Counted from the stretch's first letter, positions 1 through 64,000 are shown. The stretch is DNA of 64,000 nt from Lingula anatina (GCA_051362555.1 CM120646.1:18724001-18788000), one strand, 5' to 3'. Numbers and translations are program-made. The notes: generated by a model from the letters alone, not told the origin.

Positions 1-30
1 TACTACTACTACTACTACTACTACTACATA

Positions 31-64
<34 letters not shown>

Positions 65-417
65 CGTGTCTCCTGTACCACGCACGGATGGTGTAACACA
101 ATGATGCGATACTTTGATTAAATTGATCTGACAGATTTCTTTGCAGAAAGTTTGGGTATGTGTGTCATTATGTAGCCCGTAAGAGACAGTTTAGTTCGAG
201 CAAGCAAATGACAAGTCAATAAACATATTCCCCAACCACAGGGCCATTACTGATTAACTTCAAATATTTAGGAAAATAATATCTCAGCAGATTATGTTTT
301 CTATGATATGACTAATACACAATGATATTTGTCCTTGACATCAGTGGCTCTGTTAATTAGCTTAAATTATCTAAACGTCAGAGCATCCAACCTCTTGGAA
401 GTGCAACGACGAATTCC

Positions 418-2677
418 TCACAGTTTCGCTTTCATTTTTTCAACTCTTTCCCTTAATCCGGCTCGAAGAAAACGCCGCAGAATTTTCCCGCTCTCAGTCT
501 TAGGGATCGACTTCACAATTACCACTCCACCCCGCAAACGCTTGTAAGGAGCCAACTTTTCTGAAAATGTGGTAAAAGTTGAGTGCAGTGGGAATTTTTG
601 TTTAATATTTTATATCGGTGCCCAATGCCCATGCATGCAATATACATGTACTCGTATATACTGCAAATTGCAAAAATATTGCACTATGACTTAACATCAA
701 ATTTTATGTAGCTTTTGGTTATCTATTAAAAGTATTGACAAAAATGATAACAAAAAAAAAAAAAAACACTATATTGAAACTTTAACAATATAGTATTGAC
801 CGAGTCGGCATGATTATAACCAGTCGAGGTCAGTGCTATTTTACCTGCCAAGAAGTCCATGATGTCCCTCCCAGTGGTCATTCTACCAGACTTAAGAACC
901 ACAAACGCCATGGGCAATTCTCCAGCCTCTTGGTCAGGTCGACCCACTACCGCCGCGTCTTCCACCGCTGGGTGGGTTACCAAGACACTCTCTAGCTCTG
1001 CTGGCGCCACCTAGTCAGCAAAAAAATATATATATTCCGACGTTTTAAAATTTAAGAGAGTATGTGACACATATACAGAATGCCGGATAATGATTTACAC
1101 ATCACAGCACACAAATTGGTAGTTCGTTATGTACATGTAAATGTTGAGATTTAAAAACTACGTCCTTTTCGCTAGTTTTGGTCACGGCTCTAGTCTTTTA
1201 CCTGGAACCCTTTGAACTTGATCATCTCCTTAATACGGTCCTTGATATATAGGTACTGATCCTCGTCGTAGTGTCCAATGTCACCTAAATTTAACAGAAA
1301 AATGAATACTTGAAGTGACAAAATTAGATTAATATATAAAAAAATACAGTAGCCAGTTCACATTGGTCCCCTCTTGAAAAAAGAAGTCTGACTAACTGAA
1401 TCATAGTTCTAAAGCGTACCAAATGGCACAGTTCGCCCTCTATAAAATAGGCCTACGATTAAACGCCACGCATTGGGGGGAGGGGGGGAGTCGGCTTTGC
1501 ATCCGCGGACCACCCCTTAAAATAATCCTGGATCCACCCCTGGGCCAGAAATAGGTTTACTTAAGCGTAATTAGATTTTTTTATTATCCATAAATTAATA
1601 AGTGGTAAATTAAAAGTTAAATATTTGTCTTGGTGGGGGCTCATCATTACATCGGTAGCCAGACAGTAGCAAAGGCTATAGGCCTATCTTCATGTTTTTG
1701 TAATTAGGCCTACTGAGTGCAAAGGACCCATGCAAGACCAAATATTTCAAATTAGCAGGGAAGGCTGACCGGTGTGTATCCAGCCGTCCTTGTCCAATGT
1801 GGCCGCAGTGGCAACAGGATTATTCAAGTAGCCTATGAAAACTTGAGGGCCTCGGAACCATAGTTCGCCATCTTGGTTTGGACCAAGTTCCTTCTTCGTG
1901 ATGGGGTCCACCACCTGTGTAGAATATGATCATATGTCAAGGACGCGTGCAAAGAAAGAAACATGTTGTCATTATATAGCATTGTTTGAAGACAGAGCAC
2001 ATATCTCTAACGCTGTTACGGTAGGGGCTTGAGGTGAACAATGTAAGAAATGTTTAACAAATTAATAGTATATCACTTTTAGCGTGCTTTGTGCATATAA
2101 TTTTCATAACCTTTGCAGGCAGAAATTGACGTTTCCGCTTTTCGCTTTTATTGTGAGCAGCTTTCATGCATTGAAATTAGAAAAGATATACTTTGTATCT
2201 AATTCTTTGTTGGTATATAGGCCCTACATGTACTCGCGCAGAATATCTCGGGAAGCTTCGATGCATGTCCAAATCTCTTGTAAGTATACGTATACGCACG
2301 GTACGAGTACTAGTAAGTTAACCTCATTCACCTTACACTCTGTATTTGGGACTAAAACTCCAGACGCTCCTGGTCGCCTTAAGTGTCTTGAAAGTGGTGG
2401 CAAGGAGCAGAAAGGACCAGTTTCTGTTAATCCATAGGCCCCTAACCTTAAAATACAATACGTCATAACGGTATGTGTTATGGAGTAATTATCACATGCG
2501 ATCCCATTGCGTTTTACTTTGAACAGTTAAAATTTAAATCCGAGACCTGTAATAAAGTTTGAGTAGGCCTAAATAGGGCCATCTTTTTCAGGTAACAATT
2601 AAATTCTATCAAAATAATTACCACAAATATTGGGTCTCTTATTCATCCATAAATTAACATCACGAATAATAAGGAAC

Positions 2678-2708
<31 letters not shown>

Positions 2709-4489
2709 AAAATTCATCTGACAGATGAATATTCGCAACTGGTACATTCCCCAAAAGCCTGAAGGCTAAAGTGTCGCCACCTTGTGTCAGACTACACGTC
2801 CCAAGACGCGCCTCCAGTTCCTCTTCTGAATCACTCCCCAGTGGGGCTGATGCTGACATGATGGTTTCCACACAAGATAGGTCGTATTTTGCCACACTGG
2901 GGTGCTTGGCCATCCTAATGACAATGGGAGGCGCCGCAAACAGATACCGGATCTGGGAATAATTTTAAAGCGGGTGGTCAATCCATGTTACAGGTAAATA
3001 CTGTATTTTCCAGCTGTTAATGTTAGTACTTGAGCGTGGTTATGTACTAGTGCATGTATGTTTTCACTATTACTTTGGTATGACAATTACTGAACGTGTA
3101 TTGCAAATTAACACTGTAGAAGCGTTTTGATATCATTGATAATTTCTGTTGTATGTTCTCAAACTTCTTCATTTATGTCTTTTTTAGAATACAGAATTAT
3201 CTTAATGTCAAAAGCAATTTCTAAGGTGACCATCTCCCCTCCCATTTGGTGTTCGTCCACAGATTAGCCCGATGGTATCTTCGTTGATGTTCTCATGCAA
3301 TCGTATATGACCAATCAAATTATCTGATTTTCTCGTGTGAAATGTGAGCTTTATCTTTTTGGTCATCGTGGCCACGTGTGTCAAGATAATAACGTCATTA
3401 ACCACCATGGTTGTAAGCAATCATTATCAGCGACAACTTAACCCATTTTATGTTAAAATAATACGATTAGTAATTCTGCAATAGATTTTTTCCACATTAG
3501 GATAATTATTATGTGCGCTTACTTTGTACTTTTCAATGGCGGCCAGGAAATCTTCAAAGTCGAATTTTCTCATGCATACAATTGTCTGTTTGAATTTGAT
3601 CGATCCGATATTGATGACAAGTAAACCAAAGCCATGGAAGAAAGGAAGATACCCCAAGACAAAATCTACACCAGGGCGTCCGGTGTATATAAAATCTCTG
3701 AAATGATATTTTCAATTCTTTTCAATCTCAGAAATGAAATTTCATATTAGGTTTTTTTTACTGTTTCGAAGTGTTACGTGATATAATCAGTTATGGGAGA
3801 CTTAAGGAACACATTTGTTAATACATTGAATGCTGATAGATGCAATCTGACAGGAATAATCAAAAATACAAGGATGATGAAAATTGCCAATGATCTAGTG
3901 CTTGTATAGGCCCACTAGGCTACGTGTAAATTTGTATGCTCGTTATGTTATATAGTCATGTGTAGTTTTTTATCAATGATAATTCCCTCTTAACGATAAA
4001 AAACGTAGTCAACGATACAATCAGTGTTATTTTAAAGGTCTACCTCGACTGCAAGAGATTGGCGACAATATTGTAGTGCGTGAGCATCACACCCTTGGGC
4101 AGGCCTGTCGTGCCACTGGAAAACGGGAGGAGTGCGACATCTTGCGGCGAGATGTTGACGTCATCAGGGAAGGCAGAACCGCTGTCATTTAGAAGTTCGG
4201 TGAATGGGGTGCATCCCTGGGCGCTGCCTAATACGTACACAGCCTAATGAGAGAAAAAGTGGATGAATGAACCGCATGTACCCCTGGGCCCCGTAACTGG
4301 AAAGCATCGCATATTGCGAATAGCGATATCACATAGAGGCTACAGTGTAGGCTATTATATAGGGCGAGTATGGGCGGTCGCAATGCGCGGTGCTTTCGAG
4401 TTACGGGCCCTGATTTGTGAACTTACGCGCACTAAGTAAAAGTGATGAGAAATCTGGAATGAGTGTGAGAGGGAGAGAGAGAGGGAGAC

Positions 4490-4534
<45 letters not shown>

Positions 4535-5764
4535 AACCTTTATTTCAGTTGTAGCAGCAACTCTGACGGCCTTCTCTGCACACTCAGGCACTGTGATTAT
4601 ATACTGCACATGCGCAAGTTTCATTTGCTTTTCCAGTTCTTCTATTTATAGAAAAAATGGGTAAAGTTGCATTAAAACTCTTGTAGGCCTACGTTGTACC
4701 TAACGACAATACATGAATAGAATAAGTAAGAACCATGATGACAAACTGCCTTTCGCTGCATTATTTATTCAACGTGCATACAACCATGAATAAAGAACAG
4801 CTCTTTTGTGACCAGATGCATATTAAGCACGTTATCTCTATAACAGCATAAAAGATCTAAGACAAAAAAAAAAATTAAGCAAGTGTCAACCGTGCGCACT
4901 GAGTCTAACCTGCTGTGTACTGTGGGTTACAAGTGGTAACGATCCCACCCACAGCAAGAGTTCCCAGTAATACTAAGGGAAACTCCGGAACGTTCGGGCA
5001 ATATATACACAACACGTCTCCCTTTCGAAAACCCTTACGGGTGAGCGCGCTGCCGATGGATCTCACGTGGTTTCTGATGTCACCGTACGTATATTTGATG
5101 TCACTTTGGGTGTCGACCTGATAAAAGAAGATCGTGTTCAAATTCAAATGAAAAGTTAAACTGAAGGATATACATGTAACATCAGATTAGGGTTCATTTT
5201 AAAGTCGATACGGGTTTGATTACTTTCCCTTTCTCTCACTGAAACTATAATTCTGTACATCTCTTTCAATAAGTGAAAAAATAGATAAATTAACAAATAA
5301 ATAAATGAGCACATTTCCTGATTTTGATATGGCCCTTTGTGCTCTTTTAATACATTTTTAAAAAGTTTCGATCAAAGGAGTACAACGGTCTGAACACAAG
5401 ATGGTAAAGTAAATATATAAAATCACTACCGTACGGGTTACAGGGGTACGTACGTGTACGCCATCTCACGAAAATATCCTAGGTACGATATGATGTAGTA
5501 ACAAAACGGTGACTGCTTAACTACTGATATTCGAATAACTGCGCTCTCTTTCTCTCTCTTCCTCCCCTTCTCTCTCTCTCTAAGAATGTGTGTGTGTGCG
5601 TGCGTGTGTGTGCTCGCGCGCGCGAGAGAGAGAGAACGAGCGAGAGAGACAGCAACACTTACCACTGCTATAAAGTCTGCATATTTGTCAACATCAGCCA
5701 GCAGAAAGTCCGTTATGGAGACCCACGGTATACGAACATCGGGAAGACGACTCCGAATCCCCAT
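418..5764 (-). CDS. Firefly-luciferase-like / 4-coumarate-CoA-ligase-like peroxisomal acyl-CoA synthetase (ANL superfamily), about 11 coding exons
   Basis: Spliced exons give [10 protein letters not shown]..., [16 protein letters not shown] (AMP-binding motif, ~4070-4130), [21 protein letters not shown]|DIG...[14 protein letters not shown]|VAPAELE, and last exon ...[12 protein letters not shown]...KMKAKL* (TGA at 418-420). C-terminal AKL fits the PTS1 consensus. Confidence 0.92.
4283..4412. mobile_element. Short inverted-repeat element (MITE-like) in an acyl-CoA synthetase intron
   Basis: GGGCCCCGTAACTGGAAAGCATCGCATATTGCGA ... TCGCAATGCGCGGTGCTTTCGAGTTACGGGCCC form imperfect terminal inverted repeats. 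Confidence 0.55.
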
Positions 5765-6278
5765 GTTGAGCAGAACTTACTATAATTAGTAGAACAGGTT
5801 GACTTATACCATCCAGGATTCCTCGTACACAAAGCAGTCCACGCACTAGTATAGAACAGTCGTTGAAGCTGTTGAACACGGATGGACTTGAATAAATCCA
5901 CCTGTAGAAGTTGTTTGGACAGACTGTTCAAGATGTTTTTAAAAAAAATGCAGTACTTTTTCAGTTTGTCTTACAACTGTAAGATCGACGCCCTGATAAA
6001 GCAGTCTCGCAGCGAATGACTTCAAATGAACTTAGAACGGTCATCATTGTCTGATCTTGTCGGCATAGCAATTTAGCAACGCCGTAATTTTCATATGAAT
6101 ACATCCTAACTCGTGCAGGCATTTATTAATTTATACATTTGCTTATACTAGGTCCGTATATTTCAGAGCGCAGCAATTTTATTAACAGAATTGGTATTAA
6201 ACAAGCACCTAGGCCTTCCTACCACACACTTTCACAACTTTCCAATGAATTGAGAAGGGTTCAGTTAGCATGTCCTTG

Positions 6279-6468
6279 CAGACCCGTAGCCAGCAACTTT
6301 AAAAGTTTTTTTTTCAGAAAAAGTGGGCCTTTTACCATGAATTCTTTCGTGCACCTAGATAAAATTGTAGCCAGAGGGGACCTTTTCCCGACAAAAAGGG
6401 GACTCTTTCGACCCCCCCCCCCCCCAAAAAAAAAAAAAAAAAAAAAAAAAAAACTGGCTACGGGCACG
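6279..6468. mobile_element. ~190 bp MITE family A, copy 1
   Basis: Termini CAGACCCGTAGCCAG ... CTGGCTACGGGCACG; the internal sequence is the reverse complement of the copies at 13449 and 41297. Confidence 0.7.
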
Positions 6469-9400
6469 AAGCCCGAATAATTTATCCTTGTGGCGGGCAA
6501 TATCCTGCTCCAACCTTTAATGGATATATTTTACATACCTGTATACTAGTACAGCCCGATATGTTCTGTGGTGTCTCAGAAAACTAGTTTATTAGTAACA
6601 GTTGCGCATACATGTATACATTTTAGGTAACAACCCTTACAAGTAAAGCACATGTATTTACTCCATCCTCGCTTTTTTCGCGCGCAACTTATGTGACTTT
6701 CCTTTGTTATGAAAGATGCGCCTTTTGCCTCCCTTAGAAGTAATGCTGTGGTTGCTTTATATCTAGAATTTAAATGATATAAACAAGAACACAAAACGCT
6801 CGTAACACGTAACCCTCCAAGCTCCCCGGTACCATTACGCTATACCTATAACCTCAAATAAGATAACACGCAGAATGCTATATCATTCATGGTCTGATAA
6901 CGCCACGTACTGTTGTGTTCGCTACTAGATACATTTATCAAGGCAATAATCACACCGCAAATTTATGACTTCTGGCACAGCAATTATTGTGTCCCCAATC
7001 TTGTTAGCAACGACATCCGAATGAGAAAGTAGATACTGTATATATTAGGGCGTCTGCATATTTTATTGACTTATTTTAAAGGTGTTATATATCTGAGTCA
7101 TTTACCATCACTTCGCTAGGTGACACCTGAATACTATATAAAAGCCTAAAATCAATTTGACACGCTTGGATATTACAAAAGCCTAAAACCATAAGGTCTC
7201 AAGTGGCGGAAAAAAACCAAGTTACACAGGGATGGCATGATATGTCAGATTATTTGATCAAAGTATTGCATCAAAACGTCATGTTAAACGCAATACTTTG
7301 ATTAATAATCTGACATATTATGATGCAATACTTTGATTAAATAATCTGAAATATTGCTATGCAAAAAATGAGTGCGTCATTACGTAGTCCGTAACAGTCA
7401 GCGTACGATGGCCCTGCAAATTCATAGTTGGAAAACAAATTTATATAATGACAGGCAGTGACCTCCAGCTACTTGTCGGCCGAGAAATCATAGTAAATGG
7501 CCCTCATGTAAGCCTCCATCTCATCCCTAAGCAAGCTACGGAATAGGTGTATCGCTTTAAATATTTCCAGTAGCATTTCTACGATCAAATGTGACAGGGG
7601 TTCTCTATCGCAATTCATAATAATATTAAATATGAGAATAGTTTCATCGGATCTCAGTTTTGATAATCAGAAAGTTTTCATTTATGATAGATCCAGATAT
7701 TTGATTTACCTGTTGACTGTTTCGTCTGTTCGCTCTGACAGACTTGGTCACAACTAAATAACCCGTTCAGGTGGAGGTGAACAGGTAATTACCTCAATCT
7801 CGATGATGACTTGTTAGTCCCTCTCGCCCTCTCCCCCCAGGGTGGGTTTGAGAATGTCGTCATACACACTGGACAGCTTGTGTGCTCCTTCATATGACGA
7901 CACTGCACAACTTATACTCAATGCTATCAGTAACCTAGTATAATATTACAAATTCTGAAAATCAAAGGTGACCTGAGGAATAACTATAGTTATTTTTCTA
8001 TGAATCAGTATCTAAATGTTAAATAATGCTAAAATAAAAACACCCAGCTAGGAATAGAACGAGCGAACTCATCCAGCAGTTATTGCCTTTACTGATGCTG
8101 GTTGGCGATGGTATGACGTTTTTATCACGTGACAATATCTGTGGGATAGTCTCAAGCCACAATTTCATACGCTTTGGAATCACGTCCATTTTACTGGTGA
8201 TGTCATCTCCGAGCTCTATATAATGCTTCTGAGAATCTTTGTACTGTTTCCATTCAGTGGGAACTGCTTTTGGTAAATTTGGATTGCTAGAAAAAATGAA
8301 AATGTTATAATAAGCTACTGGTATAAGTAACAAGCTGTATTATGTATGCAATTTGAACCTTAAAACACACGATCAAAAAGGAAAGATACAAGCATGTAAC
8401 AATTAAAACATGTTTCGCATCAATACTTTAAAAAATGAATTTGGCTGGTCGGTAATTCTTCCTTGTCAAAAAAAGATGGCATAGGCATTTTTAGAGATAT
8501 TCGTTTTTGCCGTGTTTTCGTCGACAAAATAGCCAGTCAGGGCTGTATTGTCTGTAACATGTGCGCAATAATGACACTTTTGTTGCGTATTAATGCAAGG
8601 TATGTGAATTTCATGCTTCCGTTGTTCCCATGTATTATTGCTACTACAGTAATTTTGCCAGTATTTCAAAATCGCGTAGTTTACGAGTACACGTGCGGAA
8701 TAAGGTCGACCGGACATCATAGCATCGACTCCTACTGCAGGCTTGGGTCAACCAATGATTTATTAGTAGGAAAAATAGCTTTGCTCTAGAAAAAAATTGT
8801 GGAACAGCCATCTCGTATAAATCACCGTTGTTTAGTTTTTAAGGTGGGAAACCGCCAGAAGAGTAAAGAAAACATGCGCATCAACAACAAATAAACGAAT
8901 AAACGAAAGAAAAGACATTCATTTTAAATTCTTACCCAGTTTTGGCGAAGTTTGACCAATATGTCTGCATCGATCTTGAAAACCTCCGCTCTCCTTCGTT
9001 GAAGGTCACATTCCATGTAGTGTGACTAACATTTGGACCTATGATGAAGCCTATGTCTGCGGCATGGTTAGATCCTCTGAACCATGATAGCGCACTTTGC
9101 CAAGACGGGATTTTCGTGAACAAATACAGATAAGACGACTTGTTGGTTGAAGTCAAGTGGCTTGTGAGAAGAGTCAACGTCGGCCCTGCAAACTCTAAAT
9201 CCGTTAACAAATCCACATAATGGCGGGCAGTGGCCTCCTTGTCGGCCGAGGGATCATAGTAAATGTCTTTCATCTTAGCCTCGATTTCATCCTTATGCAG
9301 CGCTGAAATTTGAAGAGCAAGTTGTGGAATGAGCGTGTCACGTAATTTGTCTCCAGGTATACCTGAGTGTAGTTGAATGGTAACTTGAAGAGAAAGACTC

Positions 9401-10361
9401 CACCATCAGAATCAGTGAAACCAATTAAGTAGTCCACAGACCGGAAGTGACGTAATACATCCGAATCAGTATCTTTCAGCTGTTCCGTGACAGACCGAGG
9501 AAACAAGTCTCCATCCACAACAGGGCTAAACCCGAAATAAGTCCTCCCAGCAGTGATTTGGCTGCTGGCGTTTATTAGTGCTACAGAGTCTTGGTTTTGT
9601 AAGCATCGAACAAGTTTTGCTGTGTCTGTGGTTGTTGCGTTACAGCCGAGAAGATTACCGATTGTCATAGCAACGTCGATGGCATCGTGTACCCAGGCCC
9701 ATGGGCTCAGTGCTGCTCCGCTTTGGCTGATGACTCGATGGAAAAGACCTTTTGTGGCTGTTGTCATGGCAAGTTGGGAAACGCTGCTTGCACCAGCTGA
9801 TTCGCCAAATATAGTAATCCTAAATTTAAAGAAGCATATGTAGATATAAAAACACCTTTATTGTGCTCGTATCTGCGCAAAAGGCGGGTATAAAGATCTA
9901 TTCATGTCGATACATGTAGATACTGTTTCTTATGTGAAGCTCAACCTCTTTGACGGTATATAAATGAGTAAGATGTATCCCTCGTGAATGAATGAATGAA
10001 TGCTACATGCACAAATAGTTGTAAATATACATGTACTTATAAGGAACAATATTGATGCAAGTGTTTTTTTAGAGCATTTTTGTTCTGCAATACATTAAAT
10101 AATTATGGCTTTGCTATATAACTGTCTTTTAAGTTTACATACATTAAACCAGTATAATCTCACGTGTAAATGTTACATCTAACTTATCATTTCAATTGTT
10201 TTGACGGTATTTAATAATAAGTCGTGTAATTCAATTGTTTCTGGTTGGAACTACTGCATATCATTATCATCATCGTCGTCGTTGTTGTTGTTGTTGTTGC
10301 TGTTGTTGTTGCTGTTATTGCAGTATATCTACATGATATATTTGGACGTAGCAATAACTCA

Positions 10362-10547
<186 letters not shown>

Positions 10548-10612
10548 TTACATTTCGGTTAGATAAAGTGATCGTGACGTTGGTTTACAAAAATACCAGT
10601 TACGCTACTTAA

Positions 10613-10907
10613 AGGTATGCACGTACTTTTAGCGTTTGAATTCTTAATGTCTATATTCTGCAAAAATTTTCATCTTTCTAATGAATTTAGACATCTTAAA
10701 CGACGATTAATATCTTCAAATAAAGTCAAGAAGACAACGGAGATCCAAACGAATCACGGTTTGTTTTGGACTAAGTTATTTAGAAATATACAAAACATTG
10801 AATCCCAATGGTAGGATGGGACGTACAATGATTCCCTGGTCGGAGGAAGTAGCATTTTTCCCATGGGGAATGAAAACTGACACACAAATTCCGTAGGTTG
10901 TACACCT
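10613..10907. mobile_element. TTAA-flanked non-autonomous DNA element (Kolobok/piggyBac-type ends)
   Basis: TTAA|AGGTATGCAC ... GTACACCT|TTAA; short imperfect TIR. Confidence 0.4.
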
Positions 10908-11549
10908 TTAATTGTATGTCAATACTGTCCACTTTGAGATACACGTGTTGGAATATACTTTATATGAACATACGGAGTGCGAAAATTCTTATTTGTAGAA
11001 ATAATCGACATATTTCAGGCATATCACCTACTTACATGTAAATACCAGTAGACCATGCAGTTTTCGTGGCATGCATGCAAATAAAATGACAGCCTCCTTC
11101 TAAAATATATTTTATGTAAGACAGAAAATCAATCAGTGAATACTCACCCAAGTCATCAAATATGTAGTATACCGACCCGCCCATATTGTACCCCCCTCCG
11201 TATATCCAGACCATTACCGCCTTACTTAGGCTGGCATTGAAAACTCCAGGTACGAGCACGTTAAGGGTCAGACAGTCTTCCGACTAAAATAAAAGAGAGA
11301 GTACAGGGCAAGGAAATCACTTATTGTCTACTAGTACTTCAATTAAATTTTATGTGTGGTTGTTCATTCGTCGGAAACAATGTGGACCATCTAGTCATTT
11401 TAACTGCTGCTTAAATTTGTGAGCGGAAGAATTTCCGGTTGATCTGCAGCCGTATGAGCAAATGAGTTGCCCTTCTCAAGACTGCATTGATTAACTTTTA
11501 GATATGAGGAGGGATAAGAAATCTATATAGGCCTACATGTAAACCTTAA

Positions 11550-11916
11550 AGGTATACATACAAACCGAGCATCGGTGGAGTGTAGATTCCCAGTATCACA
11601 TGGAAACCACTTCTACTAGTTTCTTATACGACTCAAATAAATTTGACATGCCAAGGGATAAACTGAATATATCACTCTATCAGCCATAAAAGAGCTTTAG
11701 ACTGCTCCTTTCTTTAAATTTTTGGTCGGAAATTTAACCTACTTTTCTGCCCCATTGACATACAGCATAGAATGCTAGCAGAAAAATCTGTTCAAACATC
11801 GTTTTCGGGTAAAATTAAACTATGCCTTTTGGTAATTCCCTTAGTTATACTACTTTAACCTATATGCTGGTATTTGGTTGGTTTTTGTGGCAAAAAAATT
11901 GACTTTGTATGCATCT
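11550..11916. mobile_element. TTAA-flanked non-autonomous DNA element
   Basis: TTAA|AGGTATACATACAAA ... TTTGTATGCATCT|TTAA. Confidence 0.5.
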
Positions 11917-13448
11917 TTAATTCCTCTGACATCGAAAATCCAGTCATCATCATTTTAATAAATGGAGCAACTCTGATCCTTGTAACGGACAGATTATATA
12001 TCAGTTGAGACCCAACCTTTCTGGTTAATCATTATGCTTATATAGAACAAATGAATTTAAATCTACGCCAAAGATACACACAGGGATTAGTGCGATATGA
12101 GTTTTATTTGAACGCCAGTGATCGGACAAACTTGATTTGCCTATTTAACCGTTACACACATAGGAATGCACAACGAGGTTAAAGTAATTAAATAATTTTA
12201 CCTGCATATACTTGTTACGTTAAATATGTATTTAGTATTCCTGATGGATTTATAAAAGTCTGAATAGTATAGGTTTACGAGAGAAAGAAAGAAGTCCCTT
12301 TGTCCCAATTAAAACATTTTTATTGCAGGACTTTGTTCGTGCCTCACCGCTCATGTTGTCCCTCCCCTTCATATATATTAAGGGGCGCGTTTATGTTACA
12401 TGACCCTTAACAATCTTAGTTGTAATAACTCGTTCTGGTGAAAATGAGAGAGAGAGAGAGAGAGAGAGAACCAGCATTCAGTCAGAACTAGTTGTGAAAA
12501 TAAGGGCATACGAGATCAGGCTCCGAATCTCAGATGTTTGCTTAGAACCTCTGGTCAGTGGACTGCATTTTAATCTGAATAAATTGCGTGCGTGCAAGTA
12601 ACACTATCCTATTTAGGCGTGACGTCTCAACATTGCTAGCTTAAAACCGTTAGAAGAAGCATTCTTTATGTTGCCTTCAAACAGTCTTTTTTTATATTTC
12701 ATTCGTACCTGGTAAAAATCTGGCACCCAAGTCTGCATACAAGACGGGCCATGTTTCGTGGCATTTTTAATACCTGTCCAGTTACCTGCCGGCTGAGGTT
12801 TCATGAAGCGCAAAGCCCCCAGAGGCGGTTTGGCAAACGGAATCCCCATGAACCTATTAAGCGTTTTCCCCTGAACCGACTCCTTGATTCCTTCGAGTTT
12901 ACCGTTTGTAATGGTGACAAGTGTTTGTGAATTGACACCAGAAACAAACAGCATACTGGTAAATAACATTAAAGTTTCTATGATATGTTCTAGCTTCCAC
13001 GCCTCCATTTTGTCTTTCTTACGTACGCCCTAGTAGTACGGATATCGTCAAGATTAGCACATGCCCTTATCTGTATGTATAACAATTAACTGCTGACTTG
13101 TTATTATCAAGGTAAATAATTGTATGAAGTCAACGTCCAACAATTAGATAATACCAAACGCAACTTTCAATGACTTAAGAGCAGTGGGGTAATGTTGAAC
13201 AAGTTTATTACCTATGTGTTTTAAATAACCAATAAATTATAATTTGTCAATACCTGTACAAAAAATGAATTGATATTTAAAAGCCAATATTACGTCTGCT
13301 TACATTCAGACTCATCCGGGAAATTAGGGCAGTGATAGGTATTGCAACCTTTCACCCCTCAGGTATGCCGGTTAGTCCGGTGCCCCCCTCCTATGTTCGC
13401 CGCACCAAGGAGAGGAGCGAGCTGGCGACGTAGCTTATGCATTTATAT

Positions 13449-13646
13449 CAGGGCCGTGGCCGGGGGGGGGGGGGGGGGGGGGGGGTGAGGGGGGGGGGGG
13501 GAAGGGGGTGTTCGAAACAACCCCCCCTTTTTGCCGGGAAAGGTCCCCTCTGGGTAAAATCTTATCTAGTTACACGAAGGTTTCATGGTAAAAGGTCCAC
13601 TTTTTCAGGAAAGAACCCCCTTTTGAAATTGCTGGCTACGGCACTG
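13449..13646. mobile_element. MITE family A, copy 2
   Basis: CAGGGCCGTGGCC ... GGCTACGGCACTG; shares ATCTAG..CACGAA..TTCATGGTAAAAGG.CCACTTTTTC with the other two copies. Confidence 0.7.
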
Positions 13647-13648
13647 TA

Positions 13649-14663
13649 GGGTAGACCGGGGCTAAACGCCCCCCTTAAGCAAGAAACATCACAATTTTCC
13701 CTGCTGAAGGTATAGACCGTTCAAAGTGGGTGTTAACTATGAAGGGCTGACTAGACTACAAACTGATACTAACACTTTTGGAAACAGACAAAAGAAAAAC
13801 CTTATAGGTAAAAAATAGGTAAATTATAAAATCGGCCTTTTTGCCCCATGGCTGGGGCATTACGCCTCGCACCACGGGGCTAAACGCCCACCGTGGGCGT
13901 CTTGCCCCAAACTATAGGCGTTATGCCCCGCCTTTGTACAAAGCAAAATAAAATCGAATTATATTTCTACGACACAACTTAGTAAGCCTTTAAAAGCAAC
14001 ATATAATATTTTGGGGTACTGAGATAATAAAAATACCCATCAAATTTATTCAGAATGAGCTGTAATTCTACTCTTTACGACAGGGCACTGTGATACTTCC
14101 AAAATTAAGTTCCTAGTACAGCCACTTGCTTTGGCTTTTCCCCATATAAGTGTTATAACTGATGATATACAGTAAAAAAACATGCATGAAAGAACACTTC
14201 CGCATCTTTTTAGAATTATTTTTTATTTAAAAACGAAAGGGGGCAAAACGCCCACTATAGGCGTTTTGCCCCATATCAGCATGGGCGTTTTGCCCCAAAG
14301 TGAGATTTTGTATATTTTTTCAAAATTCGGCGGGAAAAGTTTTATACAATCTGACTTCATCGAAACTTGTATGAAGGTCTGATACCATCCTATCTGTCAC
14401 CAACAAAGTTTTTTGAATTCGTGCATTTGGTAGGTGGTGTCACTGATGTTAAGGAAAAGGCTAAATAACAGTAAACAAGGCAAAAATGAACACATTATCA
14501 TAAAATGCTTATTTTTTAGTTTGTGGTCATCTCCGTCATGGAGGATAAGTCTGCTGGAAATCGGAAGTGGACAAAACATCACGAGACGCGTATTTATACG
14601 TAATACCTGAAAAAAAGCGGGTGGGCGTTTGACCCCAACTGGGCGTTTAGCCCCGGTCTACCC
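13649..14663. mobile_element. ~1 kb TA-flanked non-autonomous DNA transposon
   Basis: TA|GGGTAGACCGGGGCTAAACGCCC ... GGGCGTTTAGCCCCGGTCTACCC|TA (23 bp perfect TIR); internal GGGCGTTTTGCCCC-type sub-repeats; no transposase ORF. Confidence 0.85.
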
Positions 14664-14896
14664 TACCTGTATATCATATATACACTGTAACTACATAATA
14701 GTATCACAATAATACACAATAGTGCATTATTTAAACTTAAAAGTTACATGTACCTGATTATTGAAATCCAACTTTCAAAAATCTAAATTCAAACTTATAA
14801 CCCATCGTGAGTGAAAAACAGAATCAACAGATGATTTTTGGCGATGTAGGCTACATTTCTTCAGAATTTGCAAAGTCTAGTAATACATGTTTATAT

Positions 14897-17800
14897 TCAA
14901 AATAAACGCTTTAGAAAAATTAATGTCAGTGTTATAACGACTACCGATGAAGCAGAACAGTAAATGTGTCCACTGGTTGTGGTGGGGGATGGTGTTGTAC
15001 CACGTGACAGTATCTGCGGGATAGTCTTCAGCCAGAGTTTCATGCGCTTTGGAATCACGTCTGTTTTGCTAGCTATAGTGTCTCCAAGGTCAAGGTAGTG
15101 CTTTCCTGTTGCCGTGTACTGCTCCCAAGCAGTCGGTACATGAACCGGTTTGTTGGGGTTCCTGCAAATAACACAATTTTAGGCTGATCTTGATGATGAT
15201 TATTGATCCTTATTTTATTGAAGTGCTGTTGACGGTTACTTGGACATAATAACGTTATTATTTTCAAGACGGCTACGACTTGTTCACAACTGAACGCTGC
15301 CGATGACTTTTTAAAATTAAATATAGATCCAAATGAGCCATTCTCTAAATATCATCATTTGTTGTACAATCAGAAGTTCAAGTTCAAGAAAGAACAAACT
15401 TTAAAACAGGGCGTTACCATCGATTCCAATTTTAATTCGTATATGTGCAAAAGCAGTTTTATACTTATCTGTGCATATCACAATATTTTGCATAATAAAA
15501 CGCGAAGTGATAATTTTGATATTTGTTTTAACATCTTAACTGTGTTAAGCTTTAGTAAAATGAATTATGTAAAAAAAACTCATATCTGCTAATGACAAAA
15601 CAATATCTATGGTTTCATCAATACTGACCAATCGCACAATTATTTTTTCTTTCAAATATGTATTAGGTGAACACAAGTTGTAACGTATCTGTTTAACATC
15701 ATCACTCACCCGCTTTTTGCGAAGTTTGTCCAGTAATTCACCAGGTTTGTACAAAATTCCCTCTCCGCCTCTGTTAGCGTTATATTTATCAGTCCCGATA
15801 AATCCAGCTGACCATGTAACATGAAGGCCACGTCATCGGCATGGTTTGCACCTTGAAACCAAGCCGGCATAGGTATTAAGTGCCCAAATGAAGGTTCCTT
15901 GGTAAAGTAGTACAAATAAGAAGACCCAGTGCCATTGCTGGACGAGAGATGATGTGAAAGAAATTTAACGGTAGAAACCGCAAACGCTGTATCGGTTTGG
16001 AGATTGACAAAGCCACGTGCATTTGCACCTAGGTCCTCCGATGCCGAAGAAAAATAGACCCGTTGTATTGCTTGTGCGACTTCCGACTCAAAGTAGGTAG
16101 AAATTGTTTTAGCGATGTTTGGAATCAGTTCATCACGCAGCAAATGCGGTTCGATTCCCTGCGAATAATTGAAAGCCATTCCCAGTAGCATGCCTCCACC
16201 GTCCGAGTTCAAAAATCCACCCATGTAGTCTAAGGAGCGGAAATGCCTCACCAGCTCTGAGTCAGGGTTTTGAAGAGACTCTGTCACAGGTTGACGGAAC
16301 ATGTCACCGTCCACAACCGGTGCAAACGTTAGCCCAGTGGAATACGCAGGCACTTGTAAACTAGCATTTAGAAGGCGAGCTTTATCCACGCCCCGCAGAC
16401 AGGCGACTAGTTTTGCTGTGTCTGACTTCGAAGAATTACAGCCTAATATGTTGGCCATTTTGGTGGCTATATCAGCTGATCCGTCCACGAACGCCCAGTC
16501 GCTGACAGCTGTGCCACTCATGGAAATAAAGCGATGGAAGAGACCCCTAGCGGCTAAGGTCGTTGCTAGTTGTGAAACACTACCGCCACCTGCCGATTCA
16601 CCAAAGATGGTCACTCTAGGAATTAATTCATCATGTAAAGATTGATAGGTTTGACTTATATTAACAGCATAAGATTAAATTATCGTTTTTAAATGTATAA
16701 CAACAGTTTTTAAGTTGTTAAGGATTTTGAAAAGGACGTCTACTTTCCGTATCAATAAATACTTGAACACTGATGGAAAATAGTTCGTGTGACTACTTTC
16801 TACTTCCACAAATGAATTTACTCATATAAGTATATATGTACATATCTCTCCTGGTTCATTCGTTACCGGCAAAGTAAAAATATATACTCTCGGACCAAAA
16901 ATGTCTTCAACAAATACTTCCATACTCACCTTTTAGGGTCTCCGCCAAAGTTTTCTATGTTGTCTCTCACCCATTTCAGTCCCTCTATTTGATCCCAGAG
17001 TCCAGCGTTACCAGGAGCGTTAACGTCACCAGTGGTCAAGAATCCAAATGGACCCAAGCGGTAGTTGACTGTCACTACGATAACGTCACCTTGCAAGGCT
17101 AAATGTAATTAAATAAATTAACACTACCTTGTTAACTGTTTTTGGAGCGAAAACTTAAAAGTTGCAACATAAAAGGTAATAATAAACAGTAGTCTTTTTT
17201 CTAATACAGCACTAATACCCGGTACACAGCATTTATTTCCTTATTTAAATATTGAGAATGCCCCAAAAAGCCCAGGCTTCTTTCACGATAAAAATTCAAT
17301 AAAAAAATCTCGAGGGCGATAGTAAGATACCTAGAGTCAGTCAAAATGGTTACTATCCCAACAAACCATTTATTATTGTTACTTTTGTCAGATACATTTA
17401 TCTTGGCCACTAACATACAATTTGTACGCCAATAAAAATTCAACCTCCTTCGATACCAGAGGCAATAACGACTGAAATGTGATATTTATATGCACCGTCC
17501 ATTAAGTGCAAAACTCACCGAATGTGTCAAAGATGAGTATATCCGTCTCTCCGGTGTTATAACCCCCTCCATGTATATAGACCATTACTGCCTTACTGTT
17601 GTTGATGTGAATGTCCCCTGGCACGAACAAGTTCAAGGTCAAGCAGTCTTCCGAGATCTGCGGATAGAAATCTTGATATAAATAATAACGGTGGATTAAC
17701 GTTTATTATGGACATATTCGGTCTGGATTGTCTGAAAGAAATAAAATTACTGTTATGCGACTTTCTATTTTATTTCATCATATACTGTATATATTTACAT

Positions 17801-18408
17801 ATAAATAGAGCAAAATAACGCAAAATTATGAATTGTCCTACTAGTACCAGTATTATTCACAGCGTTTTAAAGGGATGCATAAAAACTGAACGTACATAAA
17901 ATTACATGAATAGTACTTATTTTATACACGGCGCAGGCCAAATCTAGAGAACGGCTCACTTCCGTAGAATATGCGTAGTATCAGTGACCTTAAACAGTGA
18001 GAACAGTGAACTCAGTGAGAGGGCGATTAAGGTGAAGCTGCATTTGGTTAAATCATACGCACTATAACAAGTGGCTTGTGCTACCCGGCATATAACATTT
18101 TTCTCTCTCTCTCTCTCTCTGCATACCTTTTTCGGAAGTGGAAATTCTGGTGTCACAAGCTGCATACAAGAGTCCCCAAACACCGTAGTATTCTTAACAC
18201 CAGTCCAGTTTTCCACAGGCTGGGGTTTCTTAAACCGAAGATCCCCAAGGGGCGGTTTGGCGTACGGAACCCCTAAAAACCTGTTCAGCGTCTTCCCCTG
18301 TATTGTCAGTGCATGCCCCAGGATTAGCCCGTTTCTTGTTGAGATCTGAGCCTGGCAATTCACCCAAGCTCCCACGACTGCACAGATTATGAAAAAGACC
18401 GCCGACAT
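14897..18408 (-). CDS. Carboxylesterase type B copy 2, 5 exons, intact
   Basis: [13 protein letters not shown] signal; ISEDCLTLN; GNAGLWDQ; GESAGG; GFLNSDG; GANHADD; last exon 14897-15161 NPNKPV...[11 protein letters not shown]...[17 protein letters not shown]. Confidence 0.92.
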
Positions 18409-18620
18409 GTTGTACGGGTGTTAACTGGTAAACATTTAACTACGCCAACATAAACGTTATCTTCTCCCTGAGGTAAGTTAATCGCGAATGTCCAAAACAA
18501 GTAGATTATATGTAGGTCACGTTATAGATGCGACATGCTTTTTACAGCTAAGAGATTTCGATATGTGGTGCAATCAAAACTTAATCTAATGTAAGCATCA
18601 TGTAGGTGGTTCGCATTATA

Positions 18621-20282
18621 CACTCTTGCCCAAAATGGTTGGTACACGGAAATTTTGGGATGCATATCGCCCTGTTTCTTTCATTATTATTGATATTACC
18701 AAATTAATACCGTTTATATTGTTAAATAGGTGAAGCTGGAGGGTTGGTTAAGTCAAGGAGAAACAACCAATGCAAATGTGAAAAAAACGTGAATTTATTT
18801 AGTTTTTTTTCTCAAGCCCCCATAAAGAGTACTTTTTTTTACATAACACTACCAAGTGAAAAATTAAACATAAATTTATACTGTGATGGACAATTAATAT
18901 GAAATTAGGGGAAATTGTCAAGAAACATCTTCAGAGTTCATTATTAATCTCAATAGCGGGTATGCCCACCCCGAGCTTGGATAATGGCCGCCAAACGGCG
19001 TGGCATACTGTGAACTAGAGTCACAACTCTTTGGAGAGGAATTCTGGTCCATTCATATTGAAGGGCATCTCGCAGTTCATCTATATTTGCAGGGGGAGGG
19101 TTTCTCCTCTGAATAGCACGACCAAGTTCGTCCCACATGTGCTCAATTGGGTTTGCATCTGGGCTTCTTGCTGGCTGTGGCATCAGCTGAATGTTGTTTT
19201 GTCGGATAAAGTCTGCAATTAAGCGGGCTGTGTGTTGAGTTGCATTGTCATGTTGCAATCTAAAATTGTCTCTGTATATCCCTCTTGCGAACGGCTCCAG
19301 GTTCTGCTGGAGAATGTCTCTATAACTGGCAGCGTTAAGGTTTTCACCCAGAGGAAGCAATGGGCAAATGCCGTTGCTGCAAATGGCACCCAAAACATGT
19401 ACAGAACCACCTCCTCCAGCTATGAGAGTGCGTAGGCTCCCTGGGGGGAGGCTGTTAACTGAAAATATCCAGGAAACAATAGCTGGAGGAGGTGGTTCTG
19501 TACATGTTTTGGGTGCCATTTGCAGCAATGGCATTTGCCCATTGGTTTTTCTGGATGAAAACCTTAACACTGCCAGTTATAGAGACATTCTCCAGCAGAA
19601 CCTGGAGCCGTTCGCAAGAGGGATATACAGAGACAATTTTAGATTGCAACATGACAATGCAACTCAACACACAGCCCGCTTAATTGCAGACTTTATCCGA
19701 CAAAACAACATTCAGCTGATGCCACAACCAGCAAGAAGCCCAGATGCAAACCCAATTGAGCACATGTGGGACGAACTTGGTCGTGCTATTCAGAGGAGAA
19801 ACCCTCCCCCTGCAAATCTAGATGAACTGCGAAATGCCCTTCAAGATGAATGGACCAGAATTCCTCTCCAAAGAGTTGTGACTCTAGTTCACAGTATGCC
19901 ACGCCGTTTGGCGGCCATTATCCAAGCTCGGGGTGGGCATACCCGCTATTGAGATTAATAATGAACTCTGAAGATGTTTCTTGACAATTTCCCCTAATTT
20001 CATATTAATTGTCCATCACAGTATAAATTTATGTTTAATTTTTCACTTGATAGTGTTATGTAAAAAAAGTACTCTTTTTGGGGGCATGAGAAAAAAAAAA
20101 CTAAATAAATTAACGTTTCTTTCACATTTGCATTGGTTGTTTCTCCTTGACTTAACCAACCCTCCAGCTTCACCTATTTAACAATATAAACGGTATTAAT
20201 TTGGTAATATCAATAATAATGAAAGAATCAGGGCGATATGCTTCCCAAAATTTCCGTGTACCAACCATTTTGGGCAAGAGTG
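18621..20282. mobile_element. Palindromic non-autonomous Tc1 (DD34E) derivative made of two inverted 3' halves
   Basis: TA|CACTCTTGCCCAAAATGGTTGGTACAC ... GTGTACCAACCATTTTGGGCAAGAGTG|TA. Arms 18621-19423 and 19479-20282 are reverse complements. Each encodes the C-terminal transposase part (QHDNA...SPDANPIEHMW...GGHTRY; 34 residues between D and E) but lacks the N-terminal DNA-binding domain and first Asp. Confidence 0.93.
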
Positions 20283-20700
20283 TATATGTGTGTGCTCATC
20301 AAACGCAATCAGCAGAAATCATTGCAAAGTAGAAGCTGTATTTCGTTTTCGCAATGATTCAGGTAATTGCGTATTATATATACAGCGAGCATGATATATG
20401 ATTGTGATATTCAAGCACAAGGTCATCAAACTATGTTATTTTTATTGTCCACACATAATGAATTAGGGAATTTTAATTGTTCACTTGAAATGAGGACTAT
20501 ATTGTATATCTTATGAAATAAATTCTTCACGTTTTGGAATACACGAATCCAATGTCATATAAAAAGTAGGTACATGTATATACTGTATGCCACTTGTGTT
20601 TATATAAACTATGAAGTTACAAATATTAAAAAGGGTCCATGGTACTTTCATATCATTATCTTTTCATTTCATAACTTTCCAAAATTTGCTGGGAGCTTTT

Positions 20701-24381
<3,681 letters not shown>

Positions 24382-24668
24382 GATAGAATTTACTGGCCTA
24401 GATTCCAAATACCCCCTGCATGCTGCCTGCTGCGTGTTCTCTGATATGGAGTGTTTTATCGCTTGAAGTCAAGCAGAGCGACTGGAAAGACTCACTAAGA
24501 GTAACATATGCTTGTAGCGGTATCAGATATCAAAACACGAACTTAAGGTGGGAAGTATGGTAAAATGGTCTAAAATTCGTGTTTTTTTAGTTTTTCGTGT
24601 GTTTACATTAATTATAGAAGTATATATATTGATGCACCTAGAAAGATCTACATTATAGTTGTTAAATA

Positions 24669-24708
24669 CAATCCGAGCTTTCGGCCCCTGGGCCTTCTTC
24701 GGGGATTA
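24669..24708 (-). ncRNA. Minimal type-I hammerhead ribozyme motif (Penelope-like retroelement type)
   Basis: Minus strand TAATCC-CCGAAGA-A-GGCC-CAGG-GGCC-GAAA-GCT-C-GGATTG: stem I TAATCC/GGATTG, core C(C)GANGA, stem II GGCC/GGCC, GAAA, palindromic AGCT stem III, UC cleavage site. Confidence 0.6.
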
Positions 24709-25696
24709 TGAACAATAATTCATATAAAAATCATAAAAAATCATAAAAATTCATCATAAAAAAACTTCTGTTATTACCAAGATCTATACGGTGAATCAAC
24801 ATGAATCCTTTACATTAATCAAAAACGAATCTGAATGAGTTATAAACCTGGTGTTGGCGGGAACATTAAAACTAGCTGCGAGATATTCAACTTCCCCCTT
24901 GTTCATGTAGTAAATTGTAATAAATTGCCCAGATTGAATTTTTTGCCGCTGTTTTGATACGATACACTATTGCATGTGTACTCAATTTATTGTGAAAACA
25001 CAATACATGTATAATATTAGTACACTGCTGCTCTCTCTATACATTACTATATACTATAGATAGCCATCCGTCTTTTATTGGTTGCTTGTCAGCTACATGT
25101 CTTAACTCAGATCCCCATAGATCTTCTATGAAAAGATTGTTCACCCGTCGAGTCGGCTGTTTTAGTTGAGATGATATGAGTATGTTCATCAACCGCCATC
25201 AGAACCATTACTAACAAAGTAAACAATAGAGGACTATCGAAAAGAACGATTGTGCCGGAAGTTGTGACGTCATTTACGTAGAGTGGTGTAGGAAGTGTAG
25301 CTGACTGGTCATTTTAGGCAGGAAGTGCACGGGAGCTGAGACGTGAGTGCGGAGAATAAGTGGTGAATAAGTGCTGTCGTAAGTCGAACTTCCCAAATCA
25401 CTTGACGTCTTATTTTTGGTTTTCCCACTCTATATTAGATGATATGCCATGTGGGATGGATCGCATCGTTACGTGTTGTCGTGTCCGACCATAAGACCAT
25501 AAAGATATTTTATGAGGTCAAATTATAATACATGTTGTCGTCCAAGAGTTCTTGAGTAACATTTCGGCTTCTTTGTACAATACCGATGTAAAGTAATTAA
25601 CTGTACAATTTAAAGTAATCAATTTGTATCTACCGCGTCACTTATGCTTAGTACGTGGGATATAAGAAGAACGCTTGAGAGAGCTTTAAAGCACGG

Positions 25697-26532
25697 AAAA
25701 GACGGACGTGATTTCGGAAAGTTGGAGACCTCAGTTAGAACATATAATTACCCAGCGTCGACAAAAGAAAAAAAAATCTCACGTCCCACGCAAGTCCTTA
25801 CGCAATTTCGAGTTCGCAGACAGCCCGTAAGCACGTACAGGGGATGTTGGACATGTCCAATAGATTCTACGAATATAGAAAGTCAGATTTTCCTCTACCT
25901 CGACGACATCCACGGCCTCCGCAACACCCAAAAAATCGCAGGGGACGTACGATCCTGAAATTCGTGCGTCCGGTTGTGACCGAGGCTTTACGTTAATCTG
26001 CAGCTGACAATAACCGTGGAATCTTGGATTGCATTATGCGCTGAGTAAAGTGAAACTTTGAGTAAAGTAAAGTAAATCTCTTTTACACATGAAATGAATA
26101 TCTTAGACTTACATCAATTTAGTAAGCTTAGTTCAAGCGTGGGCCCAAAATAAGACATTGAGTTTTACTTTACTCAGCGCTTGCGGCCTTGCTGTTCCCA
26201 GGCTATATTCGTAGAATCTTTTGGACATGTCCAACATCCCCCGTACGTGCTTACTCGAAACTCGAAATCGCGTAAGAAGGACTTGCGTGGGACGTGAGAT
26301 TCTGAGCAAAATTTGGACGCAAACAGCCCGTAAGAGCCCGTACGGCCGGTTGTGACCGAGGTTTAAGGTCGCACACAGAAAACCAAAGTCCACATGATGG
26401 CCAGTTGAGCGTTTTTTTTTTTTGTTTTTTTTTTTGTTCTTTTTTTTTTTTTTTTTTTTTGTCGACGCTGGGTAACTACATGTATATGTTCTAACTGAGG
26501 TCTCCAACTTTCCGAAATCACGTCCGTCTTTT
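25697..26532. repeat. Inverted repeat pair (25697-25878 versus 26203-26300 plus 26455-26532)
   Basis: AAAAGACGGACGTGATTTCGGAAAGTTGGAGACCTCAGTTAGAAC and TCTCACGTCCCACGCAAGTCCTT occur on opposite strands; both ORF-track entries read KDGRDFGKLETSVRTY. Confidence 0.85.
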
Positions 26533-27562
26533 GGTTGCATGGTATGGGCGTGCCGGATGTGTTCCATTCGTCCCGTCGGTATCTTGGCTGAAGAACATGC
26601 TGTCTTTTATTGTAGGTGACTCCTGATGACGCAACGGCAGATTTTTTTAGTAAAAACTGCAATATCGATTTCAAGCATAATTTCTGGCAGCTATCAAATG
26701 ATCTAAACGTCAATGATATGCTGGGTGTAAGCACTACAAAATGATATCACAAAAGTATTTAAATGGCTTCCCTGTGATTTTATAATAACCTTACACTTGA
26801 AATTACTCCATATTACAATGGACTGTTTACTCTGTGGCGAAGTTGTCTTTATCTTTTGCTGTTACGCGAGGTAGTAAATACAACTCTTTTCATGAATATT
26901 CTTTCATGAACTATTTATTAACTACTTTCCAATTGGTCCCCGTGTCGCCTTCTTCTCATTTCTATCTCTACCTCATGCAATCTCTAACGGCCTTCTCCCG
27001 TTTACATTACACGTCATTGTATAAGTATCATAAGAGCATGTCAATCAACTCTGTTCCTCTACAAAACACTCCCTGTTCCTTATTCACTCAATCATGGCTG
27101 TCAGTTACCAACAATACAACTCTAAAAGACAATATCTAACAAACTAACAACTGCCTCGACAATTTATGACAGCTATTTAAAGTCCGCATATAAAAAAGTA
27201 GGGTAATTTCCGTAGCGAACGGTTGGTTTGATGGGAAGATCTCGACACCGAGTAACTTATTTTGTCAAACTTGAAAGGTGAAGAAAGTTGATGGACAGAG
27301 TACACCCAATGCAGTCAACAAAGTAAGGAATTTCTTAGCTGACCGTTTATCTTATATTTGTCCGATATTTAGATTGATGAATTCAAGCAACGTTACATGT
27401 TTTAAATTAATATTTACATTGTTCTTCTATATCCTCTTCAAAACAGTGAAAATTTGGGTTTACGTTTACGTTGTCGGTTAATTAGACCTTTTCATGTCGA
27501 AAGAGTTATTAAATTTATATGTAGATAGTGTGAACAAGGTATTACAGTTATTATCTTTCTCT
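26527..27562 (-). pseudogene. Inverted, internally deleted partial copy of the adjacent sulfotransferase gene
   Basis: 26527-26623 is the reverse complement of the start of exon 2 (GVTYNKRQHVLQPRYRRDEWNTSGTPIPCNQK); ~26650-27420 mirrors intron ~28175-28945; ~27417-27562 mirrors upstream 27688-27830. Exon 1 and the catalytic domain are missing. Confidence 0.88.
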
Positions 27563-27843
27563 GACATTGGTTAACAGTTATGTACTACCCGGATACTTGC
27601 ATCAAGCCATACATATTTGCGTATATTAATATTTAATTAAGCCATTGGACTAATTAAGGTACGTCAACTATTTCATTTACTATGAAAGAGAAAGATAATA
27701 ACTGTAACAGCTTGATCACACTATCTATATATAAATTTAATAACTCTTTCGACATGAAAAAGTCTAATTAACCGACATCGTAAACGTAAACCCAAATTTT
27801 CACTGTTTTGAAGAGGATTTAGAAGCACAATACACATCTCAAA

Positions 27844-30271
27844 ATGGAACTGAAGATCGACTTAACCAAGCCTCCTGGAAGAGTTAAGTTGTGGGTGACA
27901 TTCTTTTCGTTAATTCTGTGTGCTGTATTTGTACTGAATGTTATTGCATACCTGCTGCCGGCTTATGATGAGAGGTGAGTATTTAAGTTTTTTTCAAAGG
28001 TAAACAAGCCTGAAATGCCATTTAAAAGTAGCTCAGTTCGTTTTATAATTTGCAACTGGTCTTTATTATGAATCTTTTCGTTCCTATATAGATCAATCTT
28101 GTCTGAGATCCGTTTAGCAAAAAAAAAAAAAAAAAGGGGGATGGGGGTAAATCCACGTTTTTGGTTTTTTTTCATGTAAATATTAATTAAAAATATGTAA
28201 CGTTGCTTGAATTCATCAATCTGAATATCGGACAAATATAAGATAAACGGTCAGCTAAGAAATTCCTTACTTTGTTGACTGCATTGGGTGTTACTCTGTC
28301 CATCAACTTTCTACACCTTTCAAGTTTGACAAAATAAGTTACTCGGTGTCGAGATCTCCCCATCAAACCAACCGTTCGCTACGGAAATTACCCTACTTTT
28401 ATATGCGGATTATAAATAGCTGTCATAAATTGTCGAGGCAGTTGTTAGTTTGTCAGATATTGTCTTTAAGAGTTGTTTTGTTGGTAAATAACAGCCATGA
28501 TTGAGTGAATAAGGAACAGGGTGTGTTTTGTAGAGGAACTGAGTTGATTTGCATGCTCTTATGATACTTATACAATGACGTGTAATGTAAACGGGAGAAT
28601 GCCGCTAGAGATTGTATGAGGTAGAGATAGAAATGAAAAGAAGGTGACACGGGGACCAATTGGAAAGTAGTTAATAAATAGTTCATGAAAGAATAGTTCA
28701 TGAAAAGAGTTGTATTTACAACCTCGCGTAACAGTAAAAGATAAAGACAACTTCGCCACAGAGTAAACAGTCCATTGTAATATGGAGTAATTTCAAGTGT
28801 AAGGTTATTATAAAATCACAGGGAAGCCATTTAAATAATTTTGTGATATCATTTTATAGTGCTTACACCCAGCATATCATTGACGTTTAGATCATTTGAT
28901 AGCTGCCAGAAATTATGCTTGAAATCGATATTGCAGCTTTTACTACGTCATCAAGTAAACAAATGCAACCCGGGCATTTTTGGATGCGGCAACATTATCG
29001 CATAACATATCGTATTAACATTTCCGCATTATCTAAACAGATTAGGAAAAAACAGATCAGACGTTAAGACCGACTAGATAAAACACCGAAAAAATAATGT
29101 GTCATCTGAATTGAATTTTAGGTCCCCAATAGGTTATAAAGGAGTCACCTACAATAAAAGACAACGTGTTCTTCAGCCAAGATACCGACGGGACGAATGG
29201 AACACATCCGGCACGCCCATACCATGCAACCAAAAGAAACACATCCTCTTCATCAAAGTTCCTAAGTGCGGGAGCTCCACCCTTTCCAGTATTATCATAA
29301 GATTCGGGTTTCGGCACGGCTTAAAAACAGCGCTTCCTTTGGGAAATAAGTTCAGTCTGGTTTCCTTGTTGAGGAGTCTGGACAAGAACGGCCATCAAAG
29401 TGATAAGCACGATGTATTTGCCAGCCATGTAAGATACCAGGTTATCAAAGAACACGAACACCTTGTACCAAACGATGCCTTTCGTACGGCAATTATTAGA
29501 GAACCATTGAGCGCCTTTAAGTCTTTTTTCAACTATCGCCAGAAGGGAGCAGCCTTTGGACTCGGAGCGAAAAATCAACTGGAAACGTTCTTTTCGAACT
29601 CTGCGTTCTACGCATCCCCCGATTCAGCTCGATTTTGGAACCGAATGATACGTTACCTTGGATACAACATGCCGGACAACACCACCCAGAGCACTCCTCA
29701 CGCAGTTGAGGAGGCCAGAACATATGTATACCATGTAGACCGAGAATTTGACTTTGTAGTAGTTTTGGAATATTTTGACGAATGTCTGATACTGCTTAAA
29801 AGAATGCTGTGCTGGGAAACGCACGACATGTTTTACACCCAACACAAAACTGGCTCTACTTATTCGAAGGATTATGATACCGCTATCAAAAAAGTCAGTG
29901 ACCCCTTGGTAGATAGAAGATTCAGGGAACTGAATTATGCAGACTATATACTCTACGACTATTTTAAGTCAAAGGTGGAAAAAACAATCGCCAAACAAGA
30001 TTCTGACTTCTTCAAAGAACTCCGCGATTTCAGGAGGGTGAATAGTAGAGTGACACAATTTTGTCAAAGTAGCACATCCCTTGAAGAATCATTGGAAATA
30101 CCATCGTCAAAATGGAGCAGAGGGTTCACCATGAGAAAGACGTACTGTCGTCTGCTGAATTTTGGTGTAAACAAATACGATACATTTCTGAAAAATGAAA
30201 AATTCACACAGTACATTAACGTTGGAAAAAATAGCGAACCTAGGCAACCCAGGCGTGACAAGTCGTCATAG
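27844..30271 (+). CDS. Galactose-3-O-sulfotransferase-like (GAL3ST family) Golgi type-II membrane sulfotransferase, 426 aa, 2 coding exons
   Basis: Exon 1 27844-27974 MELKIDLTKPPGRVKLWVTFFSLILCAVFVLNVIAYLLPAYDE (TM anchor, AG|gtgagt) splices in frame to 29122-30271. PAPS-binding motifs FIKVPKCGSSTL and IIREPLSAFKSFFNY; GAL3ST-type FDFVVVLEYFDECLILLKRMLCW and NYADYILYDYF. Confidence 0.9.
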
Positions 30272-30857
30272 ACCGCGCTTGACATGCGGCAACGTCTAGT
30301 CGCAAGACCTTTGAGGAATGTTAAATTATTGTGAAAAAAGTTGCAACCGAGGTTTGGTGTAAGTAGTGTAATTGAGAACGAACAATGTGGGTGGATTTTA
30401 TCATACTTTCGTGATCGGTTCGGTCATGAAAAGGTCAAAGACCGCTGTAAACGTTGCATTAGCTTCATAAATGTGAAGTCTTGGGTAACATTACAAATAT
30501 GCATGTGGCTGCCTGCCACTGAATACCTGTCTTGAGTTTTTTCAAGAAATAAGGTGAACCAGTATTTGGAGCACACTGTTTACTCCAACGACAGAAATGA
30601 AAGTTCATAATATTTGATAACAAATTGACGTTTATAATATAAACTAACAAAAATGACTCGGTTAGTTAAAGGTAATAAAGTTAAAACGGCTTTCCACTTA
30701 TGATGTGGTCTTTGAAAGTTCGCTGCGACGACGGCAACGACAGACGCAGACAAAATGTCTGTCCATAAAATATATTTGTCTTGACTATAGGAAGTTCTGA
30801 GTTAATATTGTTGGTTACCAGCTGTTACTCATATATATTAAAATAACAAAACAAAAC

Positions 30858-30968
30858 CCTGAAAAGTTGGTCTTAGATCTTTCAGCACTACTGGGGCTCT
30901 TCGGAGTTTTACAAAATAACCGTGAAGAGGCCCAGTAGGGCTTAAGGATCTAAGACCGAATTTTAGGT
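30858..30968. repeat. Short imperfect palindrome
   Basis: CCTGAAAAGTTGGTCTTAGATCTTTCAGCACTACTGGG ... CCCAGTAGGGCTTAAGGATCTAAGACCGAATTTTAGG. Confidence 0.55.
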
Positions 30969-31750
30969 GTTTTTTGGTTTTTGTTTTGTTTTGTTTTGTT
31001 TTGTTTGTTTTGTTTTTGTTTAACTATATACTACACACAAAAAGGAATTAATTTTTTTTACAACTATATATATAACATTAACAGAGAGTGAAGTGATAGT
31101 CACTTAGGACACTAAGTAAAACAAGGATATTACTCATTGAACTCATTGGTTGTGGCTGCTTATAGATAATTTACACAAACTGCTAATACATTCTGACGTG
31201 TGATATACGGGTAATGAATCTTTGGGACCTCTTTTTGTTCTGTCCATAACGGTATCATTTCATACAATTATTTACTTTGAGGCAGGAATATTTTATACAT
31301 AACTATCAGTCAGATTGCTTTGAGAACCAATGCAGAGAGTACTCTTTCAATGAACTATCTATTTTCTCTCCCTGCGTGACAACGGCAACATGCTAGTCCT
31401 TTTACACAAATAATTATAGTCCAAAACGTATATCCTTAGGAAATATAGAAATGACGGACGGTCCGCATAGGGTCTACCAGTATCTTTTCGCAATAAACGG
31501 CTTTTCTATATTATCAATCAGTCCAATTATTCAATAACAATAATTATGATCCAATCAAGAATCCGAATGCCTGTTGGTCAAGAATGCGCGTCGTGATAAT
31601 CGTAATGTTTTTTTTTTCCTATTCAACTTCAGTTAAATTTTTGGCACTTAGAACATTTGTTTCGATGATTTTTTTGTTTTGCAATGTACATCCGATACAT
31701 CTACCATTCTGTCGTAGGCCTGTCGTCTGCAGCACGTAAACAGTACATCG

Positions 31751-33891
31751 TTAAACAGCAGTCTCACCCTTAAATAGAGCAGAACACGTATGTACTGCAA
31801 AAAATACGAACAATCCAACAACAGTGTGACATGACGTCAGTGAAGAAGCTGCAGATGCATGAGGCGTGGTGGGTGACGTCATCGGTGTGTGAGGTGTAGT
31901 TCCACCAGTTGCTATGAGCTGCATAATCTGGAACCACAGGGACGTGCGCTTTGGTAGTAAATTGATCCTTGCTTCGACAGGGTTCCCTATATCGACGTAT
32001 GATCCGTTGATGGACGTAAATGGAAGCCACCGGGCGGGTAATGATGCGGGCGTGTTTGGGTTTCTGAGACGAAAGGGAAAGGTTAATATTTAAAGATGAA
32101 AATTAAAAAAAAGAGAAAGAGAAGACAAGAGAAAAATTACCAACGTGCTATATATATATATTTATGACGTTTACAAACATGACGGTTTAAAAAGAACAAC
32201 GCCAACCTTACCCCGTCTTGGCAAAATTGCTCCAGTATCTCATAATGGCCGTAGACACCAGTCTCTCTGGTGGGGTGAAAGTAACATTAAACCGTCCCGT
32301 TGCCCCTTCACCAAGCATATAAAGTAGTTCATCGGCGTGATTGGCACCGATAAACCAATCTGGCGTGTCACGAATGACGTGCGGAAATGAAGGTTGCATA
32401 GTTAGGTAATATAGATGGCTGGAACCACGTGTTCTTGCTGGCAGAGACGCGTGAGATGCTAGCAGTTGAACAGTTGGTACGCCAAAGGCAGTGTCCGTAA
32501 ATATGTCCACTAAACTCATCGCGGTGGTGATGTTATCTGCACTGGCATTAAAGTACACATCAAGCAATTTCTCGGTGATAAAGTCTTTGAATTTCGAAGA
32601 TAAGTCCTTGGCAAATTCTGGGATAAAATTGCCCCGTAATAATCCTGGCGAAATGCCTTCCGATATGTCAAATGGCAACAGACGTAGACTGATTCCGCCG
32701 TCAGAATTCAGGAAACCTGCCATGAAGTCCAATGAAAGGAAATGCTGCATAACATCCGAAGCAGGTTTTTGCAACATTTGTGTCACGGGTGACGTGAACA
32801 TAACGCCATCTATCGTGGGTGTGAAGGCGTACGCCACCCCTTTGGGCAGGGAAACATTGCGGCTGGCGCTGATCAGTTTTTCAGCATCGACAGATTTCAG
32901 ACATGCAAGCAGGGGCATTTTGCTGGTAGTCGTACAGCCAAGGAGACGACCCAAATCCTGGGCAATTGAGTAGGAACCTGCCACCCACGACCATTGTGCT
33001 GTAGCCACGCCGCTTTGACAAATGACGCGCTGGAAGAGACCCCGAGAGGCCGTGGTGAGCGAAAGTTGGGAAGCACTCGCGCCACCTGCTGATTCACCGA
33101 ATATTGTTACCCTAGAGAGTATAATATAGTAGCACTGACTATTATGACTTTCAGACGACATTTTTTCGTGCGTTTCAATTATTCGTTGTGTAAAGATGTC
33201 GGTACTTTCAGCAAACCCGTCATTCAAGTGACAACTATATATGGAATAATTTGATTCAAATAACAAAAGCTCTCTATTTTGATTGGTTAAAAATACTCTA
33301 GGATATTTCTACATAAGTGAGACAAGCACCTTCGACCTCATGGAATATGGCTAAACGCAGGTCGATTTGACCCGAATTGCGACAGGAAACATGGGGTAAT
33401 TATAAACTTGTAGAAACTTCGACAATATATGTGTGTATTATTGTGTGCCACTTACATGTTGGGATTTCCTCCAAAATTTCCTATGTTGTCTTGTATCCAC
33501 ATTAAGGCCTGTATCTGATCCCACAGTCCTGCATTACCAGGAACTGTGGCATCTTCAAAACTGAGGAACCCCAGAGCTCCGAGGCGGTAGTTGATTGAAA
33601 CGACTATAACGTCACCTCGAGTGGCTGATAAAATTAAAAATCGTGAAGATTAACCGAAGACAATAATTATATTTCATATTTGGTAGCATTTAATATTATT
33701 CATGAAATGATAATTATATAATATAAAAATTTACATTGGGTATAGGAAACATTATAAAAATGATGGCTTGTGAATGGCAGGACAAAATCAAAAATAAAGT
33801 GAGATTTGCATTTAAAAGGTTTGCAAATTGACAAAGGTTGTTATCAAATTAAATTTTCACCCATAGGCATATTATCGCACTTAGGTCTCTA

Positions 33892-33923
<32 letters not shown>

Positions 33924-35976
33924 GCTTTCTGTGCATGCCTGGTTTTATGTATAATCTTTTTATTCAGACGTAAATTGTATTATAAAACTAACCAAAGTTT
34001 CTGAAGTCATATTCCGTGGACGCCCCGGACCTGTATGCGCCACCGTGGATCCATACCATCACTGCTTTCGTCACATTGCTATGACCGCTGTCGATGACGT
34101 CACCTGGGACGTAGATATTTAAAGTGAGGCAATCTTCGGACATCTGAAAACGGAGCAAATTTTGTGTTTTTGTAAATAGATTCTAATGTTTCCTGGAGTA
34201 GATAAAACTGAAAAATATTACAAATTAAGTTATTTTTCAGTGCTGAGTACATGAAAGAGGCTTTTACAAACTCTGTACTTTTATGCCCCCCCTTTATTTG
34301 GTAAAGGAGGGGACAGAATGTGCCACATGATAAAGTTCAACCCTTTCCATCAACCTATAACTACAATGTTTGTATGTCACAATCGTAGGTCATATTTACA
34401 GATAAGATTGATGTATAGTTCAACTATTGGATCAGAAACCTCCCCAGCCGTCCTCCCAGCAAACACAGAACGTTAGTATACCTTACCGTCTTCATTTGTA
34501 CAGATACATTGTGTATCTTTACATATAAAAAAAGCCACAATCTCTGTTTTATTGACGCTATATAATGCTCTCGATTGTTATTTTTTTCCATTGAGCAACC
34601 CCAGGTTTAACGTGTAAGGCTTCCTCTATGTATGTAGCCTTTCCTCCGGATAATATCGGATCACAGAACAGTCACACCGTACGTGCCAGACAATAAAGAG
34701 CAGATCTGCCTGTCGCTCGGTAGTGTAGTTTTTTGATAGTTCTTTAAATAATATATGACCCGCACATTTACGGATGACAAGTCAAATACAGTGTACCTGG
34801 CAAACGTGATTCCGATTAATTTTAAAAATACATAGACATGATTGAAAGAGACACAGGTAAAAATGACGCAAAATAAATACCAAGTTGTTTACATAACCAT
34901 GTATCAAGTAGACTGAAGGAGGACAAACAGTTTAATAAAAGAATTGCCAATACGGGATTTCAAGTGAACCTCACGTTAGACAGCTAGCTAGGGTTGCAAA
35001 TTGAAAAGAAAGGACCCTAATGTTATCCATAAGTCAGTCTGTCTGTCTGTCTGTCTGTCTATCATCTAAAATGTCAAAAACGGTGTTATTTCTTGTGCCG
35101 ATTATTTTTAAAAACTTTGATTCAGGTGAACCATGCCATGAATCAATGTTGTTTTTCAACTCATGTACTTTGATTATCGTCACGCAGGCTATGTTTGTAT
35201 GTACAGTGAGACGATGGAATAAAGTGACGATAACAACAGGGTCATAATATTATTCATCTAAACTTTGAACGTTCCCCGTAGAATCAGTTTTTCCTTGTAC
35301 ATAATCTTAACAATTAGATATAATGTGCGGATTTGTGCATGGCATATGATATAATGAATGTTTCAATAGCAAGGGATCTTTTCCCCCACCTTCCCATTCT
35401 TCCGAAATGTTTCTGGCCCAGATTCTCTTTGCACGTCGGCTTGTAATCAGATAAAACGGACATTCATGAAAGTGTAATTACTGATATCGAACAAAACTGA
35501 AAGTTGTATTTTCACCACGGTTGTTTTGAGACCTAAAGTATATACCAACCAACTTATACGTGACCAGTCAACCCGCCAGCACATACCACCACTCGTCTTA
35601 GATTGTCATACGGTTTCCCACCCTGCGGAGGGCGCTTGTTTGGAAACCCATCCCGGCTGGATATATTGCAATACCCACCTACCTTAGGCGACACTGGGGA
35701 CGCCGACATACAGGTGTCTCCAAACTCGGTGGCATTCCTGACACCTGTCCAGTTTAGGGCGGGCAGTGGATTCTTAAACCGGAGCTCGCCTACGGGGGGC
35801 TTGGCATATGGAATACCCAGAAACAGGTGCACTGGTTTCCCGCCAATCATCTCCCTGATCCCACTCAAGGTACCATTCGTGGTGTTAACCAGCCCCTGGC
35901 TGCTAACTTGCCTGTATAGAAACGTTGTTAGAATACAAAACGTTAGGGTAAGGCTTGTTACGTGTCTGCCCTTCAT
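31751..35976 (-). CDS. Carboxylesterase type B copy 4, 5 exons, intact, most divergent paralogue
   Basis: [16 protein letters not shown] signal; [11 protein letters not shown]; WIHGGAY; GNAGLWDQ; GESAGG; GFLNSDG; GANHADE; last exon 31751-32063 NPNTPAS...[24 protein letters not shown]. Confidence 0.9.
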
Positions 35977-36551
35977 TTCTATTGCCCGTACTGTGAAATC
36001 AGCAAGTCGTTTTGCGCGGGATGACAGTGAGTGATATAGACTTTGACATACCCTATCATAACGTATGTCAAAAGGTGAGTGCAGAGTTCAATAGATAAGA
36101 TTTCTCCCTGCGGTGCGGTGTTAACAGTACAATCCCAGCTGCGATGAATTCAGTTATAATAAGGCCTTTTTTCAAATCAATTTAACAGCGATTTCAAAGA
36201 TTTTAAAAACAATTCTAGGATGTAGGTACACGTAGGCACTTGAATTTGTTAAATTTTACCTATTCAATTTATGTGTATGCATGGAGATTAAAGTCATAAC
36301 CCCTAAAAGCACAAGAGCGCTCAGTGAGCACCTTATAGGCGTATAGAGTGCTTTATTTTTCAGTACCTTTTCATTGAAAAAGAGTTGTAATTTTTTTCAT
36401 TATATTACAATCCATTTCAAACAAGACTTGTTTTAATGGAATGTTATCAGAAACATGGTGGCAAAGACAGCGCAATTATCCTTATATATACATGTATTCT
36501 ATCAACAATAAAACGCCATTCCACAAGAAAATGTTATGTTGGACTCTATCC

Positions 36552-36760
36552 CAGGCCTACCCAACTTCCAGACTCGGCACATAAGGATCCTGAATTAATC
36601 AAAACAAATTTTGTAGGACGACCGCGGGCTCATCCTGTCGGTGTTCTGACTGGTACTCCGAAATGCGATCTGACACACACCTTGAAAACGGGTAGTGTGG
36701 TCCGATATACTGGTTGATTCAGGATCCTTATGTGCCGAGTCTGGCAGTTGGGTAGGCCTG
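36552..36760. mobile_element. ~210 bp MITE with ~50 bp TIRs
   Basis: CAGGCCTACCCAACTTCCAGACTCGGCACATAAGGATCCTGAAT ... ATTCAGGATCCTTATGTGCCGAGTCTGGCAGTTGGGTAGGCCTG. Confidence 0.8.
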
Positions 36761-37396
36761 TATCCGCAGAAGGTCAGATAGCTTTTGGTTCCCAGCAGTG
36801 TCAATCAAGACGATGATTATCGTACAATTTGCACCATGGACTGGCCTCACAACAGGACTTGATATCGGACGTTGGTCTTAACTGGAAACTCACTCTTTTC
36901 AGCCCATTTTGACCACGAACTGTGTCAATTGTTGTTTACTCAAATGGAATATTGCGCCTGTCCTACATGTGTGTATAGCAAACAAAGACATGGGCTGATA
37001 TCGCAGATCAAGAGTTACATAATTTTTACAGGACTACCGAAGAAGACAAAATTTTCAAATCTAAAAGTTAAGAGCAACTTTTAGTCTTTTGTTCTTTTGT
37101 TTTCCTGTTATATTGTGTTAGATCACCTTTGGGGTAAAACTGTCTCGTGAAACAGTCCCCACGTCCAAATTTGGTTATCCATGTAGAGCTTACACTGACC
37201 ACTTACATATTATGACAGAAAAAAAGCTATTTATGCTAATGTTATAAACTCAAAGAGTATAAAACACTACTTTACAGACATAAACGACACTTCCTTTTTT
37301 ACAGGTAAATAACAAAACACTATACGGCATTTTAAAATTATGCAAAATAGAGGTCACTCTGATTCACTGAAAAGATCAGTCAACAATGGAGTGCAT

Positions 37397-40300
37397 TTAA
37401 GGAAATGATATCAATGTGTTCAGCAAGATAAGAGCAACAAGCATAGTGCTAATTAGGTCCAGATTCCCATCACTGGCCACTGGCGTGGTAGGCGGAGCGG
37501 AAGTGGTCGGTTTGGCGATTATGGCAGGGACGGTGTCTAACCAGAGGTCAATACGCTCTGGTATGACGTCAGTTTCATTGAGTATGACGTCACCGATGTC
37601 TAGATACGCCTCATCCGCATGCGTATAGCCTGGCCACGGGCTTGGGACTGCATCAGGGGTGTTAGGATTTCTGTAAAGGTACAAAAATTAACTATGATAA
37701 TTATTAATAATAATAATAATGGAAGATACTCATGTAATTACTGAGATTATAATAGCCTACCATTTTTTCTCACTGCGAATGTATATACTTCGTCTCTTGC
37801 CTGTAAATTTGGCTCATATACCTAAATTTGGTGACGTCACTTAACCTCGAATATACATGTTTAATTCAATAATGATAAAGTTATCTACAACGTATAGTTT
37901 GAAGGTTAAGCGTTGACACGTGCATTCAGACTTACCCAGTCTTTGCAAAATTCGCAAAGTAGGTCATAAAGGCTCTGGAAATATTCTTTTCTGCCTCGGT
38001 GAAATTAATATTGTTTATCAAAACATCAACTTCTAAGCCCAACATAAAGAGGAGATCGTCCCCGTGGTTTGCTCCCTCAAACCAGGCAGGTACAGGTACC
38101 AAATGCGGGAACGAGGGTTCCTTGGTGAAATAGAAAAGATAGGTGAAGCCACCTGGTGCCATGAGATGATATCTGAGGAAGCCAACTGTAGACACAGCAA
38201 AAAGGGTATCGGTGTAGTAGTTGACCATCAGACGTCCAGTCTCTGCCATGTCGGCACTTGCGTCGTAATAAAGTCCTCTAAGTCTCCGTGCTATTTCATC
38301 TTGGTGGTAGGAGGACACCTCCGCTGCAAACTGAGGGATTAAGGTATCCTTCATATAACTGGGCTGAACGCCAAGGGTGGTGTTAAAGGGTAGCACAAGA
38401 AGGTAGACTCCTGCATCAGAGTTCGTGAATCCGCCCATGTAGTCCAGAGACAAGAAGTTTCTCACCACGTCCGAGTTGCTATCCTTCAGCATTTCCAACA
38501 CAGTTAGAGGAAACATGTCGCCATCAACGACAGGACCAAATGGTGTTGTAACATGCCTAGGGAACACTTCCCGAGCTGACGCTTTGAGCAGGGCGGTCGC
38601 ATTGGCGTCGCGGAGACAAGCTGCCAACTTTGCCTTTTCTGAGGCTGCAGCATTACACCCAAGATTCTGTCCAACTTTGGTAGCAATATCGGCACCGTCT
38701 TTCACCCAGGCCGACTCGGTCAGCGCAGTGCCACTCATGGATATAAAGCGACGGAAGAGACCTCTAGCGGCTAATGTCATGGCTAATTGTGAGACACAAC
38801 TGCCACCTGCCGACTCACCGAAGATGGTCACACTTGAAATGACAATTTTGATATATGCTACAAGTGGACAACTATTACATAAAACTGTGTTAAACATTAA
38901 ACTCATCACTACTGGCAAATATTTCAAAGAATTTAACGAAGACATACAGTAAAACCCAATTAGTGGATCGAAAGTGAATTAGAACACACGTTACTTTGCC
39001 GACTCTTACTTCTCTTATTTGAAAACGCTTTTTGTATTTTTGGCGCTGAACAGCTTACCGGTTATATTTATATCAGTTTTCATTGATTTGAATTTGCTTA
39101 CCTTTTGAGACAAGTATTAAAAACATTTTAATTTTCTTAAAAAACCAAAACAGTAGCTATAATCAGAATGTTTTTTTATATGCATTAATCTAGATAATAT
39201 GTCCAAAAATGTGCCTACCATATAGAACCTGACGACATTGGTGCAGATAAAAAGTGTCTACCATTGACAGTTATTAAGCACTTACTTATTAGGGTCTCCG
39301 CCAAAGTTTTCTATGTTATCTCTCACCCACTTCAGTCCCTCTATTTGATCCCAGAGTCCAGCGTTACCAGGCGTGTTGACGTCACCAGTGGTCAAGAATC
39401 CAAATGCACCCAAGCGGTAGTTGACTGATACTACGATGACGTCACCTTGAATAGCTGAAAAGGAGGACCCAGTGCAGGTTTAAGAAAAATATTAAGACGG
39501 GTTGATTTTGCGTGGTGTGGTGCTGCATAACAAGAGACGCCTGGGCTCCGTATCTCGAAAGGTTCGCTATGTTGCGCACGAGCGTTAGTGTCTCGATTCC
39601 ATAACCGATTCTATTTCGAGATACGGGGCCATGGAATCGAGACACTAACGCACGTGCGCAACATAGCGAACCTTTCGAGATACGGAGCCCTGGTTTCACA
39701 TTCACAGAGTTTGAGCCAATAGAGGCTTTTCCACGGTCACGTGACTTCCGCTAAATTATCCGTGGGAACGCGAGATTTTGCGGGATTTGAAGTTTCAGGG
39801 GGAAAGTGTGGAGTGTACACGACGGACGCCATATCGAGGAGTGCTCATTTCAATCTGAATTTTCAAAGTTTCGTAACATGTTTGCACCTGATTTTTTTCG
39901 AAAACACATTCATGGGAGCAGTTGGAATAGAAAATTAGCAGAAGTACCTGATGACTTTTCAATGAAAGAACTAAAAACGTACCTAATCGACAGCAAAGAT
40001 AGGACATTCGGTACTTTTGTAGTATATCCCCCCCCCCCACCCTGTAACTTTCTGAATCCTTCATTTTTCAAACATTTTTTTTACAGTGTCTTTTGCACCT
40101 ATGTCAAAGCTGTTGAAATAAAATGTTTTTGTAATTACCTGTGGTCTTTTTATTAGTTTTAATCACGTTTAATCCACCCCATTGAAATACAATGTGAAAA
40201 TTTACAATGTAACCGCAGCTTGCTGCGTTTTCGTTGGCTAACTCTACCTTATTTTATGTGAACATAGGATTGATACATTGTATACTTAGATTTCCTCTGT

Positions 40301-41728
40301 GAAATTATTATGAGCTACTTGTTCACATAAAATTAGCTTAGAGTTAGCCAACGAAAATGCTGCAAATTATTGACTGCGGGTGTAAATTGAAGATTCTAAC
40401 TTTATATTTCAATGGGCTGGATTAAACGTGATTAACACTAATAAAAAGTCCACAGGTAATTACAAAAGCATTTTATTTCAACAGCTTTGATATAGATAAA
40501 CATTAAAATGTAAAAAACTGTTTGAAAAGTGAAAGTTACAAAAAGTTACAGGGTGGGGGTGGGGGGGGTATACTACAAAAGTACCGTAGGCCCCTTCTAC
40601 TCTTTCCCCCTGAGAAACAGTCCCGCACAAAATGGCGCGAACTGCGCATGCTCACGATTTCGTGGAAAAGACTCTATTAGTCACGCTAACCCTTTAAGTT
40701 ATAGAAATGTAACGGAAGACGGGTACCCTGTTACAAAAACCCTGAGTTCGCTGTCGTTTCTCGACACGGTCACAGTGACCCTTACCGAATTCATGAAAAT
40801 GGTACACGTTGGTCCCTCCGTTCATGAAGCCGCCGCCATGAATCCACACCATCACAGCCTTCCTGGTCGTGTTGCTCAAGGTGCCAGGAACGAACACGTT
40901 CAGGGTCAGGCAGTCCTCGGACATCTAGTGAAGAAATAGTCAGTGAATGCTCTGATTTATCCTGTGGTGTAATATTATATAGCAAGATTAAAAAACCAAT
41001 ACTGGGCTTATGAAATCATAAAATCATAATTTCAACAACAATTCAATGTTGCGATCGGTACCACTGATGTACAACAATTGCCGCATTTCCAACAGCGGAC
41101 TGTCTAGTCCGCGGATCAAATATGACCGACCCACTTGAATGCTTGTTCCGTAATTCCCACGGGGTATCTATTCACTGTCTATTAGGAAATTAGCTTTTAA
41201 GTGGACTAACTGGTCCGCGGATCAAATATGGCCGAGCCCACTTGAAAGCGATGCCGCATATCTCCCTAATGGTCTCCCATGGAAACAAACTAAATAAAGG
41301 TCCGTGGCCAGGGGGGTTTGGGGGTTCAAAAGACCCCCCCCCCTTTTTGCCGCTAAGTAAATTTATCTAGGTACGAGAAGATTTCATTGTAAAAGGTCCA
41401 CTTTTTCAGTAAAAAGCCCCCCTCCCGCGCTTTTTGAAATTGCTACGGACCTGAAGGTATTGGGAACCTCAGAGATAACGTTGACCAACGCGAAAGAAAA
41501 CGCTTGACCGCAGGCTATGGACCGGAAAATACCAAGAATCTGCAAGAATCTTTATTGCTACTGAAATTACGTGTAAGAAACTTATATAAAGGTGGTAAAA
41601 CATGGTGTATCGACACTGTTCATTGCGAGAATCACATACCATATCCATGTGATCTATATAAAGGCAGTATCTTTGCAATAAATAGATCCATGTTTGACAA
41701 AGTACACTTCTTTTCCCTCCATAAGATC

Positions 41729-41768
<40 letters not shown>

Positions 41769-42123
41769 CACACACACTTTCATTCAACCAAGCAATCATC
41801 CATTCTTCCCTCCTGCCCTTAATAATTACCTGAGTACCATGAGAAATTAACATTTCCTCCTGCATACACACTGCGCCATAGGCAGTCGTGTTCCTAATGC
41901 CAGTCCAGTTGGATACAGGCTGGGGTTTCATAAATCTGAGGCTTCCTACAGGTGGGTCACCGAAAGGAATACCAAGAAACAGATTGACAGGCTGTCCCTG
42001 GACTGTTTCCACAATTCCCTGTATTACACCATTCTTCGTGGTCACTTGGGGCTGGGATGACAGGAGAGAATTAAAGTATAATGCTAAGAATGCATTAACC
42101 GACTTCAAAAATGCTATCGCCAT
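37397..42123 (-). CDS. Carboxylesterase type B copy 5, 5 exons, intact
   Basis: [17 protein letters not shown] signal; [11 protein letters not shown]; WIHGGGF; GNAGLWDQ; GESAGG; GFTNSDA; GANHGDD; tail ...[27 protein letters not shown]. Confidence 0.92.
39541..39693. mobile_element. Palindromic MITE in an esterase 5 intron
   Basis: GGGCTCCGTATCTCGAAAGGTTCGCTATGTTGCGCACG ... CGTGCGCAACATAGCGAACCTTTCGAGATACGGAGCCC. Confidence 0.8.
39718..40678. mobile_element. ~960 bp foldback-like non-autonomous DNA element
   Basis: Ends AATAGAGGCTTTTCCACG ... CGTGGAAAAGACTCTATT; long internal inverted arms ~40009-40265 versus ~40320-40586. Confidence 0.7.
41297..41453. mobile_element. MITE family A, copy 3
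   Basis: AGGTCCGTGGCCAG ... GCTACGGACCTG; internal similarity to the copies at 13449 and 6279. Confidence 0.65.
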
Positions 42124-44156
42124 ATTACTGCGCTGTTCCGTTAGCGATAAGTTCTGTGTACTTAAACACTTGAATTACAAAACAAACATTTAGTGAAGAG
42201 CGTATTCTTCTCCTGCCATATTAAACAGGTGAATCAACTTAAGAATTCTTACCTCCACTAAGGAGGCTATTTTTTTTTTTTTTTTTTTTTTTGCCTTTGT
42301 TGGTTTGTTGGATAACTGCAAAACTCAAAACAATAAAAAGTTACGGACGGATATGGGTTTAATTAGGAAACTCATTATAAAGGATAAGGCCATCAAGAAA
42401 AGTTAGTACCGATTGATCTTTTCTCTCTTTTCAATTGAGATTAACGCATTAATACTAGAGTTTAAGGAGGCATAAAAAGGTTCATGCACTGATGTTAAGG
42501 CTAATCATCATATTCCATAAGCCTCGTTATCAGTTATTGCGTTTAATAATAAACAGAAAAATGTACACACATAGCACTGGTTGAAAACTACGAATATGTG
42601 CGCAACAAACACAATTAGAGCCGCGGCTGGAAGATGGACGATCTGTTCCTTGCGATTACCGTTACAGTCTTACCTTCGGTGAATCCTTCGGGTCGAAGTG
42701 GGAGGGGCACAAATCTGCCATTTTTGTTTCCAACGCCTAATATAATTGTTTTTACTTGATAATCGAGAGATCAAAGTGACGGAAGCGCGTGGATTGTAGG
42801 GTTTATATAAAAAATGTAGTTGAAAATACGCTGAGTAATGCTCTCCATACAGTAAAGAAAAGAATTAAATCACTTCCAAACTATCCAATATCAGATACGC
42901 CTGGGTATCAAATAGGGCATGGAAGTCCTCTCCGCTATGCAAAACTGAGATGGAGGTAAACAATTAAATGATACATAAAGCTGTTGATTGAAGAAATTTT
43001 CTTAAATCTTATAGTATTACACAGCTGGTGCAATGCGTCTCATAGCAGAAGTACCGTATACATGGCGTGCCTGTTGATGTAAAGGACCTAGTGCGCACCT
43101 GCACTGCGCCCCTGGTGGCACCACCCCCACCCCCCTCCTCCCCGGACTGTTTTCAAATATAATTTGATCAAAGATGAATCGAGCGTCATTATATCATTAT
43201 GAGCGATAAAACAAAAATCACACTTACATGATTCTTTTCAAATGTTTTACCCGCTATTATGCCTTTCTGTTTTCGTTGAAATTTTTGAACAGCAATTAAT
43301 GAAGCAATCTCGCCAAGTTTTTGTTTAAGATCAAACTAAACGCTATTCATAATTTTGTTTGGAATTAGGTACCTTTTGTTCATTTTGTTTTATAGAGATT
43401 GCTGCGGGTAGGTAGTGCTGACAGAGGAAAACATGCTATACTAAAAAATTGTACAGAATGCTTATTAAAAATGTTCTAAGAATAAAATATTTATTTGTAA
43501 TTCACTTAACTCAAGGCTGCCACCTTGACCATACAAACCTCCCGCCCATGGATGACTACTGCAACGGTCTATTCAGAAACGCCGTACTTTATGAAAACCA
43601 TGGGATCAAAACGGGAACTGTAGCCACAATCACCTAGGCCTACAGACTTTGAGTATTTGCAAGTTTATGTTCAGAAGCGGGAAAAGAAATATCATTACAA
43701 ACTACCTTGGAAATTTTGCATCTTATATTTTTTATTTAACATGGTTTTAATCGACCAGTACAATGCACCGGTACTACCGAAATACAATATAGTGATACAG
43801 GTATACCAAGTATATCTTGCAGTAGCACTGCTGTCGTTCATTGTGGTAAATTTATTCAACTGTTATTCTTAGTGTGATTGAGAACGAGCTCTGAATATAT
43901 ATCTATCCTCACGAAGACCAAAGTGCAGCGGCGGTAAAGAACATGATCCAAATGTATCCTTTTCTTTATAGATTATATCTTTGACCTGACCAAGTATGTC
44001 ATTATTTGAATTTTACACAATAGATTTGACTATGATTCTGGAAGTTCATTATTATGTTGTGTTTCATTACAATATTATATCGTAATTATAATATTACTGC
44101 CAAACTCGTAATACAGTGCATGGTGTCCGTTGCTATGGGGGCAGAAATGGAACCAT

Positions 44157-44952
44157 TTATTTTCCGGTAGGGTACAAGTATATCGAGCAATACGGGGTTT
44201 GGCTTTCTGGTTTCATACAAAAACCAAAGCATCCGGTGCCAGGGTAGGCAACACAATGACAGTCGTCATCGCTATCACAAGGCGGTTGGGATCCTGTTTG
44301 AATAGAACAATGACCACTTATTTTTGAGTTCAATATTACTAAGTCACATAGACTTGTAAAGATTCCTTTGTCTATAGTTATATACTTATATTTGTCTGGT
44401 CTTACCAGCCAATATTTCGTCACACCTATCACAACCTCATTCCCTGATGAAGTCTGGCGGCAAGCAGACGAAATATTGGCTGGTAAGTCCAGACAAATAT
44501 AAGTAGCTGTAGACAAAAGAATCTTCACAAGTCCATTACAATAACACAGCTCATGCAACTGTTATACACTGCAAAGTCACATGTCACTTCTGAAGATTAT
44601 TATAACTTTTTGATTTAAAGCAGTATCTGTAGATATTTAAAACGTACAAATTAATATAATATAATATAATATAATATAATATAATATAATATAAATCTGA
44701 CTACATTTGTGAGTGTATGGTGCATTTAAGCTACAGTCAGCGAAGGTTGCTCAAGGTTCTCAAAAACAAGAAAAAATGGAATACGCTCGGTTATTATTGT
44801 CACTTTTATTAGTTGAGAATATATTCTGAAATCTTTAACTCAAGTCGAGAGCAATTAATACCGTAATCAGGTAAATAGATCTAATTAAACCTACCTTCCA
44901 CTGTTTCGCAAAGCATTACCACGGATATCAAAAACAACAAAATGATCTTCAT
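44157..44952 (-). CDS. Small secreted 6-Cys peptide precursor, copy 1 (64 aa)
   Basis: Exon 44895-44952 MKIILLFLISVVMLCETVE-G|gtagg plus exon 44157-44293 (ttcaaacag|GA) gives MKIILLFLISVVMLCETVEG-SQPPCDSDDDCHCVAYPGTGCFGFCMKPESQTPYCSIYLYPTGK*; 58+137 nt, phase-1 intron. Confidence 0.85.
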
Positions 44953-46250
44953 TCTTGTCGCTAGTGAACAATTTAACCGAATCGTTAAACTCAAACTGCT
45001 CCGTTCAAGATAAAGAACTAACTAACGCACCTATCGTTACGTTCATATATTACGTCTCTCATGGAAAAACGATTAGATTGTATGTCCTTACCTCATTTGT
45101 TAGGAAGGACCAGTATGTTTAGTAAAAAAGAACGGAATTACATGAGAAACAAATGCGGCACGTAGATACCTCGGTTTCCGCCATTTCCATGATTGAGCTT
45201 GAGCAAAAATATATTGTACATTAGATTGCTTGGCTTTGCATCTTCAAGTTCTGATCCTTGTTTAAATGTGCTTTAAAACGATCTCGAGCTGAACGTTATA
45301 ATGATAAAATGGTTTTGCAGTCGTGGAAGAGAAAAAAAAAACAATGACGAAAATCAATTGTCTGGCGTATTTTCTCTTCACAACTGCTTTAGGTACGATC
45401 CGCTGACTTGTGCTGTTGTCTTTCCCCTTGTATACCTTGTATGTCGTTCAGAAATCCTAAGGCGAACGTAGCTGCCAGATCACGTTCGACAAAATAGTGA
45501 CCCAACAAGTTACGTTATATAACGTAACTTACTGTAACTGTATAATATCCATTAATGCAAAATGGGTGACTAGGCGGTGACAAAAAACCTATTACAATGA
45601 ATATTTGTCGTGGAAGCAGCTAATTCAATTGGTTAATTATGTAAGAAGAAATATACAATTTGCTCTGGTGCCCCCCTTCCTCCCAAGACTGTTTTCAAAT
45701 ATAATTTGTTCAAAGATGAACCGAACGCCATTATATCATTAGGAGCGATAAAACAAAAATCACACTTACATGATTCTTTTCAAATGTTTTGCCCGCTATT
45801 ATGCCTTTCTGTTTTCGTTGAAAAAATTTGAACAACAATTTATAAAGCAAACTCGACATGTTTTTGTTTGACATAAAACTAGACGCTACTCATAATTTTG
45901 TTTGAAATTTGCTACTTTTCTTCATTTTGTTTTATAGAGATTGCTGCGGGTAGGTAGTGCAGACAGATTAAGTTGGCGCAGAGAGAAAATATGACATAAT
46001 AGCAATAAAATTGTTCAGGTGCTGACATTGAAACATTAGTTATTTAAAATGCTTTGCACATAAAATATCAATTTGTCATTCACTTAACTCTACCTTAATA
46101 CTTTTTTAAATTTTTTACAGTATTCATGTCATTTACTATAACGTTTCAGAGACGGATATATTTGATCATTTTGCTGTGCATGGAAGTTATACATAGGTTA
46201 TAGCCACGTGGTCCAAAATTAGGGGTCTTTTGTGAAGTGTGAAAATAATT

Positions 46251-46418
46251 CAGCGGCGGATTTAGGGCGTCTTCTGGGTCTTCCGGAAGACGGTCATATT
46301 TTCAAGTTTACTTTGACGGGTATCTATTTTTTTGTTTTGGTAGACGGTCAGAAATTAGAAACGGATCAACAAAGATAATTAGGAAGACTGTCAGAAAATA
46401 TCTCTGGATCCGCCCCTG
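46251..46418. mobile_element. Short MITE (CAGCGGCGGAT ... ATCCGCCCCTG)
   Basis: Imperfect terminal inverted repeats with internal GAAGACGGTCA repeats. Confidence 0.5.
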
Positions 46419-47846
46419 AATTATTATCGACTGATGGTCGAGAAATAAGATTAAATTTTGTCCCGTGTGGAAATATGTCTATGCTCTCTGATCACAGGGG
46501 TCGGTACTAGCCTGATACAAAATAGCTGAAAAAACTCTTTTTCAATTTTTTTAACAGGCAGTATTAGAGACCATTAGATGATAAGAGGGATATATCTCTA
46601 CATGTACCACTTCTCATTGCCAATGCTTAACGTGGTGACGGAGAAACGAATTTTCATAAGGGCGAGTTAATACACGTTTATGCAATGGTTTTGATGCAAG
46701 AGTATAATGCATGCGTGTTGGTGTATAACTTCTGTTGGTTCAACACACACCGCCCTTGTGTTAAGCTGACATTCTCTGATCGATTGTTCCACCTATCATG
46801 GCGACAAAAGGTACACGGAAACGTATACCATGTATAATCCAAAATCAGACTTATTAGCTTTATAAAAAGGTAATACGTCCATACAAAAATCGCTTAGATC
46901 TTTTGCTTGTTCATTTTGTTTTTACTTGCTGTTGGATGTACGAGCGTGGAATGAAAGGAAATAAAAGTTTATTTCTGAATGAAGGTTGATATGATCACGG
47001 CTTCACTGCTTAAAAAACATGTATTTGATAAAACCTAGGCAACAATTATGAGGTGATATGCTTTGACAAAATATGGCGCACAATAGTAATATAGCGGTAC
47101 TATAGTAAAAAATACTAGTGTACTATACAAAGCAGATTATATGTCATATAACATATTTCAGTAGAAAGGGTGAATTTATTTTTTTGATCAGCATCTAGTT
47201 TTCAGTGACACTCCTATGGTCAAGGCTGCCATCTTGACCCAGCAAAGTTCCCGCCTCTGGTAGACTGCTGTTACGATCTATTCAGAAACGCTGCTCTTTA
47301 TGAAAACCATGGTAGGGATCAAAACACGAACTGTAGCCACAATCACCTAGGCCTACAGACTTTGAGTATTTGCAAGTTTATGTTCAGAAGCGGGCAAAGA
47401 AATCTCATTACAAACTACGTTGGAAATTTTGCATTTTATTTTTATTTAGCATGGTTTTAATCGACCCCTACAATGTACCGGTACAGCCGTAATATTATAC
47501 AGTGACACAGGTATACCAAGTATATCTTGCAGTAGCACTGCTGTCGTTCATAACGGTAGATTTATTCAACTGTTTTTCTTAGTGTGATTGCGAATGAACT
47601 CTGAATATACATCTATCCTCTAGAAGTGCAGCGGCGGTAAAGAACATGATCCAAATGTACCCATTGTTATATAGATGATATCTTTGACCTGACCAAGTAT
47701 GTCACTATTTGAATTTTGTTCAACATCTGTGACATTGATTCTGAGATCGAGAGTTCATTAACCAGGGTTTGTGTTACATAACAATATTGTATCGTTATTA
47801 AAATATTACTCGTAGTCCGTTGCTATGGGGGCCGAAATTGAACCAT

Positions 47847-49508
47847 TTAACCTTGAATAGTGTGCGAGTATCTCCAGCAATACGGGGTTCGGCCTTCTGG
47901 TTTGATACAAATGCCAGTGCATGTGGTGCCAGGGTAGGGAACACAATGGCAGTCGTCATTGCTATCACATGGTGGTTGGGATCCTGTTTGAATAGAGCAT
48001 TGACCACTTATTTTGGGGGTCACATTACAAAGTCACAAATACTTATCCGCATTGTCACTTTTGCAGTTTTTATTATATTTTGTTTTGTAGCAGTGTATGT
48101 GGATTTTTAAAAAATATGTATTAATTAATGATATAAATTTGACTACATTTGTGAGGGTATGATGTGTTTAAACTACAGTTAATGAAGATTGCTCAAGGTT
48201 CTCAAAAACAAGCAAAAGAAAAACAGGAATACATGTACACTAGACCAAACATGCTTCTGTCAACAAACTCTGGAAGTTTTAAAAGATAACATATAGGCAA
48301 TATATGCGTGATGCTAAAGTGCCATTTTAGCTACTGAATAATACATAAAGAATCATTGGCTCCCAGCAATTGACGACTTACCACCACCTATCCATGGGCT
48401 CCTTGACAGTATTCCGCCTGAAATGATAAGTTGTATAAAACGCCAGCTCTCAAAAAAGAATTACTGCCTGATGTTAGCGTTATTCTGTGTCAAAGGTGAC
48501 ACGTGTGATTTCCCTAAAAAACGTAATAAATCTTAAGTAAGGCTTTAATATTCCTAGGACTTATTACTGCCTGATGTTAGCGTTATTCTGTGTCAAAGGT
48601 GACACGTGTGATTTCCCTAAAAAACGTAATAAATCTTAAGTAAGGCTTTAATATTCCTAGGACTTATTACTGCCTGATGTTAGCGTTATTCTGTGTCAAA
48701 GGTGACACGTGTGATTTCCCTAAAAAACGTAATAAATCTTAAGTAAGGCTTTAATATTCCTAGGACTTATTACTGCCTGATGTTAGCGTTATTCTGTGTC
48801 AAAGGTGACACGTGTGATTTCCCTAAAAAACGTAATAAATCTTAAGTAAGGCTTTAATATTCCTAGGACTTATTACTGCCTGATGTTAGCGTTATTCTGT
48901 GTCAAAGGTGACACGTGTGATTTCCCTAAAAAACGTAATAAATCTTAAGTAAGGCTTTAATATTCCTAGGACTTATTACTGCCTGATGTTAGCGTTATTC
49001 TGTGTCAAAGGTGACACGTGTGATTTCCCTAAAAAACGTAATAAAACTTAAGTAATGCTTTAATATTCCTAGGACTTATTACTGCCTGATGTTAGCGTTA
49101 TTCTGTGTCAAAGGTGACACGTGTGATTTCCCTAAAAAACGTAATAAATCTTAAGTAAGGCTTTAATATTCCTAGGACTTATTTCAGAAAGCCACTTGAA
49201 ACATAAATGCTGCTCGACAGGCTGCACTCATGGCAACAACATCTGTAAAAGGACATGAATGACAAAAGCAGGGAACCGTCACCCAACCGTGTGTACCCTT
49301 AGCTAACAGTGGCATTATACATGTACGCTCGGTTTTTATTATCACTTTTATTTGTTAAGAAATCATTTTACGCCAGTAATTTTCTTATTTTTCATTAACT
49401 CAAGTCGATTTGAATACTGTAATCAGTTAAATACATCTAATATAACCTACCTTCCACTGTTTCGCAAAGCATTACCATGGAAATCAAAAACAACAAAATG
49501 ATCTTCAT
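47847..49508 (-). CDS. Small secreted 6-Cys peptide precursor, copy 2 (64 aa)
   Basis: Exons 49451-49508 and 47847-47983: MKIILLFLISMVMLCETVEG-SQPPCDSNDDCHCVPYPGTTCTGICIKPEGRTPYCWRYSHTIQG*. Confidence 0.85.
48461..49181. repeat. Tandem array, 7 x 103 bp
   Basis: Unit TTACTGCCTGATGTTAGCG...TTCCTAGGACTTA starts at 48461, 48564, 48667, 48770, 48873, 48976 and 49079; unit 6 has two substitutions; no spacers. Confidence 0.97.
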
Positions 49509-50196
49509 TCTTGTCGCTAGTGAACAATTTAACCGAATCGATAAACTCAAAGTGCTCCGTTCAAGGTAAAGAACTGACAAACACACCGATCGTTCACATA
49601 CGTTCATATATTAACGGCTCTCATGTAAAAAACGAACAGATTATATGTCCTTACCACTTTTGATAGGAAGAACCGGTATGTTTAGTGAAAAAAGAACGGA
49701 ATCTGCCAGAGAGCACATGAGAAACAAAGGCGGCACGTAGATACCTCGTTTTCCGCGATTTCCATGGTTGAGCTTGAGCAAAAATATATTATACATTAGA
49801 TTGTTTGGCTTCGCATCTTCATCTGGTTATCATGCAACCCTGAATCTGACTCTGGGAACCTAGTACTGCTGACGTTCATTTTGGTAAATTTATTCAACTG
49901 TTATTCTCAGTGTGACTGAAAACGAGCTCTGAATATACATCTATCCACACAAAGTGTAGCGGCGGTAAAGAACATGATTCAAATCTACCCATTTCTATAT
50001 AGATGATATCTTTGACCTGACCAAGTATGTCACTGTTTAAATTTTGCACAATTGATTTGACTATGATTCTGACAGTTCATTATCCAGGGCTTGTGTTACA
50101 TAACAATATTGTATCGTAAAATATTACTGCCAATCTCGTAATATGGTGTCCGTTGCCTTGGGGGGAGGGGGGGGGGCGAAATGGAACCATTTAGCC

Positions 50197-50982
50197 TTAG
50201 GTAGGGTACAAGTATCTCCAGCAATACGGGGTTTGGCCTTCTTGTTTGACACAAACGCCATAACATCCAGTGCCGGGGTAAGCAACACAATGGCAATCGT
50301 CATTGCTATCACAAGGTGGTTGGGATCCTGTTTGAATAGAACAATGACCACTTATTTTTGGGTTCAATATTACTAAGTCACATAGACTTGTAAAGATTCT
50401 TTTGTCTGTAGTTACTTACATTTGCCTGGTCTTACCAATATTTCGTCACACCTATCACAACCTCATTCCCTGATGAAGTCTGCATGCAAGCAGACGAAAT
50501 ATTGGCTGGTAAGACCAGACAAATATAAGTAGCTATAGACAAAAGAATCTTCACAAGTCTATTACAATAACATAGCTAATGAAGCTGCTCTACACTACAA
50601 AGTCACATATTATTATCCGTATTGTCACTTTTGAAGATTATTATTATAACTTTTCGTTTTGTACCAGTGTATGTAGATATTTTAAACGTATTAATTAATA
50701 TTATAAATCTGACTACATTTGTGAGGGTATGATGCGTTTAAACTACAGTCAGTGAAGGCTGCTCAAAAACAAGCAAAAAAAAAGGAATACGCTCGGTTAT
50801 TATTGTCACTTTTCTTAGGTATAAATGTTATAACGCCAGTCAATCTCTTATCTTTCTAAAATCATTAACTCAAGTCGATTGCAATTAATACCGTAATCAG
50901 GTATATAGATCTAATATAACCTACCTTCCGCTATTTCGCAAAGCATTACCACGGATATCAAAAACAGCAAGATGATCTTCAT
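50197..50982 (-). CDS. Small secreted 6-Cys peptide precursor, copy 3 (62 aa)
   Basis: Exons 50925-50982 and 50197-50327: MKIILLFLISVVMLCEIAEG-SQPPCDSNDDCHCVAYPGTGCYGVCVKQEGQTPYCWRYLYPT*. Confidence 0.85.
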
Positions 50983-52263
50983 TCTTGTCGCTAGTACATG
51001 TAACAATTTAACCGAATCGTTAAACTCAAAGTGCTCCGTTGAAGGTAAAGGACTGAAAAACACACATATCCATATATTAACGGCTCTCATGGAAAAAAAC
51101 GAACAGATTGTATGCCCCTACCGCGTTTGTTAGGAAGTACCAGTACCAGTATGTTTAATCAAAAAGAACGGAATCTGTCAGAGAGCACATGAGAAACAAA
51201 GGCGACCCGTAGATACATTGGTTTCCGCAATTTCCATGACTGAGCTTGACCAAAAATATATATTGTACATTATATTGCTTGGCTTCGCATCTTCATCTGG
51301 TTATAATGCTAAACTGAGGCTGACTCTGGGAACCAAGTTCTGGTCCTTGTTTCAGTGTGCTTTAAAAACGATCTCGAGCTGAATGTTGTAAAGATAAAAT
51401 GGTTTTTGTAGTCGTGGAAGAGCGAGAAAAAAAATACTGACGAAAATCAATTGTCTGGCGCTTTTTCTCTTCACCCCTGCTTAAGGTATGATTTGCTGCC
51501 TTGTGCTGTTGTCTTTCCCATTGGATACCTTGTACACTATGTCGTTGAGAAATCCTAGGACCAACGTAGCTTCCAGATCAAGTTAACGAAATAGTGACCC
51601 AATAAGTTACGTTATATAGCGTCCGTTATACTGTATAATATTCATCAATACAAAAAGGGAGACTAGGCGGTGACAAAAAAAAAAACTCCTTACAACGAAC
51701 ATTAGTCCTGGAAACAGCTAATGCAACTGATCATTTATGTAAGGAGACAGATGTATGGAAAGAAACAAAACAGTTCCTGTACAAAAGCCTTACATATGGC
51801 TCTCTATTGGAAACAATCATGTCAGGTCACTGCAGTTTGTAAGCTCACCATCAGCTGAAACAATTCCAGTATTATCTCAGGTATCTTAATTTACTATAAT
51901 TATTCTTATCATTTTTCAAAAGTGCTAATGTTTTCTACCGTATGGTGCAAGTATTTTTTCTCGTTTCATTTTCACTCTATTTTATTCTATTTTACTCTAC
52001 TTTTTACAGATTAATATTTTAGAAACCAGTCATGACAACGATCGTTTGATTCTATCGTTTGATTCTATCGAGTGCCATCTCAACAACCTGCTTGTTGCAG
52101 ACATTTATGCTAAATATTGTTTGCATTATGGCAAAGGTGGAATGGCCAACATGGACCTGGAAATTTGCCCATCTCAGTATTTATTTATGTCCAGCGCCTT
52201 TAGTGTTTGGTTTGTGTTCGAAAACAAAAATCAGAAAAGCCTATACGTTTGTATCATGTGCAT

Positions 52264-55200
52264 TTATCCAAACGATGAACTCGATATCGTTCCGTTGAGT
52301 AGGTCGACTAGCGTGGCATTGTTTACCAGGCAGGGGTCGTGCGGAAGGCGAGGTCCGAGCCAATCGTCTAAGCCGTACGCCATGACACTTCCGGTTGTCA
52401 GACCAATGCTGTAGGTAAGCGTCATCATATTTCCTGAAATGACAGTTTTTTTTCTTCATGGTTTCTAATGTGATAGTACGTCTTTCGTTTAGGCACACGC
52501 GAACAATATGAACCAAGTCGAACTTGACAGGTACGAATGCACACATACATGTACATGTACATACGTGTCGGAGATGTGACAAGAACTACGATATATTTTT
52601 TGATAAAGAACAAGATACTTAAAATAGCATTCACGCAACCAAATACTTGATGCCCAGTCCGTTCGCCCGATAGTGGAAAAATCATGCCACAATGTCGAAC
52701 GAACGAACAAAAAGAGGTTTGTGAAGGTTATGTTATGTTATATGTTATACAGAGGCGCATTTTACCTGTAAGCTCCTTTTGTTCATCTGGCACCTTGGTG
52801 GAGGCTAATATCATAGGGACACTGCCAAAGTAACCGTTGGTCACCCCTAGAATCAATGATATTAGCATGGCCCACCCTTCACCGTTCAGTATTGGTCCTA
52901 GACGGGGCGTGGCACACATCATCATGAGCGGAATCAACAGCACACGGAGGATTGAACAGGCCAGGAGACGACGAGGGGGCCAATCGTAGGGCAATGACGC
53001 TATGATCTTAAAGAATATGAAGACTATTTTAGAGTTGATTACTAGAGTTACTTCTAGATGAAATGTAGATATTTGATTGAACAAAATGGCAGCGCTTACA
53101 AATGAATATATTCTGTAGCTCTATATGCATTCAAAGTAATCGCTTGTATAAAACTTCAGTTTATTCATTTATACTGTAGATTAGTTCCCTTTAATGTGGC
53201 GGTTTGTTACACACAGAAGGAACATATATATTAATTTGCCAAAATCAACGCCACAGTCTTGTAACTCATATAAAACTTCGATTTTACGTGGTGAGACACG
53301 TTTGAATAATATACCCCGATACTGTGTTAAAGACAATTTCCATTCTCTCAATGATTGTGAGTAACATAACAACTTTGAAATTGGCCCAAAGCTACCTTGC
53401 CAATGAAGTCCGAGGCATTGAATATGGCCATCAGGACTACAGGCATCCAGCTCCCCAACCTACAACTCAGGATCTCTGACTCAATGCCCGGGAACAGGCA
53501 TAACGTCACGAAGTACGCAAACGCAATGGACATCATGTAAGGCCACGTGGTCCGGGAGGCACGTTTCCGCAGCACCACGCCGTCTGGATGGAAAAAGTCA
53601 AACGTGGATTTGAGTGAGAAACGCTATTTCCTTTGGCAGTGTTAAAGGGGCTTCGCGACAGAATACTGAGAAAACGTGATCGAAACATGCAGTATTAAAA
53701 CATATACGGTATATTAACACTATATCGTTATATTTCACGCTGCAATTAGAAAATAGTGACTTAATTCTGACTAATGCTGCAGAATACTGCAAGTACGTGT
53801 ACACTTCAATTAAAAAGAAATAGACTTATATTTTCTCACGTTTGATGGCGGCCCATATGGTTGTAGGTCTCCTGACTGTCCAGGGTTCAGACTTGATTCT
53901 GACGTCATCAGCAATACTATGACGTGAAGATGACGACGACACAGCGTGTCTAGGTTGATCGTCATGCTCGATGACCAGAACCCCATAGTTTCCTTGGTTA
54001 GTTGTATGGTCCACTATTTCAACCTGTATTATATCATAATTAGAGGTCGTAATAAGAAGTTAATTGCCAAGCAAAACCCGCTTTAAATTTAAACGTCTTC
54101 GATTCCATCTTAAAAAGAATGCTTCGTCGACAGGTGAGCCCAACTACGGACCCAGTCGTTGCCGCGAAAATTCTTTACTTATCGTCTGCAATCACTCACT
54201 TTCAAATGTGAAAATAAACTATCATAACAGGCGTTATTAAAATCAATGTGAATGTTAATGATATTTTCTCTAGTGAATCCAGGATTTTGCCATTTTTAGG
54301 GGGGGGCATAAAATATTTTACACAGCGAAGCAAGGCTAATATGTAATAAAAGACTACGGCAATTTTACTGTTATATGTCGGGCATAGGGACAGATGATTG
54401 CTTGGTTTTAACTCTTTTTATCTAAATATACCGTATTTTTTTCCCGGTGAGAGCGGGGGGGATGTTACATATAGATGGGGGTATCTCCGATTCTAAAGGG
54501 GGTGGTACTTGTCCCAATATACTGTCTTCATCCACCATTGATTTTGCACCACTAAACATGGGCCTTCTCTGAGTACCATACCTCTTCTTGCATCACGGTC
54601 TGATTAGAAAATCCCACTTTATCGTCTGGTTTGCCAGCTGTACGACATATATTCTCGTAGAATCTCGCAAATTCCGTCCTGCGGATTAGGTTGAAGATGA
54701 CAAAGCACGCGAATACGGTCACAACGGAGATGCAGAAAAAGATCATGGTGTTGACCTTTTCATCATTAAGAAGAGCTTTCGTCACAATACGGTTTGCTGA
54801 CACCAAAAGGCCTGCTGCACCTGGAAAATAATCATTGCACTGCATTAAACATAACACTCAGTTTTAACACTGAAGGGCAGGCATCTTTTGCACATTGTTG
54901 GTTGAACGTTGTCTGAACAACAGTAGCCGGTTTCTCAAAAGCACATAGCCCGAAATTTGGTTTTAATCCACATATAGGGTAAATTGTAATACGAACAACA
55001 AAATATGTTGTTTTGTGTAATGCAAATTTGAAAAAAAATTCATTGTGGACTCATTAATGAATTTATATGACTTTATCACCATCATCTTCTATCAATATGT
55101 GATTATAGTGTGAAACGCTCCTCCAGATATCTACATTGGCGGATCAAAATCATTTATTCGTTCATTTTTTGTAAGATGTGTCCTAGAAATGAAAAGCTTA

Positions 55201-57677
55201 TGCATAAATGTTGTTCCACATTGCAAAGTCTTAAGAAAAGCATTTTGTCTTACTTGCGAAATTAAGTTATTCATATTAGCTTATCATATCAATGGTCGAC
55301 GGAAGTGCGTTTGGCAGAAATCGATGACATAATGTATGAAAAGATGTCACCCTGTGCTGTGATCTCAAATATTATCTAACTTCAAGATTCCTTATACAGT
55401 ATAACATAATTTTAAAAGTTTAATTATTATTATATTAGTTATTAATAAATAACTGATCTAAGAGACCACCCCTCTTTATGTCCTTAAACGCCATGTTCTC
55501 AGCGGATTAACAAAAGTTTTCTGGGGCAAACCTTAAGATGTTGACATTTAATTGGAACGCCCTCCCCATACGCCCCCCCCCCCCTCCAACCAGTTAATGA
55601 GTTGAGTGACCAATACGAAGTCCAGAGTGATATCATGGAGGGATTACATAATGGGTATTGCAATCAAGTGCATGCCCCCAGAAGTTTGGACCAGAAATAG
55701 GGGGCGACTTAATGGCACTTACTTTCCCCTGTCATAACTGCCTGCGTGTACCTCATGGGCAGCATACTGGTATAGCCGTAGAAACTGGATTGTTGAACTG
55801 AAACGAACAACGGAAAGAAACTCGTATTCATGGGTATCGTTCACAAATGAAATAGGATGTGAAGAAAACATGTCATAAAGAACCAAGAACATTGCCCTTT
55901 TTTCCTTATTTTCCGTCCATCTCTGGTTCATTTACTGATAATGCCCTACCAAACTGTATACTGATAATTGATGGATGCATTAATGGACTTTTGCCATGCA
56001 CTGAACTGACATGAACGGATAACAGAATTGGACTAAAGACTTTAACTGACGCGTGTACTTATACTGCTGAGGTCGATATTCACTGGCGTAGCCTACTCTT
56101 TTTGCTGAAGCAACCAACATCAAATTAACTTGCGAGACGTTGAGCCCGTTATTGAAAATGATCCCTTTCTTACTGTACTTGTACCATGAATCTTTTTTTT
56201 CTTTTTCTAATAACTTAACGCAGTGCTTGGAAAGCATCTCCGTTCTATTGATTTTTTAATCACATTTAATTACGAGTTTCAGTTGATCTTTCTTATTAGT
56301 TGGTTGCTGTCAGAAGTACGTTTGATGAAGAGAAAAGAATTTAGGTCTAGGAATATTATCTCTGCTGCCACGACGACGTGGTTCAGAACAGAGTAGACAA
56401 TTAGACCCGCGAATGCTGCAAGGTGCAGATAAAGAAGATGTCAAATTTATTCCAGCTGATAAAACGTCAGCGCCTTCTGTAGCAACATTTTATATCTTAG
56501 TTACAGAATCAAATACATGTAATAGGTCTTCAACGAGATCCTCAGTTCTGACATTTTTTACTTTCACCATTTCCTTTTTCATTTTGGAGATAAATAGTTC
56601 ATTTGTTAAAGCAGTCCTAGTAACAACTAGCCCGATATTAATTAATAAATTTCCATATCATCCCAAATGTGAAGAAGACTTCACTCCGTATTCGAATTTA
56701 GGAATCTTTGACTCGCGTTCACAGACAAAACTGAATCATACTGAACAGGAGAAAGGACAGACACCAAACTGCGGATTAGATTGCAAATTTGCAGCGAACG
56801 AATCTATAGTAATCGCTTTAGTGCATTCTATTTTATCAAGGCAGATACGGTCTTTAATAAACGGCTCTCAATACAGGCAGCTGCAACTGAGTAAACGTAT
56901 ATTGTTTGGTATATCGATAATCAATAGAAGTGAGCGAACTCGTTTTGCTGAAGAAGCAATGGCCTGTCAGTTTCAGGTGCATCGTAATATTTGCAGCGTA
57001 TTTTCTCTGCATTGATTCTGTTATTTAATTTGGAAAGTAAAAATAACGGAACAGAATAGGAGGACACGAAGCCTCACTCCCACCCAACTCGTCTTTATAT
57101 CTATAACACGTTTCATGCAACATGGTACATGTACGAATCGCCTTCTTTTGATATCGGGCATTGAACTGGTAAAATAAAGCGGTCATAATTAAAGGCGACA
57201 CCTACCAGTGCAGCCCAGAGCCACGGTGCCCACGGCCGCCAATGTGACCCTATAGGCACTGTCCCTGGTTAGCAGCTCAAACCACACGTCAAATAACGCC
57301 ACACTTAACAATGTCAAGAACGAAATTACGTATCCCACTGTAATCCTAGTGTGAAGACTCAGCAGCTCCACCAGCACATTGTTAATGCACACACTTACAA
57401 ACGCGACACAGATATATGTAAGGCTCATATCGAATACTATTGTTGTGTCGGGGAAACGATCTTGGTAGTAGTCAACCGCTATGATAAAGCTGTTGTATGG
57501 CAGCAAGAACCCAGCTCCGGCAAGAATTAGACCAAGGTAGATGCAGCTGCAGGTGTCGTGGGGTACACTGAGGCCGGAGGGGGACTGCCCACTCTCACTG
57601 GACTGACCACCAATGCTGGACACACTAGCCCTCTGTTTGCTGAGCTGAACGTAGCCTCTTGACAGGTTTTCGTCCAT
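52264..57677 (-). CDS. SLC29A4: Equilibrative nucleoside transporter 4-like (ENT4/PMAT), 7 coding exons
   Basis: LAGAGFLLPYNSFIIAVDY, TTIVFDMSLTYI, ALGCT|IQQSSFYGYTSMLP..YTQAVMTGE, YFVTLCLFPGIESE, FNASDFIGK, LGVTNGYFGSVPMILA; last exon 52264-52433 GNMMTLTYSIGLTTGSVMAY...SSFG*. Confidence 0.92.
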
Positions 57678-58835
57678 TTTGGATTTTGCTCGGTTCTTGC
57701 GATGTAATATCTGTCACATTGATAGTAGATCTATTGTCGTCGAGAGGAACCTGGTAAGAAAAATGTCAGCCTCTCTATTCCTGTCCAAACCATACCTGGA
57801 GGTAATGCCAGTTTACATGAGACAACTCACTAAACCCAGACTGAAACCTTCCAAATAGAGTCCCAACGGTTTCCTCAGCAATGCGTACAAATGTACAGTG
57901 CAGTGATTTTGCGTACTTGAAGACTTGTAATTGACTCAATCGATCGTCATCTTTCCACGTTTTATATTGAGTTATCCAGCTTGAAGGTCAACAGTGAATG
58001 GCATTTGGATACACACCGGGTGTACTGGTACATGCATATGCCATAGATGTTCCTCCACCGGGTTCAACATTCAGGTTTTCATACGTTTAATCCTTATTCC
58101 ATTCTGAAACGAACTCTCATTCAATCCATAATATATTACCGGTGAACAATACCAAGTGATTTAACGCCATGTTGCCATCACTCATACAAATTGCTTTACC
58201 CAAGAATGCTGGGATATCCTTCTGTGATATACTGCATATATATGTTACTGCCATTGGCTTATAAACGCCTTTGGGACCATCCCATTAGAGGTCATCCTAT
58301 TATATGTCCTGGTAATATACGAGTATTCACTGTACACTGATCGATAGTACCGCATTCTATACTGTAGCTCTTTATCTAGTTATTCAAAGACGAGTCCATT
58401 TCCATGTTAAAATAGCTAATTACTAATAAATTCGAAGAGCTTGTCTGTGCTATGTGCCTGGCTGGTGTTTCGAAAACTGGTGAGGGAGAGCATTAACCTC
58501 TACGTCCTGTCTGCATGTAGCACACCGAGTTTCGGAACACACTGAAAACTCACTCCTCGCTCACCCGCTTGCTTCTGCCACCCCTCATTGGCGCTGGTGG
58601 GATATTTTGCAGATTTTACTCGATTCAGTAATTTAGACGGTGTAAAACAAAGGCATAGGAGCCGGGGATCTGGGATTGGGGGGATAACACTTCTTTAATT
58701 ATCTCCTTTTATCTTTTATACCGCTCTGGTAAATTTTCAAAATGAATAATTTTTTTCAGAATTCTTCTGAATTTACACAAACCGAAAAACAAAATAAATC
58801 CTATCGAAATGGATACCTTTTATACGTGTACACAA

Positions 58836-59074
58836 GGGCCCAGTTTCATCACCACTGGATAGCGATATCCCATGGAATACACTATCCGTTGTATAAAATT
58901 GTTATCTGGAAAGTTATCCTGAGGACAGCACCCATTTTAACCACATGATAACAGTATCAGAGGCACAATAAGTATCTAGTATTCAGAAAACACTACTATA
59001 TCCACAGGCAACTGCCTGGAGGATTACAGTTTTATCTTATGGATAGTGTTATCCAGTGTTTAGGAAACTGGGCC
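58836..59074. mobile_element. MITE with GGCCCAGTTTC termini
   Basis: GGCCCAGTTTCATCACCACTGGATAGCGATATCC ... GGATAGTGTTATCCAGTGTTTAGGAAACTGGGCC. Confidence 0.65.
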
Positions 59075-59284
59075 AAGCAGTTTAATTAATTTTCTTATAG
59101 ATCGATCATTATTTGTATTCTTTAAATGAATTTATTTAGAATTCAATGTAATTCAAACATTCTCTCAAAACAACACATGTCGCTCTCTCAGACGTAAGAA
59201 TTTAATTAAGACAATAATCCAATAATGTTCCAACGTCAAGATATTACAGTTTTTACAGTCCCACGTGACGCTTGTGTAATGTTT

Positions 59285-60317
59285 TCAACATTTTCCCTCT
59301 TTGTCGTAGTTCACGTAGTTCTGACTAAACGTTTCCCTATGATCACTGAAGCACTGTGCAGCTGCCGCGTCGCACTCACACACAGCATTTCGGCATGTTC
59401 CGAAAAACCAATAATAACTTGCAGGCTCTGAAAAAAGAAAGTTAAGTTGCTGCAAAAACTATTAATTAAAAAAAAAAAAAGAACTATTGGCGTTTTAAAA
59501 CGGGCCTCATAAACGGTAATTGCTTTTTTTTGACTTAATTTGCGAATTAATTGCTTATTTCATGGTCGATTGTATAAATACTGTCTGCAAGCACCGCATT
59601 GCAATCTACGAACTATTTGGCCTGCTATCATTCGCGCCTTTCCATGTATACATATGGAAACTGCTTCTCGACCGCGAACTTATTTCAATATATCTGAAGA
59701 TGCGTCATAACGAGGAACTGCTCGTTAGAGCTTTTGGCGATTCCAAATCGGTAAAGATTGACATTTTCTCCTCTTTCACTGTCTATCGGCATGTATAGAG
59801 GTGAGTTGACAAAAGTTCTTTTGAAAATCGGCTGGTTATGTTGGGCTACTTACTGCAAACAGTGGGATTGCACCCGTCCCAAGAATACGGGACGACATAA
59901 ACTGATATAGACAATGCACAGGTACCACTGGTCTGTATGGCAGTATAGCAGTCATCGTGAATTTTACAACATCTATAATAAAGGAAGGCGATTTAGGATT
60001 TCAAAAAGAAGAACTACACAGTCATCTTTACAAAGATACTCACGATTATTTATCTATAAATTATGCGTTAAAAATGAATCAATGAAAATAAAGCTTTTAA
60101 AAAAGAAACAATCGAGAAAATTCAAATGCATGGATGTGCTTTACTTTCAAATCAATATTGTTATCTTACTTATCTGTTTCATCCACCGGTGTACCGGAAC
60201 CGCCAAGCCCACAGTAACAGCCGTATCCGTTATAACTCAGGGGGTTTGTACCCGTAGAACACAATACCAACAGACCAAACTCAACCACAGAAGATTGTCT
60301 ATTAGTGTTCACCGGCG
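59285..60317 (-). CDS. Secreted phospholipase A2 domain (group I-like, 14 Cys), three exons
   Basis: Exons 60170-60317, 59854-59972 and 59285-59427 splice in frame: SVVEFGLLVLCSTGTNPLSYNGYGCYCGLGGSGTPVDETDKCCKIHDDCYTAIQTSGTCALSISVYVVPYSWDGCNPTVCKPASYYWFFGTCRNAVCECDAAAAQCFSDHRETFSQNYVNYDKEGKC*. Ca-loop YCGxGG, catalytic CCxxHDxCY and CECD are intact; Cys at position 11. Confidence 0.95.
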
Positions 60318-60322
60318 CTGGG

Positions 60323-60346
60323 ATAATAATAATAATAATAATAAAA

Positions 60347-60386
<40 letters not shown>
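60323..60386. repeat. (AAT)n microsatellite
   Basis: About 20 AAT units with one interruption, abutting the acceptor of the first PLA2 exon. Confidence 0.9.
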
Positions 60387-60389
<3 letters not shown>

Positions 60390-60502
60390 TTGCAAAAATT
60401 GCAAACTTTATTTGTCCTTGGAAATTATCAGGATTTTATTTATTTATTTATTTATCTATTGCATACTTCAACTTCAAACAAATACGATAAAACTTCACCT
60501 AC

Positions 60503-60802
60503 TTTCCTCAAACGCGTACACCAGCAAGCCTCCCTCGAACACGTCATAAATGGTACAGCTGGCATCTAAATCCTCTAAACCTCCTCCGTTGCCACTCTCA
60601 GTGGTCAAACAACGGCCATCGAATGAAACAGCAAAGTTTAGAATACCTGAGAGTCTGGCCTCTTTTACACAGGCCTCTAGATATGGCGTGAGGTCGGTAG
60701 AGTTGGCAGGGACAGGGAGAGAAGGGTTGGTATAGAATTCTTTGTTGTAAATATTTTGCGGGTCAAGCGTGCACCCCAGTCGCCGCAGCGTGCGCCAACC
60801 AT
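60503..60802 (-). CDS. 300-nt phase 1-1 exon encoding a 4-Cys extracellular domain (WSC-like), upstream of and in frame with PLA2
   Basis: cttacag|..GWRTLRRLGCTLDPQNIYNKEFYTNPSLPVPANSTDLTPYLEACVKEARLSGILNFAVSFDGRCLTTESGNGGGLEDLDASCTIYDVFEGGLLVYAFEE|gtaggt; stop-free for 100 codons. Confidence 0.75.
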
Positions 60803-61487
60803 CTGTAAGACAAATTAAGAAGAGAAATATTATTTCGTTTTGATTTACGTTTTCTTTGGGAATGGTTTCCTTCGTTTTGTTTGAAAAATTTTTTATTGTG
60901 CAAATTTACTTTATTTCAATATTTTAATCACCAGACATATGCATCTGATCAAGGGTCGGAGCACTGCATATAGTAACCTCTCTATGGATTTGTCAACTTT
61001 TAAATTATGAAAAAAAATAAACCGCTTTTGTCTTCATGAACTACACAAATGAAGACCCGGTGCAACGAAACTGAGGGTCTGTGTAACAGAGTTCACCCTC
61101 CATTTAGTTATTATGGTTAGGGTTAGCCTGATCTTAGTGGGTAAAAATCTAGGGCGAGGCTTACCTGTGGACAATCATGTCCATCATGGGAAACTCTTTG
61201 TCACGTTACACTGGTTTCAAACAACACAAAGTTCTACAATTCTAGGGTACGTCAGACCCATGTGCACAGTGTTTCAAAACTGAAAGTCCGAAGATCGACT
61301 TTCTGTCTAGAAACAACGTGTTCCAGACTCTCTTTAAAGGCGGACTCTATGATGCCAGACACCGGTCATGCGCAAGTGCTTGGGCCAAGGCAAAACTCTT
61401 TCCAGTCAATTCATCTATTTTGCCTCCACCCCTCCCCCTTCCTCCCGCTTCACCGTGTATCCAATGCTGAAACACCCAGCGACTCAC

Positions 61488-61658
61488 CCGGCAAACATTC
61501 GGTAGCCTCTCCCCAGTCACACACCCCGAGGACCACGTTAAACCGCATGCCCTCTGCCGGACAGTCCCTCTCAAAGCCAATACCATGGTGACACTGCACG
61601 TACTTGTTACAGGACTCAGGGTGAGTATTCAGCTGGATTCCAGTATCGCAGATCTTAT
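61488..61658 (-). CDS. Chitin-binding peritrophin-A (CBM14/ChtBD2) domain exon, phase 1-1
   Basis: ttcag|..KICDTGIQLNTHPESCNKYVQCHHGIGFERDCPAEGMRFNVVLGVCDWGEATECLP|gtgagt; six Cys with HPxxCxxYxxC, CP, FN and CDW hallmarks; 171 nt. Confidence 0.88.
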
Positions 61659-62020
61659 CTGAAGTTAATGGAAAATATGAATAAGTCAGTTACTGCACAT
61701 GTGTATTTAGATCGGGTAGCTTCCTTTGAAGTTGGACATAAGAACGAGATATTATGTCCAAGCTTTGAAGTACACAACAAATGTGTTTATCATTTATGTG
61801 ATTATCATCATTACTGCTGTTGTTATCATTATCATTATTACCATTATTATTTACGGGCGGATCTTGATTAAAACAATTTCACATTAGTTATTTTGCTCTG
61901 GAGACAATCTTTTCATCGCCAAAATCAATGCCTAAATTGTGCCCCCTAACACCGATACTATCTTTCTCAATTTACAATGGTGACATTATATTTATGGCCT
62001 ATACATGTGCACTTGCTAAC

Positions 62021-62058
62021 CTGCTCTTACTAACTCCGTATTTGTGAAACACAAGAAC
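62021..62058 (-). CDS. Candidate small exon encoding the end of a signal peptide for the CBM14-PLA2 gene
   Basis: tattttag|G-FLCFTNTELVRA-G|gttag; a phase-1 donor gives VRA-DKIC, a plausible cleavage site. The start exon was not found. Confidence 0.4.
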
Positions 62059-63293
62059 CTAAAATATATATATGGCAACGAAATATTGATTTCTAAACTT
62101 TTGCCTTTGTGTTTATAAGATAGCTGTTTTGTCGCTTTTCGCTCGATATTCTGCTTTTTTTTTGGGGGGGGGGGGGAGGGAAGAGGGATAACTCTGAATC
62201 TGAAAACTATTTCCCCAGAGATTGTCGTTGTTGTTAGCATTTAGCAGACACTTTTTGGGACACGTTGCATTTGTGATAGCGAAAAAGGACCACGACATTC
62301 ATGAACATGGACATGAACATGGGACCCATGTAACCATGCCACCTAGCTGAAATTTTTAGGCATGAAATCTAATGGCGTTGGTAAAATTGCAAAGATATAA
62401 CGGCAATTTTGCAACCCATGACTTTAAAGTACACAGTTAAAGTGGTGTCCTAATTTCTAGTATGAATAAGTGGTCATAAATTATGACTCATAATGCAAAT
62501 TGGCATTTACAGTACACGTTCAAAAACGGAACCGAATGAAGTATTTCCTTATCTTTATGAATCAAATTAACATTTTATTTTGTATCAATAAAAGTGCTTA
62601 GTCTTATAGTACACTGGAAGCACAAGGGTGCCCTATGGCAACTTTTGCTACAACATGTATAAAGTTCAATGCAATACATAGTGACGATCGAGCCCAGAGA
62701 GTTCAAGACAATTGCGTGCCACTCCTTTAACTTCGGATGTGAGTGTGCGAAAATGTTGAGTTCGAGTCCATGTTAATACAGACAGAACACATCGTTTATA
62801 TGTTGATGTTTTATTCACAAATTTCAAGATAGATATCAATACCCTTAGGAAAAAATGAAATGCATCTGTGAAAATATTTACAATATATACATATGTACAT
62901 AATAAGGGTACAAAACAAAATGAATTGATGCATCAATAAGTTACTGATAGATGAATTGGTAAAAACTACCAGTTTTTAGACTCGTCACCTGACTTCGTAA
63001 TCATAACGCTCGGCGTATTGTTTATTTGGAATGAATGAACATGATACAGATTCATCCACATAGGTTGGTTCACTGGAGCCAGAAATACGCCGCAAATGTC
63101 AAAAGGGCGTCTCTTAGATTTTCCACTAGCTTAATCATGGATAACTTGAGCGGATGGAATTTAAACTGCCCTTCCTTGGTATTAAACCTTCTTTGGACAA
63201 TATAATGAGCAATAAAGATGAGCTATCCGTAGACGTTTAGAAATTGTTTTGCATGAAATCCGAAGGATTTCAATTTTACGTGGAACGCAATGT

Positions 63294-63890
63294 CTACACT
63301 TCACTCTCTTTATCAAACAAGAACCCGTGTTGGTCAATGATGATTTGCACAACAGCCTGGAGTGGGGCGGCGCTAGATGCCATGTCGGCCAAAGAGGCAA
63401 ACTCTGGCCGTAGTAGTGTGGGCCACCAGCAAATGGCAAGGTTGTCACTGGTCATACAGTTTACATCACTGAGTGATGAAACTCTGAAAAAAAAACCCAT
63501 CAATCAAACATACTGATGGAATACAAAGTGAAGTTTGATAATAAGATCTTTATGATGATAAAAATATAGGGTGTGCATATACTTTTCGATACTGAGAGAT
63601 TTTTGTGTCGTCCTTTATAAACTTCATATATCATATATGTTATATCTTTAACTTCATTACCTATGAAAAATTCAAATATTCGCCCAAACGTAAATCGGCG
63701 ACTTAAGAAAAGCAATTTTGTAAATGAGTTTGGGAACACTTTTGTTTATTTGGCATGACTTAATAATCGAAGAATCCAACTCACTTGTTCAAGTGTGTGG
63801 CCATGAATTTAAGCACGCGGTAGTGGGCAGCAGGAAGCTTCTGAAGCACATTTCTCAGAGCTTGAAGGCGACATGTTTTGTCTTGGATAC
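63294..63890 (-). CDS. Last two exons of a p190RhoGAP (ARHGAP35/ARHGAP5-like); gene continues beyond the window
   Basis: IQDKTCRLQALRNVLQKLPAAHYRVLKFMATHLN|..VNCMTSDNLAICWWPTLLRPEF...QIIIDQHGFLFDKESEV*; NLxICxWPTLxRP is characteristic of the p190 RhoGAP domain. Confidence 0.85.
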
Positions 63891-64000
63891 CTGAAAATGA
63901 CAAATCACACCTGAAATGATTTTAAAAATAAGTTCAGAAAACCTCTAAATAAATAAATAAATAAGCACCAAATCTAAATATCTCTCACAGAGAAACTCCT

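Follow-up and report, generated by a model that had tools for sequence, protein, structure and literature searches.

Three tandem genes in Lingula anatina for a lineage-restricted family of probably secreted six-cysteine peptides

Introduction

What do three small neighboring genes, each with a signal-peptide exon and a cysteine-rich second exon, produce in the brachiopod Lingula anatina, and do their products belong to a family that has already been described? Few effector peptides of brachiopods have been described so far, genes of such small size slip past annotation, and lineage-restricted Cys-rich peptide families are frequent among invertebrates. An initial annotation of the 64,000-nucleotide stretch of DNA analyzed here (referred to as the window) described three tandem copies of a toxin/defensin-like gene and placed them in a lineage-specific family without a name. 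Our data indicate that the family is real and unnamed and that its kind is a common one; a role in defense is tentatively proposed here.

Results

Three intact paralogues share a two-exon structure

We found three minus-strand paralogues, side by side, each with two coding exons and each intact (Table 1). Their coordinates and sequences confirm the earlier claim that all three tandem copies keep the ATG, the splice sites, the reading frame and six Cys. In every copy, a 58-nt signal exon (19 codons plus 1 nt; consensus MKIILLFLIS[VM]VMLCE[IT][AV]E, donor AAG/GTAGGT) is followed by a phase-1 GT-AG intron, which splits a Gly codon, and by an exon of 42-44 aa (acceptor TTCAAACAG/GA). Intron lengths are 597, 1467 and 601 nt in copies 1, 2 and 3, and the corresponding mature peptides comprise 42, 44 and 44 aa. 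The mature exons have the Cys framework C-x5-C-x-C-x7-C-x3-C-x9-C in common, with Cys at positions 5, 11, 13, 21, 25 and 35 of the mature peptide in all three copies. Across all six frames of the window this exact framework turns up three times, against none in 30 base-shuffled windows, and no further copy of the gene was found within the 64 kb. Copies 2 and 3 contain an amidation-type Gly at the C-terminus, which copy 1 lacks. Approximately 300 nt past the stop, an AATAAA occupies the same aligned position in all three copies.

Table 1. Features of the three peptide genes and their surroundings (positions counted within the window)
Feature	Position	Strand	Remarks
Copy 1 signal-peptide exon	50925..50982	-	phase-1 donor; best 11-residue hydropathy 3.4
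Copy 1 mature exon	50197..50327	-	six Cys; stops two codons before other copies; no terminal Gly
Copy 1 AATAAA, candidate poly(A) signal	49889..49894	-	from alignment; no read support
Copy 2 signal-peptide exon	49451..49508	-	
Copy 2 mature exon	47847..47983	-	ends Gln-Gly-stop, amidation-type
Copy 2 AATAAA, candidate poly(A) signal	47561..47566	-	
Copy 3 signal-peptide exon	44895..44952	-	
Copy 3 mature exon	44157..44293	-	ends Thr-Gly-Lys-stop, amidation-type
Copy 3 AATAAA, candidate poly(A) signal	43851..43856	-	
Possible short 5'UTR intron, copy 1	51053..51121	-	donor/acceptor-like sites (GT at 51121, AG at 51053); no read joint
Possible short 5'UTR intron equivalents	49654-49574 (copy 2), 45091-45018 (copy 3)	-	GT at 49654 and 45091; AG at 49574 and 45018
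Copy 1 duplication unit	49861..51747	-	aligns with 43823-45649 (copy 3), 79% over 1967 columns
Copy 2 duplication unit	47220..49868	-	blocks 47220-48044 and 49324-49868 match other copies at 80-83%
Copy 3 duplication unit	43511..45649	-	
7 x 103-bp tandem repeat, copy 2 intron	48460..49183	.	explains most of the intron's extra length
Palindromic MITE-like element, copy 1 intron	50382..50562	.	also in copy 3 (44348-44536); not found in copy 2

Conserved upstream donors had been taken to suggest a 5'UTR exon. Donor-like sites do exist upstream of the copies, and no read supports the exon itself. The donor-like site of copy 1 coincides with the end of coverage on the strand of ENT4, a gene that adjoins the peptide genes and shows 99% identity to its L. 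anatina counterpart. A 134-aa open frame entering exon 2 of copy 3 (44561-44160) was rejected, as it is closed in the other copies and spans the MITE-like element; antisense open frames over the exons were also considered and rejected. The MITE-like element draws RNA reads from other loci, and Rfam gave no match across positions 42000-53000. A carboxylesterase array lies nearby, and the idea that the peptides inhibit its products was set aside, adjacency being the sole argument for it.

Identity between copies is 83-87% in the mature exon and 87-92% across the 300-nt flanks. The heterozygosity given for Lingula in the available text of its genome paper is 1.6% (PMC4595640). Because the divergence between copies is far above this value, the copies are paralogues rather than haplotypes, and a haplotype artefact is ruled out.

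The exons are under selection

The exons of the three copies are under selection. Indels are absent from 195 coding nt and number 20 across 660 aligned columns of the flanks (P about 0.003), and the 13 synonymous and 23 non-synonymous changes within the exons correspond to an omega of 0.46, with a synonymous excess (p = 0.025). Cys codons carry two synonymous changes and no non-synonymous one, and synonymous divergence among copies in the mature exon is 0.19-0.34. With a split point picked post hoc, omega is 0.05 over residues 1-13 versus 0.92 over residues 14-42; for three sequences, an omega of approximately 1 in the variable part is equally compatible with relaxed constraint and with diversifying selection. 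On strand 1 of the predicted hairpin, all four outward positions vary versus none of the four inward positions, and face-wise variability over both strands is not significant (p = 0.16).

Transcripts and homologues

We found no read joining the two exons in any of eight same-species RNA runs (6-26% of each run examined), an outcome that the initial annotation had named as speaking against these genes, and the mature exons drew next to no read depth in all eight. In the same runs, ENT4 showed four spliced joints at a depth of about 1-2x, and 1 RPKM corresponds to roughly 5-7 reads per run. No expressed close paralogue was found among the RNA reads at 85% likeness. With runs this shallow and carrying no tissue label, the lack of spliced reads does not decide the matter; there is no case left, however, for a constitutively abundant effector in the RNA samples examined.

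No candidate homologue was found in a library of 23-77 aa proteins, and a library of 78-2000 aa proteins gave five candidates, none at E up to 10. A search of 1.84 billion representatives gave two matches at E up to 0.001, both of which were discarded on inspection as repetitive proteins without the Cys framework. PDB sequences gave no match with either one copy or the profile as query, none of 91 pattern matches in metagenome contigs was confirmed, and the three peptide products are absent from protein libraries that contain neighboring Lingula genes. Pfam returned a sub-threshold match in one of the three copies only (Albumin_I, residues 2-28, E 0.0016, 18.5 bits against a cut-off of 27). 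The best scores of an atlas search, 0.84 and 0.82 (recognition under 2300), are leads only, and its scores of 0.76-0.84 are no higher than shuffled sequences reach. Our literature search found nothing on this peptide family; a survey of Lingula immune genes, reportedly by Gerdol et al. in 2018 (Dev Comp Immunol), was not among its results and could describe these peptides. One supplement file from each of PMC8557429, PMC4595640 and PMC13425148 was screened for short peptide motifs, and none contained them; the latter two files need not contain sequences. The absence of homologues and the selection on the exons support the view that these secreted peptides with three disulfides form a family that is restricted to the lineage, has no name and is under selection, much as the initial annotation had inferred, and the confident match to a described family that it held would overturn this view did not appear in the protein, PDB or Pfam searches.

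Predicted fold and disulfide pattern

The two AlphaFold runs gave concordant models (pLDDT 85.6 and 88.9), both of which predict a 3-10 turn at residues 8-10 and antiparallel strands at 19-26 and 34-41, with no helix of at least four residues. Foldseek placed Dkk4 CRD1 (5o57) at ranks 1 and 2 among PDB structures, with E values of 2.4-3.4 that are below significance, and fold searches of the PDB and of viral structures returned no match at E up to 0.001. A VIA fold search gave no match at Z 5 or more (best Z 3.1), and Dkk4 fell below Z 2 on VIA realignment. With the copy 2 model, 9 of the 45 VIA-align rows are small venom-type or cystine-dense peptides led by Tst2 and Tbo-IT2. Across two VIA searches, the best matches to solved knottins, both to Tst2 (Z 2.7 and 3.1, rmsd 3.0 and 2.6 Å, 33 aligned), are not significant. 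Structure prediction with Foldseek, proposed earlier as a check, has provided a hairpin model and no significant fold match. The even-numbered face of the hairpin contains 4-5 aromatics among 8 positions, while the Cys face contains none of 8. The peptides have a pI of 4.4-6.0 and a net negative charge (2-3 Lys+Arg versus 4-5 Asp+Glu).

Mapping onto Dkk4 suggests an unknotted hairpin core formed by C1-C5 (5-25) and C2-C6 (11-35), in which case the remaining pair, C3-C4 (13-21), would close a 7-residue loop; alternatively, a cross-strand Cys25-Cys35 bond may form. The AlphaFold models and the Dkk4 mapping support the earlier lead to a disulfide-directed hairpin. A WAP-type start, suggested alongside it, is not supported, with six Cys and no Pfam WAP match in all three copies, and the description as toxin/defensin-like needs narrowing, since the peptides are acidic, fail the ICK spacing and have no defensin helix in the model, and Lingula filter-feeds and is not known to possess a venom apparatus.

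Discussion

Starting from the gene anatomy, the selection on the exons, the acidic charge and the lack of database relatives, all of which are shown here, we tentatively propose that the intact Lingula paralogues make secreted, unknotted, disulfide-directed hairpin peptides of 42-44 residues whose variable aromatic face would bind a microbial, parasite or predator protein in defense. By eye, the -3/-1 rule predicts signal cleavage after Gly20 (Ala/Val-Glu-Gly, then Ser), with a hydrophobic core present in the leader and small residues occupying -3 and -1. The mature peptide is predicted to fold into the 3-10 turn at 8-10 and the 19-26/34-41 hairpin, and copies 2 and 3 would be amidated at the C-terminus. 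The putative binding surface is the hairpin face opposite the cysteines, the target would be a foreign enzyme or receptor, and the role would be defensive, with expression perhaps limited to a tissue, stage or challenge outside the RNA samples. A bolder version, possible and on balance doubtful, is that the peptides represent a new stand-alone miniprotein scaffold in which the third disulfide of a knottin-type hairpin core no longer makes the knot and instead staples a side loop (C1-C5, C2-C6, C3-C4), acidic and amidated, its hairpin face long and aromatic, and form the first family of peptide deterrents or enzyme inhibitors on record from a brachiopod. If this disulfide map is true, nature would have produced in these peptides a variant of the knottin/hairpin core without a knot; they would bear on how the cystine knot is related to hairpins with two disulfides, and would offer a small, stable and readily synthesized scaffold.

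A very low or nil bulk RNA signal would also be expected if the genes encoded endogenous signaling ligands, either hormone- or neuropeptide-like or Dkk-like modulators, released by few cells and sharing the predicted fold. The amidation-type endings of two of the three copies and a Wnt-modulator subdomain as best structural lead are consistent with this, and knottin-like neuropeptides of the CCWamide/agatoxin-like type are on record for brachiopods in the available text of PMC8557429. We consider such ligands unlikely: cross-phylum relatives are usual for signaling peptides and none were found here, the exposed face is free to vary among copies, the motifs do not occur in the one supplement file screened from the neuropeptidomics study of brachiopods (PMC8557429), and the peptides are not CCWamide (six Cys rather than eight, no pro-peptide). 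The absence of spliced reads from all eight runs could instead mark young duplicates, now silent or decaying, that look intact through past selection and recent duplication; no library searched contains an annotated protein for them, omega is about 0.9 over residues 14-42, and copy 1 lacks a terminal Gly. Yet despite synonymous divergence of 0.19-0.34 there is no indel and no lost Cys, ATG or splice site, and a poly(A)-type signal is retained in all three copies, which makes silent duplicates improbable.

Slightly more improbable is a part in the matrix of the chitin-phosphate shell or the chaetae, where the aromatic face would stack on chitin, as the aromatic faces of small disulfide-rich peptides such as tachystatins and hevein do, and the acidic, Asp-rich DS[DN]DD turn would bind calcium. 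Matrix components should be abundant in mantle RNA (the tissues of our runs being unlabeled), the available text of the Lingula genome paper (PMC4595640) reports that secreted acidic proteins are missing from the shell matrix set, and the motifs are missing from the supplements of two shell-proteome papers (one file each, perhaps without sequences). That the peptides are true venom knottins, or antimicrobial defensins of the classical membrane-active type, is very improbable. Size, six Cys, a signal exon with phase-1 intron and a weak resemblance, in features and in fold, to knottins, cyclotides and plant defensins point in that direction; against it, the net negative charge is unlike that of membrane-lytic defensins, the spacing departs from the ICK consensus, neither model contains an alpha-helix and the atlas scores remain at the level of shuffled sequences.

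Comparison with known systems

WAP four-disulfide cores have eight Cys (Pfam PF00095), and membership was rejected for the six-Cys Lingula peptides, none of which has a WAP match. In CS-alpha-beta defensins and scorpion-toxin-like peptides, CxxxC on an alpha-helix is bonded to CxC on a later strand; in Lingula, CxC precedes CxxxC, CxxxC lies on a strand and the models have no helix of four or more residues, so this class was excluded, and plant defensins reached Z 2.2-2.5 only in VIA searches. The Bowman-Birk reactive loop is a C-x7-C with Thr at P2, Ser at P1' and Pro at P3', none of which fits the Lingula loop V[AP]YPGT[GT]. Tst2 (8SEM), Tbo-IT2 (7AY8), Magi4 (2ROO) and pea albumin 1b (Pfam Albumin_I) are knottins. 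The top VIA rows cover model residues 2-41/42 (Z 2.5-3.1, rmsd 1.9-3.2 Å, 33 aligned). Judged by the Dkk4 mapping, the Lingula peptides would lack the knot-forming first Cys, and their third bond would be a local loop; unlike ICK peptides, they are acidic and have no pro-region. Their spacing of 5, 1, 7, 3, 9 departs from the ICK consensus C-x3-7-C-x3-8-C-x0-7-C-x1-4-C-x4-13-C (PMC4942781) in the second loop, with 1 residue versus 3-8, and ICK membership was rejected.

According to the available text of PMC6078440, the N-subdomain of Dkk4 CRD1 has several elements with Lingula counterparts: C41-x5-C47 maps to Cys5-x5-Cys11, C53-x9-C63 to Cys25-x9-Cys35, the 3-10 helix at 44-46 to helix 8-10, and strands 52-54 and 62-64 to residues 24-26 and 34-36. 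Dkk4 Ser43, Asp44, Asp46, Phe52 and Pro61 correspond to Ser7, Asp8, Asp10, Phe24 and Pro33 of copy 3, Ser-Asp-x-Asp-Cys and Pro-aromatic-Cys motifs are common to both, and the Lingula spacings and motifs map onto both Dkk4 disulfide pairs (C41-C53, C47-C63). In Dkk4, this two-disulfide hairpin module (PDB 5O57) belongs to a CRD1 of ten Cys and two subdomains within a larger protein, whereas the Lingula module is solitary, and the loop between the second and third core Cys has 13 residues and an extra Cys pair in Lingula versus 5 residues in Dkk4. Dkk proteins combine the ten-Cys CRD1 with a colipase-type CRD2 (PMC6078440, available text); the Lingula peptides stop after six Cys and have no Dkk Pfam match at E up to 10, and Dickkopf membership was rejected. 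Convergence is as likely as kinship.

CCWamide and agatoxin-like knottin-like neuropeptides do occur in brachiopods. As described in the accessible part of PMC8557429, CCWamide has eight Cys, a pro-peptide with a basic cleavage site, three exons, an amidated aromatic C-terminus and protostome-wide conservation; six Cys and the lack of a pro-peptide exclude the Lingula peptides. The MgCRP-I family of the mussel Mytilus, as far as the available text of PMC4558851 describes it, offers a precedent: its six-Cys peptides are confined to one lineage and expressed at very low levels. The Lingula genes resemble it as duplicated genes for secreted six-Cys peptides in a restricted lineage, from a non-venomous filter feeder, with a phase-1 intron closing the signal region, a conserved leader, a variable mature part and very low expression. 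Its CC doublet, dibasic-site pro-region, four exons, basic pI and 1-2/3-4/5-6 connectivity do not fit them, and with no CC, no pro-region and a pI of 4.4-6.0 they are not members. Because synthetic MgCRP-I peptides had no antimicrobial, cytotoxic or insecticidal activity (PMC4558851, same text), likeness to families of this type is no proof of a defense role. Sea anemone 8 (SA8) differs in its ShK-like Cys spacing, FA dyad, 3-5 microexons and partial disorder by NMR, and showed no sequence link to the Lingula peptides, which have no FA dyad and two coding exons and were not assigned to it; its measured connectivity, C1-C5, C2-C6, C3-C4 (PMC10210398), is the very pattern suggested for the Lingula peptides.

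Gene anatomy and locus

We found that the three tandem minus-strand genes (copies 1, 2 and 3, copy 1 being nearest the ENT4 gene) are built just as the initial annotation had described, with a signal exon, an intron and a six-cysteine mature exon in every copy. They lie between the ENT4 stop and a tandem carboxylesterase array; the first exon of ENT4 is 99% identical to the Lingula anatina ENT4-like nucleoside transporter (next best 56-61%), which places the window in that species or one very near to it. Each signal exon is 58 nt long, starts with ATG, encodes a hydrophobic core (best 11-residue hydropathy 3.2-3.4) and ends in the donor AAG/GTAGGT. The introns of copies 1, 2 and 3 (597, 1467 and 601 nt; junction residue Gly) end in the acceptor TTCAAACAG/GA, which, judged by eye, is not weaker than four read-supported ENT4 acceptors. 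The mature exons encode 42, 44 and 44 residues with cysteine spacing 5, 1, 7, 3, 9, an exact framework that occurs three times in the window vs 0 in 30 shuffles, and an AATAAA stands about 300 nt past the stop at the same position in all three copies.

The duplicated units housing the copies are each approximately 1.9-2.6 kb long and 79-83% identical, a divergence far exceeding the 1.6% heterozygosity given for the species in the available text of PMC4595640. A 297-nt block is present both upstream and downstream of copy 3, the two members being 90% identical and the downstream one having no peptide exons behind it; we read the pair as the trace of a further duplication or as a unit boundary.

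Features of the peptide locus and of the rest of the window
Feature	Position	Strand	Description
Adenylate-forming enzyme	729-5186	-	exons presumably of an acyl-CoA ligase / luciferase-like enzyme (by eye)
Esterase array	8000-42200	-	at least five tandem carboxylesterase/cholinesterase-family genes; signal-like first exons, hydrophobic C-terminal tails resembling membrane anchors
Paired open frames	18953-19949	both	two near-identical 208-codon frames overlapping head to head, presumably Tc1/mariner transposase C-termini; read as a transposon fragment duplicated in inverted orientation
Sulfotransferase fragment	26746-26366	-	shares an N-terminal stretch with the frame at 29078-30268
Sulfotransferase frame	29078-30268	+	397 codons, galactose-3-O-sulfotransferase family, situated among the esterase genes on the strand opposite theirs
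Palindrome	39997-40598		MITE-like, ~600 nt, long inverted arms; located in an intron or spacer of the esterase array
297-nt block pair	43130-43425; 45672-45967		
Peptide genes	44157-50982	-	copies 1, 2 and 3
Interspersed repeat	46250-46420		short; between copies 2 and 3
Coverage past ENT4	about 51100-52264	-	
ATTAAA	51159		
Skipped stretch	51218-51798		
ENT4 stop	~52264		

Selection and novelty

Three-way alignments contained 20 indel events in 660 gap-free columns of the flanks and none in 195 nt of exon (5.9 expected, P about 0.003, in a test that is somewhat generous because in-frame indels would be tolerated). Among the copies, 13 coding changes are synonymous and 23 non-synonymous (omega 0.46, binomial p = 0.025), the cysteine codons carrying two synonymous changes and no non-synonymous one; omega is 0.05 over residues 1-13 and 0.92 over residues 14-42, with the boundary picked post hoc. 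The indel deficit and the omega pattern indicate, at the level of sequence, that selection has kept the frame and the scaffold and that the C-terminal two-thirds drift or diversify.

No relative was found among 5.8 billion proteins of near or longer lengths, in PDB sequences or in metagenomes; 1.84 billion protein representatives gave two matches, both spurious repeats, and Pfam a lone sub-threshold Albumin_I match in one of the three copies. The products thus appear unannotated, and the claim that the family is unrecognised stands in these searches. Atlas neighbours (hirudin, cyclotide, spider toxins) scored 0.76-0.84, which is chance level. A 2018 survey of Lingula immune genes could bear on novelty. 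The peptide motifs were absent from the supplement files searched; bioRxiv supplements, outside that search, could also bear on novelty. No description of the family was found in the literature covered, including the available portions of PMC13488068 and bioRxiv 10.1101/485722. We conclude that the three selected micro-genes are a real, unnamed family of a familiar kind.

Expression

Eight of nine same-species RNA runs (X1-X8) were mapped, 6-26% of each and approximately 85 million reads in total, from other individuals that possibly lack the locus and from unspecified tissues. None of the eight partly read runs contained a read joining exons 1 and 2, and the 5'UTR exon suggested in the initial annotation has no read support in them. 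Copy 2 exons had depth 0 in all eight and copy 1 exon 2 a depth of at most 0.06; the bin with copy 3 exon 2 also contains a MITE attracting reads from elsewhere, and the copy 3 3' flank had depth 0. About one sense read pair fell in the X6 bin containing copy 3 exon 1, and depth 0.5-1.0 in the X5 and X6 bins containing copy 1 exon 1 may be ENT4 3'UTR. ENT4 itself showed four spliced joints at approximately 1-2x, with hardly any signal, if any, in X4 and X5. At 1 RPKM each run would be expected to contain about 5-7 reads, which puts the peptide genes below approximately this level in the samples mapped. The RNA data argue against constitutive abundance and neither confirm nor refute the genes.

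In X1 and X6, ENT4-strand coverage extends approximately 1.1 kb beyond the ENT4 stop. Near the end of this coverage, copy 1 has an ATTAAA where copies 2 and 3 have ACTAAA. The 3'UTR of ENT4 thus probably reaches into the upstream part of copy 1's unit, a stretch duplicated together with the peptide genes. Two X4 reads skip about 580 nt directly upstream of copy 1 with ends that are not splice-type, which suggests a deletion allele in another individual. The interspersed repeat attracted hundreds to thousands of reads originating at other loci in all eight runs.

Predicted fold and disulfides

Structure prediction and Foldseek, proposed with the initial annotation, yielded a hairpin model and a best match, Dkk4 CRD1, at E 2.4. 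Run twice on the alignment of the three copies, AlphaFold (pLDDT 85.6 and 88.9) predicted a 3-10 turn at residues 8-10 and a hairpin at 19-26/34-41, the second run adding a strand bridge at residue 4. Dkk4 CRD1 ranked first and second (second E 3.4) and realigned at Z under 2. VIA-align gave no match at Z 5; with the copy 2 model its top rows were Tst2 (Z 3.1, rmsd 2.6, 33 aligned) and Tbo-IT2 (2.8, 1.9, 33), 9 of 45 rows were small venom-type or cystine-dense peptides, and the other search was similar. These scores by themselves prove nothing, and the residue-level map onto Dkk4 is the stronger argument.

In the available text of PMC6078440, the Dkk4 N-subdomain has a 3-10 helix at 44-46 within C41-x5-C47, equal to the predicted turn 8-10 within Cys5-x5-Cys11 here, and C53-x9-C63 with strands 52-54 and 62-64, equal to Cys25-x9-Cys35; Dkk4 Ser43, Asp44, Asp46, Phe52 and Pro61 have matches in copy 3. 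From the Dkk4 disulfides C41-C53 and C47-C63 (PMC6078440), we infer pairs Cys5-Cys25 and Cys11-Cys35, with Cys13-Cys21 left over. Cys25-Cys35 may instead form a cross-strand bond; in the Dkk4-based pairing, Cys13-Cys21 would close a seven-residue loop inserted between the Dkk4-like pairs.

Proposed function

With Cys25 facing Cys35, even-numbered hairpin positions would point away from the disulfide core. This face carries 4-5 aromatics in 8 positions in each copy, the opposite face 0 in 8, and in strand 1 variability falls on 4/4 outward and 0/4 inward positions (p = 0.014; both strands p = 0.16). In the model, the frozen acidic scaffold with its variable aromatic face looks like a small binding protein. 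We tentatively favour, at slightly under an even chance, secreted binders of foreign proteins in defence, in which the aromatic hairpin face would make the contact. An endogenous signalling ligand has a real but minor chance: copy 2 ends in Gln-Gly-stop and copy 3 in Thr-Gly-Lys-stop, endings of the type that signals amidation, and copy 1 stops two codons earlier than both.

That the copies are silent or decaying duplicates is unlikely; the lack of joined reads would fit this reading and the indel-free exons speak against it. All three peptides are net negative (pI 4.7, 6.0 and 4.4). A chitin or mineral matrix peptide, which this acidity and the aromatic face would suit, is quite unlikely, and a classical cationic defensin or venom knottin is very improbable, with the venom-type rows among the structural matches for it and the same acidity against it.

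Comparison with known families

On the features tested, membership in the ICK, Dkk, WAP, CS-alpha-beta defensin, MgCRP-I and SA8 families was ruled out, as was CCWamide membership (PMC8557429, available text); the ICK spacing consensus in the available text of PMC4942781 does not fit because the second loop is a single residue. On these features the WAP lead of the initial annotation falls, its lead towards a disulfide-directed hairpin stays, and its toxin/defensin-like label is too broad. By analogy, the peptides would likely work like a small disulfide-stabilised hairpin binder. In the available text of PMC10210398, SA8 sea anemone peptides have measured pairs C1-C5, C2-C6 and C3-C4, the pattern proposed here, and differ in spacing and gene structure. 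In being tandemly duplicated, confined to one lineage and little expressed in bulk RNA, the Lingula genes resemble mussel MgCRP-I, itself without assigned function (PMC4558851, available text).
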